64,000 nucleotides of DNA, taken from NCBI GenBank assembly GCA_937892945.1, contig CALBIL010000073.1, positions 1,470-65,469 of the forward strand, read 5' to 3'. Both the position numbers and the translations under genes were made by a program. The stretch comes from an uncultured euryarchaeote. Its GTDB lineage: Archaea; Thermoplasmatota; Poseidoniia; Poseidoniales; Poseidoniaceae. Under the pieces are notes generated by a model, which saw only the letters and a list, made by a program, of their open reading frames with translations, searched no databases and was not told where the DNA came from. Shown here piece after piece: positions 1-64,000 of this stretch. The first letter of the stretch is position 1. Each line of letters opens with the position of its first letter.

Positions 1-111
1 GGCTGCTACAGTGGAATCAACGCCACCTGAGCAAGCGATAATAGCGATGTCATCAATAGTTGATTTGAGTGCCTCGATGGATTCCAGAATAAATTCATTG
101 GAATCGAACAT
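1..111 (-). CDS. guaA: GMP synthase, ATP-pyrophosphatase part (N-terminal fragment, continues off the window)
   Basis: Too short for the ORF track. The minus-strand ATG at 111..109 opens a frame reading MFDSNEFILESIEALKSTIDDIAIIACSGGVDSTVAA to the window edge. SGGVDS is the PP-loop motif at the position expected in GuaA / archaeal GMP synthase subunit B. The start abuts the purE stop (113..115). Confidence 0.75.
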   Translation of the reverse strand, partial: MFDSNEFILESIEALKSTIDDIAIIACSGGVDSTVAA

Positions 112-112
112 A

Positions 113-592
113 TCACAGACCACCATTGACTTCGCGGTCTTGGGCCTTTACTCGCTCAATTTGATCGAGTTTGTTTTGGTGCAATGCTGCTTCGAAAAGA
201 GGATTTTTGAGTGCGAGTATCTGTGTAGCGAGGTACCCTGCATTATCACCACGGTCGACACCGACGGTAGCAGCAGGTACACCTGGGGGAAGTTGAACGA
301 TCGAAAGCAGAGAATCGAATGGGACTTTTCCGCCGCAAGGAACGCCGATAACCGGCTTGGTTGTGAGCGCTGCAACTGCACCAGGCAGAGCAGCCGCTAA
401 ACCGGCCATAGCAACAAAAATTTGGCACCCATCTGCTTCGGCTTTTTGCACGATATCTTCTACGAATTTCGGAGAACGATGAGCGCTTGCAACACGTAGT
501 TGGTAACTGACGTTGAAGTGGTCGAGAATTTTAGTGCACTTTTCAGCGACCGGCATGTCTGACGAGGAACCCAGCAGTATGGTGACATCCAT
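113..592 (-). CDS. purE: N5-carboxyaminoimidazole ribonucleotide mutase (PurE)
   Basis: ORF 113..664(-). From the internal Met at 592 it reads MDVTILLGSSSDMPVAEK...FVAMAGLAAALPGAVAALTTKPVIGVP, which is typical PurE. The 24 upstream codons do not look like PurE. Confidence 0.9.
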   Translation of the reverse strand: MDVTILLGSSSDMPVAEKCTKILDHFNVSYQLRVASAHRSPKFVEDIVQKAEADGCQIFVAMAGLAAALPGAVAALTTKPVIGVPCGGKVPFDSLLSIVQLPPGVPAATVGVDRGDNAGYLATQILALKNPLFEAALHQNKLDQIERVKAQDREVNGGL

Positions 593-660
593 GTGACAAT
601 GCCGGCGCGGGTGGTTCATCAAGATGTCTCTTCTCAAGTGAGGAAATTTCGAGTCGAAAT

Positions 661-1329
661 TCATTCTTCTTGAGTGAAATCTTCTGACTTAAAGTCGGGC
701 CATTCGATTCCGAAGTTGAGGTTCTTGAATTCTTCTTGCGTTTGGCATCCGAAGAGATCAAATCTCAGAAATACTGAGTCGCCTTCGACTGTACCGTAAA
801 GTTGGACAAATTGATTCCCGTTGAAACGTTTAATGGCCATACAAGTTTGTGAAAACCGTGTGGTTTTGATATCCCAATCGGTCAGTGCATCCACGGGTAA
901 CTTTTCCTTTACATTCCAATCCATCTCAAACACATAGCCAGCGTCTTTGAAAATGAAATCCAAGGCCTTGACCAGAAGATAAATCGAAACTGAAGAATAC
1001 AGGAGGCCAAAGAGAACAGAAACAGTACCCTGTGTCACTAATGCCCACACCATGGCACCGAAACAAATCGACACAAGAGCAACTCCGACTTTCGAAGCAT
1101 TCAGTGTTCCAACACGGCTGGAAACTCCAGCTAGGCCTCCAATCAGCATCAGAAGCATACTGGTTGCTCCGAACCAAGGAATAAACTCACTCGAAACCCC
1201 AGTGAACCACATAATCCAAGAAAAAGCGAGTGGTAGAAAACCCCAAGCCATCGGGAAAAGAGCCTTTGAAGCCCGATTTTCAAGTTGGACGGTGCGCCAA
1301 CCGAATTTGCGCATCTTCCGGACATCCAT
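661..1329 (-). CDS. hypothetical membrane protein (about 4 TM helices plus a C-terminal soluble domain)
   Basis: ORF 661..1335(-). The track start is GTG and the first ATG is at 1329. The N-terminal half is hydrophobic (WGFLPLAFSWIMWFTGV, MLLMLIGGLAGV, GVALVSICFGAMVWALV, VLFGLLYSSVSIYLLV). I recognise no family. Confidence 0.55.
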   Translation of the reverse strand: MDVRKMRKFGWRTVQLENRASKALFPMAWGFLPLAFSWIMWFTGVSSEFIPWFGATSMLLMLIGGLAGVSSRVGTLNASKVGVALVSICFGAMVWALVTQGTVSVLFGLLYSSVSIYLLVKALDFIFKDAGYVFEMDWNVKEKLPVDALTDWDIKTTRFSQTCMAIKRFNGNQFVQLYGTVEGDSVFLRFDLFGCQTQEEFKNLNFGIEWPDFKSEDFTQEE

Positions 1330-1364
1330 GTCCACGCCACAGATTGGCGCTATATACGCATTTC

Positions 1365-2864
1365 TTATTCATCATCGTAAGGATGGCGAAGACAGAGATT
1401 ACGGGCAGCATACACTTCATCAACACGACGAACGGGTGTTGTGATCGGCGCTGCATGAAGTGTTTCTGCATCAACTTGGAGAACTTCAGCGAAGTGGGTT
1501 GCGAACTCATCCAGAGTTTCTTTGCTTTCCGTTTCAGTTGGTTCAACCATCATGCATTCTGGAACAACCAATGGGAAGTAAACGGTTGGTGCCATGTAGC
1601 CTTTGTCGAGCAGTCCCTTAGCAACGTCCATGGCAGAGATGCCATGCATCTCCAAAGCAGGTGCTAAAGAAAGCGTAAACTCGTGCTTGGCAACGACAGC
1701 TTCTGCGCCATCACGAACCATTGAATCAACGCCAGCCGCTTTGGTAGCCTTGTGAATCGCATGACGAAGATAATTGGCATTGAGCACAGCGTGCTCAGAC
1801 ATGGTCTTCAAGCCACGACCGTAGCGTCGGTAATACGCCCAACATCGAATAATAGCGCCAGCATTACCATGCCATTGCTGAACCTTACCGATGGTGTGCT
1901 TTGGTTGATACCAGCCATACCACATGTTGTCAATAGCCGTGTTTGATTCATCACCAACTGGAGCACGTTGCTCAACCAGTGGACCCGGTAAAAATTCTGC
2001 AAGATGAGATTTGACTCCGATTGGACCGGAACCTGGACCTCCACCACCGTGTGGTTGGCTGAAGGTTTTGTGTAAATTGAAGTGGACTGCATCGAATCCC
2101 ATCAAACCCGGTGAAGTAATGCCTAAAATCGCATTAAAATTGGCTCCGTCGTAATACATTTGACCACCAACACCATGAACAATTGCCGATGCTTCAACAA
2201 TGTCTAGCTCAAACAAGCCAAGTGTGTTTGGATTGGTAATCATCATCACAGCAGTTGTTTCATCGGCTACTGCTCGTAATGCCTCAAGGTCAATTCGACC
2301 ATCGGCTTGACTTGGAATTTCCACAATTTCAAAGCCACACATAGCAGCACTTGCAGGATTGGTTCCGTGCGCAGAGTCAGGTACGATGACTTTGGTTCGT
2401 TTGGTATCTCCGCGAAGTCGGAAATATTCTTGAATACATCGAACAGCAGTGAACTCACCTTGTGCACCTGCAACAGGTTGCAAGGTGACTTGGTCCATTC
2501 CTGAACAAATTTCAAGCATGTATTGCATCTCGTAGAAAATCGCAAGAAGACCTTGAATGTGATGCTCAGGTTGGTGCGGGTGTATATCTGCAATCCCAGG
2601 GATTTGTGCAATCACTTCATTGACACGAGGATTGTGTTTCATTGTGCATGAACCAAGTGGGTAGAATCCTGTATCAATGCCAAAGTTCCGCTTCGAAAGC
2701 CAGGTATAGTGTCGAACCATTTCGGGCTCAGATAATCGGGGCCAACGTGGAAGGGATTTACGAGCCAAACTGGCAGGCAATTCAATCGAAGATTCAGGGA
2801 GAACTGGAGCTGGTTGCGAATACCCTTGCCCTTTCGCACCGTTGAATTCAAACAAATTACTCAT
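1365..2864 (-). CDS. gcvPB: glycine dehydrogenase (decarboxylating) subunit 2, P-protein beta
   Basis: ORF 1365..2891(-). GcvPB-like sequence runs throughout (LPRWPRLSEPEMVRHYTWLS, CTMKHNPR, HFNLHKTFSQPHGGGGPG). The internal Met at 2864 sits directly after the gcvPA stop (2861..2863). Confidence 0.93.
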   Translation of the reverse strand: MSNLFEFNGAKGQGYSQPAPVLPESSIELPASLARKSLPRWPRLSEPEMVRHYTWLSKRNFGIDTGFYPLGSCTMKHNPRVNEVIAQIPGIADIHPHQPEHHIQGLLAIFYEMQYMLEICSGMDQVTLQPVAGAQGEFTAVRCIQEYFRLRGDTKRTKVIVPDSAHGTNPASAAMCGFEIVEIPSQADGRIDLEALRAVADETTAVMMITNPNTLGLFELDIVEASAIVHGVGGQMYYDGANFNAILGITSPGLMGFDAVHFNLHKTFSQPHGGGGPGSGPIGVKSHLAEFLPGPLVEQRAPVGDESNTAIDNMWYGWYQPKHTIGKVQQWHGNAGAIIRCWAYYRRYGRGLKTMSEHAVLNANYLRHAIHKATKAAGVDSMVRDGAEAVVAKHEFTLSLAPALEMHGISAMDVAKGLLDKGYMAPTVYFPLVVPECMMVEPTETESKETLDEFATHFAEVLQVDAETLHAAPITTPVRRVDEVYAARNLCLRHPYDDE

Positions 2865-4237
2865 GCATCCACCTCCTGTGAGGAAGCCCAAGCAGTAAGA
2901 TGAGAGACAAACAAATCAATTTGCTTGGCATTCGTCTGGTCGGTAAATGTGGCGAGCAACCAATTCTTTCGTTCTGGATACCATGCCGACAAATCAAATC
3001 CACCGATGATACCAAGGGTATCTAAATGAGCCAAACACTCTTTACTCGAGCCCGGCAACTCAATTACAAATTCATTGAAGTGATGGCTGTTTGAGTGGGG
3101 AAGCGTAATCTTTTCGATTTGACTCAACTTTTGTTTTGCTAAGATACATGCAGTCATGTTACGCACGGCAAGTGCATGCAGACCTTCAGGACCGAGTAAC
3201 GACATGTGCATAGCACCCATCAAAGCAATCAGTGTTTCATTGGTACAGATGTTTGATGTTGCACGATGACGACGAATATGTTGTTCACGAGTTGATAACG
3301 TCAAACAATAAGCGACTTTACCGTCAACATCAAGACTTCGGCCAACAATACGTCCGGGCATCAAACGAAGATAGGTCTTCGAACATGCGAAGATTCCGTA
3401 GATTGGACCTCCACCGGTAACAGGGCTTCCAAGAGGTTGTCCTTCACCAACGACAATGTCGGCTCCAAAATGCCCGGGGGCTTCAACCAGGCCCAGTGAA
3501 ACAGGTTGAACTGCAACAATAAGAGCAGTGTGTTCACCGATGATCGCTTTGATTTCCGAAAGTCCACCGTCTAAGATTCCAAGGGGATTTGGTTGTTCGA
3601 CATAAACGCCACATGAACCTGCAGCCTCAGCGACTGCATCCAAGTCAAGGGTTCCATCTGGATGATGGCGGAGGAGTTTGATCTTAATCTCAGCACCTTG
3701 GCAATAATTGTTCATCACTGAAAGTCGGTCTGGCGGAGTTAATTCGGAAACATAAACCGTGTCCTTCTGAGTTGCTTTTCGGTTGTGCACTCTGACGCAA
3801 CAGGTCAAAGCTTCTGCAGCAGCGGTCGAACCATCATACAAGGAAAGGTTGGCAATTGGAAGTCCAACAAGTTCAGAAATCAAAGTTTGAAACTCCCACA
3901 TTGCTTGAAGCATACCTTGGCTCACTTCAGGTTGGTAGGGTGTATATGCGGTGAGGAATTCACCTCGGGTCACTAATTGGAAGACAGAAGCAGGAACATA
4001 ATTCCTATACAGGCCCGCTCCCAAGAAGGAGACTCGCTCGCCCATGGCCACATTGGCTCCGAGCAATCTTCGAGCATCTGCAAGTATCTCTTCCTCAGAT
4101 TGCGGAAGTGGAAGCGGCAGCGCCTCAGTCATTCGAACTTCAGCAGGAATATCTGCGAAAAGTTCCTCCATTGAGGACATTCCCATAGCGGAAAGCATCT
4201 CGGCCTCGCGGCCCAAGTTCGGTAATTGGTCGACCAT
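2861..4237 (-). CDS. gcvPA: glycine dehydrogenase (decarboxylating) subunit 1, P-protein alpha
   Basis: ORF 2861..4264(-). The track start is TTG. The first ATG (4237) gives MVDQLPNLGREAEMLSAMGMSSMEELFADIP, which matches the usual GcvPA N-terminus (..YLP.t..d..eML..iG..s.ddLFadIP). Confidence 0.9.
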   Translation of the reverse strand: MVDQLPNLGREAEMLSAMGMSSMEELFADIPAEVRMTEALPLPLPQSEEEILADARRLLGANVAMGERVSFLGAGLYRNYVPASVFQLVTRGEFLTAYTPYQPEVSQGMLQAMWEFQTLISELVGLPIANLSLYDGSTAAAEALTCCVRVHNRKATQKDTVYVSELTPPDRLSVMNNYCQGAEIKIKLLRHHPDGTLDLDAVAEAAGSCGVYVEQPNPLGILDGGLSEIKAIIGEHTALIVAVQPVSLGLVEAPGHFGADIVVGEGQPLGSPVTGGGPIYGIFACSKTYLRLMPGRIVGRSLDVDGKVAYCLTLSTREQHIRRHRATSNICTNETLIALMGAMHMSLLGPEGLHALAVRNMTACILAKQKLSQIEKITLPHSNSHHFNEFVIELPGSSKECLAHLDTLGIIGGFDLSAWYPERKNWLLATFTDQTNAKQIDLFVSHLTAWASSQEVDA

Positions 4238-4332
4238 ATCATCACTTACGCCACGGGGGTGCAACTTAAACCAAACGCGAGACGCCCTTAATTATCGCTC
4301 TTTCTTCTGCTGGCTGACAAACCCGACTGCAT

Positions 4333-5451
4333 TCAAAAAAATGGTGGGCGAACAACAACTGCCTTGACCGATTTTCGAGGGCTTGCAACGATGAGTACTT
4401 CATCGCCTTCAGAAACCGAATGCAAATATCCAATTCCAATGCCGACGTTGTCAAGACTTGGAGCAGGAGCACCAGAAGTAAGGCGGCCAAGTGAGGTTCC
4501 ATCCAATGTTGTCACTTCTTTACCGGGTCTTGGTAAAGGACCCTTTTCGAGATATCGAATACCCCACCATCGTGCATCATTCTCATCATGCCCGATCACT
4601 CGATGCTTTCCGATGAACTCATGTTCAAGATCAAGGCCAAAAGGTACGTTTGTTTCCCACGAATCTCGACACAAGAAGGCATCAGAGTCATCTACTGCTA
4701 ACGGAGGCCAACAAAAGTCAACGCCAGATAATAAGAATCCCTTCTCAAGACGAAGCGTATCTCTTGCTCCAAGTCCGACTGGAGTCGAACCGGCTTGAAT
4801 GAGGTTTCTCCAGAGCAGTGGTGCCTGACCATTTGGTACAAAGATTTCATATCCTGCTTCACCGGTGTATCCGGTACCTTGAATCCAACCCTCAATTCCA
4901 AGGTCGTTTTCACCGATACGCTGCCATTTGAAACGTGCAACATGATTTGAATCACCCAATACAGAAGAGAGAATGGAACGTGCATTCGGACCTTGAAGTG
5001 CCATTATGGAAGTCTCATCAGAAAGGTTTTCGAGAACCACTGACCCATCTTCTGGCAAGTGGGATGAAAACCATTCCCACATGACACCGATCATGGATGC
5101 ATTCGGGACGCCAAGTAATTCTTCATCTGAGACGACTGCAAAAATCATATCATCAATGAGTTGACCGTCATGGTCGAGAAAGTGGGTATATGCACAGCGA
5201 GGAGCTTGTACGTCAGTCACTTTTTGTGTTGCAAGTGTTTCCATCCATTGCTTTACTTGCGTACCTGTAAATCGGAAAGCACCCATGTGAGATACATCAA
5301 AAAGACCAGCATTGGAACGGGTTGCAAGATGTTCCGCTTTGATATTTGAATACCAAATCGGTAGTTCAAAGCCATGGAAATCTACAATATTGCCCCCAAG
5401 TGCAACATGCTCATCATACAACGAAGTTCGAACAGGTGCCCCATCGCTCAT
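4333..5451 (-). CDS. gcvT: aminomethyltransferase (glycine cleavage T-protein)
   Basis: ORF 4333..5451(-) starts with ATG. It reads SLYDEHVALGGNIVDFHGFELPIWY...FDVSHMG...GYTGEAGYEIF...ARDTLRLEKG, which is classic GcvT. Confidence 0.93.
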   Translation of the reverse strand: MSDGAPVRTSLYDEHVALGGNIVDFHGFELPIWYSNIKAEHLATRSNAGLFDVSHMGAFRFTGTQVKQWMETLATQKVTDVQAPRCAYTHFLDHDGQLIDDMIFAVVSDEELLGVPNASMIGVMWEWFSSHLPEDGSVVLENLSDETSIMALQGPNARSILSSVLGDSNHVARFKWQRIGENDLGIEGWIQGTGYTGEAGYEIFVPNGQAPLLWRNLIQAGSTPVGLGARDTLRLEKGFLLSGVDFCWPPLAVDDSDAFLCRDSWETNVPFGLDLEHEFIGKHRVIGHDENDARWWGIRYLEKGPLPRPGKEVTTLDGTSLGRLTSGAPAPSLDNVGIGIGYLHSVSEGDEVLIVASPRKSVKAVVVRPPFF

Positions 5452-5474
5452 GGCAATGGCATTTCAAGCCGCCC

Positions 5475-5481
5475 CTTAAAC
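5475..5481 (-). promoter_or_regulatory. TATA-like box (GTTTAAG) centred about 26 nt upstream of the gcvT ATG, implying a near-leaderless transcript
   Basis: The minus strand reads GAGTTTAAGGGGC. The distance from the box centre to the ATG at 5451 is about 26 nt, the usual archaeal TATA-to-TSS spacing. No SD-like purine tract lies in between. Confidence 0.35.
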
Positions 5482-5508
5482 TCAAGCAAGAGATGATATG
5501 CTCTGAAT

Positions 5509-7164
5509 CTAATTTTTGCAGCGAGCAAAATCGTCATTCAGTAAAAGCGCTTCATGATGAATAAGTAAGGGGAGCACATCTGTACCATCTGACCATTGCC
5601 CCATGGTGGTGAGCAATGGGGAATTAATCAGATGTTCATACGCCCAAGATTCAGTGATGACATCACCTCGACTACGCGCTACGACCCAATCGGCTTGTGC
5701 ATCAATTCGACGATAGATTCCCCAATCTGCAAGCGTGTCATGGACCGAATCGGTTGGGAGATAATGTGAGCCGACTAAACGAGGAAAACCATAGAGGTCA
5801 CTTTGTAATTCAATGAACAGAACATGCTCTTGAGGAAGCATAGAAAACATGGCTTGATGATGAACGCTGTAACAAGAATCGACTGACATATCATCGATAC
5901 CTTGAGCGATGTGAACCATCGTGGAATCGGGAAGACGTGACATGTTCGGTTGTAATTCGAGATGACTTGGACGGGTCCATGGTGATTCAAAATCAAGGAA
6001 GAGGGTTTCATTCCCCCATTGTCGTTCCATTGATTCATACAAACTGAGGAATACATATGCGCCTCCTAAACTGTGACCGCCAAGCCAGAGATGTGAAGGG
6101 TCAATGGTGTGATTGCCGAGAACTGCATCGATTTCAACAGTTCGGTTTTCCTGAAGAGCTACACGTTCGAGTTCATCGAATGCAGCCGCAAACGCAAGTG
6201 CTCGGTACTGATGATGTGGCCAGTTCGATGCACCGAATTGGTCAATATCGTCGAAGTCATCGGGAACTTCAGGATTGATGTGTGAAGGGTATTGAACAAA
6301 GGCTACTGCCATACCTTTCGCCGAAAGGTGAGCAATCCAATCGGTGTATTCTTCATACGTCGGATAGCCCCAACCATGCGTTAAAATGGCGAGTGGAATG
6401 GTTTGAATCTGAGAGTCTTCGGGAAGATGTGGAAGGGTTAAATAGACTGAAAACTCGATATTTTTTTCTCGGTCATCACGGATATCTTCAACCTCTTGTG
6501 GGACTGGATAGGGATGAATGGAAAGGGATGTGTCAAACGGCCCAGGGTCAGCACCGTAGCCGATGAGAGGGGCAGGCGGAGGCGATGGAGCCATTCCAAT
6601 CATTGCGGGTATTCCCGGCATGACCAACCAAGCAGCAAAGAAAACACCTGCGATATGCATCGTATGCTTTACGATTAGCAAGGGTTTACCTTCTTTTGGA
6701 AGATGAGGGAAACCACCGACCATCAATAAGATAGAAAGCAGAAGAAATCCATACAAGGTAGGAAGAAGTAGAAATGCACCTCGTAAGTAAAATTGGTCAA
6801 GAGCAAAAAAGAGTCCAATGAAACCAGCGATGAAGCCAATGAGAAGAACACCAATTGCATTGGCCCAACGCTTATTTTCGTTGCCTTTAAGTTGACGTTG
6901 GAGAACTAAAAAAGTGAGAAAGAGCAAGGCACTCATCATGAGTGTGAAGACAAAAATACTCTCTCGAAGTGACATGGTCCATTGCAATGTTCTGTAAGCG
7001 TACGGCCAAATAGCATCACTGATCTCTTTGCCAGAAAGAAAAAGATAGATCGGTTCAAAAACCGAGAGAAGAAAACCGAGAACAAAAACCAACGGGAAAA
7101 AGATTCCATGTAAATACAGTTTTTCCCAAACAGGAACGGTGGTATTTTCTTCGTCCATATCCAT
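5509..7164 (-). CDS. polytopic membrane protein with C-terminal alpha/beta-hydrolase (lipase/esterase-like) domain
   Basis: ORF 5509..7164(-) starts with ATG. The N-terminal ~200 aa contain about 6 hydrophobic helices. The C-terminal half has HGWGYPTYEEYTDWIAHLSAKGMAVAFVQYP and the nucleophile elbow GGHSLGG (GxSxG). Confidence 0.7.
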   Translation of the reverse strand: MDMDEENTTVPVWEKLYLHGIFFPLVFVLGFLLSVFEPIYLFLSGKEISDAIWPYAYRTLQWTMSLRESIFVFTLMMSALLFLTFLVLQRQLKGNENKRWANAIGVLLIGFIAGFIGLFFALDQFYLRGAFLLLPTLYGFLLLSILLMVGGFPHLPKEGKPLLIVKHTMHIAGVFFAAWLVMPGIPAMIGMAPSPPPAPLIGYGADPGPFDTSLSIHPYPVPQEVEDIRDDREKNIEFSVYLTLPHLPEDSQIQTIPLAILTHGWGYPTYEEYTDWIAHLSAKGMAVAFVQYPSHINPEVPDDFDDIDQFGASNWPHHQYRALAFAAAFDELERVALQENRTVEIDAVLGNHTIDPSHLWLGGHSLGGAYVFLSLYESMERQWGNETLFLDFESPWTRPSHLELQPNMSRLPDSTMVHIAQGIDDMSVDSCYSVHHQAMFSMLPQEHVLFIELQSDLYGFPRLVGSHYLPTDSVHDTLADWGIYRRIDAQADWVVARSRGDVITESWAYEHLINSPLLTTMGQWSDGTDVLPLLIHHEALLLNDDFARCKN

Positions 7165-7210
7165 TGTTTACACCCTTGGTTCAAAAAAGGTCGTTTGGTT
7201 CTTGAATGCT

Positions 7211-8644
7211 TCACGTCAACGAGGTGCTATGTTTACTCGGCAAGCCACGAACAACTTCACTGAAAAGCAAAGTGATCTCATCAAGCAATCCATCCAATGT
7301 ATCCGTACTAATTTTTGGATTTGAAATCACTGCACGGAAAATCACATCTTCGCCAATATTTGAACGGCTTACCATGAAATTTCCATTTTGCATCATGCGC
7401 CGACGGATTTCGGAATTCAACTCATTGAGGTCACCGGCGTAGTTTTTTGGAGAGAAACGGAAACAGATATTCGTCCACATTCGAGATGACATCATTTCTA
7501 AATCATCATGTGCAAGAACCCGTTTTTCCAGATGTTCTGCCAGATCCATGTAGCCATCAACCAGTGAAGCCCAACCAGCATCACCACATTCTCGCCAAGC
7601 CAGCCAGAGTTTAAGTGCATCATTTCGCCGACCACATTGCAATGAATATCGGCCTGCATCAATGTTACGAGACTCTTCATGGAACAGATAGTGAGCAACG
7701 TTGCCATGCGCACAGACTCGTGCTAAAAGTTCCGAATCCTTCACTAAAAAGGCACTACAAATCAATGGCAAGCCCATCATTTTGTGTGCATCCCAGCAAA
7801 CACTGTCTGCTGATTCGACCCCATCCATAAGCGAACTGTGCTCTGATGAAAATACGGCTGAGCCGCCCCATGCAGCATCGACGTGATGCCAAAGCCCTTC
7901 TGCGTGAGCGATGTCACCAATTTCTTTGAGCGGGTCGAATGCGCCCCGGACCGTGGTTCCTGCTGTAGAGACGACACAGAACGGAATGCCACCTTCACGC
8001 CGGGTTCGTTGAATTTCATCTTCTAATGCAGATGGGCGCATGCACCCATGTTCATCACAGGCGACTTTGATGAGGTTCTGGTGGCCGATTCCGATGACAT
8101 TGGCAGACATGAGAACCGAATAGTGTGACTCACTTGAGACATAAGCAACCAGAGATCGGCCGTCGAATCCTGTTTGGGTTGACGTCGGAATCAATTTTTG
8201 CCGAGCGCATAACATTCCAAGCATATTTCCATTTGAACCACCTGTCGTGAGCGAACCTGCACCGTCTGAGAAACCAACAAGTTCACCCATTCGAGTGAGA
8301 ATCGTTTGTTCAATCAGCGTAGCCAAAGGTGCCAGTTCGTAGGTATACATCGAGGTATTTGTGAGCGTAGCGATGATCTCACCGGCGAGGCCAGCAGTGT
8401 TTAGTCCACCCCAAAGCGGATTCATGAATTCGGGGCGATTGGTTTTGACGCAGGAACGAAGGTAGGTATCGATGTCATCGAGTACCGCATCCATACCGTG
8501 CCCCTCGAGCGGTAATTTGAGGTCTGTCGTTTTGGAAAGTGATGTATGTGGCATTGGTTCAGCCACTTTTCCGGGTTCATCGGCTGCCTGGAGATACTTC
8601 AAAATCCGATTAGCGATTTCTCCGATGAATAGCTCAAGTTCCAT
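7211..8644 (-). CDS. group II PLP-dependent amino-acid decarboxylase (GAD/CSAD/DABA-decarboxylase-like)
   Basis: ORF 7211..8644(-) starts with ATG. Motifs: RPEFMNPLWGGL, TTGGSNGNMLGMLCAR, and HVDAAWGG followed by WDAHKMMGLP (PLP-lysine context). The substrate cannot be inferred by eye. Confidence 0.85.
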   Translation of the reverse strand: MELELFIGEIANRILKYLQAADEPGKVAEPMPHTSLSKTTDLKLPLEGHGMDAVLDDIDTYLRSCVKTNRPEFMNPLWGGLNTAGLAGEIIATLTNTSMYTYELAPLATLIEQTILTRMGELVGFSDGAGSLTTGGSNGNMLGMLCARQKLIPTSTQTGFDGRSLVAYVSSESHYSVLMSANVIGIGHQNLIKVACDEHGCMRPSALEDEIQRTRREGGIPFCVVSTAGTTVRGAFDPLKEIGDIAHAEGLWHHVDAAWGGSAVFSSEHSSLMDGVESADSVCWDAHKMMGLPLICSAFLVKDSELLARVCAHGNVAHYLFHEESRNIDAGRYSLQCGRRNDALKLWLAWRECGDAGWASLVDGYMDLAEHLEKRVLAHDDLEMMSSRMWTNICFRFSPKNYAGDLNELNSEIRRRMMQNGNFMVSRSNIGEDVIFRAVISNPKISTDTLDGLLDEITLLFSEVVRGLPSKHSTSLT

Positions 8645-8949
8645 ACCAATCGTTTATGGGAAAAGGTCGAGGTTCTTAGTGTTCTTGAGAATATGTATTG
8701 AAGAAGAAGGTGGGAGAGGATAAAAAGTACCTGCCCATCAGATTTTAATCGGAATGAATAAAGAAAGATGCATAATTGATAAAAGGCTTACCTAAAAAGA
8801 CCCATGAGTTGAATAATAAGCAAAACAGCATCGGGATTCGAGGGGTTTTTTCATTTTCTACGATGCCTGGGGAGACCGGAGAGTAAAACGAGTTGTTTTC
8901 ATTCCACCCCGTCGGAAAAGGCTCGTGAAAACAGTATTCGGTGGCAAAA

Positions 8950-8959
8950 GTGCATGCAC
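8950..8959. promoter_or_regulatory. perfect 10-bp palindrome GTGCATGCAC next to a TATA-like CATAAAT, upstream of the HTH-ThiN gene
   Basis: Read directly: ...caaaaGTGCATGCACcttgCATAAATcatg... It lies about 52-61 nt before the ATG at 9011. It may be an operator; its function is not established. Confidence 0.25.
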
Positions 8960-9010
8960 CTTGCATAAATCATGAGCAACATTGAATAGCACATGGCTTG
9001 AGTAGCAGAT

Positions 9011-9862
9011 ATGCTCGGAGAAGTAGGAGACAAGTGGCTTAGCCGTTTACATCAAAATGTCGCGAAGGATTTGCGCACCAAAGGTTGGTCCCAAACTGAG
9101 ATTGCTGAGGCTTTAGGCTCGACACAGAGTACCATATCTCGCCAAATGCAAAAGCCACCAACATCGCTTGGAGCAAGTGCAGATGAAGCAACAGTCGATG
9201 GATGGGGGCATGAATTATCCCTTGCATTAAATTCAATGGGCCCAGAGTCACGAGTGGTTCGACAACGACTGGTTGTAGAATTCCAATTCACCGGTAACAA
9301 TACCATTCGCTATGACAAAACCTTGACTGGACTTGATTTGGAAGAAGGACAAGAGCAACGCGCCCTTTTGCGAAGACTTGAATGGGCGGCAGGTCGATTA
9401 GATGTTCGCCGGATCGAACATTCAATTCCTGCTGTGGGACTTAACATTGCATCATGCAGTGTAGGTGCGACTTCAAATTCTGAAGTGGCGGCATTCCCCG
9501 GCCGTATTACCCTCGTTGATGGCGCCCTGCGTCACCATGAAACGCCGAGTTTCGGTTCTTCGAACCACCTGGCATCGGTCTTACTTGCAACACATGCACA
9601 GGATGTCAGTAAAGTCTCCATTCTCAATATCCGCCCACCATTGAATACAAATGGTGTCGATATTAAACGAGTGGAACAAGCTTGTCAACATCTTGGATAT
9701 AATTTTTCACTCGCTCCGAAGGGAAGCGTTGATACTCAAGCAACTCGAATCGATATCTTACTCGACATCGGGGACTTTGGATGGGAACCGGCACTGTATG
9801 TATTGGCTCATAATCCTCTTGATCTCATCGACAGGACCCATCAAATACTTTCAGCTCTTTAG
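9011..9862 (+). CDS. HTH domain fused to a ThiN-type domain (ThiR-like thiamine regulator or ThiN thiamine-phosphate synthase)
   Basis: The N-terminus has an HTH (WSQTEIAEALGSTQSTISRQ). The C-terminal part reads IPAVGLNIASC..ATSNSEVAAFPGRITLVDG......FGSSNHLASVLLATHAQDVSKVSILNIR, which follows the ThiN pattern (ipevgtNia...dVaa.pGRi....fGaS.Hva..lL...iraalNir). Confidence 0.6.
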   Translation: MLGEVGDKWLSRLHQNVAKDLRTKGWSQTEIAEALGSTQSTISRQMQKPPTSLGASADEATVDGWGHELSLALNSMGPESRVVRQRLVVEFQFTGNNTIRYDKTLTGLDLEEGQEQRALLRRLEWAAGRLDVRRIEHSIPAVGLNIASCSVGATSNSEVAAFPGRITLVDGALRHHETPSFGSSNHLASVLLATHAQDVSKVSILNIRPPLNTNGVDIKRVEQACQHLGYNFSLAPKGSVDTQATRIDILLDIGDFGWEPALYVLAHNPLDLIDRTHQILSAL

Positions 9863-9870
9863 GTGATGAA

Positions 9871-11346
9871 ATGAATACTCTACTTGCCTACTCGTTACTG
9901 TTGTTTACGCTTGGTTTTTTTGCATTTATTGGATTCCGAAATGAAAAGCACGAGAAAAAAGGTCAAGAACACTATCTTTCTGCGCGTAATTCTAAGAATT
10001 CAGTGCAGATCGGTTTGAGCCTTTTCGCCTCGGGGATGGGTATCTGGATTCTCTTTGGACCTTCAGAGGTTGGCTATTGGGGGGGCTTTTGGGACGTTGT
10101 AGGCTATGCAGTTTCTGCTGCAACGCCGTTCCTCTTACTCGCTTATGTCGGGCCAATGATTCGTCAAAGAATGCCTACTGGGATTACACTTGCTGATTAT
10201 GTCCGAATGCGTATTGGAAGACCAATGCAAATCTACGTTGGAGTCATATCGATACTCTATATGTTCACGTTTTTGTTTGCAGAGTTTACTGCAATTGGAA
10301 GAGCGATGAACCTACTCACTGGAATGAATCCGCTGGCGCCAATGGTGGCTGTTGGAATCGTTACTGCGGCATACACATCGTATGGAGGTTTGCCAGCATC
10401 ATTACGTACAGACCGATGGCAAGCATGGGTTGTATTGTGGTTGTTTGTTGCCTTAATGCTGATTCTGTTTGCAGGAGACCTCAGTTCGCTTATTGCCGAT
10501 GCCAAGGCATACAATCCCGTGGATGAGTGGAGTATTGGTTCGATGTCCTACATGGACTCTTTTGCATCGGGTCTTGCCCTTGTGATCGCAATTACAGCAG
10601 CTGAAATGTTTACTCAAGGTAATTGGCAACGTGCCTATGCATCTGAGAATGACAAAGCCTTGCAAAGGGGCTCTCTTCTCGCTGCAGCACTCGTGTTTCC
10701 ACTTGTGCTGCTCATGGGTATTCTTGGTACTGTTGTTGCTGGACAAGGCGTGATTCCTGCTGATGCAACGCTTGCCGAGAAGTCTGGTGCCTTTTTCTAT
10801 CTCCTCGAAGACATCCATGTGTTGTTTATTTCAGCATTCATTGTACTCGGAATTGCTTTGGTTTGTTCAAGTGTGGACACACTACAAAATGCAGTTGTTG
10901 CCTCCATTTCCCAAGATCTGTCAGATGGGCGAATGAAACTACAACATGCTCGAATAGCAACGGTTGCTTTGCTACCCTTAGCCATCTTTTTGGCAACTGA
11001 ACCAAGTCTTTTCGGGTTTGAAGTCAACGCAACCAGTGTCTTTGCTATTTTTCTTCGCGCTGATTTACTTGCAACTGCTACAGTACTTCCCGTATTCCTC
11101 ACACTATGGAACCGAATCTCTTCAGAAGCAGCCTTGATTGGTGCAATCAGTGGGCTTGGGTCGGTCATCGTGTATGGGTGGATTACTACAGATTTTGCAA
11201 CAGGAATCAATTATCTCTGGCTCCCAACCAATGACTACGGTTTGGCAAACCTCAATGTATTTCTTTCCGCACTCATCGGCTCAGGAATGGTAACGATACT
11301 CATCTCGATCATACGAAAGCCAAAATTATCCACCAATGAGGAATGA
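9871..11346 (+). CDS. sodium:solute symporter (SSS) family transporter
   Basis: 491 aa with about 13 hydrophobic segments. SSS-like N-terminus (HYLSARNS..VQIGLSLFASGMG) and YGGLPASLRTDRWQ. The AGGTGA purine tract lies 4 nt before the ATG and 8 nt after the upstream stop, so the gene is probably co-transcribed with 9011..9862. Confidence 0.8.
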   Translation: MNTLLAYSLLLFTLGFFAFIGFRNEKHEKKGQEHYLSARNSKNSVQIGLSLFASGMGIWILFGPSEVGYWGGFWDVVGYAVSAATPFLLLAYVGPMIRQRMPTGITLADYVRMRIGRPMQIYVGVISILYMFTFLFAEFTAIGRAMNLLTGMNPLAPMVAVGIVTAAYTSYGGLPASLRTDRWQAWVVLWLFVALMLILFAGDLSSLIADAKAYNPVDEWSIGSMSYMDSFASGLALVIAITAAEMFTQGNWQRAYASENDKALQRGSLLAAALVFPLVLLMGILGTVVAGQGVIPADATLAEKSGAFFYLLEDIHVLFISAFIVLGIALVCSSVDTLQNAVVASISQDLSDGRMKLQHARIATVALLPLAIFLATEPSLFGFEVNATSVFAIFLRADLLATATVLPVFLTLWNRISSEAALIGAISGLGSVIVYGWITTDFATGINYLWLPTNDYGLANLNVFLSALIGSGMVTILISIIRKPKLSTNEE

Positions 11347-11376
11347 ACTTTACGATCCCTGTCATCCCGAGGATAG

Positions 11377-11385
11377 CATAATAAG
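11377..11385 (+). promoter_or_regulatory. TATA-like box (CATAATAAG) centred about 25 nt upstream of the ATG at 11406 (leaderless-type spacing)
   Basis: Read directly in the 59-nt gap after the SSS transporter stop. No SD-like tract lies between the box and the ATG. Confidence 0.35.
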
Positions 11386-11405
11386 TGGGTCCGTATTAAT
11401 TCCAA

Positions 11406-11954
11406 ATGTTCAACATGGTAGGCACCCCTCTCGATGTACTCCCGTATGTGCGGGGAATTCAAATGGTTCTCTCCGGATACGAAGGGTACACAAAAGGTAA
11501 ACGACGGGACGCAGATCTCGCCATTCGCGAGGAGATTAAGCGCTGTGGAACTCGTGCTCGAAACCACATCATGAATGTTCATGACAGTTGTTTTCGTGAA
11601 AAAAAGATTGATATTTCAAAAACAGCAAAAGCATGTTGCAATACAATTGATATTTTGATTGAAGACATTGACAAATCTCCAACTGGAATGACGCATGCCT
11701 TCTTTTCAGGGCAACGTTCTGCATCAGTATCCGTTCTTAAAAAACTCATCAAGCATGACCATGATGTCATTGAAATGATGACAAAAGCGGTGAACATTTC
11801 AAACAGTATTGAACATGCATTTGCTTCGGACAAAACAGATGATGAAGTGAAATCCTTAATCCGGAAATGTGAACAAATGATCACGAGTTCACGTGGCTAT
11901 TACAGCGCAAGGTCAACGGTCCTTGATGGACTACGACAGAAAAAGAAGGTGTGA
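11406..11954 (+). CDS. hypothetical helical protein, translationally coupled to the downstream SPFH gene
   Basis: 182 aa with no TM segment and a charged, helical-looking composition. The stop TGA (11952..11954) overlaps the GTG at 11951 and lies 3 nt before the ATG at 11957 of the next gene. I recognise no family. Confidence 0.5.
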   Translation: MFNMVGTPLDVLPYVRGIQMVLSGYEGYTKGKRRDADLAIREEIKRCGTRARNHIMNVHDSCFREKKIDISKTAKACCNTIDILIEDIDKSPTGMTHAFFSGQRSASVSVLKKLIKHDHDVIEMMTKAVNISNSIEHAFASDKTDDEVKSLIRKCEQMITSSRGYYSARSTVLDGLRQKKKV

Positions 11955-11956
11955 GA

Positions 11957-13168
11957 ATGACAACGAATTTTAAGTGGCGAAGTAACCCAAATATTGTAGC
12001 ACGACTGGTCGATGGCAACGATATCCAGACGTGGAAATCACAACAAGTTGTGTTGAAACCAAATGAGGCATGTGCCTTCATTATCGATGGTCGAATTGGA
12101 GATATCGTTTCTGAAAAGGTTGTGAGTAACATCGGAGGTGGCCTCGGCCGTCATATCGCTGAGATGATTGGGGCAACTGCAACTGACCGACGAATGCTGT
12201 TTGCAATGACAGGACCACTTGATTTATGGATTCCTTTTTCCTCGAACCTCTCCACTGGCTCAGAAGCAACTGGCCATATGAACCTTCGAATACAATTGCG
12301 CAAAGAAGACATCCCCAAGTTGCTCAATATCTTTGCGAATCACGCACCGCTTCTTGACCGAGCGGGACTGATTGGCTTCCTAGGGCATGAGGTTATTACG
12401 CGATGTATTGTACCAGCAATGGCAAAATGCTCCAGTATTGAAGAACTGCGCAGTTCAGATTTCCAAGAGCATCTTGAAATGCATGCTGAGGTTGAAATGC
12501 GTCAAACGCTCTCAACACTTGGCTTCACCTTCTTACGTGCTTTTATTTCGACCAGTAAAACAGACCAAGAGAAACTTGCTCGACTCAAAGCAGATCTTGA
12601 CACAGCAACACAAACTGAAGGAGCAAATGCAGACGCTCTAATGGAACGTATCGCAATCCGCGAAGCCGCTACATTACGAAGAATTGAATGTGAAGTGAAT
12701 GTGGAACGTGCTAAGAAACGGGGAGAAGTCACCATACAAGCAGAAAGTGAACTCCTTGAACTCCGAAAACAAGAATCTGTGTGGGAAGCAGAACTCAAAC
12801 GAGACCATGGACAATTAGACCTTCGTATCAAAGAATCTTCACACAAAACGACACAGGCAATGGAATTGTTTGAACAAGTTCAGGCTCGAAAGCGTGACCG
12901 AGTTCAACAAAGTCAAGAACATCAGGACAAGCGTATGGATAAGCAAAACGATATCCAAACAAAAATGATGGAAATGGCAGCAGAACAAGGCGTATTAACT
13001 CCTGAAGTCATGCAAGAATTTCTACGGCAACAAACTGCACAGAAAGCCATTGATGGTAACAATTCAGCTGCACCGGCAACTCCTCCAGTGGCGGCAGTAT
13101 GCCAACAATGTCAAGCAGCCATGATGCCAGATTGGAAAGCTTGCCCGCATTGCGGCTCGTCGCGGTGA
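11957..13168 (+). CDS. SPFH/band-7-like protein with coiled coil and C-terminal zinc ribbon (COG4260 / YdjI-like)
   Basis: ORF 11951..13168 starts at GTG, with an ATG at 11957. The N-terminal domain reads VVLKPNEACAFIIDGRIGDIV...LDLWIPF...HMNLRIQLRKEDIPKLL. It is followed by a long E/K/R/Q coiled coil and a terminal CQQCQAAMMPDWKACPHCG zinc ribbon. B. subtilis YdjI has the same architecture. Confidence 0.7.
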   Translation: MTTNFKWRSNPNIVARLVDGNDIQTWKSQQVVLKPNEACAFIIDGRIGDIVSEKVVSNIGGGLGRHIAEMIGATATDRRMLFAMTGPLDLWIPFSSNLSTGSEATGHMNLRIQLRKEDIPKLLNIFANHAPLLDRAGLIGFLGHEVITRCIVPAMAKCSSIEELRSSDFQEHLEMHAEVEMRQTLSTLGFTFLRAFISTSKTDQEKLARLKADLDTATQTEGANADALMERIAIREAATLRRIECEVNVERAKKRGEVTIQAESELLELRKQESVWEAELKRDHGQLDLRIKESSHKTTQAMELFEQVQARKRDRVQQSQEHQDKRMDKQNDIQTKMMEMAAEQGVLTPEVMQEFLRQQTAQKAIDGNNSAAPATPPVAAVCQQCQAAMMPDWKACPHCGSSR

Positions 13169-13241
13169 TTCTCGTACCGAACCGTAGCCGACACTCGCAC
13201 GCCGGCACAAGTATTACACCATCAACCGATTTGGATTTATC

Positions 13242-14000
13242 ATGTTCCTAAAATGGGGATCTCAGCCGTGGATGATTTGGCGTTCACATTGGCGCAACCG
13301 GGAGATGCTAGGTGGGCGGCGTGTTACCTTTGCCATATTGACTGCAATGGCCTTGTTTGCTGCAATCCCATATACCCTCATCAACCGATTTGCATCTGTT
13401 CGAGATTGGGCTGCTTTTGACCCGACTCTTCAACTCGATATCGACATTCCATTTCTCGCATGGATGATTCTCCCGTACATGACTTTGTACTTGTATTACC
13501 CTGCGGCTGCGTGGCTTGGTAGTAAAAATGAAATCATGTGGCGGCAAAATGTAGTGTTCCATCAAATGATGCTGCTGACATGCTGGGGAGTGAATGTAAT
13601 ATTCATACTCTTACCCGTCGAAATTGACTTGCGTCATTTGATTCATGGCATTGAAGGAACCATGTGGGAACCGTTCTATGCAGCCATGCATGGAATTGAT
13701 ACCCCTTGGAACTCTTGGCCATCGCTCCATATTGTTCAAAGCATGCAAGTGGTGTTGGTCCTCAGATATTGGTATCCTCCAACGACCACACGCCTCCGAA
13801 TTACACACGCCCTACTCCTCATCATGTGGATTTTACTCGTGATATCGACCATGACCATCAAACAACACTACATCTGGGACGTCGCAACAGCAATGTTGGT
13901 GGCTGGCTTAGGTTGGGTCTATTGGATGAAACCGTGCCTTGAGCGTTTGAAGACTGATGAATTCATCGACAAGTTCGATGCTCGAATGGCACTCGATTAA
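13242..14000 (+). CDS. PAP2-superfamily (PAP2_3 / phosphotransferase-like) integral membrane protein
   Basis: 252 aa with about 6 TM segments. It carries the motifs WPSLHIVQS and TIKQHYIWDV (S-x-H ... H-x-x-D of acid-phosphatase/sphingomyelin-synthase-like enzymes). An alternative start exists at Met22. Confidence 0.6.
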   Translation: MFLKWGSQPWMIWRSHWRNREMLGGRRVTFAILTAMALFAAIPYTLINRFASVRDWAAFDPTLQLDIDIPFLAWMILPYMTLYLYYPAAAWLGSKNEIMWRQNVVFHQMMLLTCWGVNVIFILLPVEIDLRHLIHGIEGTMWEPFYAAMHGIDTPWNSWPSLHIVQSMQVVLVLRYWYPPTTTRLRITHALLLIMWILLVISTMTIKQHYIWDVATAMLVAGLGWVYWMKPCLERLKTDEFIDKFDARMALD

Positions 14001-15607
14001 CCGAAAACCAAACTGACCAAATCTGGCCGAGTGAGATAAATGCTCAGGCTTATTCCTGCCATAATCATCATCCAAGAACCAATGAGCTTGATCATGCCTG
14101 TCGCACGCTTGAGGAAATTAATCATGACTTGTCGGCCTAAGCCGACCATAGTGGTGACAATGACCATGAGAATCAATAAACCGACCATCAATCCACTCAC
14201 TCCGATTCCGATTGCCATTGGACCCAGTGTACTGAGATAAATGACAAATGGAAGTACGGCAGCGGCGGTACAATCAATGGATGCAGCGGCATAACCAATT
14301 CCATAGAGATACATGTTTCGGCGTGGAGTAAACGTATCATCTTCTTCTGTCGTGCTGTATTTCCGAACAAACTTGTCCACGAATCCCATAAGATGCGAAG
14401 TGATGCCGATGAGCATCATCGAACCTAAAACAATCAACAGCAGTGCGATGAAAATCGCAATGTAATGAACGAGGCCGGATTTGGTAAACGCCTCACCCAT
14501 CAGAATTGCAATGATTCCAATGATGGCAAAGAACGTCCACATACCCACACCTGAAAGAAGTCCGATTACCAAGGAACTTGGCATTTTCTTTTTCAGTTGC
14601 CCAGATTCAATCAGTTCGTCTTCTCGGGCACCCAATGAGAGATAGTACGAAATGAAACCGGGTAGAACGGGGAAAGCACATGGTGAAAAATAGACCAAAA
14701 TAGACAAGACCATTCCGAGAAGGAAAACGGCCACATATGCCGTGCTTGGCTCTTCCCAAGCAAGTCGTGATGAAGTAAGGTCGAGAAGAACCTCTTCTGA
14801 GGTATTGACCGATAATAAATCTGCTAATTTTCCATCAAAACTTGACCATTGGTCGACAGGTGTACCTGTCGATTGCTTCTCGATGATGTAGCCTTCTTCA
14901 TCAAGAATGAGAACGACTGGGATTTGCCCTGTGCCTCCAGTGGTAAACAAGCGGACGGGGTCAGTTGTCGAACCATCTTCGAGAATAGCGGCAGAAGTAG
15001 AACCGAATCCAGTGGGATAAAGCGGCACGTGGTAGGAACCTGATGAGATATTGAGATAGGCAAGGTCTTCATTATACCAGGCACCGTATGCAAATATCTT
15101 CAATGATTTATTCGAAGCATTAGCCATGGCTTGCCAGTCATCCATGTTTTCTTCAATATGTTCTTGGACAGCATGGCAATTGCTACAATCATGTGCCATG
15201 AGATCAAGGATAATAATCGAGCCACGATGCTCTTCGAGATGAATCCAGCCCGTGTCGTTGGAAACATTTGACTCAATTCCCGTACGGTTAAGCGATTCGA
15301 ACACGATATTCGGGATTGGTGCAGGTTCAGCATCCGATGCAAAAATCTCATCCATACTGTCAAACATTGAGAGTGCGGCAAACGAAATGGTCACAAACAT
15401 CAGTGCTGCGATAGCGAAAGCCTTCCAAGTTTCAGCTTGTTTGAAGACATTAAAATCAGACTGCTCGTAAAGGCTCAATCCAACTGCCTTGACTGAACTC
15501 CCAGCCTTTCCAATGAACCCCATACCTCTACGACCAATCCCCCACATCACTTGAACATAATGGGGTGGACTGGTCAGTACATCTGTGAAAGAGTTCAATT
15601 CCTTCAC
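13997..15607 (-). CDS. thioredoxin-like domain fused to a CcdA/DsbD-type transmembrane thiol:disulfide electron transporter
   Basis: ORF 13997..15607(-). The track start is GTG and the first ATG is at 15547. After one TM helix comes a CxxC thioredoxin-like region (LDLMAHDCSNCHAVQEHI). Then comes a CcdA core (VYFSPCAFPVLPGFISYYLS ... AAASIDCTAAAVLPFV) with conserved Cys in TM helices. Confidence 0.8.
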   Translation of the reverse strand: MKELNSFTDVLTSPPHYVQVMWGIGRRGMGFIGKAGSSVKAVGLSLYEQSDFNVFKQAETWKAFAIAALMFVTISFAALSMFDSMDEIFASDAEPAPIPNIVFESLNRTGIESNVSNDTGWIHLEEHRGSIIILDLMAHDCSNCHAVQEHIEENMDDWQAMANASNKSLKIFAYGAWYNEDLAYLNISSGSYHVPLYPTGFGSTSAAILEDGSTTDPVRLFTTGGTGQIPVVLILDEEGYIIEKQSTGTPVDQWSSFDGKLADLLSVNTSEEVLLDLTSSRLAWEEPSTAYVAVFLLGMVLSILVYFSPCAFPVLPGFISYYLSLGAREDELIESGQLKKKMPSSLVIGLLSGVGMWTFFAIIGIIAILMGEAFTKSGLVHYIAIFIALLLIVLGSMMLIGITSHLMGFVDKFVRKYSTTEEDDTFTPRRNMYLYGIGYAAASIDCTAAAVLPFVIYLSTLGPMAIGIGVSGLMVGLLILMVIVTTMVGLGRQVMINFLKRATGMIKLIGSWMMIMAGISLSIYLTRPDLVSLVFG

Positions 15608-15878
15608 CTAAGCGGGAAAGAATGTAAAACCACGGAAATTTCGACAATTAAGGATTTAGAGATATGGGCGCAATGGAGCGAAACGATTGGTTTGTTCACG
15701 ATACGAGGAGCAACGATTTATTCATGATTTCAAATTCAAGAGTTGCAAAGAACACGACGAAGTGCTGCTGCCTTATCACCTGCAGAATTGTTCCAGTCTC
15801 CCGACTTTCAACTGGATTCGCCAATTGACAAGGAAACCTACAAAAATTCACGAATGAATTCAAAGCGAACAGGGAAAG

Positions 15879-15951
15879 TGGGCTCGGAGAGATTTGAACT
15901 CTCGATCTTCGCCATGTGAAGGCGACATCATAACCCCTAGACCACGAGCCC
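15879..15951 (-). tRNA. tRNA-Val (anticodon CAC)
   Basis: Folded by hand from the reverse complement GGGCTCGTGGTCTAGGGGTTATGATGTCGCCTTCACATGGCGAAGATCGAGAGTTCAAATCTCTCCGAGCCC(A). It has a 7-bp acceptor stem, a 5-bp anticodon stem with loop TTCACAT, and a 5-bp T stem with TTCAAAT. There is no intron and no encoded CCA. Confidence 0.9.
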
Positions 15952-15978
15952 TAAGGTAAACCGTCGTAAAGCCACGGC

Positions 15979-15986
15979 GATATAAG
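15979..15986 (-). promoter_or_regulatory. TATA box (CTTATATC) about 31 nt upstream of the tRNA-Val 5' end
   Basis: The minus strand reads GGCTTATATCGCC. The spacing fits an archaeal tRNA promoter with a short leader. Confidence 0.4.
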
Positions 15987-16007
15987 CCTCCCCGTCAAAG
16001 ACTTAGG

Positions 16008-17093
16008 TTAACGGTGAGCGTTGAGATGAACCATACCTACTTCAAGTCGGTCATGCGTTGGATGGACTTCGATGAGGTGGACAGGGACATTGACGACATC
16101 GGATAATTCTTCGGCAATCGAAAGGGGCAATTCAATGCGCTGATGTTCAGCATTGTATCGAATCCAGCCCTCTGCCACACCGAGTTCTTCCATCAATTCA
16201 GCGACGTCATCCGATGCATCCTCAAGTGATGTAGGTATAGAACCAAACAGAATAGTATCGTCATCACTCAATGTTTCGTAAGGACGTAAATTCGCCTGAC
16301 CCCGTCGTCGGAAACGGGCACGGAGTTGTCCTGCATCCTTGTAGTGAGAGGAACAAAACTTCAGATGGAAATTCAGGTCTTGAGCTGCATCTTTCAGTCG
16401 AAGTGCCAATTCTGCAGAACCTTCTGCTGCTGCGGTAATTCCACCGCTTAGGTTGAATCCACGAACATCCATATTTTCTTGATTCCCAACCGTAATTTCG
16501 AGTTCATTGAGATTGAGAAATTCTACGGGAGAGTCATGTAAAACATCGAGCAAGGCAAACAATTGTTCCTCTTTATCCGGTTCACAAGGCAACTCAATTC
16601 CCACATGGATACCGGCATCAGCACAGGCTTGTATCACTGGAAGATATTTGGTTAGGGTTCCATCCAAAAGGTGGAAACGGATTTCGTCTAATCCTGCGGC
16701 TCCAAAGTCTGCTGCACGGTCGACTTGGAAAGGTATTGAAGTATAGAGATGGATATGGTGCTCTTTCCCAAAAGCCGCTTTGAGTTGGTGAACGGCTTCC
16801 AATGATTTCTCCATGTCAAGCATTGGGTCTCCACCGGTAATTCCAGTGCCAGTAGCACGCATGGCATGGCCTTCTTCAATCACATCAGCCCAAGAAGAAC
16901 ATCGCCGTTCGTTGGCAAACATGTCAGGAGATTCCCGCCGATTATCAGAAAGAGGGCAATAATCACAACCCCAATGGCATTTACCAGTGACAAACAAAAC
17001 CAGTTTACTCCCACGTTGGCACTGAATACATCCTTCAGCCTCACCGTCTTCAGCGGGGAGGATTTCGGTCGCCATTGGCAAAGACACGGTCAT
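16008..17093 (-). CDS. radical SAM protein of unknown function (COG2108-like, related to PFL-activating enzymes)
   Basis: ORF 16008..17129(-). The track start is TTG and the first ATG is at 17093. It has a canonical CxxxCxxC cluster (GKCHWGCDYCP) plus a GGDP motif. Confidence 0.8.
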   Translation of the reverse strand: MTVSLPMATEILPAEDGEAEGCIQCQRGSKLVLFVTGKCHWGCDYCPLSDNRRESPDMFANERRCSSWADVIEEGHAMRATGTGITGGDPMLDMEKSLEAVHQLKAAFGKEHHIHLYTSIPFQVDRAADFGAAGLDEIRFHLLDGTLTKYLPVIQACADAGIHVGIELPCEPDKEEQLFALLDVLHDSPVEFLNLNELEITVGNQENMDVRGFNLSGGITAAAEGSAELALRLKDAAQDLNFHLKFCSSHYKDAGQLRARFRRRGQANLRPYETLSDDDTILFGSIPTSLEDASDDVAELMEELGVAEGWIRYNAEHQRIELPLSIAEELSDVVNVPVHLIEVHPTHDRLEVGMVHLNAHR

Positions 17094-17150
17094 TGAACTC
17101 AAACACTCCTGTCGCCTTTGGGGTTTCAACCTCTCGCATGGCCCAATTCC

Positions 17151-17837
17151 TTATTGAGACGCATTTGCCTGAAGAATGAGCCAGCGATGAAAACGGTAAT
17201 CGCCGGTAAGTTCTGGGTGAAAAGTCAGTGCTAATCGGGACCCGTCAAGAACACCAACAATTTCCTCACCCAACATAGCCACAGGCGTACACTCAATACT
17301 GGATTGTTCAAACCTTGGAGCTCGAATAAAGACACCGTGAAATGCAGAGTTGTTGTGTAATGGAGAGGTGTCACTGACTGGAAGGGGTTTGTGATTGAAT
17401 CGATCACGTGTGGCAACCTTTGGAGAGATTCGTCCACCCGACGGAGTATCAAGGGAAATCTCAACTTCTGCTTCAAATGAATCCCGTTGCCGACCCCAAG
17501 CATTACGTGAGATCTCAGCACGAAGAAATGGAGCTTGAGGTTCACCTGGATTGGCGAGAAGAATTGCTCCTGCACACGTTCCAAGAACGGGGCGTTGGGG
17601 GTGCTGTTCCATCCATGAATACAAAGCAGAAAGGAGCGATTCACTCTGACTGGCTTTCCGCATGGCAGTTGATTCTCCACCGGGGAGAATCAGGCAATCG
17701 AGATGTTCATCGACTTCCAACGCTCTTCGCAATTCCACAATTTCAATACCAAGATGAAGTTGAGATGATGCTGCACGAAGCGCCTCTGCATGCTCATGGC
17801 GAGCACCTTGAAGCATTGCAAGTCCGATACGCACCAT
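17151..17837 (-). CDS. pdxT: pyridoxal 5'-phosphate synthase glutaminase subunit PdxT
   Basis: ORF 17151..17855(-). The internal Met at 17837 gives MVRIGLAMLQGARHEH...LILPGGESTAMRK...LGTCAGAILLA...GRQRDSFEAE...GVFIRAP...LTFHPELT, which follows B. subtilis PdxT. There is a ~35-aa insertion before GVFIRAP. Confidence 0.88.
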   Translation of the reverse strand: MVRIGLAMLQGARHEHAEALRAASSQLHLGIEIVELRRALEVDEHLDCLILPGGESTAMRKASQSESLLSALYSWMEQHPQRPVLGTCAGAILLANPGEPQAPFLRAEISRNAWGRQRDSFEAEVEISLDTPSGGRISPKVATRDRFNHKPLPVSDTSPLHNNSAFHGVFIRAPRFEQSSIECTPVAMLGEEIVGVLDGSRLALTFHPELTGDYRFHRWLILQANASQ

Positions 17838-17905
17838 GGAGAAGGGTAGAGGCACTTCCCTAAGAGTTCAACGATGAAGTATTGAGGAAATGATATTTGG
17901 AAGAG

Positions 17906-19138
17906 ATGTTTTTATCCATGAACTTGAAGAACCTCCATGTATTGCAACAACTCATGGACCTCAGTCAAGACTGTTTCCTCGTCCCAGGCCCCGTGCGAAT
18001 GGGACAACCATGTCTCGATGCACTGTCCACACCAGTGATGACTGCACGTGGACCAGAATTCCGGGATGTCATGGCGCATCTCAACTCAGGATTAAGAAAT
18101 GCCTTCAATTTAGCACCCTCTGAACCAGTCCGTGGAGTGCAGTCATGGGCAGGGGATGATGAGTACAAGGTTGTCGTTGTATCCGGAAGTGGAACAGCTG
18201 CTATGGAAATGGTTATCGCAAATCGATTCCGTTCGAATGATTTAGTCTTGGTCCCAACCAATGGTAAGTTTGGCGAGCGAGTTGCAGAAATGTGTCAACG
18301 GTTTTGTAATGTTAAACATCTCAAATATGAATGGGGACGAGCCTTTGATTTGTATGAACTTGAACAGCAACTGGAACGAGGGTGCTATGAATCACTTTTG
18401 ATTTGCCACAATGAGACCAGTACTGGAATTACCCAAGATGCTGCTGCCATTGCTGAAATGTGTGCTCGGCACAACACCTCATTCATTCTCGATGGAATCA
18501 CTTCAGTTGGTGGCATGCCAGTACATCCAACCGAATGGAATGCGGAAGCTGTGGTCGTAGGAGCGCAAAAATGTACGGCTGGACCGTCTGGTATCGCTGC
18601 AATTGCACTCCATTCAACTTTCATTGAACGGGTTCATGCGATTCGAGACCAAGGAGATTCAAATCCAAACTACTACCTCGATTTAGTAGCCGCTCTCAAA
18701 GAGGGTGGCGATGACCAAACACCTTGGACACCAGCAGTGAACCTTGCCATGGGCTGGGGTGCTGCCCTGGAGGCGCTCAAGAATGAATCGAATAAGGTTC
18801 GTTGGGACCGCTGTGAAACGATGGCAAATGGGGTTCGAAATCTCTTCTTGGATCTCGGTTTTGAATTGCTTGCAGATGCAGAACAACGAAGCAACACGGT
18901 CACTTCAATTCTCTATCCAGAAGGCATTAATGATGCGTGGAGGACCCGTCTCAAAGAAGAGTTCAACACACAAGTAATTGGGGCACAAGACCACCTCAAA
19001 GGGAAAATGTTCAGGGTCGGTTCAATGGGAGAAACACCCATCGGCGAAATGGTCGAAGGATGCAAACGCATGATTGATTGTTTCACTTCATTCGGAATGG
19101 AACTTCCTAAAGTCGATCTTGAATCGTATTTTGTATGA
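17906..19138 (+). CDS. class V aminotransferase (serine-pyruvate/alanine-glyoxylate or archaeal phosphoserine aminotransferase type)
   Basis: ORF 17897..19138 starts at TTG, with ATGs at 17906 and 17918. It reads LVPGPV...VVSGSGTAAMEMVIAN...HNETSTG...VVGAQKCTAGPSG, with the PLP-lysine in the QK context. Confidence 0.85.
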   Translation: MFLSMNLKNLHVLQQLMDLSQDCFLVPGPVRMGQPCLDALSTPVMTARGPEFRDVMAHLNSGLRNAFNLAPSEPVRGVQSWAGDDEYKVVVVSGSGTAAMEMVIANRFRSNDLVLVPTNGKFGERVAEMCQRFCNVKHLKYEWGRAFDLYELEQQLERGCYESLLICHNETSTGITQDAAAIAEMCARHNTSFILDGITSVGGMPVHPTEWNAEAVVVGAQKCTAGPSGIAAIALHSTFIERVHAIRDQGDSNPNYYLDLVAALKEGGDDQTPWTPAVNLAMGWGAALEALKNESNKVRWDRCETMANGVRNLFLDLGFELLADAEQRSNTVTSILYPEGINDAWRTRLKEEFNTQVIGAQDHLKGKMFRVGSMGETPIGEMVEGCKRMIDCFTSFGMELPKVDLESYFV

Positions 19139-19147
19139 GGTGACATT

Positions 19148-19699
19148 ATGGCGAGGTACATCGTGTTAGGGCGTTTTCAACCCTTTCACATGGGCCATGA
19201 ATATTTGGTGAGGTCCGCATTAGACCATGTTGAAGACGGAGACCAACTTGTCGTTGCGATCGGTTCAAAACAGGCAGAGTGGGAACCTGATAATCCATGG
19301 ACGGCGGAGGAACGCCAAGCCATGATTCAGGCGTGGGCTACCCAGGCAGATATCGAGATCGAAATTGTAGCCATTGAGGACATCAACGACCCACCAAATT
19401 GGGTCACACATGCTGAAAAGGTTCATGGAAACGGAATACTCGTGACCACTGATGATGCAACCTCAGACTTGTATCGAGAGGCAGGCTATGAAATACGAAA
19501 TCCTAAGATGAATCAGCGTGAACAGTTTGAAGGATGGCGCGTCCGTCAAACTGCAAAAATGCTCTCAACAGTGTACGATGATGAGGCAGTGCGAGAAGTG
19601 CTCAAGGCAAGCATTCCGTCATCAGTGATCGAATGGTTGATTGAAACGGACGGACTCTTCCGGCTTTCTACCTTTGAAACCGGAGTCCATGCAGGTTGA
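19148..19699 (+). CDS. nadM: nicotinamide-nucleotide adenylyltransferase, archaeal type
   Basis: MARYIVLGRFQPFHMGHEYLV...VAIGSKQ...NPWTAEER matches the archaeal NMNAT N-terminus (GRFQPFH.GH, IGSAQ, NPFTAGER). Confidence 0.9.
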   Translation: MARYIVLGRFQPFHMGHEYLVRSALDHVEDGDQLVVAIGSKQAEWEPDNPWTAEERQAMIQAWATQADIEIEIVAIEDINDPPNWVTHAEKVHGNGILVTTDDATSDLYREAGYEIRNPKMNQREQFEGWRVRQTAKMLSTVYDDEAVREVLKASIPSSVIEWLIETDGLFRLSTFETGVHAG

Positions 19700-19948
19700 T
19701 TACTTTTTGAAGAATTTCTTTTTGACTTCTTTTTTCATTTGCTCTTTAGCTGCTGCTTGTATTTTTTCTTCTGCTTTTGCTTTGATTCCACTGGCCATGG
19801 AAGAGAATTTGTCCTTAGCAGCATTCTTGATTGGCTTGGTTACTTCATCAATAACTTGACGTTGAGCAGATTGAGTAGCACTCTTTGCTGCCTTCTTTGC
19901 AGCAGTACCTGCTGCACTGGCTGCCTTACCTGCAATTTTCTTGACCAT
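19700..19948 (-). CDS. small Lys/Ala-rich basic protein (hypothetical)
   Basis: ORF 19700..19954(-). The track start is TTG and the ATG is at 19948. It encodes 82 aa: MVKKIAGKAASAAGTAAKKAAKSATQSAQRQVIDEVTKPIKNAAKDKFSSMASGIKAKAEEKIQAAAKEQMKKEVKKKFFKK. It lies 39 nt downstream of the grpE stop on the same strand and fills the gap to nadM exactly. The opposite-strand ORF is Cys/Phe/Leu-rich and implausible. Confidence 0.45.
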   Translation of the reverse strand: MVKKIAGKAASAAGTAAKKAAKSATQSAQRQVIDEVTKPIKNAAKDKFSSMASGIKAKAEEKIQAAAKEQMKKEVKKKFFKK

Positions 19949-19987
19949 GAACAACCGAAAGCCTCGCCACAGAAGAAACTTGTGGTA

Positions 19988-20569
19988 TCACTCATCGGAT
20001 GCCACGACAACACGTGCTGCAAAAAGAATTCGCTGCTTGTACATGTAACCTGCTTCAAGAACATCAACAACAGAACCAGCAGGGAAGGCATCTGATGCTG
20101 GAATCGTAGTAATTGCTTCCATCTTGGCTGGGTCGAATGGTTGGCCTTTCGCTTCAATTGGAGTCACACCATCCGCAGAAAGTTCATGCCACATTTTGTT
20201 TCTCAAAAGGCGTAGACCTTGAGCCACAGCCGAAGTATCGTCTTTGTCAAGATTATTCAGTGCACGGTCAACATCACCCAAAACAGTCAACATTCGTCGT
20301 GCAAGACCCATTCCACTGTATTGGACGAGGTCTGCTTTTTCTGCCATGAGGCGTTTTCGAACATTCTGAATTTCAGCATCTTTGTAAGCAATCTCTTTTT
20401 CTGCTTTTTCCGCACGGGCAAGAGCTTCTTCCAACGGATCGAGTTCTTCAATTTCAATTGAATCTGCCAAGTCGATCGTATCGGCCCCTTCTTCCACAAT
20501 TGGGATTGTGTCATCGCTTTCGATGATGTTTTCTTCCGGTTCTTCCGAAGGCAATTCGTCACTCATCAT
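19988..20569 (-). CDS. grpE: nucleotide exchange factor GrpE
   Basis: Acidic N-terminus, then AYKDAEIQNVRKRLMAEKADLVQYSGMGLARRMLTVLGDVDRAL...GQPFDPAKMEAI...V.EAGYMYKQRILFAARVVVA. This is the GrpE pattern. Confidence 0.9.
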   Translation of the reverse strand: MMSDELPSEEPEENIIESDDTIPIVEEGADTIDLADSIEIEELDPLEEALARAEKAEKEIAYKDAEIQNVRKRLMAEKADLVQYSGMGLARRMLTVLGDVDRALNNLDKDDTSAVAQGLRLLRNKMWHELSADGVTPIEAKGQPFDPAKMEAITTIPASDAFPAGSVVDVLEAGYMYKQRILFAARVVVASDE

Positions 20570-20602
20570 GTAAGGCGTTACGGAAGTGGTCTTTGAACCC
20601 CT

Positions 20603-21358
20603 CTACTCATCGAGAAGGTACTGTCTGAGATTCCACTGGCCATGTCCCCATTGGCCTGCCTTGAGGTGCTCTCTTCCCAAGATCCCAACAAGTGTAGAGG
20701 AAGTGTCGCAAAGCGTAATGGTATAGACCAAGGCACGGGCCGCTCGGTCATGTGCTTCATAGGTTGGAACTATTTTGGCATCTTCGCTTTCATCGAGTGT
20801 TTCGCCAAGCTCTTTTCGACGACCCATCCAATCGAGACATACGAGTTCAGAAAATTCTTCTTCTGGAATACCTTTGAGTCGGTGAACGAGTGCTTCCCAT
20901 GTCGATTCTGCATACAAGTCTTCACTGTCAGCAATTGTTCGCCCTAATGCCACATCGAGGTAAAGAAAAGCACGGCCTTCCCAAACTTCCCAAGCACCCG
21001 GACTGGACCATTCCATGAGATGGAGCAAACCTTGAACCCCATCGTTTAATGTTCGCAGGACTTCCAAAACTGTACCGGTGTGTTCGGTTCCTACCGAATC
21101 CATCCAATCGAGGATTTCTGCTTCACAATCGATATCAAAGGTACGCTTTAATCGTCCATCAAAAGGAGGTCTTTGGTCGCGAAATTGGCCCTTTTCCATT
21201 CCTTGATAGAGTTCAGTCCAAGAGCGTTCGAGAAGCATCTCCAAACTTGGCGTATCGACAAGCAAGAGAACCAATTCTATGCCCATAATTGAATCCAAAA
21301 GGTGGTGTGGTTTGATGTCATCGGCATCGTGCTGAAGAAATGAAAGCAGTGAATCCAC
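20603..21358 (-). CDS. hypothetical acidic cytoplasmic protein upstream of grpE
   Basis: ORF 20603..21358(-). The track start is GTG and the first ATG is at 21286. It encodes 251 aa with no TM segment and no motif I recognise. It ends 33 nt before the grpE start on the same strand. Confidence 0.5.
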   Translation of the reverse strand: MDSLLSFLQHDADDIKPHHLLDSIMGIELVLLLVDTPSLEMLLERSWTELYQGMEKGQFRDQRPPFDGRLKRTFDIDCEAEILDWMDSVGTEHTGTVLEVLRTLNDGVQGLLHLMEWSSPGAWEVWEGRAFLYLDVALGRTIADSEDLYAESTWEALVHRLKGIPEEEFSELVCLDWMGRRKELGETLDESEDAKIVPTYEAHDRAARALVYTITLCDTSSTLVGILGREHLKAGQWGHGQWNLRQYLLDE

Positions 21359-21418
21359 TGATTCAAGAGAAGAGCATTGAAGAAGAACGGTTGGCCCGAG
21401 TCACATGGAGGCTTTGTT

Positions 21419-22534
21419 ATGGCGACAATTAAGGAGCAGATCGATTTGATCCGCGTCGAGATTGATAAGACCCAAAAGAACAAGGCTACAAACGCGCACA
21501 TTGGCAAACTCAAAGCCAAAATTGCACAATTAAAAATCAAGGAAGAAAGAGCGCATGCTCACTCGAAAGCAAGTGGTGGCGGTAAAGGGTTTGAAGTCAA
21601 AAAGTCAGGTGATGCAACTGTAGCACTGGTTGGTTTCCCATCAGTAGGAAAGTCCACGTTGATCTCTAAAGTGACCGATGCCCACTCGGAAGTAGCAGGT
21701 TATGCCTTTACGACCCTCACCTGTATCCCAGGAGTAATGGAACACCGAGGTGCTAAAATTCAGATTTTGGATTTGCCTGGTTTGATTAAAGGTGCAGCAG
21801 AAGGAAAAGGTCGTGGACGAGAAATCCTCAACGTTATTCGAAGTGCTGACATGGTTTTGTACATCGTGGACCCTTTCCAAGATGCTCACTTCAATGTTTT
21901 ACATCGTGAGTTACACAATGCAGGCCTTCGACTCAATGAAACCAAACCTCCCGTCTTCATCAAGCGCACAGACCGAGGTGGAATCGACGTTCGTACAACC
22001 GTTGAACAAACCTTTCTCACCGATGAAGAAATGAGTGAAATCATTCGTTCTTTTGGATACACATCAGCAATTGTCACCTTGCGTAATAACACGACTGCAG
22101 AACAAATCGTTGACTGTTTAGCCGAGAATCGAATCTATGAAAAAGCAGTTATTGCAATCAATAAAATCGACATTGCGACTGAGGAAGATTTAGTGCGTTC
22201 ACGAAAGTCCTTACCAGCAGACTGGCCAGTTATGAGAATCTCCGCCTTCAAGGATATCGGCCTCGATGAATTGAAGGACTTTATTTATGATAATCTTGGA
22301 TTTATGCGAGTGTATCTCAAACCGCAGGGTCAAGATGCAGACATGGAAGAGCCACTTATCGTCAAAGACGACACAACGGTTCAACACATCTGTAACAAGT
22401 TGCACAGAGATTTCGTTCGTAAATTCCGCTATGCTCGCGTGAAGGGGCCCAGTGCGAAATTCGACTGGCAGCGTGTCGGTCTCGACCATCTTCTCAAAGA
22501 TGGTGATTTAATCACGATTGTTGTACGTCGTTGA
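21419..22534 (+). CDS. DRG-family (Obg-like) GTPase with C-terminal TGS domain
   Basis: ORF 21377..22534 starts at TTG, with an ATG at 21419. It reads MATIKEQIDLIRVEIDKTQKNKATNAHIGKLKAKIAQLK, G1 LVGFPSVGKST, G3 DLPGLI, NKID, and a TGS-like end (RVYLKPQG...KFDWQRVGLDHLLKDGDLITI). Confidence 0.9.
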   Translation: MATIKEQIDLIRVEIDKTQKNKATNAHIGKLKAKIAQLKIKEERAHAHSKASGGGKGFEVKKSGDATVALVGFPSVGKSTLISKVTDAHSEVAGYAFTTLTCIPGVMEHRGAKIQILDLPGLIKGAAEGKGRGREILNVIRSADMVLYIVDPFQDAHFNVLHRELHNAGLRLNETKPPVFIKRTDRGGIDVRTTVEQTFLTDEEMSEIIRSFGYTSAIVTLRNNTTAEQIVDCLAENRIYEKAVIAINKIDIATEEDLVRSRKSLPADWPVMRISAFKDIGLDELKDFIYDNLGFMRVYLKPQGQDADMEEPLIVKDDTTVQHICNKLHRDFVRKFRYARVKGPSAKFDWQRVGLDHLLKDGDLITIVVRR

Positions 22535-22535
22535 T

Positions 22536-22853
22536 TTAATCCCAAATACCCATGTCCATACGGGCATCTTCTGTAGCGTGGATTTTTGGATCCCATCGAG
22601 GGGTCCAGACAAGATTGATATGGACACTTTCGAGACCGACAGTTTGTAATGCTGCTCGATGGGCTGCAGCCATTATTTCAGGTGCAGCTGGACAACCAGG
22701 GGAAGTTAGAGTCAAATCTATTTCTGCGTGAAGAACTTCGTCTTTTTCTTCAAAACGGACATCGTAAACAAGTCCTAATTCGACGATGGATAATTCCAAT
22801 TCAGGGTCTTCAACTTCATCTAATTGCGTCATAACATCTTGCTTTTCAACCAT
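22536..22853 (-). CDS. sufT: Fe-S assembly protein SufT / DUF59 (MIP18 family)
   Basis: 105 aa. It reads L..VEDPELELSIVELGLVYDV...LTLTSPGCPAAPEI...V.INLVWTPRWDP, the DUF59 signature with the conserved Cys. Confidence 0.85.
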   Translation of the reverse strand: MVEKQDVMTQLDEVEDPELELSIVELGLVYDVRFEEKDEVLHAEIDLTLTSPGCPAAPEIMAAAHRAALQTVGLESVHINLVWTPRWDPKIHATEDARMDMGIWD

Positions 22854-22862
22854 AATAAAACC

Positions 22863-23273
22863 TCATTCAAGTCCTCGAATATCTTTCATCACCTTGTCGA
22901 ACATGTTGCGGAATCCATTTGAACGACTTGGAGAGAGTGTGTTGAGAATTCCCATCTCTTCTGCAAAGTCAGGAGAGAGAAGTAAGGCTTGGGCAGGAGC
23001 AGTTCCATTGATGGCAATACTCAGAATCCCCATGAGACCTTGAACCAGTTTTGCATCAGCACCAGCGAGTAAGAGGACCTTGCCGTCATCCAATTCGACG
23101 TGTACATGTGCTTCAGATTGACATCCAAGAACTCTTGATTCGTCATCCCACCGTTCAAGAGGATAAGGAATCACTTCATCGGCCATATCAAACACCATTT
23201 CAAGGCGCTCCATTTTATCTTCGATTTCCCTAAACTCTTCAATTAATTCAGAAAGTTCTTCAGGATACGTCAT
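22863..23273 (-). CDS. sufE: cysteine desulfuration protein SufE
   Basis: ORF 22863..23402(-). The internal Met at 23273 gives MTYPEELSELIEEFREIEDKMERLEMV...SRVLGCQSEAHVHVE...VQGLMGIL...SPSRSNGFRNM. The ATG overlaps the sufS TGA (ATGA at 23273..23270). Confidence 0.85.
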   Translation of the reverse strand: MTYPEELSELIEEFREIEDKMERLEMVFDMADEVIPYPLERWDDESRVLGCQSEAHVHVELDDGKVLLLAGADAKLVQGLMGILSIAINGTAPAQALLLSPDFAEEMGILNTLSPSRSNGFRNMFDKVMKDIRGLE

Positions 23274-24463
23274 CCAAACCTCTCCGTTATTTCTTTGAGC
23301 TGTTGGACAAAGAGTTCTGCTTCCTCCATGGTATTGTACAGATAAAAGGATGCTCGAACAGTGCCGCTCACGCCGAGGCGGTTGAGTAAGGGTTGTGCGC
23401 AATGATGCCCGGTTCGGACTGCAAAGCCTCGTGCATCAAACAAATGAGCCAAGTCTTCACTGTGGATTGTTGGATGATTAAAGGAAACTACGGCGCTGTC
23501 CTGTTTCTCATGACGGCCATAGACCGACATACCGAGAGTTCGCAATTCTGCAGCAACCCATCGCCCAATTCCAATGAGTCGTTGATGTTCCTTTTTCAAA
23601 TCAAGTGTCGACATCCAATCCAAGGCCGCACACCAACCAACCGCTTCAGCGATACGAGGTGTTCCCGCTTCGAACTTATGTTCATCCGTTTGATACGTCG
23701 AACCGGTGATTGTGACGGTTTCAATCATGTCACCGCCGCCCATGAATGGTTGCATTGTTTCAAACACATCAGGATGTATCAGAAGTGCTCCAATGCCTGT
23801 AGGACCACACATCTTGTGAGCTGAGAACGCCATAAAATCTGCACCAAACTCTTGGAAGTTAATTCGCTCATGAGGAACGCCTTGTGCTGCATCAACCAAA
23901 ACTAAAGCGCCCTTTGAATGGGCAAGTTCAATGATTTCTTCCATTGGATTACGCACGCCTAAAACATTTGATGTATGGACGACACAGACAAGTTTCGCAC
24001 CATCTAAAGATGCTGCATAGGCATCCATATCGAGCGTAAAGTTTTCCATGACGGGAACATATCGTAACTCGATCTTTCGCTCTTCTGCAAGCATCTGCCA
24101 AGGGACAATATCGGAATGATGCTCCATTTCAGTCAAGACAATGACATCACCTTCGGAGAGATTTGCTCGGCCCCATGAATGAGCAACGAGATTAATGGCT
24201 TCTGTCGTTCCACTGGTGAGAACTGCACGTTCTGCGTTAAACCATTCCTTCAACTTGGTTCTGCATGATTCATACCCCTCAGTTGCTTCACCTGCGAGTG
24301 TGTGAACTGCTCGGTGGACATTTGCGTTGGAGGAGGTATAATAATCGTTCATTGCATCCAAAACGACTTGTGGTTTCTGTGTCGTGGCTGCATTATCGAG
24401 ATAGATTAACGGGAAACCGTTAACCTCACGCTTGAGAATCGGAAAATCATCACGTATTGCCAT
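23270..24463 (-). CDS. sufS: cysteine desulfurase SufS (group II)
   Basis: ORF 23270..24577(-). The internal Met at 24463 is preceded by GGTGAGG. It reads MAIRDDFPILKREVNGFPLIYLDNAATTQKP...SAHKMCGPTGIG...RTGHHCAQP. Confidence 0.93.
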   Translation of the reverse strand: MAIRDDFPILKREVNGFPLIYLDNAATTQKPQVVLDAMNDYYTSSNANVHRAVHTLAGEATEGYESCRTKLKEWFNAERAVLTSGTTEAINLVAHSWGRANLSEGDVIVLTEMEHHSDIVPWQMLAEERKIELRYVPVMENFTLDMDAYAASLDGAKLVCVVHTSNVLGVRNPMEEIIELAHSKGALVLVDAAQGVPHERINFQEFGADFMAFSAHKMCGPTGIGALLIHPDVFETMQPFMGGGDMIETVTITGSTYQTDEHKFEAGTPRIAEAVGWCAALDWMSTLDLKKEHQRLIGIGRWVAAELRTLGMSVYGRHEKQDSAVVSFNHPTIHSEDLAHLFDARGFAVRTGHHCAQPLLNRLGVSGTVRASFYLYNTMEEAELFVQQLKEITERFG

Positions 24464-24467
24464 AACC

Positions 24468-25508
24468 TCACCTTTTGAGTTCACATTCGAGATGAACAGT
24501 AAGTCGAGTTCGCATTTCCTCAATGAGGAATTTGTTTGTAAGATTTGAAAACGCATTGAGAAGAAAACCATTGACAATCATTGCTTGCGATTCTTCTGGA
24601 CTTAATCCTCTTGACATTAAGTAATGCATTTGATTCTTGTCAACAGGTGCACTCGCTGCTCCATGAGCAGCAGAAACATCATCAGCGAGAACTTCGAGTT
24701 CAGGTATTGCTTCTGCTCTTGCCTTTTCGGAAAGAAGGAGATTACGGAAAACCTGAGATGCATCGGATTTATTCGCTCCTTCAGCAATGGTGAGTAGGCC
24801 TGTGCCAATGAAATGGCTGCTTCCAGCGCATGCAGAATTCATGACTAAATCTGAATTTGTACGACCATGGAGATGATGAATCTCGACATGTTGATCTTCA
24901 TGACGAGCACCGATGGCATTGACCGTGACGGATTGACGGATTGATGCACCCGTTCCATTCAGGGTGCTGCGTAGATCCGATTTACATCTGAATCCGCCGA
25001 CAGAAAGTGTGGCATGTTCAAGTTCAGCATCTCGTTCAATCATCCAATCTTCGCATCGAAGGAATTTGGTATTGGAGTCGAGTTCGTTGATGAAGCCAAA
25101 AGAAAGTTGAGCATTCGGATGAATCGTGCCAGTGATGTGGAGTCCGACCCATTCCGGTTCACCCGAAATATGAATGAAAACAACAGCGGAACCTTTGATC
25201 TCGAGTTCGAGATGTCCTACTGCGACATGTCCTGAGGCTCGAGCATTAATGTGAACTGGTTCAGATGATTCATTGATGATCAAACGACTGGATGAGCCAC
25301 CGGCAGCCTGTAAAAAGGCTCGAGCAATGTCATCATAAGAATGGTCAGTCGGTGCAACTGCTTCGAATGCATCTCCGCCTTCAAGAGAAAAAATCACTTC
25401 ATCTGCTTTTGGTACTTCATCGGTAACAGTTGGATGGATACGAGGCCAAGGAGTGTAGCGCCACAAATGTTCTGAACGAGGAGGGATAGCCATCTGTTGG
25501 TAGTTCAT
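24468..25508 (-). CDS. sufD: Fe-S cluster assembly protein SufD
   Basis: 346 aa, a SufB/SufD-family beta-helix sequence ending ...[36 protein letters not shown]. The ATG overlaps the sufB stop (ATGA at 25508..25505). Confidence 0.88.
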
Positions 25509-26911
25509 CCAATGGAACCCTCCATTTCCAATTCGAGTAGCTTGTTCAACTCCAATGCATATTCCATCGGAAGTTCTCTGGTAAAGGGTTCAAAGAATCC
25601 ATTGACAATCAAGCCCATTGCTTCATCTTCGGTAAATCCACGACTCATGAGATAGAACAATTGGTCACTTGAAACCTTCGAGACACTCGCCTCATGCTCC
25701 AAATCTGCAGTCGAATTGCCGATTTCCATGGTCGGGTATGTATCGGAACGAGAATAATCATCGAGGATAAGAGCGTCACAAACAATCTTTGATCGGCACC
25801 CCGTTGATTTAGGAGTCACTTGAAGCAATCCACGGTAGGATGAACGACCACCTTTCTTTGAAATAGACTTTGAAATAATATTCGAGGTCGTGTTGGAGGC
25901 GAGATGGTGAACTTTTGCACCTGTGTCTTGGTGTTGCCCTTCTCCAGCATACGCCACCGAAATAACTTCTGCATGTGCACCTTCGCCCTTGAGAAGTACC
26001 GAGGGGTACTTCATTGTCAACTTAGAACCGATGTTTCCATCGACCCATTCGATGGTTGCATTCTTATGAGCAACAGCACGCTTGGTGACTAAATTGTAAA
26101 CGTTGCTCGACCAATTCTGAACGGTCGAATAACGGATTTTTGCACCTTCCATTGCAATGAGTTCAACCACTGCGGAATGCAATGAGTCAGTTGAATAACT
26201 CGGAGCTGTGCAACCTTCAACATAGTGAACTGAACTTCCTTCATCTGCAATGATGAGGGTTCGCTCAAATTGTCCCATGTTCTTGGCGTTAATACGAAAA
26301 TAGGCTTGAACCGGCATTTCAACGCTGATACCTTTCGGGATGTAGAGGAAGGAGCCTCCGGACCAAACGGCAGTATTGAGGGCAGAGAATTTATTGTCAC
26401 TGTGTGGAATGACTGTCCCAAAATACTTTTTGATGATTTCAGGAAATTGTTTCAGACCAGTATCCATATCAAGGAAAATGACGCCCTGCTCTTCCAAATC
26501 TTCTCGAATGGAGTGGTATACTGCTTCGGATTCGTATTGTGCAGTTACGCCACCAAGCCATTTCTGCTCGGCTTCAGGAATTCCGAGTCGGTCGAAGGTG
26601 TTCTTAATGTCATCAGGGACCTCATCCCAAGATGTTTCAGTTTTGTTCGAAGAGCGCAGGAAATAGGTAATACTCTCAAAGTCAATCTTGTTCAAGAGGT
26701 CACAATTCCCCCATTCAGGCATGACCCGTTCTACAAAATGACGGTAGGCTTTGACACGGATATCAGTCATCCATTCAGGTTCATTTTTGAGTTCGGAGAT
26801 ATCTCGGACGACTTGTTCAGAAAGTCCTTGATCGAAACGAATCGTTGAATTCTCTGGGTCGTGAAATCCATAGCGATAATCGCCAATAACGTCTTGTGCT
26901 TCATCAGTCAT
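25505..26911 (-). CDS. sufB: Fe-S cluster assembly protein SufB
   Basis: 468 aa. It reads YRYGFHDPE...[11 protein letters not shown]...[24 protein letters not shown]...[20 protein letters not shown], which is canonical SufB. Confidence 0.95.
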
Positions 26912-26920
26912 CTAAACACC

Positions 26921-27673
26921 TCATGCAGTTACATCGAGCCAATCATAGCCACGGTCTTCAAGTTCTAACGCCAATTCAGGGCCACCAGTTTGAACTATTG
27001 CTCCATTGATCATGGCGTGAACATAATCTGGCTTTACCAAATCAAGGAGGCGTTGATAGTGGGTAATGATCAAACAAGCCGAATCGACAGCGACTTCATT
27101 AATTCCTTTAGCGACGATTCGTAATGCATCGATATCGAGTCCGGAATCGGTTTCATCAAGTAATGCCAAATTGGGTTTGAGCAAAAGCATCTGTAAAATT
27201 TCGAGTCGCTTCTTTTCGCCGCCACTAAATCCATCGTTGACATACCGTGAAAGGAAACTTTTGTCCATGGATAATTGTTCCATGGCAGCGGTTAATTCTT
27301 TGCGGAATGCTCGACCCTTTGGCGCTTCATCTCGTACAGAGGTGACTGCCTTCTTGAGGAATGTCCCGACTTGAACACCAGGAATAACTGCGGGGTATTG
27401 GAATGAGAGGAACATACCAGCACGGGCCCGTTCAAAAACAGCAAGTTCTTCCAGAGGTTGACCCCTGTAGAAGATGCTGCCTTCAGTAATTACATAGGCT
27501 GGATGGCCCATGACTACATTCGCCAAAGTGGACTTCCCTGCACCGTTCCGACCCATAATAGCGTGGATTTCACCACGATGAATTGTGAGGTTTACGCCTT
27601 TCAAAATTGACGTTCCTTCGACGGTAACATGGAGATTTTCAATTCGTAAGATCTCTTCAGCCACTACCCTCAC
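26921..27673 (-). CDS. sufC: Fe-S cluster assembly ATPase SufC
   Basis: GTG start with no nearby ATG. Walker [10 protein letters not shown], the signature FSGGEKKR, Walker [13 protein letters not shown] and the H-loop ITHY are all present. Confidence 0.95.
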
Positions 27674-27788
27674 CCAATTACCCCTCGCGGAGCTCCTTTA
27701 TCAAGTGGTGTAATCTTCACCAATACCGGTAACAGCGGAGATACCACTCAATAATACAATTGAAGAAGAAGAGGAGTGAGCGAGAGTC

Positions 27789-28247
27789 ATGACCGACGAT
27801 GACCTCGTGGCAAAATATGCGGCCGAAGCAAAGGCTGCAATGTCCGCCGAGGCAAGCCGTCGAGTCGATGAGATGACCGACCCTGTTGAAGAAGAACGAT
27901 TACGTTCATCTTCGCTACTCAAATTCATCGGAAAAGATGATTTTGTCCCTGCCTTACTTTCACGCCTCGGTGATGTACGAGCTGCCCTCGACGGGCATGG
28001 GGGCGGCATTGCGGTCTCGGCATTGGGTTGGGGAGAAAGTGATGCTTCTGAACTCGACCTCGTATTGGATTTAACCGGCGCTTGCCTTTCATGTGGTGCC
28101 GCACCTGGCACACTGGAAGGAGTGAAAAGCGACTTAGAAGCGGATAAGGAAATTTTCCGAATACGCTTTTCTTCCGCTCTTCTTGACACATTTGACGAAT
28201 TAGGGCGAGAATTTATTCTCGCACACGGGGCAGTCGAATTTGTTTGA
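27789..28247 (+). CDS. NifU-C/Nfu-type Fe-S scaffold domain protein
   Basis: 152 aa. The C-terminal half contains ALDGHGGGIAV...LVLDLTGACLSCGAAPGTLEGV, the CxxC Nfu motif. It is divergent from the suf operon and preceded by GAGGAG. Confidence 0.75.
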   Translation: MTDDDLVAKYAAEAKAAMSAEASRRVDEMTDPVEEERLRSSSLLKFIGKDDFVPALLSRLGDVRAALDGHGGGIAVSALGWGESDASELDLVLDLTGACLSCGAAPGTLEGVKSDLEADKEIFRIRFSSALLDTFDELGREFILAHGAVEFV

Positions 28248-28265
28248 ACTATTTCCTTCGGTTGA

Positions 28266-30572
28266 ATGGATGGGTTGAAAGATACGAAGGAAAGGGTCGG
28301 GAGTATGGGAGCATGGACTGAAGGCCGCCGAGAGGACCCTGTTCCATGCCGTGAGGCAGACAAAGGTTTGTTTGAGATTGTCACTCGTGATGGTCGAGCA
28401 CGATTAGGACGCTTACATACCGAGCATGGAATTCTTGAGACACCAGCCTTACTCCCAGTTATCAATCCCAATATCCGAACCATTGAACCCCGAGAAATGT
28501 GGGACAGGTATGGAATTGGAGCCCTGATTACCAATTCATACATTATTTGGAAACACGAAAATCTCAAAGACATCGCAATCGCCGATGGCGTCCACAAACT
28601 CTTGGATTATCCGGGAGTTGTGATGACAGATTCAGGAACGTTCCAGGCATACATCTACGGAGATGTTGAAGTTGGCGTCGAAGAAATTGTTGAATTTCAG
28701 CGAAGCATTGGTGTCGACATCGCCACCATGCTCGATGTATTTTCACGCCCAGACATGACTGAGGCTCAAGTTGCAAAATGTGTTCAAGAAACTATTGAAC
28801 GGGCTCCAGCAAGTGTTGCAGCATCGGGCTCAACAATGCTCAATGGCCCAATCCAAGGCGGATTATTCAAGCACCTACGTACTGAATCGGCTCAAGGCAT
28901 GGCGGGATTTGATTTTGCCATCCACCCAATCGGAGGAATTGTACCGGTAATGGAACGCCATCTCTACAAAGATTATGCTAAGATAGTGTTAGCTTCGCTT
29001 CCACACCTCCCTCCCAACCGACCGGTCCATATGTTCGGTTGTGGACATCCAATGTTGTTCCCGATGTCGATTGCCTTAGGTGCTGACCTCTTCGATTCGG
29101 CCGCCTATGCCCTGTTTGCACGCGACGGCCGATTGTTGACTCCGTGGGGTACACAAAAAATCGAAGCGTTGAACGAATGGCCTGAACGAATGCCTTGCGT
29201 ATCCGCTTGTACGCCAGCAGAAGTTCGTGCATTGAATAAAAAGGAAAAGACTGCACTCCTGGCTCGTTACAACCTTGAAGTGACCTTAGCGGAACTCGAC
29301 CGTTGTAAGCAAGCGATTCGCGATGGAACCATTTGGCGATTAGCAGAGCGACGTAGCCATCAACATCCGGCACTTCGAGAAGCATTTTTGTGGATTTCTA
29401 CAAGCCCTCACAATAAAAAACTCAACTTACAATTCTTAGAAGACCTTGTTCTTGACGACCGTGATGCTGCCCGGGACCGTGACCAAAATGCTGGAAAGTG
29501 GGAGCATGCATGGGATTGGATCGTTGAATCTCAAGAATCTCCTCGGAAAGGCGGTGAGCCGTGGGGCGGTGAAGACACCCATGTCCGACCGCATGTCAAT
29601 GCTGCAAAGAAAGCATTGAAACAACATTGGAAGCCTCAGAAGAGAGAAGGAAAGGGAGCCGATGAAGTGCTGATTGCTTACGGGACATCTGGACCTTGGC
29701 GAGAACGCTTAAGCGACCTCATGCCTCGATTAGAGCATCATTGTCCGGGATTAGAAGTTATGATTCACACACCAATTGGTCTACTCCCCTACTCACTCGA
29801 AGACCTCAATCCGTTCACCCACATAGATGGCCCACAATGGCTTTGGCGACGTCGTCCAAACCTTACATCAATCCGAGAAGAACTCGAAAACTATGGCTTA
29901 GGTGAACGCCGTATAATTCTTGTTGATTTACTGGGCGATGGTATTCAATCCCGAGCCCTTAACGCATTGCATGAAGCAGGCGTTCTTGATGGAATTAAGG
30001 ATACCGATGCAAGTACACAACCCTTAGAAAAGGAACAGAGAGAAGAGGCAAGAAATAATCTCCAACGACGGCATGTCGCCGATAAGATGGTGCTTCTGCT
30101 CAACCTGAAGTACGATGAAGTACAGAATCTTTTGAGAGATTCTACCTTCGTGGTTAACCGATTAGGTCGAGTGAAGAATGCAATGCTTTCAAACGGGACC
30201 CACATCGTCAGTCCGAGGTTGACCGATGGAGGACTTTCACTGACCACCGGTGGAGCAGTCGAAGTTCATGCACTGCGTGAGCATCCCCTCCCCTATAATT
30301 TTGAAAAGAATTCCGGGGAAAGTCATCTTTCAAAAGGTCCAGCTTGGATTGTTGTCAATGATGATGCAGAACCCTTTGTCCGGCAAGGACGGAATGTATT
30401 CCACGGATTTATTCTGGCCTGTGACCCTTGGATTTCACCAGGAGATACCTGCCTCATCGTCAATCAAAAAGGTAAACTCATCGGACATGGGATCTCTCAA
30501 GGCACCCTTGCTGATATGCAACATTTCCAGAAAGGTGTAGCCGTGAAAACCCGTGGCGGAATCACACTGTAA
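28266..30572 (+). CDS. tgtA: archaeosine tRNA-guanine(15) transglycosylase (ArcTGT) with extended C-terminal region and PUA domain
   Basis: 768 aa. It reads FEIVTRDGRARLGRLHTEHGILETPALLPVINP, VMTDSGTFQ and MFGCGHPMLFPMSIALGADLFDSAAY (catalytic Asp context). The PUA-like end reads PAWIVVNDDAEPFVRQGRNVF...PGDTCLIVNQKGKLIGHGISQ...KGVAVK. Confidence 0.88.
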   Translation: MDGLKDTKERVGSMGAWTEGRREDPVPCREADKGLFEIVTRDGRARLGRLHTEHGILETPALLPVINPNIRTIEPREMWDRYGIGALITNSYIIWKHENLKDIAIADGVHKLLDYPGVVMTDSGTFQAYIYGDVEVGVEEIVEFQRSIGVDIATMLDVFSRPDMTEAQVAKCVQETIERAPASVAASGSTMLNGPIQGGLFKHLRTESAQGMAGFDFAIHPIGGIVPVMERHLYKDYAKIVLASLPHLPPNRPVHMFGCGHPMLFPMSIALGADLFDSAAYALFARDGRLLTPWGTQKIEALNEWPERMPCVSACTPAEVRALNKKEKTALLARYNLEVTLAELDRCKQAIRDGTIWRLAERRSHQHPALREAFLWISTSPHNKKLNLQFLEDLVLDDRDAARDRDQNAGKWEHAWDWIVESQESPRKGGEPWGGEDTHVRPHVNAAKKALKQHWKPQKREGKGADEVLIAYGTSGPWRERLSDLMPRLEHHCPGLEVMIHTPIGLLPYSLEDLNPFTHIDGPQWLWRRRPNLTSIREELENYGLGERRIILVDLLGDGIQSRALNALHEAGVLDGIKDTDASTQPLEKEQREEARNNLQRRHVADKMVLLLNLKYDEVQNLLRDSTFVVNRLGRVKNAMLSNGTHIVSPRLTDGGLSLTTGGAVEVHALREHPLPYNFEKNSGESHLSKGPAWIVVNDDAEPFVRQGRNVFHGFILACDPWISPGDTCLIVNQKGKLIGHGISQGTLADMQHFQKGVAVKTRGGITL

Positions 30573-30648
30573 ATTTAATCGAAAACACCTCAATGTGAGG
30601 TATACTTCAAAGAGCGCCTGTACTCTCTTCAATTTGAGGGAGTAGACT

Positions 30649-31659
30649 ATGCAAGACGACCTCATCATCAAAACTACAAATTTGACCAAATCATACGGTC
30701 CTCATATCGCCTTGAATAAGCTCAATATATCCATACCGAAAGGTGCGACAGGATTGCTCGGCCCCAACGGGGCAGGAAAATCCACATTCTTGAAAACAAT
30801 CCTCGGCCTCATTCAAACAACCGAGGGAGAAGGCACTGTCCTTGGACTTGATATTCGCACCCAAGGCGATGCAATTCGTTCACGAATTGGATACATGCCA
30901 GAGTATGATTGCTTAAATCCAGAAATGGAAGCGATTCATCAAGTCCGATATTCGGGTGAGTTACTCGGTATGAATCCCACCGTCGCACTTGCACGTGCGC
31001 ACGAAACACTGCAGTATGTTGGGCTAGGAGAACAGCGCTACCGAAATATCGGAAGTTACTCAACTGGAATGAAGCAGGCAACCAAACTGGCCTGTGCTCT
31101 TGTTCATGACCCGGAATTGATTATTGCCGATGAACCATCGAATGGCCTTGATATTGCCGCTCGTAATTACATGATAGAAACTCTCACAAATACCGTGAAG
31201 GCGGGAAATCGTTCGGTCCTCATGGCTTCGCATTTGATGGAAGATGTCGAACGAGTGTGTGATCATTTTGTCCTTTTGCATAAAGGGAAATTAGCTGCCC
31301 AAGGCCGTATTGAAGACCTCAAAGGCTTTGACCGTGAGATAGAGATTCATGTATGGGGGGGAGCCTCACGCCTCGAAGAAATGATGACTTCACGAGGAAT
31401 GAAGGTTCGAAGAGAGGGACGAGTTATGCGGATTCTTCACGAACAAGAAGACACGACATCGATGATTCTACGCTGTGCTGCTGATGTCGGAGCCCAAATA
31501 CGTCGAATGCATGAATATGAAGCATCATTGGAAGATTTGTTCCTTTCCATAATGGAAAATCTTGGCTATGAAGTAAAATCAAGTGAAGATTTATTGGCAT
31601 CGCCGTCTCAAGCTCGCAAGGTTGATGCCCCAGAGTACATGGGAGGTGGTTCAGCATGA
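30649..31659 (+). CDS. ABC transporter ATP-binding protein (ABC-2 subfamily type), first copy
   Basis: Walker A GPNGAGKST, signature YSTGMKQ, Walker B LIIADEPSNGLD and the H-loop ASHLM. GAGGGAG lies 6 nt before the ATG. Confidence 0.9.
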   Translation: MQDDLIIKTTNLTKSYGPHIALNKLNISIPKGATGLLGPNGAGKSTFLKTILGLIQTTEGEGTVLGLDIRTQGDAIRSRIGYMPEYDCLNPEMEAIHQVRYSGELLGMNPTVALARAHETLQYVGLGEQRYRNIGSYSTGMKQATKLACALVHDPELIIADEPSNGLDIAARNYMIETLTNTVKAGNRSVLMASHLMEDVERVCDHFVLLHKGKLAAQGRIEDLKGFDREIEIHVWGGASRLEEMMTSRGMKVRREGRVMRILHEQEDTTSMILRCAADVGAQIRRMHEYEASLEDLFLSIMENLGYEVKSSEDLLASPSQARKVDAPEYMGGGSA

Positions 31660-32750
31660 ACTCTCCAGAGGATACCCCCCCACAAGCACCTTTGGACACG
31701 CTACCGGCCGCTTCACAGAGGGCGCCAGAAATGGAGGCGATTCCAAATGAATATGATTCAGCAGCACCCGTTACTGGAAAGATACGTTTGGAAGCAGCTT
31801 GGGGTTCGACAGAAGGTGATGAAGACCTTTCGGCAGCCAACGTTGCACCACCGAAATCTGATGGACAGATCTTCAAACATCAATACAAACAGTGGAATGG
31901 GGTGCTGAATCCTCGTTGGATGCGAAACTGGGCGATTTTGCGCCATCACTTACTCGGCGTGTTCAAAAAGGGACACAGGCCTTGGGGAATGCCAATTCGT
32001 TTGTATCTCTTAGTTGTCTTTATCGCCTCATTATCCGATGTTGGAATGACGTTACTCTCGGGATTAATTGGGGACTCTGGACTGCATTCCATATGGGGTG
32101 TCAATCGTGATAATCTCTACGGCCATGTTCTTGGATTCTTCCCGCGAAATATGCTCTATTACCCCGTTGTTGCTGCTTTACTTGTAGGTGGCGTCATCTC
32201 CGAAGACCGACAACATGGCACCTCTGCACTCTACTTTTCACGCCCCATTACAAGATTTGATTATGTCGGTATGAAGTTCCTTTCTGTTGCCGTTATTCAA
32301 GGGTTGATCATCTTGGTAACACTCGCACTGTACTATTTTGCCGAAATTGCAACAATGGGGCGTGGCTGGGCGTGGATTATTGATACCTTCCCGATGTTCT
32401 TGGCAACTGTAATCAGTGCACTCTTACTGATTTTCACATACACCAGCATCGGACTCGCATTATCCAGCGTCTCTAAGGGCAAATTTTTCCCTGGCATCGC
32501 CTTACTTTCGATTGTCCTCGGTACGAAAGTGTTGGCCTTTATCGTCTCCAACCTCTTTGATCGAGAAATCCTCTATCTTCTCTCCCCGTACGATTGTTTA
32601 GCCCATGTGGGTCAAGCCATTATCGGGACTCAACCAACCTATGACCAATACTCTTGGACCTGGTCGTTAGCGTCAGTTGTAGCCATGAATGCAATCGCAC
32701 TGTATGTCTTGAGCACACGCGTTTCATCGATGGAGGTGACACGAGAATGA
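31656..32750 (+). CDS. ABC-2-type permease-like membrane protein with ~80-aa Pro/acidic N-terminal extension
   Basis: The ATG overlaps the upstream stop (ATGA at 31656..31659). After the soluble N-terminus there are about 6 hydrophobic segments (LYLLVVFIASL, YYPVVAALLVGGVI, VAVIQGLIILVTLALYYF, FPMFLATVISALLLIF, ALLSIVLGTKVLAFIV, VVAMNAIALYVL). Confidence 0.65.
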   Translation: MNSPEDTPPQAPLDTLPAASQRAPEMEAIPNEYDSAAPVTGKIRLEAAWGSTEGDEDLSAANVAPPKSDGQIFKHQYKQWNGVLNPRWMRNWAILRHHLLGVFKKGHRPWGMPIRLYLLVVFIASLSDVGMTLLSGLIGDSGLHSIWGVNRDNLYGHVLGFFPRNMLYYPVVAALLVGGVISEDRQHGTSALYFSRPITRFDYVGMKFLSVAVIQGLIILVTLALYYFAEIATMGRGWAWIIDTFPMFLATVISALLLIFTYTSIGLALSSVSKGKFFPGIALLSIVLGTKVLAFIVSNLFDREILYLLSPYDCLAHVGQAIIGTQPTYDQYSWTWSLASVVAMNAIALYVLSTRVSSMEVTRE

Positions 32751-33739
32751 TTCCGGATTTTGACCAACAAGGAAAGGCCCAAACCAAAGAATGGGTGCCG
32801 GAAATAACTGCACCTGCAATACTTTTGGAAAATGTATCAAAAAGTTATGGAAGAATCTTCGCTTTGTCAAACATCACATTGGCATTGAACGGAGGAGTCA
32901 CGGGTGTTTTAGGGATGAATGGAGCAGGAAAGTCAACTTTGTTCAATTTGCTCATGGGTAAAATCAAAGTAAGCCAAGGCACCATCAAATTATTTGGTAC
33001 TGACCCTTGGAAAAACCCTGCCCCCTATGCACGTGTGGGCTTTGTGCCTGAGCATGAAAATATGTATGATTGGATGACTGGCCATGGATTTGTTTCTACC
33101 TTTGCTCGACTCAATGGACTGACCCGAGACGAAGCAAGTATTGAGGCAGACAGGGTCTTGGAATTTGTCGGATTAACCGATGTAGCACACAAGAAAATTG
33201 GACAATTTTCCAAAGGCATGCGTCAACGGGTAAAGATTGCTCATGCCTTGGTAAATGATCCTGATTTGATTATTCTTGACGAACCACTCCAAGGCTGTGA
33301 CCCTCTTGCCCGAACAACCATCATGAATGTCATTCGAGAACTCGGACGAATGGGACGTACAGTACTTGTTAGCAGCCATATTTTACAAGAAATCGAACGT
33401 ATTACTGAACAGATTGTGATTCTGCATCAAGGAAGACTGCTCGCGTTGGGCAATCTGCATTCTATTCGAGAACGCCTCGACCAAATCCCTCACCGGATTT
33501 CCATTCAATCGGATAACCCAAAAGAATTAGCAAAGGATGTCATCGATATCGATGAAGTGTTCGGCATCTCTTTCCCAGACGGTAAAAATCTCTCAATTCA
33601 AACACATAATCTGGGGGCGATTCATTCACAACTCCCTCGAATCATTGTCGAGAATAACCACAAAGTTTCAACCATTGATAATCCAGATGACGATTTAGCT
33701 TCAATTTTGAATTACCTCACTTCAGGGAGCGGGCTGTGA
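32747..33739 (+). CDS. ABC transporter ATP-binding protein, second copy
   Basis: ORF 32654..33739. The internal ATG at 32747 overlaps the upstream stop (ATGA). Walker A GMNGAGKST, signature FSKGMRQR, Walker B LIILDEPLQGCD and the H-loop SSHIL. Confidence 0.9.
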   Translation: MIPDFDQQGKAQTKEWVPEITAPAILLENVSKSYGRIFALSNITLALNGGVTGVLGMNGAGKSTLFNLLMGKIKVSQGTIKLFGTDPWKNPAPYARVGFVPEHENMYDWMTGHGFVSTFARLNGLTRDEASIEADRVLEFVGLTDVAHKKIGQFSKGMRQRVKIAHALVNDPDLIILDEPLQGCDPLARTTIMNVIRELGRMGRTVLVSSHILQEIERITEQIVILHQGRLLALGNLHSIRERLDQIPHRISIQSDNPKELAKDVIDIDEVFGISFPDGKNLSIQTHNLGAIHSQLPRIIVENNHKVSTIDNPDDDLASILNYLTSGSGL

Positions 33740-35070
33740 TGGCGAGGAAACCTGACAGTATATATCGAGCCTTTGACCGTAAGGCTTCAGCCATTGTCGA
33801 ATTCACCCTCCGTCAATACCGTACCAAGAAATCCACTTGGGTTGTACTTGGTGTTGGATTTATAGCATTAGCATTAATATTTTTAATCTATATTGATGTG
33901 ATGAGTTCTGAATTTGAATCGATTGATAATGATGGAGATTCTACCGATTATGATAATGATGGATACCCAAGGGGTCAAGAGATTCGTTTAGGCACTGACC
34001 CTTGGGATAGTGAATCTCACCCAGGATTATTTGACACTCCAATTGAACCTGAACCCGCATCGATGTATATCAATGAAGATGATTTTGACTGGGACATTAC
34101 ATCCAAACTCGGAACCCAAACAACAGGCATCGATGATGATGGTGACTGTTTGAACTCAAACAAAACGAGTTCACAAAAAGATACCAATAACAACGGCATA
34201 CCATGTGACATTATTGTCGAATATTTTAAGTCTTCAGATGGCAATGTGTACACCTTTGTTTCCGCAGACTCTGGCGTTGATGAAGACCCTGATGAAGATG
34301 CATATTCACGTGAAGCTATTCACTTGGCATTTGTACTGTCTATCGGGAAATTAGGTTTTGTACTCCTTCTAGGAATATTCTTGCCCTTGTTCATGGCTAC
34401 GGGTCTCATACGTGATGAGATGACATCGGGCACAATGCATTTTATGCTCGCAAAACCAATTGCTCGTTCCGAAGTTTTTCTTTACCGTACATTGGGATAC
34501 CTCGGCATCGTTTGGCCATATGTGATCGTTCTTGGAATCCTCGGAGCTCTTATTTCGGGTTTTGTAGGTTCAGGAGATGCTTTCTTCCGATTCGCAGACC
34601 TCGGCGTTTGGCTCGCCATTATTTTTGCAACAATGATGGCAACACTCGTGTACGGGATGTTATTCAATGCACTTGGAGTTCTATGGAAATACGGAATTAT
34701 TCTTGCCATACCATTTGCAGCATGGGAATTGGGTATGGCCTTGCTTTCAATGGGTGCACCAGATGCTTTTTTACTGAGGTTTTCGGTCATCGGATGGGCA
34801 CTAATGATTGTTGATTCTGCTGCAATGTTAGTTTGGCCAAATATCGATTTGTTCATCCTCATGGGCAACTGGGGCGGTGGTGGAGATGGGGGATGGAGTT
34901 TTGATTCTTCACTCGAAGGTTCCGCACCGCTCGATTTCTTTTCATCAAAGCCTGGCCTCGGCCTTTCACCGTTCTTAGGCGCCATAATTGCCACGTTGGT
35001 CTTGATGTTCCAAGCCGTACTATTCTGGTTTATTGGCGGAGCATTGTTCAAGGGTAAGGAGATTCAATAA
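33739..35070 (+). CDS. ABC-2-type permease-like membrane protein with a large Asp-rich extracytoplasmic loop
   Basis: The ATG at 33739 overlaps the upstream TGA (TGATG). One TM helix is followed by a ~135-aa D/N/G-rich loop (DNDGDSTDYDNDGYPRGQEIRLGTDPWDSES, DDDGDCLN, NNNGIPCD, VDEDPDEDAY) and then about 6 TM helices. Confidence 0.65.
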   Translation: MARKPDSIYRAFDRKASAIVEFTLRQYRTKKSTWVVLGVGFIALALIFLIYIDVMSSEFESIDNDGDSTDYDNDGYPRGQEIRLGTDPWDSESHPGLFDTPIEPEPASMYINEDDFDWDITSKLGTQTTGIDDDGDCLNSNKTSSQKDTNNNGIPCDIIVEYFKSSDGNVYTFVSADSGVDEDPDEDAYSREAIHLAFVLSIGKLGFVLLLGIFLPLFMATGLIRDEMTSGTMHFMLAKPIARSEVFLYRTLGYLGIVWPYVIVLGILGALISGFVGSGDAFFRFADLGVWLAIIFATMMATLVYGMLFNALGVLWKYGIILAIPFAAWELGMALLSMGAPDAFLLRFSVIGWALMIVDSAAMLVWPNIDLFILMGNWGGGGDGGWSFDSSLEGSAPLDFFSSKPGLGLSPFLGAIIATLVLMFQAVLFWFIGGALFKGKEIQ

Positions 35071-36272
35071 TGCCCGAGATGACGAAGTTCGCTGGAGACC
35101 TTTCCAAACTTTGGACGCTTCAAGAACGCCCACCTCTCAACCACCTCACATGGGATTGGTGGTGGTGGTTAGTCATGCTTGATGACCCGGATGGACGACC
35201 GAGTGGTCGCCAACTGATGGTACTCTGGTCGACCAAAGATAACGCTCTGGTTGAGGTCAATGGAATGCCATGGACGCCAGAAGGAAGACCGGGATTTGAT
35301 GCTGAAAAGGCAATGGCATTGGACGGGATGGTATGCGCATGGTGGTTCGATGGAAAGCAAATGCACGAACCTGTTATTCAGCAAATCTGCCGCATTATTT
35401 CACTTCCAGATACCCATTCGAGTTGGCCGAACAAGTCACCCCATTCAGGTCAAGGAGGTGGGGCAGTCGTACCACTTTTGAAAGAAGACCTTTCAATGGG
35501 ACTGATGAGTGATTTGAGTTCCTTTTGGATTCAATTAACGACTGATGAAGATGCGTCTCATCCTCAGGTTCCCAAAAAATTCGACTTGCAACTCACCCCT
35601 TGGAATTCTGCATTATCCACTGCTCGTCAAGCAAGTGCAAGTTATGCCGCAAATATGGGATATGATATTCTGCGATTGCATGGGACTCGAGTCCATGGGA
35701 AATTAGATGATGAAGAAGTTTCAGGAACGGCTTATTTCCAAAAAGTATGCGTTCAAGCCCCTTCTGTCCCTTGGTATTGGGGCATGCTCCACCTCAATGA
35801 TGGAACATACATCGATTGGTTTCTCCCGCATGTATCCTTTACAATCAGTGCGCGTGACAATCGACCTTGGAAACGTCGCGATACCGGTCACCTCGGACTC
35901 TCACAGGGTGGTTTATTCCATGACCCGATCAACAAACGAACTGAACGTTTTACCAAAGTAATTGTGCGGAAAATGGCATCGGAATTAACCGAGGGCGACC
36001 ACGGTCAAACTCCTGGAGCACCTCTACCTCTCTTTGAAATTAAAATGTGGAATGGGCGTACAATTATCGAACTTCGAGTACAGGCGATTGAGCGGGCGCA
36101 TTGGACCTTCAATCAACCAACGCGTGGTGGCTTGAAATCCCATCTCACCTACAATGAATATCCTCTGGAAATGAAATATCTCCGCATCCAGGATGAATTC
36201 GGAACTCGTAAAGAATCCGATTATGAATGGGCAAGAGGAAATGCAGAACATTCATGGGGATTATTGCACTAA
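35070..36272 (+). CDS. AttH/CrtC (hydroxyneurosporene synthase)-like / tocopherol-cyclase-like beta-barrel protein
   Basis: The ATG overlaps the upstream TAA (TAATG at 35068..35072). The N-terminal HLTWDWWWWLVMLDDPDGRPSGRQLMVLW resembles the eWWY..g.l.d.dG...g.q.tfF opening of AttH/CrtC proteins. GTAYFQKVCVQAPSVPWYWGMLHLNDG resembles the G.aY.EKNWG...P..W.W core of tocopherol cyclases. I see no signal peptide. The assignment rests on motif memory only. Confidence 0.5.
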   Translation: MPEMTKFAGDLSKLWTLQERPPLNHLTWDWWWWLVMLDDPDGRPSGRQLMVLWSTKDNALVEVNGMPWTPEGRPGFDAEKAMALDGMVCAWWFDGKQMHEPVIQQICRIISLPDTHSSWPNKSPHSGQGGGAVVPLLKEDLSMGLMSDLSSFWIQLTTDEDASHPQVPKKFDLQLTPWNSALSTARQASASYAANMGYDILRLHGTRVHGKLDDEEVSGTAYFQKVCVQAPSVPWYWGMLHLNDGTYIDWFLPHVSFTISARDNRPWKRRDTGHLGLSQGGLFHDPINKRTERFTKVIVRKMASELTEGDHGQTPGAPLPLFEIKMWNGRTIIELRVQAIERAHWTFNQPTRGGLKSHLTYNEYPLEMKYLRIQDEFGTRKESDYEWARGNAEHSWGLLH

Positions 36273-36371
36273 CCGTAACTTGAAAAGTAATCTTTACTCC
36301 ATCGATAAGATACTCCACAGTGCAAGGTATTATGTGCATGGAGTGCTAGACAAGGAGGAGGAGAGATTGCT

Positions 36372-37406
36372 ATGAGCGAAGAATCCGATGCCACAGAAGA
36401 ATCAAAAGCAGATGTTTCTACAACAGATGAAGCAAAGAAAGAAGCTGAACAAGCACGCTTAGCAAAGACCTTTCGTTTGATTTCTGGAGAAGAAGTATTA
36501 TTGACAAAGCGTCCAAGCATGTTTGCTTTTTTGGGGATGTACATTCTTGGAACACTTGCGCTTGGAGTCCATCTCTTCTTTCACTTCGCTGAGAGTTTTG
36601 ACCCGGAGAATCCAGTTCTTAATCTCCTCGTTGCTTTTGCAGAACTTAGTGATGATCCAAAACTCCCATTCGGATTTGTATTCGTCATGCTCTTTTTAGC
36701 TTGGATGAATCGATTGATTAATGTTTCAACTTCAGGACGATGGGTTACAATTGCAATCATTTTTATGGCAAGCACGCCCCTCATAATCGGCATTGATGCT
36801 TTGGTCGGGCTCGTCATAGGGATCTTTTCTGATTCAGATGCTGGAAACTTCATCCCAATTGATTACAATTTCTTTATCTTTGGTTTAGTCTATTTTGCAA
36901 TATTCATGGGCATGACCTATCGATATCAGCGAAGTTTCCACTATGCAATCACTACAGACGCAGTTATTTTCGAACACAGTTTCTTGCTATCTCGTTCTCA
37001 CCGACGAATCCTCTTCGACCGTATCTCGGAAGTGATGGTTGAACGCTCACCTGTTGGGACTCTTCTTGGTTTTGCAACCGTCACAATCCTCACCGATTCA
37101 GGCGTTGGAATTGTCGAGGAGAGCACAGGCTCTAGAATGTCTGGTGCCATACCCGGGACAACTGAAAGAGAAGGCGACTCCACAGCTGAAAAGGCTGGCA
37201 AAGGCATCCTTCGTTCAATTATTGGACTCCTTACCTACCAACGAACAATTCGAGTGGTCCGTCCAGATCCAAAACACTGCATGTACAACATTCGTAACTG
37301 GGGAAAGGCAAAAGCACTTCTTAACGAAAAACATAAGGAACACAGTCAATCAAACCTTTTGCGAGACTTGAAGGACACAATCATCGCCACAAGCGATGGC
37401 AACTGA
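36372..37406 (+). CDS. membrane protein with bacterial PH-like (bPH_2 / YdbS-YdbT-type) domain
   Basis: It has an acidic N-terminus, about 4 TM helices, and then HYAITTDAVIFEHSFLLSRSHRRILFDRISEVMVERSPVGTLLGFATVTILTDSG, which follows the bPH_2 pattern. GGAGGAGGAG precedes the ATG. Confidence 0.6.
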   Translation: MSEESDATEESKADVSTTDEAKKEAEQARLAKTFRLISGEEVLLTKRPSMFAFLGMYILGTLALGVHLFFHFAESFDPENPVLNLLVAFAELSDDPKLPFGFVFVMLFLAWMNRLINVSTSGRWVTIAIIFMASTPLIIGIDALVGLVIGIFSDSDAGNFIPIDYNFFIFGLVYFAIFMGMTYRYQRSFHYAITTDAVIFEHSFLLSRSHRRILFDRISEVMVERSPVGTLLGFATVTILTDSGVGIVEESTGSRMSGAIPGTTEREGDSTAEKAGKGILRSIIGLLTYQRTIRVVRPDPKHCMYNIRNWGKAKALLNEKHKEHSQSNLLRDLKDTIIATSDGN

Positions 37407-37471
37407 TTCCTAATTGGACCTGCGAGGGTTTCAAAAACTGAATACGACCGCGTAGAGATAGAGGCGAGAAT

Positions 37472-37993
37472 ATGAGCGATGAAGAAATACTCCAAGGACC
37501 AATCGAAAAACTACGCAACGGCGACCTTGATGGTGCACTTGCTGACCTTGACGAAATGATGGGAGTTCACAAAACAAATGCCGAAGTCCATCACATGTTT
37601 GCAGAGTTTGCAAACATGAAAAATACAGAAGCTCAAGAAGATGTCATCCCTGGTGGTAAAATCATGATGGCTTACAAAAAAGCCATGCAAATGGATGAAG
37701 AAAACATGGAATACATCGGTGATTTCGCAACTTTTGCACTTGAATGCCGTCGCATACCTGTTGCAGTGAAAGAATTTCAGCGCTATGCTCGCCGCCTCGA
37801 ACTCGAAGATATTCCCGTTGATGAAATTTTGTTCACAGCAAGCCGGAACATCGTCGATGCAATCGAAGTGATGGATCCAAGTCGACAGAATCCAATGGTT
37901 CAACCATGGTTAAAGCAAGCACTCATCTGGTCAATAGGCGGATTGGGATATTCTCCTGAAGACGCAATTGAAATGCTCCAAAGCGAAGATTGA
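37472..37993 (+). CDS. hypothetical acidic helical protein (possibly TPR-like)
   Basis: 173 aa with no TM segment and a helical-repeat-like composition. I recognise no family. Confidence 0.5.
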   Translation: MSDEEILQGPIEKLRNGDLDGALADLDEMMGVHKTNAEVHHMFAEFANMKNTEAQEDVIPGGKIMMAYKKAMQMDEENMEYIGDFATFALECRRIPVAVKEFQRYARRLELEDIPVDEILFTASRNIVDAIEVMDPSRQNPMVQPWLKQALIWSIGGLGYSPEDAIEMLQSED

Positions 37994-38002
37994 GGTGGAC
38001 CT

Positions 38003-38923
38003 ATGGCGGACCAGAGCGTTCGCCTTGCCTTTCGAATTGGCTATCTCGGTGATGCATATCATGGCAGCCAAATCCAACCTGATGTCAAAACAGTTCAAGG
38101 TGAACTGATTCGGGTCTTTCGGAGTCTTCAATGGTTAGACCCCGCGAACACAGAACATAATCTCGTTCTCTCAAGCCGAACAGATGCTGGAGTCCATGTA
38201 CGACTCAACGGTGGCGTAGTCAGAATTGAGAGGGAACTTTGGAAGGCATTAACACCTCGTAAGATGATTCGAGCATTAGACGACCGATTACCAAAGGATA
38301 TCGCCTTTCTTGATGTTCGTGAAATTGATGAAGATTGGAATCCACGTATGGCAAATCATCGAGTGTATCGTTATCGTCTTGAAGGTCTTGAATTTTGGAA
38401 ATATCCGGGCGAACAATTTGTTGATTGGTTAAAAATGTTTGAAGGAACCTATAATGCTACAAATTTTGCACGTTTGGAAGAAGGTAAAAACCCAATGCGA
38501 ACAATATTTTCATGCACACCATGGATTGTTGATGGTCGCACGATTGGTTTTGAGATCATAGGTGAAGCCTTTCTTTGGAATCAAGTCCGGAGAACGGCAA
38601 TGGCGTTACATCGGATGTGTATTGGTGAGCTCGAACCTGACGAGGTGCTTCAAGCGATTCAACATCCAGAAATCGAAGCGGATTTTGGAGTTGCTGCACC
38701 AGATTGGCTGATTCTTTGGGGTGTTGATTGGGACGAAGTGCCTTTGCCAGTGACTGTGTCTGAAGTGACATCACTTACCGCACCACCGACCGGTCCGGCT
38801 GTTGAGCGAACGATGAGGAAACGGTGGCGGGAAGGTGCTCGACATGAACTCAAGAATCTCTTGTATCAGGAATGGGCTGAGATTGGCGAGTTACCAATCG
38901 TAAAGCACACGACCCTTACTTGA
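38003..38923 (+). CDS. truA: tRNA pseudouridine(38-40) synthase TruA/Pus-type
   Basis: RLAFRIGYLGDAYHGSQIQPDVKTVQGEL...SSRTDAGVHV...YRY... contains the TruA catalytic RTDAGVH motif. Confidence 0.88.
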   Translation: MADQSVRLAFRIGYLGDAYHGSQIQPDVKTVQGELIRVFRSLQWLDPANTEHNLVLSSRTDAGVHVRLNGGVVRIERELWKALTPRKMIRALDDRLPKDIAFLDVREIDEDWNPRMANHRVYRYRLEGLEFWKYPGEQFVDWLKMFEGTYNATNFARLEEGKNPMRTIFSCTPWIVDGRTIGFEIIGEAFLWNQVRRTAMALHRMCIGELEPDEVLQAIQHPEIEADFGVAAPDWLILWGVDWDEVPLPVTVSEVTSLTAPPTGPAVERTMRKRWREGARHELKNLLYQEWAEIGELPIVKHTTLT

Positions 38924-39383
38924 CCACAATCTGAATAATGTGCTCGTCTTCAAGTGAGAGTCTCTCACGTAAAAATGCACATGCAATCACTTCAACCACG
39001 TCAGTATGCCGTGTTAAATCTGGAATAAGCATGGCACATTCAACAGTATCTCCATCGTGTTCCAAGACTGCTAAAAAAGCTGTTGCGCCACCAAAAGAGA
39101 CTCCATCACGTAAAAAGCCACGAACACGATGAGCATCGTACATTGAAACATCCAGCGATGATGCAGCCGAACGGTCTTCATCGGATGCATCCAGTGTATC
39201 AATACCTGATTTTTTCCGCAATGCGATGTAATTAATCAAATCTTGACCTTGAATGGTGAGGTTCAATGTTCCTGGCCAAGCAGTACCTCCAAGCAGATGC
39301 TTGAATTGTTCTTGGTAATGTGGCTGTGCCATGAAGATGTGCGCTCGACCCAAGCCACTGCTCACTGTTCCAGTCAGACGCAT
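38916..39383 (-). CDS. ribK: CTP-dependent riboflavin kinase, archaeal type (RibK)
   Basis: ORF 38916..39515(-). The internal Met at 39383 gives MRLTGTVSSGLGRAHIFMAQPHYQEQFKHLLGGTAWPGTLNLTI, matching the MJ0056-type opening (G.VvSGlG.g..f...p.Y...f...lG..pyeGTLNl.l). The 3' end overlaps truA by 8 nt (convergent). Confidence 0.8.
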   Translation of the reverse strand: MRLTGTVSSGLGRAHIFMAQPHYQEQFKHLLGGTAWPGTLNLTIQGQDLINYIALRKKSGIDTLDASDEDRSAASSLDVSMYDAHRVRGFLRDGVSFGGATAFLAVLEHDGDTVECAMLIPDLTRHTDVVEVIACAFLRERLSLEDEHIIQIVVK

Positions 39384-39501
39384 ATCACGGCCAAAACGAA
39401 CTCCTTTTTGAGTGCATGCATGGTTGCTCACATGTGTTTTCATCCCAACCAGCCCGAAAGAACTTGAACGGTGAACCAATGCGTTGAGTTGGGGAGAGCA
39501 T

Positions 39502-40683
39502 ATGCCAGGTGACATGACATGGATGAAAAGTCGATTTGATGAATTATCAGAGAAGTCTCTTCTCTGGGAACCACCAACTCTTGAAAGCCCGAATCAACCA
39601 CGGTGCCAAATGAACGGTAAGCCGACAATCATGCTCTCGGCAAACAATTATCTGAACCTCACGACCCATCCAAAGGTCAAGCAAGCCATGCTTGATGCGA
39701 CAATGAAGTACGGTGCAGGCAGTGGTAGTGTTCGAGCAATTGCCGGAACAATGGATATCCATCTGGAAGCGGAAAAGAAAGTCGCTGAGTTCAAAGGCGT
39801 TGAAGCATCTCTCATCTATTCGGCCGGTTACACCGTCAATGTTGGGCTCATACCGACTTTGGTAACTGGACCTCAAGATGTCATCATCAGTGATTCATTA
39901 AATCATGGTTCAATCATCGATGGCGTTCGATTAACAAAAGCAAGTCGAGGTGTCTATGCTCACAATGACATGGGAGAGTTGGAAGCAGTTCTACAAGCCC
40001 ACGAAAGTGCTGAACGGAAACTCATCATTACCGATGGTGTGTTTTCAATGGATGGAGATATTGCTCCGCTTGATGAAGTGACACAATTGGCGGAGGAATA
40101 TGGAGCGATGGTCTATGTTGATGATTGCCATGGAGAAGGTGTACTTGGTGAGAAGGGAGCAGGGATTGTTGCTCATTTCAATCTTCAAGGTAAAGTGGAC
40201 TTTGAAACAGGTTCGTTTTCCAAAGCCCTTGGCGTTCAAGGAGGGATTCTTGCTGGTACTGAAATGACTCGCACCCACGCTTTGAACCATTCCCGCTCAT
40301 GGCTCCTTTCAGGCTCACAACCTCCTGGTGTTGCCGCAGCTCAAAAAGCAGCGATTGAAGTCTTGATGGATGAACCTGAACATCATGCTCGACTTTGGGA
40401 CAATACGGACTACTTCCGCAAGGAATTGCAATCACTTGGATTCGACACCGGCAATTCGGTGACGCCGATTATTCCAGTGATGTGCGGTGAATCAAGCGTG
40501 GCTAAAGCCATGACCAAAGCACTTGGTGACGAAGGAGTCATGGCTGGTGCAATTGTATTTCCAATGGTTGCTCGAGATAAGGCTCGGATTCGAACACAAA
40601 TGTCAGCAGGCCTTACTCGAGAAGATTTGGATGAAGTGCTCCGTTTGTTCGAAAAAGTTGGACCAACACTTGACTTGATCTGA
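39502..40683 (+). CDS. kbl: 2-amino-3-ketobutyrate CoA ligase (glycine C-acetyltransferase) / 8-amino-7-oxononanoate synthase family
   Basis: ORF 39484..40683 starts at TTG, with an ATG at 39502. It reads NNYLNL..HP...GSGSVRAIAGT...ISDSLNHGSIIDGVRL...ITDGVFSMDGDIAPL...VDDCHGEGVLG..G.G...TGSFSKALG, which follows E. coli Kbl closely, including the PLP-Lys. Confidence 0.85.
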   Translation: MPGDMTWMKSRFDELSEKSLLWEPPTLESPNQPRCQMNGKPTIMLSANNYLNLTTHPKVKQAMLDATMKYGAGSGSVRAIAGTMDIHLEAEKKVAEFKGVEASLIYSAGYTVNVGLIPTLVTGPQDVIISDSLNHGSIIDGVRLTKASRGVYAHNDMGELEAVLQAHESAERKLIITDGVFSMDGDIAPLDEVTQLAEEYGAMVYVDDCHGEGVLGEKGAGIVAHFNLQGKVDFETGSFSKALGVQGGILAGTEMTRTHALNHSRSWLLSGSQPPGVAAAQKAAIEVLMDEPEHHARLWDNTDYFRKELQSLGFDTGNSVTPIIPVMCGESSVAKAMTKALGDEGVMAGAIVFPMVARDKARIRTQMSAGLTREDLDEVLRLFEKVGPTLDLI

Positions 40684-40685
40684 AC

Positions 40686-41300
40686 TCACTCGGCTTCGAG
40701 TGAATTGACGACTGAAAGCAATTCTTCATCACCATCAGCGATTTCTTCTACAAAGTTTGAATCTTCATAGTAATATTTCATCTCATGACCTTCAAAGGGG
40801 TTGACTCCATCTTCTAACTGGCACAAGAGGCGCCAGCGAGGCGCCCATGAAAGGTGAACATACATTGGACCTGGAAGCAACAATAAGAACATGTAAAGAG
40901 ATGACGGCACCTCGAACATCCCCGTATGCGAAATCGTCAACAATCCAAATCCAACAAATGGCATTGGATAGAGGAGTATACGTGGAGGTGTCACTGGGAA
41001 GCGCTTTGAGAGGCTCACAATCACCAAAGAGATCATTCCCAAAAGAAGACAAGCAACCATAATCAAAGATGAATGAAAAAGCCAATTTGTAAACCAACTC
41101 TCTGAGGCTTGGGCAAATCGGTAAGGAAGTAACAATGCAAGTGATACTAAGAGTCCGTAAAATGCAGAGATATTCGACGGATGGGAAAGCCAAAGTGGCA
41201 ATTGAGTAAATCTCCGTGAAAGGGAAGTCCCCAAAAGCGTTTCACGCTCTTTTGGATTGAGCGCCTCAAGGTGACCTTGCCATCGCACTGAAGATTCCAC
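40686..41300 (-). CDS. hypothetical membrane protein with acidic C-terminus
   Basis: ORF 40686..41300(-) starts with GTG and has no early ATG. It has about 4 hydrophobic segments and an acidic tail (EEIADGDEELLSVVNSLEAE). Confidence 0.45.
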   Translation of the reverse strand: MESSVRWQGHLEALNPKERETLLGTSLSRRFTQLPLWLSHPSNISAFYGLLVSLALLLPYRFAQASESWFTNWLFHSSLIMVACLLLGMISLVIVSLSKRFPVTPPRILLYPMPFVGFGLLTISHTGMFEVPSSLYMFLLLLPGPMYVHLSWAPRWRLLCQLEDGVNPFEGHEMKYYYEDSNFVEEIADGDEELLSVVNSLEAE

Positions 41301-41354
41301 GTTCTGCGGTAGAGGTAGAGCCTTTCAATGTAAAGGCTATATTTTTCTCGAACA

Positions 41355-42008
41355 TCACTGTTCTCCACGCAGTTTTTGGAACAAACCCTCGGGTTCGATT
41401 TCAATGGAGTCCTGTTCTTCAAGCCACGAACGTTCAAGCAAGCCTGAATCGAGATGTTCTCGTTCACGAGCGGATTCAATCAAATCTTCATCTCCGTTTA
41501 CTGCGTCACGTAAAGCGATGGCTTGATTGATGAGCATCACATAACGCTTGAGCGTTGGATGGGTTTCATGTAAGGAACTGAAATGGCCGATTACCCCATA
41601 GGTCTCATCATCCCGAATGAGCAAGGAACCCCCAAGTAATTCATCAACTGTCAATCGTACTCTTCCTTCACCAACATTACCCCAAGTGCCGTCAGAAAAT
41701 TTCACCATGACAAGTGCAGCACCAAGTTCGAGGTCACCCATGAATGGATGATTCAGATTGACTGCTAATGGCACACGAAGTAAGGGTGAGTTCTGGTAGA
41801 TGAAAAACGCGCCAAAACTACCGAGGAAGAAAACCAGTAGAGTTGCGAAAAGACCGCCATTGAGAGTGAAAAGAAAAAAAAGTAATCCTGCAATGAAGAG
41901 TTCATACACTGCCAAAACACCAAGAAACTTGTAGAGGAATGGGCGCGCAACTTCCAAGGAATTGAAGCGACGCATTTCGACTGACAATTCACCTCGCACC
42001 TCGCCCAT
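41355..42008 (-). CDS. hypothetical membrane protein (2 TM helices plus a soluble C-terminal domain)
   Basis: ATG start. It has two long hydrophobic helices (FLGVLAVYELFIAGLLFFLFTL, LFATLLVFFLGSFGAFFIY) followed by a ~130-aa soluble region. I recognise no family. Confidence 0.5.
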   Translation of the reverse strand: MGEVRGELSVEMRRFNSLEVARPFLYKFLGVLAVYELFIAGLLFFLFTLNGGLFATLLVFFLGSFGAFFIYQNSPLLRVPLAVNLNHPFMGDLELGAALVMVKFSDGTWGNVGEGRVRLTVDELLGGSLLIRDDETYGVIGHFSSLHETHPTLKRYVMLINQAIALRDAVNGDEDLIESAREREHLDSGLLERSWLEEQDSIEIEPEGLFQKLRGEQ

Positions 42009-42154
42009 ATTTGACCATCGACTCGCTGTCTTTCAACTTCACGGTGATGAATGAAAGTAGGAAGTGAACATGCAGTCGGCTCAAGGTACACATTGGAGAA
42101 AGCATCATTCTATGTTGAAACCAGCCGCACCCTTCAAGAAGTGTCTCGTAAGCA

Positions 42155-42169
42155 TCACCCCGAAGGGGT
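42155..42169 (+). promoter_or_regulatory. 6-bp GC-rich hairpin (CACCCC-GAA-GGGGTG) overlapping the Shine-Dalgarno-like GGTGAGG of the 42178 gene
   Basis: Read directly: gcatCACCCCgaaGGGGTGaggaaaaATG. The 3' arm supplies the first four bases of the purine tract, 9 nt before the ATG. Confidence 0.3.
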
Positions 42170-42177
42170 GAGGAAAA

Positions 42178-44172
42178 ATGGTCGAACTGCCGCAAGGAGA
42201 TGTTACAGAAGTACGGCGTGGTGGACCTGAATCTCTGCGCATATTGTCGATGGATATGGCTCGATTAGGCACCTCTGGTTACATCAGAATCGAACGCCGA
42301 CCAAAGGAACAAATGCCTCGTATTGGACTCATTGTATTCCGTGAAGGCAAACCGATGCTAGCGTTGCATGAAGCAGATGCAATCACCATGTCTCTTGAAG
42401 CGCTACTGGATATTGAAAGTGATGCTGCACTCGTTGATGCTTTACTGGCCATTCACGAACTGCCTGTGACTGACCTCAACCAGATTCTCAACCTCCACCC
42501 CGAAGCACACTTCCAGATGGATGAACAAAAACAACAAACCGATGGAGACCATCAATGGTGGTCGAAATCGAAATTGAGAACAAGCAGTTGGAGGCGGCAA
42601 GAACGCTTACCCGAACTTGAGGTCGTGAACGAGGCCCCAGAAGCAATACGACAACGGACCAAGGCACTCATGCAACGCTTTGATGGCGTCGAGAAAATGT
42701 TGCGGCCAGGAGATGCATATTTCTTCGACTCAAAGAATCCTGCACCAATGTTTGACCTTGCTGGCCACTTAGCGGTCCATGGCCGCCCACTGTTTGTACT
42801 GGCACGGCATGACATCGAAGCACTCAACGTTGAACACAATATTCCGATCGCCTCCAGCTCATGGTTGTCACAAAATGGCGATGTACGCTCGACGGAACCT
42901 ACATTGGAGAATATCCGTCGAAAAATAGATGCGTTTCTTTGGGAGAATCTCCGGGCAGTTGTTGTCCTTGAAGGCGTTGAGTACCTTGCAAGTATCCACG
43001 GAGATGAACGCGTCGTCAATTTCCTACGCGACATTGTCGATGGAGTACGCCTTGAGGACCATTTGTTTTTGGCAACAGGAGATTTCAATGCATTCCCATT
43101 GACCACGCGTCAGCATTTGTCACGTTACATGACTGACCTTGAGCCATCTGTTCTTGAGCATTGGAACCTCGAACCAGAACTTATACTCGACCACCCACTT
43201 TGTGCACCAGCAAGCGAAGAAGAGCGCCAATGGATTGAGCAGCAATTACAACTGGCAATTTCACCTTCTGAATCCGGCACAATCCCGCCACAATCTACGG
43301 TCTTTGGAACGATGGAAGGCGGACTGGAAACTCCAGATTCTGAAGATGTACAAGCCGCAACAGAATCGCTGAGCACTGTTGCTCAAGAATGGGCGACTCC
43401 TGCAGCACACCATTCGGAAGGCATCGGAGTCGGCAATGGACGTGAGTCCATGGAACCGTTGAGCCAGACAAATCAAGTTGAGGCTACATACCACACAAAG
43501 GCCATTGTAAATCACAACGAATCGAATGAATCGTTGGAACCGGGCCTTGAACCAACTTCGGGCACGCCAACTTCCGAACCAATCGAATCAACGGACACGC
43601 CCCTCGCAGATGAAAAGCCCACCGTCATCCAACCGCGGAAAGCACAACGGATGTCACGGCGCAGTAAAGCAAATACTACCCGGACAATCCCTCGTAATCA
43701 ACAAGGTATTCAAGCCGCTGCGGCAAATGCCCATGATGCAAAAGAACTGATCGACATTGAAAAGGTGAACAGAACCTCGCCAAACTCCTTTTCGGATTCT
43801 CTGGAAGATTATGATGATCGTCAAAAGAAAGCAGTCGAAAGCATGCGTGTGAAATCTTCTGCCAAGAGTGATTCATCGCTCAATGACGCAACACGTCAAC
43901 GTATCAATCGTCAAGAACTCAATCTACCCGAAACTGCATTTGCAAAACGACCTCTTGAGGCAATAAAAGGACGCCAACCAATCAATACGCAGACGAGACT
44001 CACCCCCTTACTGACCCGACCAGGCGTAACACATTCATCGCAACCAAAAGAGGCTATACGTGAATCCGCTGCACGACAACAAACGGAATCTCCGATTGAA
44101 ATGAAACTCAGTGTTTGGGAAGTAGAAGACAGAGAACGTTTGAGAAGAGAATTGGAAGGTGCTAAGAAATGA
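42178..44172 (+). CDS. DUF835-type protein with DUF4388-like N-terminal module and a ~330-aa low-complexity tail
   Basis: 664 aa. The N-terminus reads SGYIRIERR....IGLIVFREGKPMLALHE...SLEALLDI. The central part (about nt 42700..43152) reads LRPGDAYFFDS...RPLFVLARHD...LRAVVVLEGVEYLASIHGDERVVNFLRDIVDGVRLEDHLFLATGDFNAF, following the DUF835 pattern (vvlldglEYLi..ngf..vl.fl..l.d). The remainder is S/T/E/Q/P-rich. Confidence 0.65.
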   Translation: MVELPQGDVTEVRRGGPESLRILSMDMARLGTSGYIRIERRPKEQMPRIGLIVFREGKPMLALHEADAITMSLEALLDIESDAALVDALLAIHELPVTDLNQILNLHPEAHFQMDEQKQQTDGDHQWWSKSKLRTSSWRRQERLPELEVVNEAPEAIRQRTKALMQRFDGVEKMLRPGDAYFFDSKNPAPMFDLAGHLAVHGRPLFVLARHDIEALNVEHNIPIASSSWLSQNGDVRSTEPTLENIRRKIDAFLWENLRAVVVLEGVEYLASIHGDERVVNFLRDIVDGVRLEDHLFLATGDFNAFPLTTRQHLSRYMTDLEPSVLEHWNLEPELILDHPLCAPASEEERQWIEQQLQLAISPSESGTIPPQSTVFGTMEGGLETPDSEDVQAATESLSTVAQEWATPAAHHSEGIGVGNGRESMEPLSQTNQVEATYHTKAIVNHNESNESLEPGLEPTSGTPTSEPIESTDTPLADEKPTVIQPRKAQRMSRRSKANTTRTIPRNQQGIQAAAANAHDAKELIDIEKVNRTSPNSFSDSLEDYDDRQKKAVESMRVKSSAKSDSSLNDATRQRINRQELNLPETAFAKRPLEAIKGRQPINTQTRLTPLLTRPGVTHSSQPKEAIRESAARQQTESPIEMKLSVWEVEDRERLRRELEGAKK

Positions 44173-46202
44173 ACGCCCGACGTGAAAAACTGGCTTTGGC
44201 ATTGAAGTTGGCAAAGCAGCAACTCAATGAAACCGGTACTGGGCTCCACAAAGTCACTGTTCAATCGAACAAAAACTCACAACCCTCTCTCTCGAAAATG
44301 AATCGGTTAATTGGCAAACAGGACGTTCAAGATCAACGCCAAGGAACACTTCTGCAACGGACCGGTATTGTCGAGCGGCCGACATTCGATGTCGTTGCGG
44401 ACAAAGTACTCGGGAAAGAAAGTAAGCGCAGAAGGCCCGCACTTGACCTTACCACAAATGGAGATTCTCTCGCAGATATCGCTGCTCGGCGCATACGTTC
44501 TTTGCGACAGCGAACCTATGAGCAAATTGAACAAGGTACTGAAGAAACTGAAGACGGTTATTTTGGAATGGAAGAGGATGGACGCCCAGTTTGGGAACGT
44601 ATTCTCGACGACCAACGAGGACGTTTGACAGTGACCCTACCACCCGAATTAGCGCCTGTTGATTCAAATTCACCGTTCCACCATGAGGTCGTGGTCCCCA
44701 CCGAAGGGGTTTGGCCCCCACGTTTGCGACCAGAAATCCGCATGAGTTTCAAGCAATGGTTCATCACAGATGAAAACTTTCGCGCTACCCAAGCTGCGGA
44801 AGCTGTTGTTGATTCACCAGGAGGTACACTCAATCCATTGATGTTCGTTGGCCCTTCTGAAACTGGACGCTCGCATCTTCTTCATGCAACTGCACAGGCA
44901 GTCCTGCGTCGTCAAGAAGGGAATGTATACCTCCTTTCAACTGCTGATTTATCCGGCCTTGAACGCTTACCCGATGGTTGGCAAGATACACTGGTGAATG
45001 CAAGGTTACTTGCGATTGACGACCTTCATGAGCATGCGCAAAAACCAGAACTGGCCCATGAACTTGGAACGATGCTTGATTATGCACTCAACATGGGTGT
45101 TCATGTCCTTCTCTCTTCCAATTCGGAACCAGACGATTGGCCAGCATCGCGCTTGTGGGAGTTAACTCGTCATGCTGCTTCAGTTCACCTTGAAACTCCA
45201 AAATCTGCAAGCATGGTCTTGTATGCTCGGAACTTAGCTCAAAAGAAGGGCTTCATGATGGATGATGGACAACTCACAAGCATTGTATTACAAGATACAA
45301 TTGGATGGCGAGCGACCAAAGCAAACTTCGATTTAGTCGCCCTCGCCCTTCAGTCTGGCCAGAGCGTTCTCGACGGTGATGATGTGACTGCATTGCTTTC
45401 AAACCAAATGAATCTCCGAGAACAGATGGTCCCTGATGTGCGTGAAAATGTCGAAGAGATTGCAGCCCGTTTGGTTACTTCTGCAGTTGATACCATTTAC
45501 AGTGACACCGTACATGGAGGTATTGACCTGTATTCTGAACTTCCTGAAATTGGAGACGACTTGTATCAACCTCCTGAAATTGATACCCAAGCACTCACCG
45601 AAGATTCCGATGCACGCCATGCCGCTTATCTCAAAATAGCGCTCGAAGATACTGAACCTGCTGCGTCTTCGGTTCTCGCCTTACATGAGCGGGAAGACCA
45701 CCTTATTACGCGTAAAGGCCACATTGAGGAGCGAGACCATGGGCTTGCTGCTGACCTACTCACAGAGTTAGATCAAGCATTTGATTCACAAATACATTCT
45801 TTTGAAACTGATATGCGTCAAAGTTCCCTTCAACTCGCTCAGATTGAAGCAAAATTGGTCAACATGGCTGACAGAACACCAGAGGCATCACTGGATGAAT
45901 TGATTTTGATTGCCGATGAATTACGGGCACTGGAAGAGAACCTCATCGAAGTTGACCCTGAGCACGAGCCTTGGCCAAAGATGGAATCGGAAACCCCTTC
46001 AAAGAAAAAGCGTAAAGTTGGTCGCCGAAAATCAACTCCACCTGTGGAACCTTTGGAAAGTCATGAACCTAAAGGTGAATGGAACATTGATGCCAAAGAT
46101 GTCGACATGTCCGACTTACTTGAAGCTGGAGAAAAACCTCGAAAAATACGACTCGGACGAATCAATTCCCACGAAAAAATCCTCCGAGGTGAGGAGAAAT
46201 GA
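44169..46202 (+). CDS. DnaA/Hda-like AAA+ domain protein with degenerate Walker A, flanked by low-complexity/coiled-coil arms
   Basis: 677 aa. The ATG overlaps the upstream stop (ATGA). Residues ~192-400 track DnaA domain III: SFKQWFITDENFRATQAAEAVVDSPGGTLNPLMFVGPSETGRSHLLHA, LLAIDDLH, and ELGTMLDYALNMGVHVLLSSNSEP...RL.ELTRHAASVHLETP. The Walker A reads GPSETGRS (K to R, T to S). There is no DnaA domain IV. Confidence 0.7.
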   Translation: MNARREKLALALKLAKQQLNETGTGLHKVTVQSNKNSQPSLSKMNRLIGKQDVQDQRQGTLLQRTGIVERPTFDVVADKVLGKESKRRRPALDLTTNGDSLADIAARRIRSLRQRTYEQIEQGTEETEDGYFGMEEDGRPVWERILDDQRGRLTVTLPPELAPVDSNSPFHHEVVVPTEGVWPPRLRPEIRMSFKQWFITDENFRATQAAEAVVDSPGGTLNPLMFVGPSETGRSHLLHATAQAVLRRQEGNVYLLSTADLSGLERLPDGWQDTLVNARLLAIDDLHEHAQKPELAHELGTMLDYALNMGVHVLLSSNSEPDDWPASRLWELTRHAASVHLETPKSASMVLYARNLAQKKGFMMDDGQLTSIVLQDTIGWRATKANFDLVALALQSGQSVLDGDDVTALLSNQMNLREQMVPDVRENVEEIAARLVTSAVDTIYSDTVHGGIDLYSELPEIGDDLYQPPEIDTQALTEDSDARHAAYLKIALEDTEPAASSVLALHEREDHLITRKGHIEERDHGLAADLLTELDQAFDSQIHSFETDMRQSSLQLAQIEAKLVNMADRTPEASLDELILIADELRALEENLIEVDPEHEPWPKMESETPSKKKRKVGRRKSTPPVEPLESHEPKGEWNIDAKDVDMSDLLEAGEKPRKIRLGRINSHEKILRGEEK

Positions 46203-46666
46203 GAGCCCCATGGTGGATGAAAGGCGTCGCCTTTTCATGCCAATCAAGTTGCGGTCGATGTTGTGATGAACCCGGTGGGATTGTCTATCTCTCCATTGCA
46301 GATGCTGAACGCATCTCTGCAGAACATGAAATGAATGTCGATGACTGGCTTGAACGTGATTGCCGTCAAACGCTTGATGGGCGTTATGTGTTGAACAGTC
46401 GCCCAGAAGATGGAATCTGTATTTATTTAGATGAGAAGAAGCAATGTTCGATTTATGCAGTTCGTCCGCAGCAATGTGCAGCATTCCCATGGTGGAGTGA
46501 AAACTTAGCAACTGACAGAGCGTGGAATAAAGTGAAAGAAGCATGTCCAGGAATAGATGCAGATGATGCAATTCTGATCGATGGAGAAACAGTTCGAATC
46601 CATGTATTTGCTGACCGTGAGTCAACCAAAGGATTCCGTTCGTGGCCGCCTCACAATAAAAGGTAG
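46199..46666 (+). CDS. YkgJ/UPF0153-family Cys-cluster (zinc- or iron-chelating) protein
   Basis: 155 aa. The ATG overlaps the upstream stop (ATGA) and is preceded by GAGGAG. The motifs FSCQSSCGRCC and GICIYLDEKKQCSIYAVRPQQCAAFPW match the CxxCxxCC-domain family. Confidence 0.8.
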   Translation: MRAPWWMKGVAFSCQSSCGRCCDEPGGIVYLSIADAERISAEHEMNVDDWLERDCRQTLDGRYVLNSRPEDGICIYLDEKKQCSIYAVRPQQCAAFPWWSENLATDRAWNKVKEACPGIDADDAILIDGETVRIHVFADRESTKGFRSWPPHNKR

Positions 46667-46773
46667 ATTCTCAATTTATCACTCATAAGACCCCTTTTCG
46701 GGCTTTATCGATTACTGAGTGGAGAGCCGTCTTTATACGAAAGATGTATGTGGGAGGTATCGAAGGGGATACA

Positions 46774-47940
46774 ATGGCTAAGAATGAGGTGCTTTTGGAA
46801 GTTACAGAGAAGCATCTCAACACGGGTCTACGAGGCGTCCCAGTCGGCACCTGTCGAACCTCTTTCGTCACACCTTCCGAAGGTGTGCATTATTGCGGCT
46901 ATCCAATTACAGAATTGGCGAGTTTCGAACCTGAAGATATCATTTATCTCCTGTTCAACAAAGAACTCCCAACGCCTGAACAGTCAGTAGCAATTCGTCA
47001 AGACCTTGCCTCTCGTGCTGCTCTTCCTGGCGACCTTGAATCGGTCCTGAAAGCCCTACCTAAATTTGGCCACCCAATGGATTGGTTGAGTGTTGGCATC
47101 CATACACTTGGTATGCTTGAAACAACCAATGATTGGAAAGAAGATGCACTCAATCTCATTGCACGAATGCCTCGGTTGATGGGACTCATCTTCAGAATTC
47201 GAGAAGGTCGAGAAGAAAACATTCCTGCAGATGACACCACTCTTTCAATGGTGGAGCGTTTTGTGCGAACACTGGATTTACATGATGCAGATGATGAAAA
47301 AATGAAGCAAATAATTTCAACATACCTCGTCCTTCACATGGACCACGGCGGCGGTAACCTCTCCACCTTCGCAGGCAAAGCTATTGCTTCGAGTAAGGCT
47401 ACAGTATACTCTTCAATGGCAGGTGCAATGAATGCTTTATCAGGACCATTACACGGCCGTGCAAACCAATCATGTTTGGAATTCGTTCTCAAAGTTGGAA
47501 CAAGTGACCCGGTTGAAGTAGAAGCATTTGTTCGAGCAGAACTGAAAGCAAATCGGCCCATTTTCGGCTTTGGCCATGCTGTTCTTCGTAGTGAAGACCC
47601 TCGCGCTACGGTACAATTTAAATTGGGATCTGAAATATGCCCCGATGATGAAAACTTCAAGATCGTTACAACTCTACGGGAAGTTGCCCCTCGTGTTTTA
47701 GCTGAAAATCCAAAAATAAGCAATCCAAATGCCAATGTTGATATCGCAAGTGGTGCATTATTACATCACGCTGGTTTGACAGACCCTACGTATTACACCA
47801 CGTTCTTCGGATGGGCACGTGTTGCAGGAATCGGTGCTCAAATTGTCGATGAACGTAGCGTGTTCCGTAATGGGAAGGGCACACCAATATACCGTCCAAA
47901 GTATATTGCTGAAGCACAAACATTGCGTCATGTCGAGTGA
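46774..47940 (+). CDS. gltA: citrate synthase
   Basis: ORF 46744..47940, with the internal ATG at 46774 preferred. It reads GLRGVPVG.C.TSFV....G.HYCGYPI.ELA, HMDHGGGNLSTF, GPLHGRANQ and GFGHAVLRSEDPRA (catalytic His/Asp contexts). Confidence 0.93.
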   Translation: MAKNEVLLEVTEKHLNTGLRGVPVGTCRTSFVTPSEGVHYCGYPITELASFEPEDIIYLLFNKELPTPEQSVAIRQDLASRAALPGDLESVLKALPKFGHPMDWLSVGIHTLGMLETTNDWKEDALNLIARMPRLMGLIFRIREGREENIPADDTTLSMVERFVRTLDLHDADDEKMKQIISTYLVLHMDHGGGNLSTFAGKAIASSKATVYSSMAGAMNALSGPLHGRANQSCLEFVLKVGTSDPVEVEAFVRAELKANRPIFGFGHAVLRSEDPRATVQFKLGSEICPDDENFKIVTTLREVAPRVLAENPKISNPNANVDIASGALLHHAGLTDPTYYTTFFGWARVAGIGAQIVDERSVFRNGKGTPIYRPKYIAEAQTLRHVE

Positions 47941-47943
47941 AGT

Positions 47944-49092
47944 TCACTCGAGTACTGGTCGTGACGTTTTACCAGAGCCTCGATGTCCAATGAGGCGAAT
48001 CGCTTCCCATGGCGGCGATGCTGAATTGGATTGTTCAAGAATGTCCGATGTTGGTTTCTCCCATTGCCACTTCTTACGCCACATCTCTACCAGTTCACTT
48101 CGGCGAGACGCGTCACATTCCGACCAAGGAATCGTTTCACCTTGGAGTTCGCGTATGATCTCTTTGTGATTTTCTTCTGTTGCTTGTTCTAAGGTGAGTT
48201 GCTGAATGGAATCCAAAGGCCGTGAACCCGGTTGATTCCAACGCGCATGACCAGAAGGAAGCCAAGTGACATCGGGGTCCGAACAATCGGTAAGGCCCGT
48301 GAGGCCCGCACCAAGTACATCATGTTCGACATTCAACGATGTTGGCCATACATAAATTGGAAAGCCTCGTTGATTCGAACTCAATCGCGCTGCTTTCGCA
48401 CCATATAACCCACCGGCAAAGCCCAGCGGAATATGGCTTATTGGAGGCATAAAATAGTCAATTGCACATGGAGACATCGAGGCACCAGAGCGACGATGCG
48501 TTGTAATCAATCGTGCAATCGATGTTGTAAAAAATTGGATACTTCCCCTCATGCGCTTGGTGTAATGCGTCCCAAACGGTGGGATGTAGGGCATCAATTC
48601 TGCCCACGGTCGATGCGAACCCGAGGATTTGACTGAGGCTTTCATGCCCCGGTGGAAGGAATAGTACACAGTATTCTCTGATGGAATCTCAAACTCTTCA
48701 AGTAAGGATTCAGTTTTCTCCATCATCGACGATACATGTGAAATATGCTGACGCTTACCAAAAACCCCACCACCATACAATGCACTCGGATGAGGCCGTT
48801 TGAATTCAATGCAACCCATTTTACCTCGAGCTCTCCACTCTTCTTGGATGCCTGTATCCTCGAGCATTGAACGGAAAGAAGGAAAACCAAGTGCAGTCAA
48901 TTCATCAAGAGTGTGGTTCTCGACCCATGAAAAGTCGTGTGGCAGTTTGGATTTGGGAACTGAGACTTTCGCATCATGATGAATGATTAATTCCTGATCT
49001 TGAGTCATACGAATATCAAATTCAATACCGTCATTGACTTGAATACCATGCCGAAGACTTTCAACAGTATTCTCGGGTGCCTGTTGCCACAT
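47944..49092 (-). CDS. glycerophosphodiester phosphodiesterase (GDPD)-like protein, apparently circularly permuted
   Basis: ORF 47944..49104(-). The track start is TTG and the first ATG is at 49092. The N-terminus opens directly with WQQAPENTVESLRHGIQVNDGIEFDIRMTQDQELIIHHD (GDPD minus its first strand). The barrel ends near VWPTSLN...GLTGLTDCSDPDV. The extreme C-terminus reads IRLIGHRGSGKTSRPVLE, which is the missing HRG strand. Confidence 0.75.
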   Translation of the reverse strand: MWQQAPENTVESLRHGIQVNDGIEFDIRMTQDQELIIHHDAKVSVPKSKLPHDFSWVENHTLDELTALGFPSFRSMLEDTGIQEEWRARGKMGCIEFKRPHPSALYGGGVFGKRQHISHVSSMMEKTESLLEEFEIPSENTVYYSFHRGMKASVKSSGSHRPWAELMPYIPPFGTHYTKRMRGSIQFFTTSIARLITTHRRSGASMSPCAIDYFMPPISHIPLGFAGGLYGAKAARLSSNQRGFPIYVWPTSLNVEHDVLGAGLTGLTDCSDPDVTWLPSGHARWNQPGSRPLDSIQQLTLEQATEENHKEIIRELQGETIPWSECDASRRSELVEMWRKKWQWEKPTSDILEQSNSASPPWEAIRLIGHRGSGKTSRPVLE

Positions 49093-49115
49093 GAACTTCA
49101 CCAATTTGCCCGAGA

Positions 49116-50669
49116 ATGAACTCCCTTCTAAGGCCTATCCTCGAAAGACGAGAACTCTCAATGTTCTTTGAGAAGTACCCTTCATCCGAACTCCCAATCA
49201 TAATGCCTTATATCAACCGCCACCGCCCCTTGAATATGGACCCCTACCAAATCATGATGGGGATCATTTTACTGCTCACTCCGGTCATTTGCTGGTTTTT
49301 CACCTCACATGACATTTCAATGCGAACACCGTTCAAGAAATGGTTGCAGACCATTCATGATCAGCGCTATTACTTGCACGCAATGGGATACATTGTCATT
49401 GTTAAATGGAAGTCTATAACTGACAAATTGAATGAACCAATCAAACTGAAAACAGGACATTGGACAGAAACCATATACTCACTCGAAGGTGACCTTACGT
49501 ATCACATTCAACAATTCTTTCTCAATGACACCCTTACTACATTTTTGAATTTCCATTATTTGTTCATTTATTTGTTTTTGATTTACGTCACTACGGTTTA
49601 CTTTGCCTATTCTGGTGACCGCGACATGACCGATAAAGTCACATTGAATTACTTGCTGATTTATGCTCTTGCAGTTCCGTATTATTTGTTTTTCAATGTA
49701 GAAGTAACTTCTTCATGGATTCCTGGGATGGAAGCGTTACTTTACCATGAAGGGTGGTACAGTGTATTTTACGCAACCCATGACCCACTCGACAATGCAG
49801 TTCCATCTCTACATGTAGCAATTCCTTTTGGCATTCTAATGTTAAACTACTTACATGTCAAAGAAAACGGTGGAACCATCAAAGAATGGCGACACTATCG
49901 TTACCATATGTTTGTTCTGTTCAACACAATACTGTTTATGTTCACCATCTTGTATCTTGGAATCCATTGGTTTGTCGACATCCCGCTGGGAATGCTCATC
50001 GGAGGGGTTGGCGCCCTGTTTATTCATCACCTTCAGCCACGATTACGAAACGACCATGGGAGCTTCTTCAAAGGGTTTACCAGCAAGAAAATCCGACAAC
50101 ATCTCCTTGTTGAAGGAGTGATTACTTTACTCATGTTGACGACCATTCTTATGGCAGTTCAAGTTCAGACCAATACGATTGATGAACGTGTCTCATACCA
50201 ACTTGGCCCAGAAGACTCTCGATTTGAAATTATTCAGAAGTTTGAACCAGGTATGGAGGTACATTCGAACGTGACGAATCTCGACTCCTCATTGACCATG
50301 GAGGTGGTGGTTATCATGGTTGATCTTGCTCCACCTGCAATGGAGAATGGTTCCATTGATTGGGCGGTTGCGCGTTCTCTAGGTGAAGTGTACACTGTTG
50401 AACCCCTTTCGACTCTTCAATTGGTAATTGATTCACCAATGGTATTCCACTACATTATGATGCACAATCCGAGCGATGCTGATTCTGGTGATGTCATACA
50501 AGTTCGTGTGCTGAACGATTACCATGCAGACCAAATGGGTCAAGCAATATTCCTTTCACTGGCCTCGTTATGGATGACTGGCTTTGTCATTAATCGTATT
50601 CGCCGATTGAAAAAGTACCATCGTAAGTTCTACGATTCGACACCATCCCACCTTTGGGAACAAGAATGA
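49116..50669 (+). CDS. PAP2_3-like integral membrane protein with ~170-aa C-terminal non-membrane domain and terminal TM helix
   Basis: 517 aa. Motifs DNAVPSLHVAIPFGIL and YLGIHWFVDIPLGMLIGG give the same S-x-H ... H-x-x-D arrangement as 13242..14000. Later in-frame ATGs exist at 49161 and beyond. Confidence 0.6.
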   Translation: MNSLLRPILERRELSMFFEKYPSSELPIIMPYINRHRPLNMDPYQIMMGIILLLTPVICWFFTSHDISMRTPFKKWLQTIHDQRYYLHAMGYIVIVKWKSITDKLNEPIKLKTGHWTETIYSLEGDLTYHIQQFFLNDTLTTFLNFHYLFIYLFLIYVTTVYFAYSGDRDMTDKVTLNYLLIYALAVPYYLFFNVEVTSSWIPGMEALLYHEGWYSVFYATHDPLDNAVPSLHVAIPFGILMLNYLHVKENGGTIKEWRHYRYHMFVLFNTILFMFTILYLGIHWFVDIPLGMLIGGVGALFIHHLQPRLRNDHGSFFKGFTSKKIRQHLLVEGVITLLMLTTILMAVQVQTNTIDERVSYQLGPEDSRFEIIQKFEPGMEVHSNVTNLDSSLTMEVVVIMVDLAPPAMENGSIDWAVARSLGEVYTVEPLSTLQLVIDSPMVFHYIMMHNPSDADSGDVIQVRVLNDYHADQMGQAIFLSLASLWMTGFVINRIRRLKKYHRKFYDSTPSHLWEQE

Positions 50670-50690
50670 CATGACCCATGAGTGTGTGTT

Positions 50691-51527
50691 ATGAGGGTCC
50701 ACCTCGTGCATACATCAATGGCAGAAGGTGAACGATTGGTCAATGCAGTTGATGAACTGCTTGATTCACCAGGTGGAGAAATTCTCGCTTCACTCCAGTT
50801 GTATCTTCGAAAAAGATTCAAAATGCTTGCTGTGATTTTTGCTCTGGGCTTCATTGCCACATTTCCACTAACAAAGAATGTCATTGCATGGCTTATTGAC
50901 CCAACTCGATTACCGATTGATGTCGAGATTATTGTGATTACTCCAGTTGAGTTCATCCTACTCCAAGTCCGGCTCGCTGCACATGTGGGTTTGTTGTGCA
51001 TGGTCGTGGTGTTCTTAACCGAAGGAAGTTGGCAGGCAAGCAAACATTTAGCAGTTCGTCAACGATTAGCAGAACTGAATATTCAATCCCCTCGGCCAAA
51101 CAAAACCTTGGTTACAACCTTACTTTTTGCCCTTCTACTCTTGGCAGGCGGAATCTATTATGCATGGTATTGGCTCATCCCAATGCTTCTTGAGTATTTG
51201 ACAACGGATGCGCAAACTGCTGGTTTGGCAACAGAATGGAGACTGACAAGTTACATTGGATTCATCGCCAATTTAGCCATTGCATCAGCCATTGGATTTC
51301 AAGCACCACTGGTGACATTACTCATCTTGAGAATGGAGATTGTTGGTCGAACGACGGTACGCTCGTATCGAAGACACATTTGGTTTGGTGCGTTTTTACT
51401 GGGAGCATTTCTTTCGCCTCCCGATCCACTCTCACTCTTCTTGGTGGCAATGCCGGTTGTGGTCTTGTTTGAGATCGCACTTATGATTGACGCATTTTCT
51501 CGGACTGAGACTGCAATGAACTCTTGA
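50691..51527 (+). CDS. tatC: twin-arginine translocase subunit TatC
   Basis: ORF 50682..51527 starts at GTG, with ATGs at 50691 and 50718. Six TM segments follow a TatC-like pattern (LRKRF....FALGFIATFP, TPVEFILLQVRLA, GGIYYAWYWLIPMLLEYL, YIGFIANLAIASAIGFQAPLV, AFLLGAFLSPPDPLS). Confidence 0.85.
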   Translation: MRVHLVHTSMAEGERLVNAVDELLDSPGGEILASLQLYLRKRFKMLAVIFALGFIATFPLTKNVIAWLIDPTRLPIDVEIIVITPVEFILLQVRLAAHVGLLCMVVVFLTEGSWQASKHLAVRQRLAELNIQSPRPNKTLVTTLLFALLLLAGGIYYAWYWLIPMLLEYLTTDAQTAGLATEWRLTSYIGFIANLAIASAIGFQAPLVTLLILRMEIVGRTTVRSYRRHIWFGAFLLGAFLSPPDPLSLFLVAMPVVVLFEIALMIDAFSRTETAMNS

Positions 51528-52395
51528 GAGAGGCCGGTAAAGTCACGGTTGGAACTGCCATTCGACCTGGAGTGTGATTGTACAGCGTCCCGTGGAAATC
51601 AGAACCGCAGGTCACAGAAAGGCCTGCAGCTTTGGCTGCGGACCAGAGTTGGAAGCGGTAGGCGTCACTGTGGCTTCGATGAAAACATTCAATGGCATCA
51701 ACGCCAGATTGAAGGCAAAAGGCTACTAAGGCATCCGTATCAATGCAATAATACAACGGATGAGCGAGCGAAGTGAAGCCTCCAGCTGCATGAACGGCTG
51801 CACAAGCTTCAGCAATGCTGGGTTGAGGGCGAGAGATATGAGCAGGTTTTCCATCACCAATCCAGTTGTCAAAGGCTTCTTGACGTGTTTCGATATATCC
51901 CAAAGCCATCATTTCATCTGCGAGGTGAGGTCGACCAACTGAATCACCGGAACGTGCGACAACTGCATTGAAGTCGACAGGCATTCCAAGTTGGTTTAAC
52001 TTCTCAATCATGGCGAGCATACGTGGAATTCGCCCTTCGCCTAAGGGTGCCAGCCATGCTTGGAATTCGAGGTGTTGCTCACTTTGAAATTCCATGGAAG
52101 GGAAATAGGCTAACAGATGCCATGAATCAGAGGCCCGTTCTTGATTTCGAAGTTCAAGGATGGTTGCATCAGCGGATAAACCTGGCATGCACGTGAGTTC
52201 AACACCAGGAATAAAGATGAGACCGTTTGCTTCTGCAGCAGTTCGAGCAGCATCCCATCCAGATATGGTGTCGTGGTCGGTGAGAGACCAATAGCGGACA
52301 TTCGATTCAGACATCATCTGTGCAACATCTTCAACAGGATGCTGACCATCACTGTTTGTGGAATGGCTATGAAGGTCAAACTTCTCAGTCCACAT
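51481..52395 (-). CDS. PHP-domain phosphoesterase (TrpH/YciV family)
   Basis: ORF 51481..52407(-). The track start is TTG and the ATG is at 52395. MWTEKFDLHSHSTNSDGQH...LTDHDTISGW...GVELTC...SLAHP...IECFH...GSDFHG carry the PHP metal-ligand motifs. The 3' end overlaps tatC by 47 nt (convergent). Confidence 0.85.
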   Translation of the reverse strand: MWTEKFDLHSHSTNSDGQHPVEDVAQMMSESNVRYWSLTDHDTISGWDAARTAAEANGLIFIPGVELTCMPGLSADATILELRNQERASDSWHLLAYFPSMEFQSEQHLEFQAWLAPLGEGRIPRMLAMIEKLNQLGMPVDFNAVVARSGDSVGRPHLADEMMALGYIETRQEAFDNWIGDGKPAHISRPQPSIAEACAAVHAAGGFTSLAHPLYYCIDTDALVAFCLQSGVDAIECFHRSHSDAYRFQLWSAAKAAGLSVTCGSDFHGTLYNHTPGRMAVPTVTLPASLKSSLQSQSEKMRQS

Positions 52396-52439
52396 GTAAC
52401 AAGCCAAGAGTCCAACCTCTATTGAAGTATGGAAATAGA

Positions 52440-53237
52440 TCAGAACAAATCATCAAGATTCGGAAGCGTAGGAAGTGTAGATTCTCCCGATTTGCCCTTA
52501 TTGTCTGCTTCAAACAAATCATCAAGGTCTGGCATCCCAGATACAACCACTTGAGGGGATTCGGTTTCTGGGATTTGGGTTGCACCGGGAAGTGGAATGT
52601 GCTCGATGCCAGTCGTTTGGAACTCATGCTTTGACGTTACCCATGGTAAATCAGGTGTTGAACGGACTTCCTTTTGTCCTGGCAAGGGTATGTTTTCAAC
52701 CTTCATTCTTTCAAAGCCTTCTTGTGTCGTGCTTGAAGACTTGAAGACTTCACGGAATTGTTCAGTGTGGGCATGTGGTGCTGGATTATTCCGAACCGAT
52801 TCAGCCCCAATACTACCCGAATTACCGGATGTTAAGGCTGCCATTGCGGAGTTGATATCTTCCGGATTTACACTTTCGGTTTGGCCCAATATGGAAGCGA
52901 CAATACCTTGCGAATCGGTACTGACTGGAGGTTTTGTTTCAAATCCGAACTGGTCGACTTCCGTGGTGGTTGAGATGAAGGTACTGGGCATTGATTCCAT
53001 CGCCTCAAATTGCTCTTCAACCGTCATGGATTCAATCATCAGAATTTCTGTTCGTTCGCGAGAAGCCAAAAAGGAAGTAAGTAAGAGCAGTCCACCAATG
53101 ATGAGGAGAATAATTTCTTCAGTTCCAAAACCATCTGCGAGACCAAGTTTCAGAACAAAACTCACGAGACAAAGAATCAATGTAATCGTTCCCAAAGCGA
53201 GGGTCGCCGTAGCGAGTCGAGGTGCTTTAGGGTCCAT
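52440..53237 (-). CDS. hypothetical membrane-anchored acidic protein with repeated short linear motifs
   Basis: 265 aa. It has two N-terminal TM helices and then an S/T/E/P-rich region. IPLPG occurs twice and the C-terminus reads MPDLDDLFEADNKGKSGESTLPTLPNLDDLF. The 285-aa opposite-strand ORF is Cys/Ser/Arg-rich and also runs antisense into folD, so this strand is preferred. Confidence 0.55.
   Translation of the reverse strand: MDPKAPRLATATLALGTITLILCLVSFVLKLGLADGFGTEEIILLIIGGLLLLTSFLASRERTEILMIESMTVEEQFEAMESMPSTFISTTTEVDQFGFETKPPVSTDSQGIVASILGQTESVNPEDINSAMAALTSGNSGSIGAESVRNNPAPHAHTEQFREVFKSSSTTQEGFERMKVENIPLPGQKEVRSTPDLPWVTSKHEFQTTGIEHIPLPGATQIPETESPQVVVSGMPDLDDLFEADNKGKSGESTLPTLPNLDDLF
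52444..52526 (-). repeat. in-frame 14-nt direct repeat (plus strand aacaaatcatcaag at 52444..52457 and 52513..52526) encoding the duplicated LDDLF C-terminal motif
   Basis: Both copies were read directly. The offset is 69 nt, or 23 codons. Confidence 0.8.
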
Positions 53238-53275
53238 GACAAATGAACCTAAAAGGCATCAACCTATGAGTGTTG

Positions 53276-54154
53276 TTAAGCGATGTCGGACTGTTCTGCG
53301 GCTCGAACGGTATTCTCCATCAGCATGGCAATTGTCATTGGACCCACTCCACCTGGAACTGGTGAAAGCCAAGAGGCTTTGCTTGCCACTTCAGGGTGGA
53401 CATCACCAGCAAGGCGCCAACCGCGCTCCCGACTGCTGTCATCAACTCGATTGATTCCAACATCAATAACAACAGCACCTTCCTTAATCCAATCTGCAGT
53501 CACCATTTCTGGTCGTCCAACTGCAGCGATGACAATGTCTGCACTTGCACACAAAGCTGCGGTGTTCTTGGTACGTGAATGAGCAACGGTTACCGTTGAG
53601 TCAACACCTTTGGCACCGAGTAAGAGTGATTGTGGCATGCCGACGATACGAGAACGACCGAGAACAACTGCTGTTTTCCCTTCAGTTTCGATACCTGCCC
53701 ATGACAACATTCGCATGACTCCGCTTGGCGTGCACGGTAACATCCCATCGAAACGCCCTTGAACCAATCGCCCAAGGTTTTGTGGATGGAAGCCATCAAC
53801 ATCCTTGACAGGATCAATTAAATCGGTTAATCCTTCTTCGTTCATGTGATTGGGCAAGGGTGATTGAACAAGAATCCCATGAAGGCCACTTTGTTCATTC
53901 AAAGAGAGTATCGCATCACGTACGTGTTCTTCTGTCGAATCAGCGGCCAATTCAATGTGGGTACTTTGGATGCCAAGACGTTCACATGCCCGAACTTTGG
54001 AACCAACATAGACGTGACTGGCAGGATCATCACCGACAATTACAACTGCCAAATGGGGTTGGATACCCTTTTCTTTACATGCTGCAATTCGGATGAGGAG
54101 TCCCTCTTCGACTTCCGCTGCGCAGGCTTTGCCATCCAATCGTTGGGCTACCAT
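53276..54154 (-). CDS. folD: bifunctional methylenetetrahydrofolate dehydrogenase / methenyltetrahydrofolate cyclohydrolase FolD
   Basis: ORF 53276..54310(-). The internal Met at 54154 gives MVAQRLDGKACAAEVEEGL...PHLAVVIVGDDPASHVYVGSKVRACE..GI......L....TE......I..LN......GILVQSPLP...D.VKDVDGFHP.N.G.L....CTP.G....L...GI...GK.AVVLGRSRIVGMP...LL......TVTVAHSRT, which is canonical FolD. Confidence 0.9.
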   Translation of the reverse strand: MVAQRLDGKACAAEVEEGLLIRIAACKEKGIQPHLAVVIVGDDPASHVYVGSKVRACERLGIQSTHIELAADSTEEHVRDAILSLNEQSGLHGILVQSPLPNHMNEEGLTDLIDPVKDVDGFHPQNLGRLVQGRFDGMLPCTPSGVMRMLSWAGIETEGKTAVVLGRSRIVGMPQSLLLGAKGVDSTVTVAHSRTKNTAALCASADIVIAAVGRPEMVTADWIKEGAVVIDVGINRVDDSSRERGWRLAGDVHPEVASKASWLSPVPGGVGPMTIAMLMENTVRAAEQSDIA

Positions 54155-54306
54155 GGCCAACCCACTGAACCCTTGACTTTGAGGATTCGCTTTACGGTAC
54201 TCAATCACCAACAACGGTTCTGTGCGAACTGTATGTGTAATCTGTACTGAAATCAAAGGCACAATGCTGAGGCTTTGACGGGATGGACAGAATCGCTGAA
54301 TTCTGT

Positions 54307-55065
54307 TCAAGAACTATCGTCTGAATAGAAAATTGAAACTGATTGCTGCACGGAAATATAATCCTGTCCATCTTCATAGTTGATTCTTAATTCATGGGCA
54401 AGATACGTGCTGAAATGAAGAGTGTCCCAAGTCACCGATTCACCATCATTCACCTGACTTCTTTTACTCTGACAGACATCGTTGTACTCATCAGCAATGT
54501 TCCAAGAGATTTCAACAGACCGTCCACCAACCCCAACTCCATCAAGAAGTGTTGGGTTTTCAATGGTTGAGTTGATGACCACAAACAGTGGTTTCACACC
54601 ACCATTGGCTGGGTTCGGATTGTACATCAATGTTTGAGGTTCATTTGTGTTTGATTCAGTCCAGTCGATACGCAAATCGATTTGAATGTCAAGTGAAGTG
54701 TTGAGTTGCAAGTTTGAAGCATCGATCACATAGGCAGTAAGGTTGTAGATTCCATGTTCAAAGAATTCGATTGTAACGGTCGAACTTTTTGAAGCATCTG
54801 TTGTGACAGGGGCGTTCCCATCCATAAGGTCAATACCGAAAGTCACCAAACTATTCTCGCTGGTTGTCTTTGAGAAATCAAAATCAATGCTCACGTTTGA
54901 CCAAGACACTTGTTCACCCTCGGAATACGACTCAACGACCGTTCCGTTCATTGCGCTTGCTTCGACGATGAGTTCGAAATTCGTTTCATTTTCACTTTGC
55001 GCTAAGCAGCCAACAAGGCTGGATGAACAGAGGAGAAGAACCAACACTAAACCGGCTCTCCACAT
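54307..55065 (-). CDS. secreted/lipid-anchored beta-rich protein (hypothetical)
   Basis: ORF 54307..55077(-). The track start is GTG and the ATG at 55065 is preferred. MWRAGLVLVLLLCSSSLVGCLAQ is a signal peptide with a lipobox-like LVGC. The rest is N/S/T/D-rich and beta-strand-like. Confidence 0.6.
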   Translation of the reverse strand: MWRAGLVLVLLLCSSSLVGCLAQSENETNFELIVEASAMNGTVVESYSEGEQVSWSNVSIDFDFSKTTSENSLVTFGIDLMDGNAPVTTDASKSSTVTIEFFEHGIYNLTAYVIDASNLQLNTSLDIQIDLRIDWTESNTNEPQTLMYNPNPANGGVKPLFVVINSTIENPTLLDGVGVGGRSVEISWNIADEYNDVCQSKRSQVNDGESVTWDTLHFSTYLAHELRINYEDGQDYISVQQSVSIFYSDDSS

Positions 55066-55086
55066 ACTTTGATCCACCTGCAGTTT

Positions 55087-55096
55087 GTATAAAAAA
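55087..55096 (-). promoter_or_regulatory. TATA box (TTTTTTATAC) centred about 26 nt upstream of the ATG at 55065 (leaderless-type spacing)
   Basis: The minus strand reads ATTTTTTATACAAACTGCAGGTGGATCAAAGTATG. The spacing supports the ATG at 55065 over the GTG at 55077. Confidence 0.4.
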
Positions 55097-55247
55097 TTGA
55101 TTCATCCACTGAAATCAACTCATCCCAAGACATCATGTCAGTCATTCAGTTTGTGCTCAATCTCGAATTTGGATGAGAATAAAATGAAAGCATAAGAATC
55201 CATCAACTTGGGATTCTCGAATCACTCGCTCAAAGCGAATGATAAGG

Positions 55248-55320
55248 AGCCTGCGGAGGGACTCGAACCCCCGGCCTTCGGATTACAAATCCGATGCACT
55301 ACCAGCTATGCTACACAGGC
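55248..55320 (-). tRNA. tRNA-Thr (anticodon TGT)
   Basis: Folded by hand from the reverse complement GCCTGTGTAGCATAGCTGGTAGTGCATCGGATTTGTAATCCGAAGGCCGGGGGTTCGAGTCCCTCCGCAGGC(T). It has a 7-bp acceptor stem (one G-U), the anticodon stem TCGGA/TCCGA with loop TTTGTAA, and a T arm with GTTCGAGTC. There is no intron and no encoded CCA. Confidence 0.9.
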
Positions 55321-55453
55321 GACGAACTGTCCCACACACTTACCCTTGATGAATGAAACGGATAGAATGCAAGGGAATTCTGTGATTCAAAGCCGCGAAA
55401 AAAGGAACGAATCAAAGAGACAAGTCAAAGAACAGTGCCGTATTCGGAGAGGC

Positions 55454-56740
55454 ATGAACCCTGATGCTGGTGCTGGATTACTCAACTCCTATGCACAGAC
55501 AAAGGTCGGAAATGATACCATTTTTGGGTGGTGGGGGCGTTATCAAAAAGCCATCGCAGAAGGTATTGATGCAGTCAATGGAACGATTGGTGCATTACTC
55601 GAAGACGATGGCTCTCTCGCCATTAACCAAGTCGTCGATGAAGCCATTCGAATTGCACCGGCTGTTGAAATCGCCGCCTATGCACCTTTGAAGGGACTCC
55701 CTGCATTTCTTGATTTAGCAAAGACATTAGCGCTTGGAGAACATCGAGAACCCCTCGCCGAACTCGGAATTTCGATGACGGCCACTGCCACACCGGGTGG
55801 CTCGGGTGCACTGTACCTTGCTGCAGCAAATTTCGCTAATAGAGGAGATAAAGTATTGCTCCGTGACCGATATTGGGGACCCTACAAAGGTTTTTTGTCC
55901 GGTTGTGACCTTGGTATCGAAACGTATCCACTCTTGCCTTCAACGCCAAATGAAGTGCATCCATTTGTCGATGTTGAAGGGTTTCGAAGCCAACTCGCCT
56001 CACTCTGTTCTTCACAGGACAAAGTGATGATTTGGTTAAACGATCCTGCACATAATCCAACCGGCCTCTCATTGACTCCCGAAGGGCGTATGGCTTTTTT
56101 AGAAGCGGTCATGGAAAGTGCCTCTTCCAACGAGCATGTCGGGCACACATTGCTTATCGATTCTGCATATCATTTGTATGCAGAAGACCCACATGGCTGG
56201 GGACAAACAGTACGTGAAACAATTGAAGAAGGCTGGCCTTGGACCGAAAACTTACTGATTACATTCGCTGTATCTCTCTCGAAATCACATACAATCTATG
56301 GGTTACGTACCGGTGCTTTGGTGAGCATTCATCCTGACGCAGAAGTCATTGAAAAGATTGGAACAGTGATGGGCGTCACTGGCCGGCAAACTTGGTCTGC
56401 AGCACCAAGAATTGCACAGTACACCATCAGTGAAATGCATTCATCTTCCGAAGGTGGAGATGCGTGGGGCAAAGAACGGGACCGATTGAAGTCTCTCCTT
56501 GTAACCCGTCGAGACCTCTTCAAGGAATGGTGTGAAAAACTCAATGTCCCAATCAATCCAACGCATGATGGGTTTTTTGCTTGGCTCGAACATGACGACC
56601 CTGAAACAGTTGCTGAAAAATGTGCGCAACAGAATGTGTTTCTCGTACCCCTAACTGGTGGCGTACGAATCGGATTATGTGCAGTTCCTTTGGGACACAT
56701 ACCTCGTGTCGCCGAGGCCTTGGCTCAGGCACTTAAGTGA
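55454..56740 (+). CDS. class I aminotransferase (aspartate/aromatic AspC-TyrB-like)
   Basis: ORF 55208..56740 overlaps tRNA-Thr at its 5' end. The internal ATG at 55454 is preceded by GGAGAGG. It reads VNGTIGALLEDDGS...YAPLKGLP.F......L....ATATPGGSGALYLAA...YWGPY...NDPAHNPTG....SLSKSHTIYGLRTGAL, which is an AspC-like layout. Confidence 0.85.
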   Translation: MNPDAGAGLLNSYAQTKVGNDTIFGWWGRYQKAIAEGIDAVNGTIGALLEDDGSLAINQVVDEAIRIAPAVEIAAYAPLKGLPAFLDLAKTLALGEHREPLAELGISMTATATPGGSGALYLAAANFANRGDKVLLRDRYWGPYKGFLSGCDLGIETYPLLPSTPNEVHPFVDVEGFRSQLASLCSSQDKVMIWLNDPAHNPTGLSLTPEGRMAFLEAVMESASSNEHVGHTLLIDSAYHLYAEDPHGWGQTVRETIEEGWPWTENLLITFAVSLSKSHTIYGLRTGALVSIHPDAEVIEKIGTVMGVTGRQTWSAAPRIAQYTISEMHSSSEGGDAWGKERDRLKSLLVTRRDLFKEWCEKLNVPINPTHDGFFAWLEHDDPETVAEKCAQQNVFLVPLTGGVRIGLCAVPLGHIPRVAEALAQALK

Positions 56741-56749
56741 GGAATTATC

Positions 56750-57124
56750 ATGCAAAACGTACGTGAAAACTTCCTCATTGCAGGCATTATTTGCTTAACT
56801 GCTGGTGCGTTTTTTAGTGTCGCAGGAGTTTTGTCATTGGCCGGGACAATTGGTTTGAGTGGAATCGTATTATTTATACTTGGAATGACAATGAAATCAA
56901 ACCAAGGATTGTCACCGGAAGATATTGCCAACTGGACCCCTGAATCAACCCAACTCCCCGATGCTGGTCGTGTCATGTATCGTGTTGATGTCACGCTCGA
57001 TGAGCCAAAAAAGTGCACAGTTCTTTGTGGACCTTGTGGACATTTAGAGTCACTTGAGACCGATCGTCCCCTCGAATACACCTGCCCTGCCTGTTCAATT
57101 ATCCTCTGGGATGAAGAAGAATAA
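56750..57124 (+). CDS. small membrane protein with C-terminal zinc ribbon (hypothetical)
   Basis: 124 aa. It has two TM helices and then CGPCGH...CPAC. It starts 9 nt after the aminotransferase stop. Confidence 0.55.
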   Translation: MQNVRENFLIAGIICLTAGAFFSVAGVLSLAGTIGLSGIVLFILGMTMKSNQGLSPEDIANWTPESTQLPDAGRVMYRVDVTLDEPKKCTVLCGPCGHLESLETDRPLEYTCPACSIILWDEEE

Positions 57125-57210
57125 CTGGCACATCGAAGAAGTTCACAAAAAGCCTCGAATGGACTGTTCCACTCCATAGAATTGAAGGGCATGAAACATT
57201 ACGAACCAAC

Positions 57211-58695
57211 ATGGACGCAGACGCTTTGCTCAACCCTGAGCGTAGAATGTTACGCGTCATGCAGGAAAAAAGTGGACATGATTGGACACTTGCTGAAATT
57301 CTCAGTTCCTGTGAATGGATTGACCAAGCAATCGCAGTTGGCGCAGGACACGGCCTCAGTAACATTGGCTATGTCTCGACAACTGAAACCAGTTCAGCCA
57401 TTGTCCGTCTTGCAGATGAAGGACAGAAAGCGAAAGAGAACGGACTTCTTGAAGCTCGAATATGGAAATGGATATCGGATTCCGAAACGCCGAGTATGGC
57501 AGACTTACAATCACATTTTGAACGCCATGAGGCAGGGCCGGGTGTTGGGCTCTTGAAGCGATTAGGCGTGCAACTTGAAGGTGGGGTTTTTGTCGCTGCA
57601 AACCCTTCTGCTGTCGATATGGGTATCCAAGCACGTACAGCATTCATTCAGTCTTTACCAGCAGCATCGGAAGCACTTGATGTTAATCTTATGGAACATT
57701 TCAAATCTCGACGCGGATTGATTGAGTCGGTGATTTCAACCACTCGTACTTGGTCTCTTACACCTCAAGGCCAATCGGTCAGTGCAGAAGCGTTAGTCGA
57801 GAAGCAATCCATCAGTGAAATCACATCGGAGTTACTTCAATCGGATGCTTGGAAAGATGCAGATTATCGACCCTTCGACGTTACTCTTGAGTCTGCAACT
57901 CCCCGAACGGGTCGTAGCCATCCAATGCAAGCTTTGATTGAACGAGTACGGAGTATCTTTTTGGAGATGGGGTTTTCAGAATTAGTCGATGATTATGTCC
58001 AAACTGCGGGATGGAATATGGATGCACTGTTTATTCCTCAAGACCATCCTGCTCGAGAAATGCAAGACACGTTCTATCTTGAAGACCCGAAATCGATCGA
58101 ACTTCCAAAGCATCTCACTGATGCATGGGGTGCAATTCACGAACACGGTGGAGACACTGGCTCCGTTGGATGGGGCGGGAAGTTTTCCGCTGAAACGTCC
58201 GAGAAAGGTTTGTTGCGAACACATACGACAGTCAACACCATCCAATACCTTGCAGCTCATCCAAAAGATGCTTGCCGAGTATTTTCAGTTGACCGTGTGT
58301 TCCGAAAAGAAGCAATCGACCGTACACACTTACCTGAATTTCACCAAATTGAAGGCATCATCATGGAGGAAGGAGCAAACCTGCAAATGCTTGTAGCAAC
58401 CCTCAAAACATTCTATGCAAAGATGGGCTACCCTGAAGTTCGTGTACGTCCTGCATATTTCCCTTACACAGAACCGAGCCTTGAGATCGAAGTGAAATGG
58501 CGAGGGAAGTGGCTTGAGTTAGGTGGGGCAGGAATATTCCGACCTGAAGTGACAGAACCGCTCGGGATTTCGACTCCAGTTCTTGCTTGGGGCATGGGAC
58601 TTGAACGATTGGCTATGCTGGTTCTGGGCCTTGATGATATTCGACAACTCTACATCTCCGATTTGGAGTGGTTGCGAAATCAACCAATTCTTTGA
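57211..58695 (+). CDS. pheS: phenylalanine--tRNA ligase alpha subunit, archaeal/eukaryotic type
   Basis: 494 aa. N-terminal winged-helix-like repeats are followed by the class II core: HPMQ..IERVR.IF..MGF, PQDHPAREMQDTFYL, LLRTHTT, FRKEAIDRTHLPEFHQIEGI and GAGIFRPEV...WGMGLERLAM. Confidence 0.93.
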   Translation: MDADALLNPERRMLRVMQEKSGHDWTLAEILSSCEWIDQAIAVGAGHGLSNIGYVSTTETSSAIVRLADEGQKAKENGLLEARIWKWISDSETPSMADLQSHFERHEAGPGVGLLKRLGVQLEGGVFVAANPSAVDMGIQARTAFIQSLPAASEALDVNLMEHFKSRRGLIESVISTTRTWSLTPQGQSVSAEALVEKQSISEITSELLQSDAWKDADYRPFDVTLESATPRTGRSHPMQALIERVRSIFLEMGFSELVDDYVQTAGWNMDALFIPQDHPAREMQDTFYLEDPKSIELPKHLTDAWGAIHEHGGDTGSVGWGGKFSAETSEKGLLRTHTTVNTIQYLAAHPKDACRVFSVDRVFRKEAIDRTHLPEFHQIEGIIMEEGANLQMLVATLKTFYAKMGYPEVRVRPAYFPYTEPSLEIEVKWRGKWLELGGAGIFRPEVTEPLGISTPVLAWGMGLERLAMLVLGLDDIRQLYISDLEWLRNQPIL

Positions 58696-58831
58696 CGGCG
58701 TTTGAAGTGAATGGCTAGACCAGCCGATAGCACATCTATTCATCAATCGAGTATTTAGGCAAAGAGATTTGAGGCGTGCTTGTAGTCCCCCGTAAATCTT
58801 GATTTTAGGACTACCACGGAACAGGATTTCA

Positions 58832-60175
58832 ATGACTGACTTTCAATCTCTTGGTCTTTCAGAGACCTTACTTCGCGCTGTTAAATCAGAGGGTTATACA
58901 ACCCCAACACCTGTACAAGAACAATCAATTCCACCTCTCTTAGAAGGCAGGGATGTGCTCGGTGTAGCACAAACTGGAACCGGGAAAACTGCAGCATTTG
59001 CATTACCAGTTCTCCAAATAATGAGTCGCAAGCAACCTCAAGGTAAGCGGTTTATTCGAGCGTTAATTCTTTCACCAACTCGCGAACTAGCAGCTCAAAT
59101 CGATGAACGTTTTGCTGCATACAGTGAACACATGGATGTCCGACATCGCGTCATCTTTGGAGGAGTGAACCAAAACCCACAAGTTCGTGCTTTACAAAAG
59201 GGATTGGACATTCTTGTGGCAACTCCTGGGCGCTTGTTAGACCTCATCGGCCAAGGTCACATTGACCTTGGAAGAGTTGAGTTTTTCGTTCTCGATGAAG
59301 CAGACAGGATGCTCGATATGGGATTCATTCGAGACATTGAGAAGGTCATCAAACTCTTGCCAAAGAAACGCCAAAACCTGTTGTTTAGTGCGACAATGCC
59401 AAAATCGATTGCTAAACTTGCAGGAAGTTTCCTGAACAATGCCGTCATGGTCGATGTCAGTCCAAAAGAGTTGACTGTTGACCGAATTCAACAGAAAATT
59501 ATGTTCCTGAGAAAAGCCGATAAGCGTCGCTTACTGGTTCAACTCATCAAAGAGGAGCGTGTTCAACGTGGCATTGTCTTCACTCGAACAAAGCACGGTG
59601 CGAACCGATTGGTCAAGCAACTGGACCAAAGCAATATTTCTGCTGCAGCAATACACGGAAACAAAAGTCAAGGTGCTCGCACAAAGGCCTTAGCTGGATT
59701 TAAAGATGGAACGATTCCAATACTTGTGGCAACTGATATTGCCAGTCGAGGAATCGACGTCGATGGAATTACTCACGTGTTCAATTATGATTTACCAAAC
59801 GAACCTGAAAGTTATGTTCACCGAATTGGGCGAACAGCACGTGCAGGTAAGAGCGGCATTGCATACGCTTTCTGCGACGACTCAGAAAGCGGCTACCTTG
59901 TTGGAATTCAGGAATTGATTGGGAAAGAGATTCCTGTTAATAGCAGCCATGAATTCCACTTTATTGGTGCGATTCCAAAGCCCGGCCAAAAAGCTGGAAA
60001 GATTAAAGAAAAGTCAAGTGCTAAAAAAAGACCACGTGACAACAATCGTAACCAAAACTCAGGTGGAAATTCACAGAGAAGTTCACGTCCTCAACAGAAG
60101 AGCCGTGGCGGCGGAGGACGAAACAACAACTCTCGTTCTCAAAGACAAGGGGATTCCCGACAACGTCGAGATTGA
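58832..60175 (+). CDS. DEAD-box ATP-dependent RNA helicase (RhlE-like) with Arg/Gly/Ser/Asn-rich tail
   Basis: ORF 58799..60175, with an ATG at 58832. It has a Q-motif context (F..LGL...L.A......TPTPVQ), AQTGTGKT, PTRELA, DEAD, SAT and HRIGRTARAG. The tail reads RPRDNNRNQNSGGNSQRSSRPQQKSRGGGGRNNNSRSQRQG. Confidence 0.93.
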   Translation: MTDFQSLGLSETLLRAVKSEGYTTPTPVQEQSIPPLLEGRDVLGVAQTGTGKTAAFALPVLQIMSRKQPQGKRFIRALILSPTRELAAQIDERFAAYSEHMDVRHRVIFGGVNQNPQVRALQKGLDILVATPGRLLDLIGQGHIDLGRVEFFVLDEADRMLDMGFIRDIEKVIKLLPKKRQNLLFSATMPKSIAKLAGSFLNNAVMVDVSPKELTVDRIQQKIMFLRKADKRRLLVQLIKEERVQRGIVFTRTKHGANRLVKQLDQSNISAAAIHGNKSQGARTKALAGFKDGTIPILVATDIASRGIDVDGITHVFNYDLPNEPESYVHRIGRTARAGKSGIAYAFCDDSESGYLVGIQELIGKEIPVNSSHEFHFIGAIPKPGQKAGKIKEKSSAKKRPRDNNRNQNSGGNSQRSSRPQQKSRGGGGRNNNSRSQRQGDSRQRRD

Positions 60176-60254
60176 TGCGAACCTCAGCAGTAATCCGCTC
60201 TCATCTTTGAGCACTTAACCTGCACGACTTCCGGAGAGGGCTTTCACTGATGGT

Positions 60255-61643
60255 TTAGTCCCGAATGGAGAAATTGAATTTTGGTCCTGTACCTTCGACC
60301 TCGACAGAATCCTTCATGGAATCTCGGATGGTATTGATGTACGATTGTGTTTTCTTTAGTCCAGATTTGAGATTAAAGGCCTCTTTACCGGTCTCAGCCC
60401 AATTATTCGCACTTTGATACTCAATAATCGCCATTCCTAATTTTTGAGAATCTGTGGCACCATCGCGTATAAGTTGTAAGATGAAAGGCTTGAAATCCCA
60501 TTCTTGGTGTCCAATTTTGACAGCATTTGGCGAGACATTTGAAACGACTTTTTGTGACTCATTTGGAACTAAAAATTGAGCGACCTTTTGAAAATAACGA
60601 TCGACGTTCTCCTTGTAAAGTTCCTTTCCTTCAATGTATTCTGCTTGGCCTGTTCTTGATGAAATGTCTTCCAACATTCGTTGAATCATGAGATTTGAAT
60701 CCATATCCAATGCTTGCTGAGAGATGGAGTTAAATTCACCATCTGTTGAAAAAGCACGCAAAATTGGCTTCAAGACCATACTTGTTCGACTTTTAGAAAC
60801 CACACCCGACTCTTTGAGTGACTCAACGCACTGTTTATACGACGAAAAACCATTATAATTCGTAACAAACCAATTCACTGATTTTGCGAAGTCTTCGGGT
60901 TCCCGAGGTAGCCGCAATCCCTTATTTGCCGTATTCAAATAGGGCACTGATGGATAACGAGCAGTCTTACTTCCTGCATTTTTAGAACCAGAAAGAGCGG
61001 GTACTTTCTTGGAGTGTTGAGTTTTGGAATGACTCGCCGGTTTTTTCGTTGATTGAGAATGTTTTTCTTTGTCTGACTTTTGGTTTTGTTTCGGTTCTTT
61101 CTTCTTCTCGACTTGTTTTGTCGGCTTCGAGGCTTTGACCTTTGACTGACCTTTTCTGGTAGCAGAAAGTGGTGGAACTATTTTGAGAACTTCAGAAGCA
61201 GAATTTACGATCATCTTCGTTGGTGCTTTATTGGATGTAACCCAAACTGAAGACCAACCAGGGATTGCCTTGATTTTTTCAAGTAAATGAGTGAATCCTT
61301 TGTCTCCATGAAAACTAATGTATGCAACTCCAGTGATTCCCCGTTCAGAGAAATCCCTCACTGCTTCATAGGCATCCAAGGACATCATGATGTCGGCATT
61401 ATTATCTCCAGAATCAGCCTGAACTAAACGGAAACCAGCGTTTCTGTATTTCTTACTTTCAACACTCTTCGCACTCCATTTCGAATAGGAATACATCTGT
61501 GTGGCATCACCGCCAAAGTGATTTTCGATTGATTCACGTATCGAATCCGGTTGTGCATGAGCGTTCTCCGCATCAACGTAAACCAGAGCAATTTGCTTAT
61601 TCTCAGGAGGGGTCTCCTTTCTAAACCTGTCAAAGAGACCCAT
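60255..61643 (-). CDS. NYN/LabA-like (PIN-fold nuclease) domain protein with Lys-rich linker and uncharacterised C-terminal domain
   Basis: ORF 60255..61652(-). The track start is GTG and the ATG is at 61643. The N-terminal ~150 aa read IALVYVDAENA...GFRLVQADSGDNNADIMMSLDAYE.......GVAYISFHGDKGFTHLLEKIK, which follows the NYN/LabA pattern (v..D.eN...........k.aaD..l..da......d....isgD.df..l...lr). A ~90-aa K/S/Q-rich linker is followed by a ~230-aa C-terminal region. Confidence 0.65.
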   Translation of the reverse strand: MGLFDRFRKETPPENKQIALVYVDAENAHAQPDSIRESIENHFGGDATQMYSYSKWSAKSVESKKYRNAGFRLVQADSGDNNADIMMSLDAYEAVRDFSERGITGVAYISFHGDKGFTHLLEKIKAIPGWSSVWVTSNKAPTKMIVNSASEVLKIVPPLSATRKGQSKVKASKPTKQVEKKKEPKQNQKSDKEKHSQSTKKPASHSKTQHSKKVPALSGSKNAGSKTARYPSVPYLNTANKGLRLPREPEDFAKSVNWFVTNYNGFSSYKQCVESLKESGVVSKSRTSMVLKPILRAFSTDGEFNSISQQALDMDSNLMIQRMLEDISSRTGQAEYIEGKELYKENVDRYFQKVAQFLVPNESQKVVSNVSPNAVKIGHQEWDFKPFILQLIRDGATDSQKLGMAIIEYQSANNWAETGKEAFNLKSGLKKTQSYINTIRDSMKDSVEVEGTGPKFNFSIRD

Positions 61644-61893
61644 AAGTAACACGATATGTTACCACCGACGAATGATAAGGCTTTGCAACAGTGTACTACA
61701 CTGGTTCTTGTGTTCGAAATCTGAAAGACCCGTTGCTTCCAAATTCTGTATCCGTTGAGTATTCAGAGATGAAGGCTAGACATCAAGTGCGTTTTATCAT
61801 TACATGAACGACCGTATGAATGAATCCGTGTTACTCAGTCAACCGGTCGAGTACGTGCTCACTCGAAATTGATGTGACGCGAAATCGTTACGA

Positions 61894-62142
61894 TTATTGC
61901 TTCTTGATGACAAGACCGTTACCGTCTTTGTATGATTCAGTAATGATCATAATGATGTCAACCAATGCCCAAATTGTACAGCCACCGAGGGTGATGAGCT
62001 TGAGGATTCCAGTCATTGTCTTGCCGGTATAAAAGTGATCGACACCTAAACCGCCGAGGAAAAATGCCAAAAGCAAAGTAGTCATCCAGTCTTTATCTGA
62101 GTTCATTGGCATTCCTTGTTGTTGCATTCCTTGTGGTTGCAT
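61894..62142 (-). CDS. TM2-domain membrane protein
   Basis: 82 aa. TTLLLAFFLGGLGVDHFYTGKTMTGILKLITLGGCTIWALVDIIMI matches the TM2 pattern (G.hrFY.G....GilkllT.GG.giW.l.D.i). Confidence 0.75.
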   Translation of the reverse strand: MQPQGMQQQGMPMNSDKDWMTTLLLAFFLGGLGVDHFYTGKTMTGILKLITLGGCTIWALVDIIMIITESYKDGNGLVIKKQ

Positions 62143-62217
62143 ATCTGCTGGTTATTCTATTACCATTTAATAATTGTGCAGGAAAAAAGACATTAACTGC
62201 GAAGTAAAGGTCAATTT

Positions 62218-62616
62218 ATGAAGTGGACGGGGGTGAATGCAGCATCAATTACTGCTGCAATCACTGGTGGTGCCTTAGTGGTTTCAGCAATCTTACCACA
62301 TGGAAGAGTCGACGGGTTGAAATTGTGCCCCTTGTATCATCTCACAGGCCACCTCTGCCCATTTTGTGGAATGACACGGGGTTTTGTTGCAATCACTCAT
62401 TTTGACATTTCAGCCGCCGTTGACTTTAATCCTGGAACTCCATTGATCTATGCCGCTTTTGTCTATATGCTGTGGGCATCTTTTCGAGCACTACAGCGTG
62501 GTGAAACTGAATTAAAGCCTGTGAGCAAAGGCTTGTATTACAGTTGGATTATTCCAACCATCTTCGTGTTTTCGTACATGTTCTACCAACGCGTCATTAC
62601 AATTTGGCTGTTGTGA
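62218..62616 (+). CDS. DUF2752-family membrane protein
   Basis: 132 aa. LCPLYHLTGHLCPFCGMTRGF matches the DUF2752 signature (CP....tG..CP.CG.tRa). Hydrophobic segments follow. Confidence 0.7.
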   Translation: MKWTGVNAASITAAITGGALVVSAILPHGRVDGLKLCPLYHLTGHLCPFCGMTRGFVAITHFDISAAVDFNPGTPLIYAAFVYMLWASFRALQRGETELKPVSKGLYYSWIIPTIFVFSYMFYQRVITIWLL

Positions 62617-62643
62617 GACAATCAGCAACCCAAGGTTTTTGTT

Positions 62644-63555
62644 TCAAATTTCAAACTGAATGCCCGTGACCTTCTCAGTCATCTCCCAGAGTCGGCGAGC
62701 AACGTCTTCATCTGCTGCACGATCTGTGATTTTGGCTTTACCAGTCCAGCCTCTTGCCTCAAGAGAACCCACAGGACCCCAATAGCGGTGTATGAGCGCA
62801 TCGGATTCCGTGGCTGCGTAAAGCGTCGGTGCTGCTCCTTTAACGGGCGCCATTCCGAACAGCGGATTCAGAACCCGCCATGCCATCGAGTGCCGTTGCA
62901 AATCAGTAGCAGAATAACCGGGATGACTGCCGAGCGATTCGATATGGGAACCTGCCGCTTTGAGGCGACGGTCAAGTTCGAGAGCAAACAGAAGGTTTGC
63001 CAATTTACTTTGACTGTACATCCCCCACTTGTCGTACTTTTTGTTCTCGCCGTTGATGTCTTCAAAATCAATTCGACCCGACCAGTGGGCGATGCTTGAC
63101 AGTGTGACTACCCGGGGCGCTTTTGCCGCAGAAAGAAGCGGCATGAGGTGCGAAGTGAGTGCAAAATGACCAAAATGGTTCGTACCAATCTGCAATTCAA
63201 ATCCATCTTTTGTAACGGACTTTGGTGGAATCATCACACCAGCATTGTTAATCAAAAGGTCAAGATGCTTGTGAGATTCTTTCATTCGGTTTGCAAAACC
63301 TTCGATGCTTCCAAGGTCTGCAAGATCAAGCAGTTGTACTGTGATGTTGGCACCAGGAGATGTCTTGAGCATCTTTGCCTTCGCCGATTCTGCTTTCTCT
63401 TCATTTCGACATGCAAGAATGACATCTGCACCTTTGTCTGCCAAAGTGAGTGCCATGTGATAACCGATTCCAGTGTTTGAACCGGTCACGACAACGAGTT
63501 TTCCATTCTGGTTTTGAGTGTGCTCAGCCTTCCATTTAATTCCGATTTTCTTCAT
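62644..63555 (-). CDS. short-chain dehydrogenase/reductase (classical SDR, retinol-dehydrogenase/WWOX-like)
   Basis: VVVTGSNTGIGYHMALTLADKGADVILACRN is the TGxxxGxG Rossmann motif. NNAG and YSQSKLAN (catalytic YxxxK) are also present. Confidence 0.9.
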   Translation of the reverse strand: MKKIGIKWKAEHTQNQNGKLVVVTGSNTGIGYHMALTLADKGADVILACRNEEKAESAKAKMLKTSPGANITVQLLDLADLGSIEGFANRMKESHKHLDLLINNAGVMIPPKSVTKDGFELQIGTNHFGHFALTSHLMPLLSAAKAPRVVTLSSIAHWSGRIDFEDINGENKKYDKWGMYSQSKLANLLFALELDRRLKAAGSHIESLGSHPGYSATDLQRHSMAWRVLNPLFGMAPVKGAAPTLYAATESDALIHRYWGPVGSLEARGWTGKAKITDRAADEDVARRLWEMTEKVTGIQFEI

Positions 63556-63702
63556 CTTAATCGTGCCCCAAGGTGTTCACGATGTTCGCAGACGGGTATG
63601 AGCCATAAACAAATGGTTGGCAAACCCTTGTGTTCACTCTGTCAACATTGCAGAACAAGTTTTTATTAAACGCAGATTGAACCAGAGATTAAGGCGAAGA
63701 AG

Positions 63703-64000
63703 TTGACATTTGATTCAGAGTACGAACCTTTCTTTCAACCACCTGGATGGGTTGTTGCACCAATATGGGCAATTCTTTACACCTGTATTGCCTTCAGTTT
63801 CAGTTCTGTGTTGAATCACCGAGATGAGTTGAAACATTCCAACATCATCATTGCTTTGTTTCTGGTTCAACTTGCACTGAATCTTGCTTGGCCTTCAGTT
63901 TTCAATTCTGAACGTTATCTCCTTTCATTGGTGATGATCGTCTTGATGATTGTCTTTACGCTCATCTACGCATTCCTCACCTATGCACAGATTCCCTTCG
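63703..64000 (+). CDS. TspO/MBR-like membrane protein (partial, runs off the window; possibly lacks TM1)
   Basis: Absent from the ORF track because it has no stop in the window. The frame from TTG at 63703 reads (L)TFDSEYEPFFQPPGWVVAPIWAILYTCIAFSF...IIALFLVQLALNLAWPSVFF-like (..NLAWPSVFNSE..). This matches the TspO core (Y..L.kP.w.PP.wvF.pvW..LY ... Q...N..W...FF). An in-frame TAA at 63667..63669 leaves no room for the usual first TM helix. Confidence 0.55.
   Translation, partial: MTFDSEYEPFFQPPGWVVAPIWAILYTCIAFSFSSVLNHRDELKHSNIIIALFLVQLALNLAWPSVFNSERYLLSLVMIVLMIVFTLIYAFLTYAQIPF

What the first reader, a model, noticed from the sequence alone, without database searches (positions are those of the whole stretch)
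42178..46666. Translationally coupled cassette of three uncharacterised genes: DUF835-type protein, DnaA/Hda-like AAA+ protein, YkgJ Cys-cluster protein
Three same-strand ORFs are chained by ATGA start/stop overlaps (44169-44172 and 46199-46202), so they form one translational unit. Gene 1 (664 aa) has a DUF4388-like N-terminal module, a DUF835-like core and a ~330-aa low-complexity tail. Gene 2 (677 aa) has a DnaA-family AAA+ core between ~190-aa and ~270-aa low-complexity or coiled-coil arms. Gene 3 is a CxxxCxxCC metal-cluster protein. I know of no described pathway that combines these families. None of them is a canonical archaeal replication (Orc1/Cdc6, MCM), division or defence component. 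Two small membrane proteins of unknown function lie divergently just upstream (40686-42008) and may belong to the same neighbourhood. This is my best candidate for an undescribed system in the window.
Basis: partly seen in the sequence, partly recalled or inferred. Interest (0 to 1): 0.8.

Follow-up and report, generated by a model that had tools for sequence, protein, structure and literature searches.

The report
Poseidoniales-specific KaiC-like/DnaA-like gene pair
Marine Group II archaea all carry a tightly coupled, undescribed gene pair: an inactivated KaiC-like protein and a bacterial DnaA/Hda-type ATPase, with a cysteine-cluster protein and two membrane proteins beside them; the cassette is real and conserved, but its function is unknown.

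Summary
Three same-strand ORFs (42178-44172, 44169-46202, 46199-46666) overlap by ATGA. All three pass Pfam thresholds: DUF835, Bac_DnaA and CxxCxxCC.

The window is core chromosome of a Poseidoniales (Marine Group II) archaeon. It is not a mobile or defence island.

- **Genes 1 and 2.** In about 90 loci (68 species genomes plus metagenome contigs, protein identity down to ~20-25%), the two genes are always adjacent on one strand. They overlap or nearly abut, and a Shine-Dalgarno sequence for gene 2 is encoded in gene 1's last codons.
- **Gene 3.** It is always adjacent but inverted in divergent lineages.
- **Upstream membrane genes.** The two divergent genes persist across rearrangement breakpoints.

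- DUF4388 is not supported (best E 0.13).
- Gene 2's arms are conserved and helical, not low-complexity.
- Its "invariant" GEEE tail doubles as gene 3's ribosome-binding site.

New findings:
- The DUF835 core matches archaellum protein ArlH/FlaH (E 2e-4), so it is KaiC-like but has no P-loop.
- The Walker A lysine is arginine in about half the family.
- A conserved leader hairpin occludes gene 1's ribosome-binding site.
- A tail motif weakly resembles a PCNA-binding peptide.

No publication describes the pair. I read it as an obligate ATP-switch complex, probably linked to DNA or the replisome.

The parts
40686..41300 (-). TMb: 204-aa multi-pass membrane protein of no known family, with its own TTSAA box at -28 (leaderless)
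   Evidence: ORF. No Pfam/NCBIfam hit in the window copy or 5 diverse orthologs. Present upstream in nearly all loci. Box.
41355..42008 (-). TMa: 217-aa protein with two TM helices, a conserved soluble domain and an 'ESARERE..GLLER.W' helix. It is divergent from gene 1.
   Evidence: It stays adjacent to gene 1 where the aminotransferase is inverted or replaced (L046-54, L006-8). It diverges at the same rate as genes 1 and 2.
42029..42037 (-). TATA-like TTGAAAGA box about 28 nt before the TMa start (generic promoter box of this genome)
   Evidence: TTSAA at about -28 recurs upstream of many window genes. The block is conserved in close relatives.
42125..42140 (+). Conserved box CCGCACCCTTCAAGAA: a locus-specific CCGCAC at the BRE position followed by a TATA-like TTCAAGAA, 38-53 nt before the gene 1 start
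   Evidence: Alignment of 14 loci and all loci. It occurs exactly once in the 64-kb window.
42156..42170 (+). Leader hairpin CACCCC-GAA-GGGGTG, which pairs an anti-SD-like segment with the SD GGGGTGAGG (42165-42173)
   Evidence: dG is -11.5 kcal/mol. Equivalent SD-occluding stems with different sequences and registers occur in at least five clades, and are absent in the L061-L077 clade.
42178..44172 (+). Gene 1 (664 aa): conserved N-terminal alpha/beta domain (aa 1-115), DUF835/inactivated KaiC-like core (aa ~170-345), variable linker (aa ~400-480), basic patch (aa 486-497) and conserved tail motifs
42685..43212 (+). DUF835 core of gene 1: RecA/KaiC-like fold without a P-loop
   Evidence: Pfam DUF835 in 11 of 11 relatives, best E 1e-18. 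The core profile matches ArlH/FlaH 4yds at E 2.1e-4. Classed as 'iKaiC' in PMC5847659.
44154..44161 (+). SD (GGAAGGTG) for gene 2, embedded in gene 1's last codons, followed by the ATGA overlap at 44169-44172
   Evidence: A GGAGG/GGTG-type SD sits at this position in nearly all loci.
44169..46202 (+). Gene 2 (677 aa): family-specific helical N-arm (1-190), DnaA/Hda-type AAA+ core plus lid (191-410), helical region with a coiled-coil hairpin (522-595), basic patch (612-621), LxSHxP..W..DLL motif (629-651) and a GEE(E/K) end
44850..44873 (+). Walker A of gene 2 (GPSETGRS), with arginine in place of the canonical lysine
   Evidence: Family tally: GR[ST] 45, GK[ST] 39, GCS 1, GTT 1 of 86.
45018..45023 (+). 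Walker B aspartates D284-D285 of gene 2
   Evidence: Invariant in 50 Poseidoniaceae sequences. Mostly kept in the wider family.
45732..45953 (+). Predicted long helical hairpin (coiled coil) of gene 2
   Evidence: AlphaFold2 helices 522-569 and 575-595, pLDDT ~85-88. Only generic coiled-coil matches in the PDB.
46002..46121 (+). Gene 2 tail: K/R patch (KKKRKVGRRK) followed by the conserved motif h[DE][SE][YFWH]xP..(E/D)W.ID...V...DLL, a candidate PCNA-interacting (PIP-like) peptide
   Evidence: motif in 66 of 86. The only PDB match of the tail profile is TIP, the Thermococcales inhibitor of PCNA, at E 0.27-0.41, which is not significant.
46186..46196 (+). SD (GAGGTGAGGAG) for gene 3. It is formed by the G-E-E codons of gene 2's C-terminus and followed by the ATGA overlap at 46199-46202.
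   Evidence: Nearly all loci with a -4 overlap end gene 2 with GG(T/G)GA(A/G)GA(A/G)GAATGA; exceptions are L020 (GEEV), L070 (TEEEE) and L083 (PEATA). Uncoupled loci lack GEEE.
46199..46666 (+). Gene 3 (155 aa): YkgJ-type CxxCxxCC protein. C14-x3-C18-x2-C21-C22 is at 46238-46264, and there are further cysteines downstream.
   Evidence: Always adjacent to gene 2, and on the opposite strand in L009-L013 and L086-L089.

Best explanation
This is a lineage-specific, chromosomal, housekeeping operon of Poseidoniales. Its invariant core is a two-protein complex.

Shown.
- Genes 1 and 2 are made from one mRNA at coupled rates.
- Gene 2 carries a DnaA/Hda-clade AAA+ module with no DnaA DNA-binding domain IV.
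- Gene 1 carries a RecA/KaiC-fold domain that has lost its P-loop.

Inferred mechanism.
- The AAA+ module acts as a nucleotide-binding assembly switch and not as a motor. The Walker A lysine is replaced by arginine in about half the family, while Walker B and the sensor-II-like WR are mostly kept.
- The inactive KaiC-like domain of gene 1 docks on this module and modulates its oligomeric state, as KaiC-like ArlH does with the ArlI ATPase.
- The long tails of both proteins, with K/R patches and conserved short motifs, recruit the complex to its target.
- All characterised members of the DnaA/Hda/DnaC/IstB clade work on DNA or the replisome. I therefore take the target to be the chromosome or replisome. 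The complex would be a replication-cycle or nucleoid regulator, not an initiator.
- The two co-conserved membrane proteins would act as anchor or input.
- The Cys-cluster protein would be a loosely attached metal or redox accessory.
- Output is set at the level of translation by a leader hairpin that occludes the ribosome-binding site of gene 1.
For: Obligate pairing.
- Genes 1 and 2 are adjacent on the same strand in every locus that covers both (83 loci tabulated, more), down to ~20-25% protein identity.
- Junctions are -4, -1, -11, -14 or +2 nt in nearly all, and the SD lies in the upstream gene's codons.

Gene 2 is DnaA/Hda-type.
- Pfam Bac_DnaA 43 bits; relatives up to E 4e-18.
- PDB profile hit to DnaA domain III, 1.8e-12.
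- Foldseek top hits are DnaA domain III (2.9e-12) and Hda (1e-10), with no Orc1/Cdc6 in the top 50.

Gene 1 is KaiC-like.
- DUF835 in 11 of 11 relatives.
- ArlH/FlaH 4yds at E 2.1e-4.
- Called 'iKaiC' in PMC5847659.

Other points.
- Walker A variation.
- Conserved arms and SLiMs.
- Basic patches in both tails.
- Membrane genes retained across breakpoints.
- Core-genome context with no defence or viral signal.
- Leader hairpin and locus-specific box.
Against: - No physical interaction, nucleotide binding or DNA binding was tested.
- The whole region is collinear within the order, so adjacency alone is weak.
- A mirror-tree test did not separate genes 1 and 2 from an unrelated fast-evolving neighbour.
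- The arginine finger is ambiguous. R328 aligns with the first Arg of DnaA box VII, and the finger position is Leu (alignment).
- The AlphaFold models are only moderately confident outside the cores: pTM 0.30-0.37.
- DUF835 domains elsewhere are output domains of response regulators. This points to signalling as much as to DNA.
- The DNA or replisome target rests on a family prior and on basic patches. These patches could equally bind membranes.
Confidence: 0.4

Rival explanations
1. Clamp-tethered, Hda-like replication regulator. Gene 2 binds PCNA through its C-terminal basic patch and LDS[YF]xP motif. Like bacterial Hda on the beta clamp, it acts on an initiator-clade ATPase (Orc1/Cdc6) or another replisome factor. 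Gene 1 is its adaptor.
For: - The AAA+ core is as close to Hda as to DnaA: NCBIfam 47.5 versus 48 bits, and Foldseek Hda 3sc3 at 1e-10.
- The only PDB hit of the tail profile is TIP, the Thermococcales inhibitor of PCNA. It aligns basic patch to basic patch and SLDSFLPEE to (A/S)LDS[YFH]xPEGE.
- TIP binds PCNA through a non-canonical PIP motif followed by an amphipathic helix (PMC6204406).
- The motif is present in 66 of 86 family members.
Against: - The TIP match has E 0.27-0.41, which is expected by chance about once in three searches.
- The motif lacks the PIP glutamine and the second aromatic residue. In the window copy it is LESHEP.
- 20 of 86 members lack it.
- The primary TIP paper could not be read, so the identity of TIP's PIP residues is my inference.
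- Hda's clamp motif is N-terminal.
- The arginine finger is not clearly conserved.
Confidence: 0.12
2. Membrane-associated signalling hub unrelated to DNA. The two membrane proteins sense a signal. Gene 1 (possible PATAN-like N-domain plus iKaiC output domain) and the AAA+ switch transduce it to cell-envelope, polarity or metabolic targets. The basic patches bind acidic lipids.
For: - DUF835 is an output domain of archaeal response regulators, and KaiC-like proteins are proposed signalling hubs (PMC5847659).
- There are weak whole-domain hints to DUF2226/DUF4388 for the N-domain.
- The divergent membrane genes are co-conserved and evolve at a matching rate.
- Gene 1 is under translational control through the leader hairpin.
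- L013 has a KaiC-like ATPase inserted next to the block.
Against: - No sensor, kinase or receiver domain occurs in any of the five proteins.
- The PATAN similarity is below any threshold.
- Initiator-clade AAA+ modules are not known in signalling.
- The membrane genes have their own promoters.
Confidence: 0.25
3. There is no system. These are unrelated hypothetical genes that sit together only because this genome region is frozen in synteny across the order.
For: - About 18 kb around the cassette is collinear in relatives at 36-42% identity.
- Citrate synthase and GDPD are as constantly adjacent as gene 3.
- The mirror-tree test is uninformative.
Against: - Overlapping stop/start codons with an embedded SD are maintained for genes 1 and 2 in every lineage, at ~20-25% identity, while neighbours are inverted, inserted or replaced around the block.
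- Both families have the same narrow phyletic range.
Confidence: 0.05
4. A domesticated mobile-element or anti-virus defence module (DnaA-like or IstB-like ATPases are common in archaeal viruses, plasmids and IS21).
For: - 'DnaA-like' ATPases in archaea are typically virus-associated (PMC4158269).
- There are weak IstB and mad8 similarities.
Against: - The genes sit at a fixed chromosomal position among housekeeping genes in every genome sampled.
- There is no integrase, repeats or tRNA flank.
- PADLOC has no significant hit.
- There are no relatives in IMG/VR or in phage records beyond generic DnaA cores.
- GC content is unremarkable.
Confidence: 0.02

Closest known systems
Bacterial DnaA domain III and Hda (Bac_DnaA, PF00308; initiator clade of AAA+)
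   Same: - The sequence and predicted fold of aa ~191-410 of gene 2 match, including the pre-Walker 'F..F...N..A' segment, NPL...G.G(K/R)(S/T)HL, Walker B DD and the lid with a WR sensor-II-like motif.
- Like Hda, it lacks a DNA-binding domain IV.
   Different: - It is an archaeal, single-copy core gene of 677 aa, with a 190-aa family-specific N-arm and a 270-aa C-arm containing a coiled-coil hairpin.
- It scores far below the DnaA and Hda equivalog cut-offs: 48 versus 344 bits, and 47.5 versus 195.
- The Walker A Lys is Arg in about half the family.
- There is no N-terminal clamp-binding motif, and the arginine finger is ambiguous.
- It is always partnered with a DUF835 protein.
ArlH/FlaH with ArlI (KaiC-like protein docking on the archaellum motor ATPase)
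   Same: - The gene 1 core matches ArlH (4yds, E 2.1e-4) across the Walker-B strand region.
- The logic is the same: a KaiC-fold protein is encoded next to, and presumably regulates, an oligomeric P-loop ATPase.
   Different: - Gene 1 has no P-loop, whereas ArlH binds ATP.
- The partner is an initiator-clade AAA+, not a secretion-type ATPase.
- There are no archaellum genes nearby.
- Gene 1 has an extra N-domain and a 320-aa tail.
- The interaction itself is untested.
DUF835 ('iKaiC') output domains of archaeal response regulators (REC-DUF835; Galperin et al. 2018)
   Same: The Pfam family is the same, and the domain is likewise an inactivated KaiC-like domain.
   Different: - There is no receiver, PAS or transmembrane sensor domain.
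- A distinct conserved N-terminal domain of unknown family replaces them.
- It is confined to Poseidoniales and coupled to a DnaA-like gene.
TIP, Thermococcales inhibitor of PCNA (5da7)
   Same: The short segment has the same layout: a K/R-rich stretch followed by (S/A)LDS(F/Y)xPE(E/G).
   Different: - The similarity is not statistically significant (E 0.27-0.41).
- TIP is a 64-aa stand-alone protein of Thermococcales.
- The gene 2 motif is absent in about a quarter of the family.
YkgJ / UPF0153 CxxCxxCC proteins (PF03692)
   Same: Gene 3 has the family's C-x3-C-x2-CC cluster and downstream cysteines, and it passes the Pfam threshold.
   Different: - The family has no established function.
- The link to the pair is only positional, and its orientation is not conserved.

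Membership tests
Bac_DnaA AAA+ domain family (PF00308) | Profile match above Pfam's gathering score | tested here: met
   43.1 bits against a cut-off of 23. Distant relatives score 28-66 bits.
Bac_DnaA AAA+ domain family (PF00308) | Canonical Walker A GxxGxGK[ST] | tested here: not met
   The window has GPSETGRS. Across the family: GR[ST] 45, GK[ST] 39, GCS 1, GTT 1 of 86. Most of the most divergent lineages have Lys, so Arg is probably derived (polarity is my inference).
Bac_DnaA AAA+ domain family (PF00308) | Walker B hhhhDD and AAA+ alpha/beta core plus lid fold | tested here: met
   LLAIDD, with D284/D285 invariant in 50 sequences. AF2 core pLDDT is 80-90. Foldseek hit to DnaA domain III: 2.9e-12, TM-score 0.76 normalised to the target.
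Bac_DnaA AAA+ domain family (PF00308) | Box VII arginine finger | tested here: inconclusive
   In the HMM alignment to B. subtilis DnaA, R328 pairs with the first Arg of DRLRSRF and the finger position is Leu. A conserved R/K lies two residues later.
DnaA proper (replication initiator; TIGR00362) | Equivalog score and C-terminal domain IV helix-turn-helix (DnaA-box binding) | tested here: not met
   48 bits against a cut-off of 343.9, matching only model positions 107-288. There is no Bac_DnaA_C hit. The C-arm is a coiled coil.
Hda (TIGR03420) | Equivalog score, ~230-aa size and N-terminal beta-clamp-binding motif | tested here: not met
   47.5 bits against a cut-off of 194.8. The protein is 677 aa. 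The organism is an archaeon with PCNA, not a beta clamp. No N-terminal QL[SP]LPL-type motif is visible in the alignment.
DUF835 (PF05763), 'iKaiC' | Profile match above the gathering score | tested here: met
   36.4 bits against 33.1 in the window copy. 11 of 11 diverse relatives match, best E 1.1e-18.
DUF835 (PF05763), 'iKaiC' | RecA/KaiC-like fold lacking the P-loop | tested here: met
   The core profile hits KaiC-like ArlH/FlaH 4yds at E 2.1e-4. The predicted beta-alpha-beta core has pLDDT ~75. The segment where Walker A would lie reads DSKNPAPM. Foldseek of the whole model found nothing significant.
DUF4388 / PATAN domain (PF14332) | Profile match to the N-terminal 115 aa | tested here: not met
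   No hit at E<=5 in 11 full-length relatives. With the isolated domain, 1 of 16 hits at E 0.13, and DUF2226 hits 2 of 16 at E 0.094 over the whole domain. There is no PDB hit.
YkgJ / CxxCxxCC (PF03692) | Profile match above the gathering score, with the Cys cluster | tested here: met
   44.6 bits against 23. C14-x3-C18-x2-C21-C22 is present. Sources name the orthologs 'YkgJ family cysteine cluster protein'.
PIP-box PCNA-interacting peptides | Qxx[LIM]xx[FY][FYW] or a demonstrated non-canonical variant that docks in the PCNA pocket | tested here: inconclusive
   The tail motif h[DE][SE][YFWH]xP is in 66 of 86 members. It lacks the Q and the second aromatic residue. It resembles TIP only at E 0.27-0.41. 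Docking to PCNA could not be tested with these tools.
Known anti-phage defence systems (PADLOC-DB) | Significant match of any component | tested here: not met
   The only hit is mad8 at E 0.0011, with no stretch passing on its own, for the P-loop of gene 2.

The most novel reading that the evidence does not exclude
An archaeal counterpart of bacterial Hda/RIDA. A horizontally acquired DnaA/Hda-type AAA+ protein is tethered to PCNA through a TIP-like non-canonical PIP motif. It works as an obligate complex with an inactivated KaiC-like adaptor. The complex controls the nucleotide state or availability of the Orc1/Cdc6 initiator, or another replisome ATPase, once per cell cycle in Marine Group II archaea.
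Probability: 0.1. Interest if true: 0.85.

Novelty: new variant of a known kind. Interest (0 to 1): 0.55.

Why it matters
Poseidoniales are among the most abundant archaea in the surface ocean and have never been cultured. Their cell biology can therefore only be read from conserved genes.

- This cassette appears to be a fixed part of their core genome. It was found at the same chromosomal position in every lineage sampled.
- It couples a bacterial-type DnaA/Hda ATPase module to a KaiC-like pseudo-ATPase, which is unusual in an archaeal chromosome.
- If the pair acts on the replisome or nucleoid, it would be a lineage-specific layer of cell-cycle control grafted onto the Orc1/MCM machinery.
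- If it is a signalling hub, it would give the DUF835/iKaiC domain, which has no known function, its first defined partner.
- Either way, it gives concrete proteins and motifs to test: K versus R Walker A variants, the tail motif with PCNA, and the leader hairpin.

Tried and rejected
1. **Foldseek of the whole gene 1 model against the PDB.** No match below E 0.08, and all have TM <0.13 relative to the query.
2. **DUF4388/PATAN assignment.** Not recoverable by hmmscan on 11 full-length or 16 isolated N-domains. The PDB profile search was empty.
3. **Mirror-tree co-evolution test.** The partial correlation for genes 1 and 2 is 0.68, but the control gene GDPD gives 0.65-0.72. I rejected it as uninformative because it reflects rate class.
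4. **Defence or mobile-element origin.** PADLOC, IMG/VR and phage searches were all negative.
5. **Bacterial promoter/terminator scan.** At chance level and not applicable to archaea. I replaced it with a direct comparison of upstream regions.
6. **Broad alignments (A6, A7) for the genome scan.** The scan used narrower patterns, so the 68 genomes are a lower bound.
7. **PDB searches with gene 2's arms.** The N-arm search was empty, and the C-arm gave only generic coiled-coil hits.
8. **The primary TIP-PCNA paper.** It could not be retrieved.
9. **Fixed-column covariation test of the leader hairpin.** Abandoned because the stem register differs between clades.
10. **Gene 2 as a substitute initiator.** Rejected. 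MGII has Cdc6/Orc1 and gene 2 lacks any DNA-binding domain IV.


Full report
**1. Observation**

The window carries three same-strand ORFs: 42178-44172 (664 aa), 44169-46202 (677 aa) and 46199-46666 (155 aa). The ATGA overlaps are at 44169-44172 and 46199-46202.

All three proteins pass Pfam gathering thresholds:
- DUF835: 36.4 bits (cut-off 33.1), aa 197-306.
- Bac_DnaA: 43.1 bits (cut-off 23), aa 191-322.
- CxxCxxCC: 44.6 bits (cut-off 23).

NCBIfam places gene 2 equally close to DnaA (48 bits) and Hda (47.5 bits). Both scores are far below the equivalog cut-offs.

A strong SD (GGGGTGAGG) precedes gene 1. GGAAGGTG precedes gene 2 and GAGGTGAGGAG precedes gene 3, and both lie inside the upstream gene's last codons.

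**2. Organism and context**

Homologs of all three proteins come from Poseidoniales (Marine Group II) metagenome-assembled genomes. Among them is the original MG-II assembly, CM001443.1.

The neighbours are housekeeping genes:
- tRNA-guanine transglycosylase
- ABC transporters
- TruA
- CTP-dependent riboflavin kinase
- an aminotransferase
- citrate synthase
- GDPD
- PAP2
- TatC
- FolD

GC content is flat across the window. PADLOC gives no significant hit. IMG/VR and phage records hold no relatives beyond generic DnaA cores. This is core chromosome, not an island.

**3. Synteny, and what it does and does not show**

About 18 kb around the cassette is collinear in relatives whose gene 1 and gene 2 proteins are only 36-42% identical. 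Adjacency within the order is therefore weak evidence on its own.

I tabulated 83 loci with HMMs and added six more from the most divergent relatives. These relatives were found by an exhaustive profile search.

- **Genes 1 and 2.** They are adjacent and co-directional in every locus that covers both. The junction is -4, -1, -11, -14 or +2 nt in nearly all. The exceptions are short same-strand gaps in the distant L009-L012 loci and three MAGs with a frameshifted gene 1.
- **Gene 3.** It is always next to gene 2. It lies on the opposite strand in L009-L013 and L086-L089.
- **TMa and TMb.** They stay directly upstream and divergent even where the aminotransferase is inverted (L046-L054) or replaced by GrpE and other genes (L006-L008).
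- **Insertions.** They occur between TMa and gene 1 (TerB-like, DUF309) and between gene 3 and citrate synthase (L006, L013, L081, L082, L088).

The unit that resists rearrangement is therefore TMb-TMa | g1-g2 | g3. Genes 1 and 2 are the invariant core.

A mirror-tree test added nothing. The control gene GDPD correlated as strongly as genes 1 and 2 did with each other.

**4. Translational coupling is under selection**

Nearly all loci with a -4 gene 2/gene 3 overlap end gene 2 with GG(T/G)GA(A/G)GA(A/G)GAATGA, which reads G-E-E-E-stop (exceptions: L020, L070, L083). Loci where gene 3 is inverted or spaced lack GEEE.

The 'invariant GEEE tail' seen in the protein alignment is therefore largely a dual-coding ribosome-binding site. 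Gene 1's last codons likewise encode GGAGG/GGTG in nearly all loci.

**5. Gene 2**

The family is conserved along its whole length apart from aa 21-40. The arms are not low-complexity.

- **AlphaFold2 model.** It gives a confident AAA+ core plus lid (aa ~200-410, pLDDT 80-90). It also gives a long helical hairpin (522-595, pLDDT ~87).
- **Foldseek.** The top hits are DnaA domain III (8bv3, 2.9e-12) and Hda (3sc3, 1e-10). No Orc1/Cdc6 appears in the top 50.
- **PDB profile search.** It agrees: DnaA at 1.8e-12 and DnaC at 0.008.
- **No domain IV.** The protein has no DnaA DNA-binding domain.
- **Walker A.** It is GRS in the window. Across 86 distinct family members it is GR[ST] in 45, GK[ST] in 39, GCS in 1 and GTT in 1.
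- **Polarity of the change.** Most of the most divergent lineages have Lys, so Arg is probably derived.
- **Walker B.** DD is mostly retained.
- **Arginine finger.** It is ambiguous (alignment).

Family-specific elements outside the core:
- an N-terminal helix
- RPTFD
- G.P.W
- WP
- GGIEL
- DDY.PPE
- the coiled coil
- a K/R patch
- h[DE][SE][YFWH]xP..(E/D)W.ID...V...DLL
- a terminal hLxP..EE

The family has 61 representatives below E 1e-30 among 1.84 billion proteins. After these, only generic AAA+ matches follow. Every named member is a 'hypothetical protein' or is auto-annotated as DnaA.

**6. Gene 1**

Its parts are:
- a highly conserved alpha/beta N-domain (aa 1-115)
- a WWS...W.R..RLPE linker motif
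- the DUF835 core (aa ~170-345)
- a truly variable linker (aa ~400-480)
- a basic patch (GPR.A.R.KRRKK)
- conserved tail motifs (RESA.R.Q and a terminal helix)

The DUF835 core profile matches archaellum protein ArlH/FlaH (4yds) at E 2.1e-4, across the Walker-B strand region. This independently supports the 'iKaiC' label of Galperin et al. (PMC5847659). There is no P-loop at the expected position.

The N-domain gives no DUF4388 hit in full-length scans. With the isolated domain there are only sub-threshold hits: DUF2226 at E 0.094 over the whole domain, and DUF4388 at E 0.13 in 1 of 16.

**7. Gene 3 and the membrane proteins**

Gene 3 is a typical YkgJ-type Cys-cluster protein. It evolves about 1.5 times as fast as citrate synthase. 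Genes 1, 2 and TMa evolve 2.6-2.8 times as fast.

TMa has two TM helices, a conserved soluble domain and an ESARERE..GLLER.W helix. TMb is a multi-pass membrane protein. Neither matches any family in ten diverse orthologs.

**8. Regulatory region**

TTSAA(R) at about -28 from the start codon recurs upstream of many window genes, including TMa and TMb. It is the generic TATA-like box, and most genes appear leaderless.

Gene 1 is different. Its box lies at -45 and is preceded by a locus-specific CCGCAC. The 16-mer CCGCACCCTTCAAGAA occurs once in 64 kb and is conserved across the family.

The implied ~17-20 nt leader folds into CACCCC-GAA-GGGGTG (42156-42170, -11.5 kcal/mol), which pairs the SD with an anti-SD-like sequence. 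At least five clades maintain such a stem with different sequences or registers, and one clade lacks it. Translation of the operon's first gene is probably attenuated or regulated.

**9. Mechanism**

Shown:
- an invariant, translationally coupled gene pair
- a DnaA/Hda-type AAA+ module without a DNA-binding domain
- a KaiC-fold pseudo-ATPase
- conserved tails with basic patches and short motifs
- associated membrane proteins
- restriction to one lineage

Inferred:
- The two proteins form a stoichiometric complex.
- The AAA+ module works as a nucleotide-dependent assembly switch, since the K-to-R replacement is tolerated.
- The iKaiC domain docks on it, with ArlH-ArlI as the precedent.
- The target is DNA or the replisome, because every characterised member of this AAA+ clade acts there.

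My confidence in this package is about 0.4. My confidence that genes 1 and 2 are a functional unit is about 0.85.

**10. The PCNA lead**

The tail profile's only PDB match is TIP, the Thermococcales inhibitor of PCNA (E 0.27 and 0.41). TIP's K/R stretch plus SLDSFLPEE aligns with gene 2's K/R patch plus (A/S)LDS[YFH]xPEGE.

A review describes TIP as a non-canonical PIP motif followed by an amphipathic helix (PMC6204406). That SLDSFL is this motif is my inference, because the primary paper was not available.

The match is not significant and the motif is missing in 20 of 86 members. I rate a clamp-tethered, Hda-like role at about 0.1. It is directly testable.

**11. Comparison and novelty**

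- Gene 2 belongs to the Bac_DnaA AAA+ domain family. It is neither DnaA (no domain IV) nor Hda (size, score and motif all differ).
- Gene 1 belongs to DUF835 with a new architecture.
- Gene 3 is an ordinary YkgJ protein.

No paper in the searchable library mentions the combination. Poseidoniales-specific families have been catalogued only in aggregate (PMC9258230).

I class this as a new variant of known kinds of parts in an undescribed combination. Whether it is a categorically new system depends on its function.

**12. Verdict**

The cassette is real, conserved and undescribed. Interest is 0.55.

Noticed in passing
window 42125-42173: Gene 1 has a locus-specific conserved box (CCGCACCCTTCAAGAA, unique in the window). 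It also has a leader hairpin, CACCCC-GAA-GGGGTG, that pairs the SD with an anti-SD-like sequence. Several clades keep an SD-occluding stem with different sequence or register, and one clade lacks it.
   Followed up: partly
window-wide, e.g. upstream of 9011, 17897, 19148, 19988(-), 40686(-), 41355(-), 53276(-), 57211: TTSAA(R) centred about 28 nt before the start codon recurs upstream of many genes. This suggests a generic TATA-like box and mostly leaderless mRNAs. A minority of genes (5509, 30649, 37472, 42178) have the box at -42 to -45 and an SD.
   Followed up: partly
window 46186-46202, and gene 2 3' ends in all loci: The 'invariant' C-terminal GEEE of gene 2 is a dual-coding SD for gene 3. 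It disappears wherever gene 3 is inverted or spaced. This is a caution against reading terminal residue conservation as a protein motif.
   Followed up: yes
proteins P0379, P0391, P0393, P0400 and others: About 650-aa proteins with two tandem Bac_DnaA ATPase domains (plus IstB-like matches) were the next-best hits to the gene 2 profile. They are a separate double-DnaA family of unknown origin.
   Followed up: partly
L013:10648-12126: In one divergent lineage, a 183-aa unknown gene and a 240-aa KaiC-like ATPase (PF06745/DUF7125) are inserted between gene 3 and citrate synthase. The two upstream membrane genes are replaced by PCMT, HEAT and M61-peptidase genes. In this lineage gene 1 is 1100 aa and gene 2 is 817 aa.
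   Followed up: no
L009:5003-5434; L084:5814-6215; L088:10270-10875: Small lineage-specific insertions lie inside the block: a TerB-like 143-aa gene or a DUF309 133-aa gene between TMa and gene 1, and a 201-aa unknown next to the inverted gene 3.
   Followed up: no
L042, L050, L061 (gene 1): Gene 1 is interrupted, apparently by a frameshift or premature stop, in three MAGs. Gene 2 remains intact. This is probably assembly error, but pseudogenisation is not excluded.
   Followed up: no
window 55208-55320: tRNA-Thr (55246-55320, minus strand) overlaps the 5' end of the listed TTG-start ORF 55208-56740. The true start of that aminotransferase gene is probably further downstream.
   Followed up: no
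window 36372-37406 and 41355-42008: A bPH_2 (bacterial PH domain) membrane protein lies 5 kb upstream and is syntenic in relatives. TMa has the same 'two TM helices plus small soluble domain' layout as bPH proteins but no profile match.
   Followed up: no
protein P0001: A 792-aa variant is 100% identical to gene 2 over 68% of the query, on a 14-kb contig. It is either an alternative N- or C-terminal extension or an assembly or gene-calling chimera.
   Followed up: no

Follow-up and report, generated by a model that had tools for sequence, protein, structure and literature searches.

A DnaA-type AAA+ module with a labile Walker A lysine, encoded beside a DUF835 gene in Poseidoniales archaea

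The window analyzed here, a 64-kb stretch of DNA, carries a complete gene (44169..46202, + strand) for a 677-aa DnaA-like AAA+ protein whose DnaA-type module occupies residues ~191-414. The DNA comes from an archaeon of the Poseidoniales (Marine Group II [MG-II]). The archaeal context read earlier from the letters alone (the original prediction) was borne out by the archaeal-type genes within the window (archaeosine TGT with a PUA domain, CTP-dependent riboflavin kinase, and ThiN) and by 50 orthologous loci from Poseidoniales/Poseidoniaceae MAGs, which are species-level genomes. We propose that the protein is a lineage-specific derivative of the DnaA module that, with the product of the DUF835 gene directly upstream, would act as a nucleotide-gated switch or scaffold and not as a motor or an origin opener, a reading whose chances we consider evenly poised.

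Results

The AAA+ module is of the DnaA type

A DnaA-family AAA+ module had been predicted at residues 192-400 (nucleotides 44742-45368), and the peptide strings quoted in its support are found there in the open reading frame (ORF) at 44169..46202 (+). The family assignment was upheld by three kinds of comparison. A Pfam search of the ORF returned Bac_DnaA (PF00308) at 43.1 bits (E = 6.5e-11, residues 191-322), which passes the gathering cutoff of 23 bits, and a precomputed match to PF00308 is present in all homologs listed except one partial protein (P0066). In a search of the Protein Data Bank (PDB) with the family profile, the closest chain was Bacillus subtilis DnaA (E = 3e-13), followed by DnaC (E = 0.004) and Hda (E = 0.04). 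Finally, the AlphaFold model of residues 190-410 (pLDDT ~85) found DnaA domain III as its best Foldseek match (8bv3; TM score, 0.78; E = 1e-12), with Hda as the second-best structural match (3sc3 and 3bos). Assignment to DnaA is far above chance.

The profile comparison suggested with the original prediction likewise favored DnaA and Hda. Against NCBIfam models, the window protein scored 48 bits for DnaA and 47.5 bits for Hda, and far less for IstB (17.6 bits versus a cutoff of 200) and DnaC (11.5 bits versus a cutoff of 357), the latter two being weak matches with E values of 0.0025 to 0.16. Both leading scores lie well below the equivalog cutoffs, which are 343.9 bits for DnaA (TIGR00362; best relative, 96 bits) and 194.8 bits for Hda (TIGR03420; relatives at most 59.8 bits, under their own DnaA scores). 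Less diverged relatives separate the two models more clearly, at 96 bits for DnaA versus 60 bits for Hda. No Orc1/Cdc6 chain appeared among PDB matches to the family profile at E ≤ 1, no Orc1/Cdc6 family among Pfam matches at E ≤ 1, and none in the top 50 Foldseek matches.

The PF00308 match, the HMM alignment, and Foldseek together delimit a DnaA-type AAA+ alpha/beta base at residues 191-345 (44739..45203, +). This base is the best-conserved region of the protein in clades with Lys (K), Arg (R), or Cys (C) at the Walker A site alike. It is followed by a lid domain at residues 346-414 (45204..45410, +), which aligns with the DnaA lid (...NIRELEGAL) and carries the sensor-2-like pair W380 and R381, each at least 90% conserved in the family. 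Between beta2 and beta3, the initiator-specific insertion is present, but it falls about 6 residues short of its counterpart in B. subtilis DnaA and is modeled as two helices of 4 to 5 residues (258-261 and 271-275). Against profiles, true DnaA proteins score a median of 113 bits (in a sample biased to top hits) and a family of bacterial tandem DnaA-like proteins scores 80 to 95 bits; because these scores are too close, we make no phylogenetic claim on the donor lineage.

The flanking regions differ from those of DnaA

The absence of the DNA-binding domain IV, also part of the original prediction, was confirmed: the C-terminal 266 aa gave no match to Bac_DnaA_C (PF08299, the domain IV helix-turn-helix [HTH]) at E ≤ 10, and they are modeled as long helices, coiled coil, and disorder with no HTH. 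DnaA domain I is missing as well, as residues 1-191 gave no Pfam match at E ≤ 10, DnaA_N (PF11638) included. Outside the AAA+ part, the family profile found no sequence similarity in the PDB.

The flanking regions nevertheless have conserved features of their own, although their AlphaFold2 (AF2) models are of low confidence. The N-terminal region (residues 1-190; 44169..44738, +) begins with an amphipathic helix, followed by short conserved motifs with variable linkers between them; pLDDT is low, and the motifs are apparent as invariant columns in alignments A1 and A2 (SKxNxLxGK, LLQRxGxxxRPT, DGxPVW..VL..QR, and WPxxL). Past the lid, a C-terminal helical region (residues 428-595; 45450..45953, +) holds a conserved VDxxYSD..GGI..Y.PP motif and a long helical hairpin or coiled coil, with AF2 helices at residues 428-440, 473-495, and 506-595 (pLDDT up to ~88); this region resembles no Pfam or PDB entry. 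The tail (residues 596-677; 45954..46199, +) is disordered (alignment A1; pLDDT <50) and comprises a basic patch (KKKRKVGRRK), an acidic/aromatic motif (LxSHEPxGEWNID..DLL), and an acidic C terminus, which reads GEEE in most orthologs and GEEK in the window protein. We considered whether GEEE is a mere by-product of the Shine-Dalgarno sequence of the downstream gene and rejected this, because GEEE is kept where that gene lies more than 100 nt away, which makes it a protein-level motif.

The Walker A lysine site is labile

The P-loop of the window protein, G228-PSET-G233-R234-S235 (44850..44873, +), is encoded by ggc cct tct gaa act gga cgc tcg and reads GPSETGRS; Arg (cgc) takes the place of the catalytic Lys, the cgc tcg pair lying at 44868-44873. 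The original prediction held that both Lys and Thr of the motif were replaced. This is correct for Lys only, as S235 is a canonical residue of GK[ST]. In the family, the P-loop could be read in 49 sequences (the window and 48 loci), of which 20 have Lys at residue 234, 18 have Arg, 10 have Cys, and 1 has Thr. The deep clades of the family keep Lys. It had also been considered that relatives might carry a normal GK[ST] and that the Arg might be a sequencing variant; distant orthologs do carry the normal motif, but the Arg state is fixed throughout its clade and is written with five different Arg codons (AGR and CGN), so that a sequencing error at R234 can be rejected. The codons at this site form a one-step path, from K(AAR) through R(AGR) and R(CGN) to C(TGY), and the R clade contains an apparent reversal from Arg to Lys and a change from Arg to Cys.

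In a sister clade with Cys or Thr at residue 234, the first P-loop Gly and the sensor-1 Ser/Thr have also been lost. This clade keeps both the protein and the operon, and hydrolysis therefore cannot be essential for the function of the family. By these comparisons, the catalytic lysine is dispensable and the fold is constrained.

The Walker B residues D284 and D285 (LLAIDD; 45018..45023, +) are invariant in the family, as is G233, and R328 and R381 are nearly so. G228, G233, S235, D284, D285, and R381 are all kept in the window protein. The earlier description of the protein as impaired in nucleotide binding is right only in part. Walker A K-to-R substitutions abolish hydrolysis in most P-loop NTPases, and K-to-R mutants of RecA and Rad51 bind ATP without hydrolyzing it. 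Because the rest of the pocket is retained, the substitution in this protein would more likely impair hydrolysis than binding. The Walker A replacement also bears on initiation: it makes a DnaA-type initiator very unlikely, and with domain IV absent as well, the original prediction was right to set that role aside.

The arginine finger position is hydrophobic

Inspection of the Walker B motif and the Arg finger, proposed earlier as a check, gave opposite outcomes at the two sites. Unlike the invariant Walker B pair, the finger position is not conserved as Arg. A gapless HMM alignment to B. subtilis DnaA and the family table identify a box VII-like helix, S327-RLWELT-R334 (45147..45170, +). Its first arginine, R328, is conserved among orthologs (K in 3) and is the counterpart of Escherichia coli DnaA R281. 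The Arg-finger position falls on L332 in the same gapless alignment, a position that we take to correspond to E. coli DnaA R285 and Hda R153; it is hydrophobic (L, V, or I, and M once) across the 44 Poseidoniales orthologs tabulated. R381 we take to be the sensor-2 Arg (E. coli DnaA R334). Two residues past the canonical finger position, R334 of the archaeal protein is conserved and could be a substitute finger.

The conserved R334 is one of the points that would favor an active AAA+ ATPase, in which Arg234 stands in for Lys, R334 perhaps serves as a trans finger, and the protein works as a remodeler or loader with the DUF835 protein as its substrate adaptor. The otherwise intact pocket is consistent with such activity, and the persistence of Arg through synonymous changes among five codons suggests that it is selected and not merely tolerated. 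The reading is nonetheless improbable in our judgment, given that the Cys/Thr sister clade, despite its further losses at the P-loop and at sensor 1, retains protein and operon and that a Walker A Arg generally ends hydrolysis.

An Hda-like adaptor, the role favored by the original prediction, finds no support in the comparison. The finger position is hydrophobic, no PIP box or beta-clamp motif (QL[SD]LF-like) is conserved in 45 orthologs, the protein has 677 aa versus ~230 for Hda, and relatives score higher with the DnaA model than with the Hda model. With no conserved PIP or beta-clamp motif, we rejected a clamp-binding adaptor in particular. Archaea are, to our knowledge, not known to encode DnaA, and DnaA, the substrate of Hda, is not expected in an archaeon; the genomes were covered here by the 64-kb window and by loci of ~22 kb.

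A broader possibility is an Hda/DnaA-like replication regulator, in which the retooled module modulates Orc1/Cdc6, MCM, and PCNA or DNA is bound through the basic disordered patch. Its nearest known relatives (DnaA, Hda, and then DnaC/IstB) are replication proteins without exception, and the tails of both operon proteins hold KR-rich patches. Yet the protein has no Arg finger, on which the action of Hda and DnaA centers, no conserved PIP box or clamp motif, and no HTH or domain IV. The position of the DnaA single-stranded-DNA contact (E. coli R245) aligns with residues that are not conserved in the family, and the catalytic Lys is freely replaced. Moreover, we found no replication genes in the 64-kb window or the syntenic loci. 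Gyrase is an example of further bacterial genes for DNA handling that MG-II archaea, which have Cdc6/Orc1, have acquired (Raymann et al. 2014, PMC3914693), and this speaks for the regulator reading; on balance, we consider it unlikely.

The gene forms a conserved operon with a DUF835 gene

Immediately upstream lies a gene for a 664-aa protein (42178..44172, +) with a match to PF05763 (DUF835; 36.4 bits versus a cutoff of 33.1). It consists of an N-terminal alpha/beta domain, the DUF835 domain, and a long disordered stretch that contains a basic patch and short motifs conserved among orthologs. The DUF835 part is modeled by AF2 at a pLDDT of 80 to 90 and matches the folds of FlaH (top match), RecA, KaiC-CI, and Rad51, with no GxxxxGK[ST] P-loop past the first core strand (residues 180-184). 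By sequence and model, the partner is an inactive KaiC/RecA-like (DUF835/iKaiC) protein. DUF835 has been called iKaiC and listed among the output domains of response regulators in archaea (Galperin et al. 2018, PMC5847659). For the N-terminal domain of the partner, we rejected PATAN/DUF4388 at the sensitivity of a profile-profile comparison (probability 0.4%); this idea had come from a sequence pattern and from the PatA_N neighbors of the bacterial tandem family. The same domain gave a subthreshold Pfam match to DUF2226 (E = 0.09, in 1 of 17 members) and, against PDB profiles, only matches to PilF MshEN domains at E ~0.5. As a separate observation, the basic patches of the DUF835 and DnaA-like proteins could bind DNA, which would be compatible with a role in replication or at the chromosome.

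Wherever a locus covers the upstream region, the DUF835 gene precedes the DnaA-like gene, and a stop/start overlap between the two is usual across loci. In the window, this translational-coupling junction (44160..44172, +) is an ATGA overlap with a Shine-Dalgarno-like GGAAGGTG ~8 nt upstream, and it reads ...ggaaggtgctaagaaATGA... A second ATGA overlap leads into a downstream CxxCxxCC gene (PF03692; 46199..46666, +), whose strong Shine-Dalgarno sequence GAGGTGAGGAG sits within the GEEK codons. The CxxCxxCC gene adjoins in nearly all loci (one, L029, has no match) and is inverted in the most distant relatives.

Because the neighborhood is syntenic almost as a whole across the order, adjacency alone is weak evidence within Poseidoniales. 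In relatives at ~25 to 30% identity, however, the DUF835 gene and then the DnaA-like gene are still adjacent and codirectional, even where the next gene is flipped. After removal of the shared phylogenetic signal, distances of the DnaA-like and DUF835 proteins were correlated at r = 0.78, the highest value among 45 gene pairs in the neighborhood (next, 0.51), in a measure where pairwise distances are nonindependent and both proteins evolve fast.

The gene is conserved across Poseidoniales

The DnaA-like gene belongs to the core of these genomes and is inherited vertically. In ~50 species, where one neighborhood is conserved around it, the ORF is intact over its full length with conserved motifs from end to end, and invariant columns number 70 in alignment A2 (55 sequences) and 81 in alignment A1 (21 sequences). 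In the MG-II genome CM001443, the gene is located at ~1.52 Mb. The gene is also carried by more distant relatives at only ~25 to 30% identity, of which the most distant (P0088, P0096, and P0101) are placed near Poseidoniales by shared synteny only. The family is undescribed in the searchable literature on DnaA/PF00308 in archaea, MG-II, and DUF835, a body that mostly leaves out subscription journals.

This conservation bears on whether the gene is a decaying relic or pseudogene, or an IstB/DnaC-type mobile-element helper ATPase without a host function. Such an origin could account for the degenerate Walker A motif, the weak IstB and DnaC matches, and the fast evolution of the protein (mean p-distance of 0.57 among loci compared). 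Against it stand the intact ORFs and invariant columns, the much higher scores of the DnaA models than of the IstB and DnaC models, and a fixed, housekeeping chromosomal neighborhood with no transposase or repeats near the gene. A PADLOC search returned nothing meaningful, and we rejected a defense system. Conservation and synteny effectively refute the relic or mobile-helper reading, to which we attach hardly any probability.

Discussion

The switch or scaffold that we propose would have arisen as follows. Bacteria were most likely the source of the DnaA AAA+ module, which entered at the root of Poseidoniales and closely related uncultured marine archaea, with domain I and the origin-binding domain IV lost or never received. 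The protein would also have gained family-specific N- and C-terminal regions, in which short linear motifs are combined with a coiled coil, a basic patch, and an acidic tail. The gene is cotranscribed and translationally coupled with the DUF835 gene, and the two products may form a complex; the AAA+ core would serve in it as an assembly switch or scaffold, nucleotide gated or, in some lineages, nucleotide independent. Given the K-to-R substitution in an otherwise intact pocket, the protein is predicted to bind ATP with little or no hydrolysis, that is, to adopt a "locked" state. Because it lacks the canonical Arg finger, it would be unable to stimulate hydrolysis in a neighboring protomer as DnaA or Hda does.

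A more far-reaching idea is that the bacterial DnaA module, captured at the root of the Poseidoniales-related marine archaea, and its inactivated KaiC-like partner constitute a lineage-specific cell-cycle or replication control device beside Orc1/Cdc6. We regard this as doubtful. If true, archaea among the most abundant in the surface ocean would possess a hybrid bacterial-archaeal circuit for the control of initiation, and the switch would be fixed in one nucleotide state or another (K, R, or C) depending on the clade.

In textbooks, a DnaA-type initiator marks the bacterial replication lineage and an Orc1/Cdc6-type initiator the archaeal-eukaryotic one; here, a DnaA-clade module is a core, class-wide gene of very abundant planktonic archaea. 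The family suggests that the DnaA ATPase fold is reusable outside initiation, with its DNA-binding domains lost and an inactive KaiC-like protein as partner. It also provides a natural experiment on how pseudo-ATPases evolve: a single catalytic P-loop site holds Lys, Arg, Cys, or Thr, and the rest is constrained. Some pipelines (JGI, via COG0593) annotate the protein as "chromosomal replication initiation ATPase DnaA," a misleading label that could lead to mistaken conclusions on how Marine Group II archaea replicate.

Comparison with known systems

Domain III of bacterial DnaA (B. subtilis 8bv3/8btg; Aquifex aeolicus 2hcb/3r8f) has the same base and lid fold and is collinear with the archaeal module motif for motif, sharing the Walker A frame, the Walker B "DD," the box VII Arg, and the sensor-2 Arg. 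In contrast to DnaA, the archaeal protein is without domain I, the linker domain II, and the domain IV HTH, has Leu in place of the Arg finger, and belongs to a host with Orc1/Cdc6; its family has ~190-aa N-terminal and ~260-aa C-terminal regions of its own and a labile Walker A Lys. Hda/HdaA (TIGR03420) is likewise a DnaA-type AAA+ module without a DNA-binding domain. However, Hda has ~230 aa, carries a beta-clamp motif at its N terminus, and depends on its Arg finger; motif and finger are both missing from the 677-aa archaeal protein. Hda also acts on DnaA-ATP, a substrate not expected in archaea. The archaeal family, for its part, keeps the R281-equivalent arginine that is absent from Hda. 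DnaC and IstB belong to the same initiator/loader AAA+ clade as the archaeal protein, to which they are much less similar than DnaA is; the archaeal gene has neither a mobile-element context nor a DnaB-type helicase partner.

The pairing of a KaiC/RecA-like protein with a second oligomeric ATPase recalls, by analogy only, ArlH(FlaH)-ArlI of the archaellum. ArlH, though, binds ATP, ArlI is a secretion-type ATPase and not an AAA+ protein, the second components are not homologous, and the archaeal DnaA-like locus is without archaellum context. A further counterpart is the bacterial tandem family of ~650-aa DnaA-like proteins (P0241, P0072, P0106, and others), whose modules score ~80 to 120 bits each against the archaeal profile, comparable to true DnaA. 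These proteins have two modules with canonical GK[ST], versus a single module, with GRS here, in the archaeal protein, and their genes lie in Che/PatA_N-TPR/Roadblock clusters without a DUF835 neighbor. Their modules likewise lack domain IV and occur in a clearly nonreplicative gene context, and the presence of this family in chemosensory clusters is a precedent for the nonreplicative use of a DnaA-type AAA+ module.

DnaA-type AAA+ module in a Poseidoniales protein

The ORF at 44169..46202 (+) encodes a 677-aa protein containing an AAA+ module (residues 192 to 400; nt 44742-45368), in exact agreement with the peptide quoted in the original prediction. Pfam PF00308 (Bac_DnaA) matched it at 43.1 bits (gathering cutoff, 23; E = 6.5e-11), and among the NCBIfam models DnaA (48 bits) and Hda (47.5 bits) scored highest, with the DnaC-like and IstB models far weaker. 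When a 21-member family profile was searched against all PDB sequences, B. subtilis DnaA was matched across both base and lid (E = 3e-13), compared with 0.004 for DnaC and 0.04 for Hda; this search returned no Orc1/Cdc6 chain at E ≤ 1. An AlphaFold2 model built from 55 homologs was confident over residues ~190 to 410 (pLDDT ~85), and the structures it matched best were DnaA domain III (8bv3 and 2z4r; TM 0.78), with Hda ranking second and RuvB and RFC behind it. The DnaA assignment, first proposed from sequence reading, is statistically solid, with family models, PDB profile, and structure matches all in agreement. In the alignment, the β2-β3 insertion is ~6 residues shorter than that of B. subtilis DnaA.

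Neither DnaA_N nor Bac_DnaA_C matched the N-terminal 191 aa or the C-terminal 266 aa, even at E ≤ 10. The protein lacks DnaA domains I and IV, of which the absence of domain IV had been predicted. The N-terminal 190 residues contain strings of short conserved motifs. Past the lid come a conserved segment and a coiled coil; further features are a basic patch, the motif LxSHEPxGEWNID..DLL, and an acidic C terminus. AlphaFold2 modeled the C-terminal part as long helices, coiled coil, and disorder. Both flanks resemble surfaces for interaction rather than HTH or enzymatic domains.

Distribution and origin of the family

One genome for each GTDB species was scanned by pattern and tblastn, which yielded 50 orthologous loci, including one in the original MG-II assembly (CM001443). 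Nearly all were titled Candidatus Poseidoniales or Poseidoniaceae, or carried the older titles Euryarchaeota or Methanobacteriota archaeon. One MAG contig titled "uncultured Rhodobiaceae bacterium" (L039; CALDQY010000035.1) carries the whole archaeal syntenic block, from the DUF835 and DnaA-like genes to citrate synthase; this contig almost certainly belongs to Poseidoniales and was mis-binned. Archaeal-type housekeeping genes in the window include archaeosine TGT with a PUA domain, a CTP-dependent riboflavin kinase, and ThiN. The protein database contained 71 relatives, nearly all full-length, with identity down to 36%. Searching 1.84 billion representatives exhaustively with HMMER extended these to a wider family of ~580 to 840 aa with the same layout and about 28 to 45% identity over the AAA+ core. 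Public labels are "hypothetical protein" (NCBI) and the automatic "chromosomal replication initiation ATPase DnaA" (JGI), and our literature search found no description of the family. Within the DnaA AAA+ clade it stands as a distinct family, apparently undescribed so far and new in architecture, host domain, and partner.

Members are restricted to Poseidoniales and syntenic relatives. A profile of the less diverged members scored 120 to 139 bits against bacterial DnaA, which appears to be the closest outgroup; gain of a DnaA-type module by horizontal transfer at the root of the lineage would be the most economical reading. Because MG-II archaea possess Cdc6/Orc1 (Raymann et al. 2014, PMC3914693), the DnaA-like protein supplements the archaeal initiator and does not replace it. 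The expectation that it is not itself an initiator held.

An uncharacterized family of bacterial proteins, with two DnaA-like modules in tandem, scored against the archaeal profile similarly to bacterial DnaA. Its members (~650 aa; L057:8001-9974, L058:317-2305, P0106, P0113, and others) carry GK[ST] in both modules, and their genes sit among CheA/CheW/CheR/CheB/CheD/CheC, PatA_N-TPR, and Roadblock/LC7 genes. With its chemosensory, PatA_N-TPR, and Roadblock clusters, the tandem-module family is independent evidence for recruitment of DnaA-type AAA+ modules to nonreplicative roles.

Walker A substitution and the ATPase site

The P-loop in the window reads GPSETGRS (ggc cct tct gaa act gga cgc tcg; cgc tcg at 44868-44873). 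The original prediction took both Lys and Thr to be replaced; the loss of lysine is real, with Arg in its place, but Ser235 is the normal GK[ST] residue. The 49 sequences whose P-loop could be read, from the window and 48 species loci, carry K (20/49), R (18/49), C (10/49), or T (1/49) in place of the Walker A Lys or as that residue. In a neighbor-joining tree, K was retained in the deep clades and one inner clade, R was found in the clades containing the window, and C marked one clade in which the first P-loop Gly and the sensor-1 Ser/Thr were also eroded. Within the R clade, L006 seems to have reverted from R to K, and L001 shows a change from R to C. The codons form a series in single steps: K (AAA/AAG), R (AGA/AGG), R (CGN), and C (TGY). 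Because five kinds of Arg codon are in use at this site (AGA, AGG, CGA, CGC, and CGT), Arg is an old fixed state, not an error. Of the refuting condition set out in the original prediction, normal P-loops in relatives together with a sequencing variant in this copy, only the first half holds, in distant orthologs; GK[ST] is also mostly kept in the wider family.

Elsewhere in the module, far less variation is allowed: G233, D284, and D285 are invariant across the family, R328 is Arg throughout the orthologs except for three with Lys, and conservation reaches at least 90% at W380 and R381, the sensor-2 position by DnaA alignment. In each of the K, R, and C groups, the AAA+ base is conserved better than any other quarter of the protein. 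The arginine-finger position of DnaA/Hda, which we take from a gapless alignment to be E. coli R285, four residues past R281, is hydrophobic in 44/44 tabulated Poseidoniales orthologs (L/V/I, M once). A 792-aa version of the protein (P0001; one 14.3-kb ENA metagenome contig) contains the product of window ORF 44169-46202 at 100% identity plus an exact in-frame tandem duplication of residues 218 to 332, from P-loop to box VII; this duplicated ATPase core is either an assembly artifact or a real strain variant.

A fold under selection, an expendable lysine, and the lack of a canonical trans-acting arginine are together the signature of a nucleotide-binding or merely structural assembly element, not an ATP-burning machine. 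RecA K72R and Rad51 K-to-R are classic Walker A mutants that bind with little or no hydrolysis. The rest of the nucleotide pocket is intact in the R form of the window, and by analogy we infer that this form may bind ATP with little or no hydrolysis. An active ATPase in which Arg stands in for Lys is hard to square with the C and T clades, and we consider it improbable.

Gene neighborhood and the DUF835 partner

A DUF835 gene (PF05763; ~560 to 840 aa) always lies upstream of the DnaA-like gene on the same strand. In the window, this gene (42178..44172 [+]) shares an ATGA overlap with the DnaA-like gene, with a Shine-Dalgarno-like GGAAGGTG upstream, and the downstream CxxCxxCC gene (PF03692) is coupled via a second ATGA overlap and a strong Shine-Dalgarno sequence. 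The final four codons of the DnaA-like gene, ggt gag gag aaa (GEEK, within 46160-46202), also constitute the Shine-Dalgarno GAGGTGAGGAG of the overlapping CxxCxxCC gene, one DNA stretch serving as both conserved protein tail and ribosome-binding site.

Synteny across the Poseidoniales runs from an aminotransferase through two divergently transcribed membrane-protein genes, DUF835, and the DnaA-like gene to CxxCxxCC, citrate synthase, GDPD, PAP2, and TatC. Because the whole neighborhood is syntenic, adjacency alone says little within the order. In the four most distant relatives (P0088, P0237, P0096, and P0101), the pair is still adjacent and codirectional, the genes overlap in three of the four loci, and the pairing persists even with the CxxCxxCC gene inverted. 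No replication gene, transposase, or defense gene was found near the DnaA-like gene. Origin as a relic or from a mobile element is contradicted by the conservation and fixed synteny and is very unlikely.

The two membrane-protein genes (40686-41300 and 41355-42008, both [-]; 204 and 217 aa; no Pfam match) are divergent from the DUF835 operon and keep their position in nearly all Poseidoniales loci reaching that far upstream, apparently also in distant relatives. The mechanically listed TTG start of an aminotransferase ORF (55208-56740 [+]) overlaps tRNA-Thr (55246-55320 [-]); the true start is probably well downstream, because the Pfam match does not set in until residue 127. Four large ORFs of 400 to 551 aa (5509-7164 [-], 11951-13168 [+], 13997-15607 [-], and 35070-36272 [+]) had no Pfam match at E ≤ 1e-4.

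In the classification of Galperin et al. (2018, PMC5847659), DUF835 is a KaiC domain that has been inactivated (iKaiC) and provides archaeal response regulators with an output domain. In an AlphaFold2 model of partner residues 1 to 420, the DUF835 core was confident (pLDDT 80 to 90) and best matched FlaH/ArlH, RecA, KaiC-CI, and Rad51/DMC1; inspection of the sequence after the first core strand revealed no GxxxxGK[ST]. The N-terminal α/β domain (~110 aa) yielded only a sub-threshold Pfam match (DUF2226, E = 0.09), and a test for PATAN similarity was negative. The C-terminal ~245 aa (43438-44172) are long, low-complexity, and apparently disordered, with order-wide conserved islands: a GPRKAxRIRRxKK-like basic patch, the motif RExASxxQ, and an end reading WE..ED..RL.

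Once shared phylogenetic signal had been removed (mean of the other eight neighboring genes, ranks, quadratic fit), the DnaA-like and DUF835 proteins had pairwise distances that correlated at 0.78, the highest value among 45 gene pairs (runner-up, 0.51). An equally fast-evolving membrane-protein neighbor was negatively correlated with both. This result points to coevolution of the two proteins, as supporting evidence only, the distance pairs being nonindependent.

A putative two-protein complex and its comparison with Hda

In the best-supported model, which we rate at about an even chance, the DnaA-like protein and its P-loop-less, KaiC-like DUF835 partner would form a lineage-specific, largely noncatalytic switch or scaffold complex. 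Besides the assembly-element character of the AAA+ module, the tight operon and the coevolution with this partner support such a complex. The family ancestry and the basic patches in both proteins would also suit a broader role in replication control, which we hold to be rather unlikely, if less so than an active ATPase.

The switch or scaffold model differs from the original prediction of an Hda-like adaptor, which fails on the defining features of Hda. Hda's target, DnaA, is not expected in an archaeon. We reject the Hda-like reading also because the DnaA-like protein, unlike Hda, has no arginine finger, because no clamp motif like that of Hda was found in it, because it is three times the length of Hda, and because its less diverged relatives clearly favor the DnaA model (96 bits) over that of Hda (60 bits).
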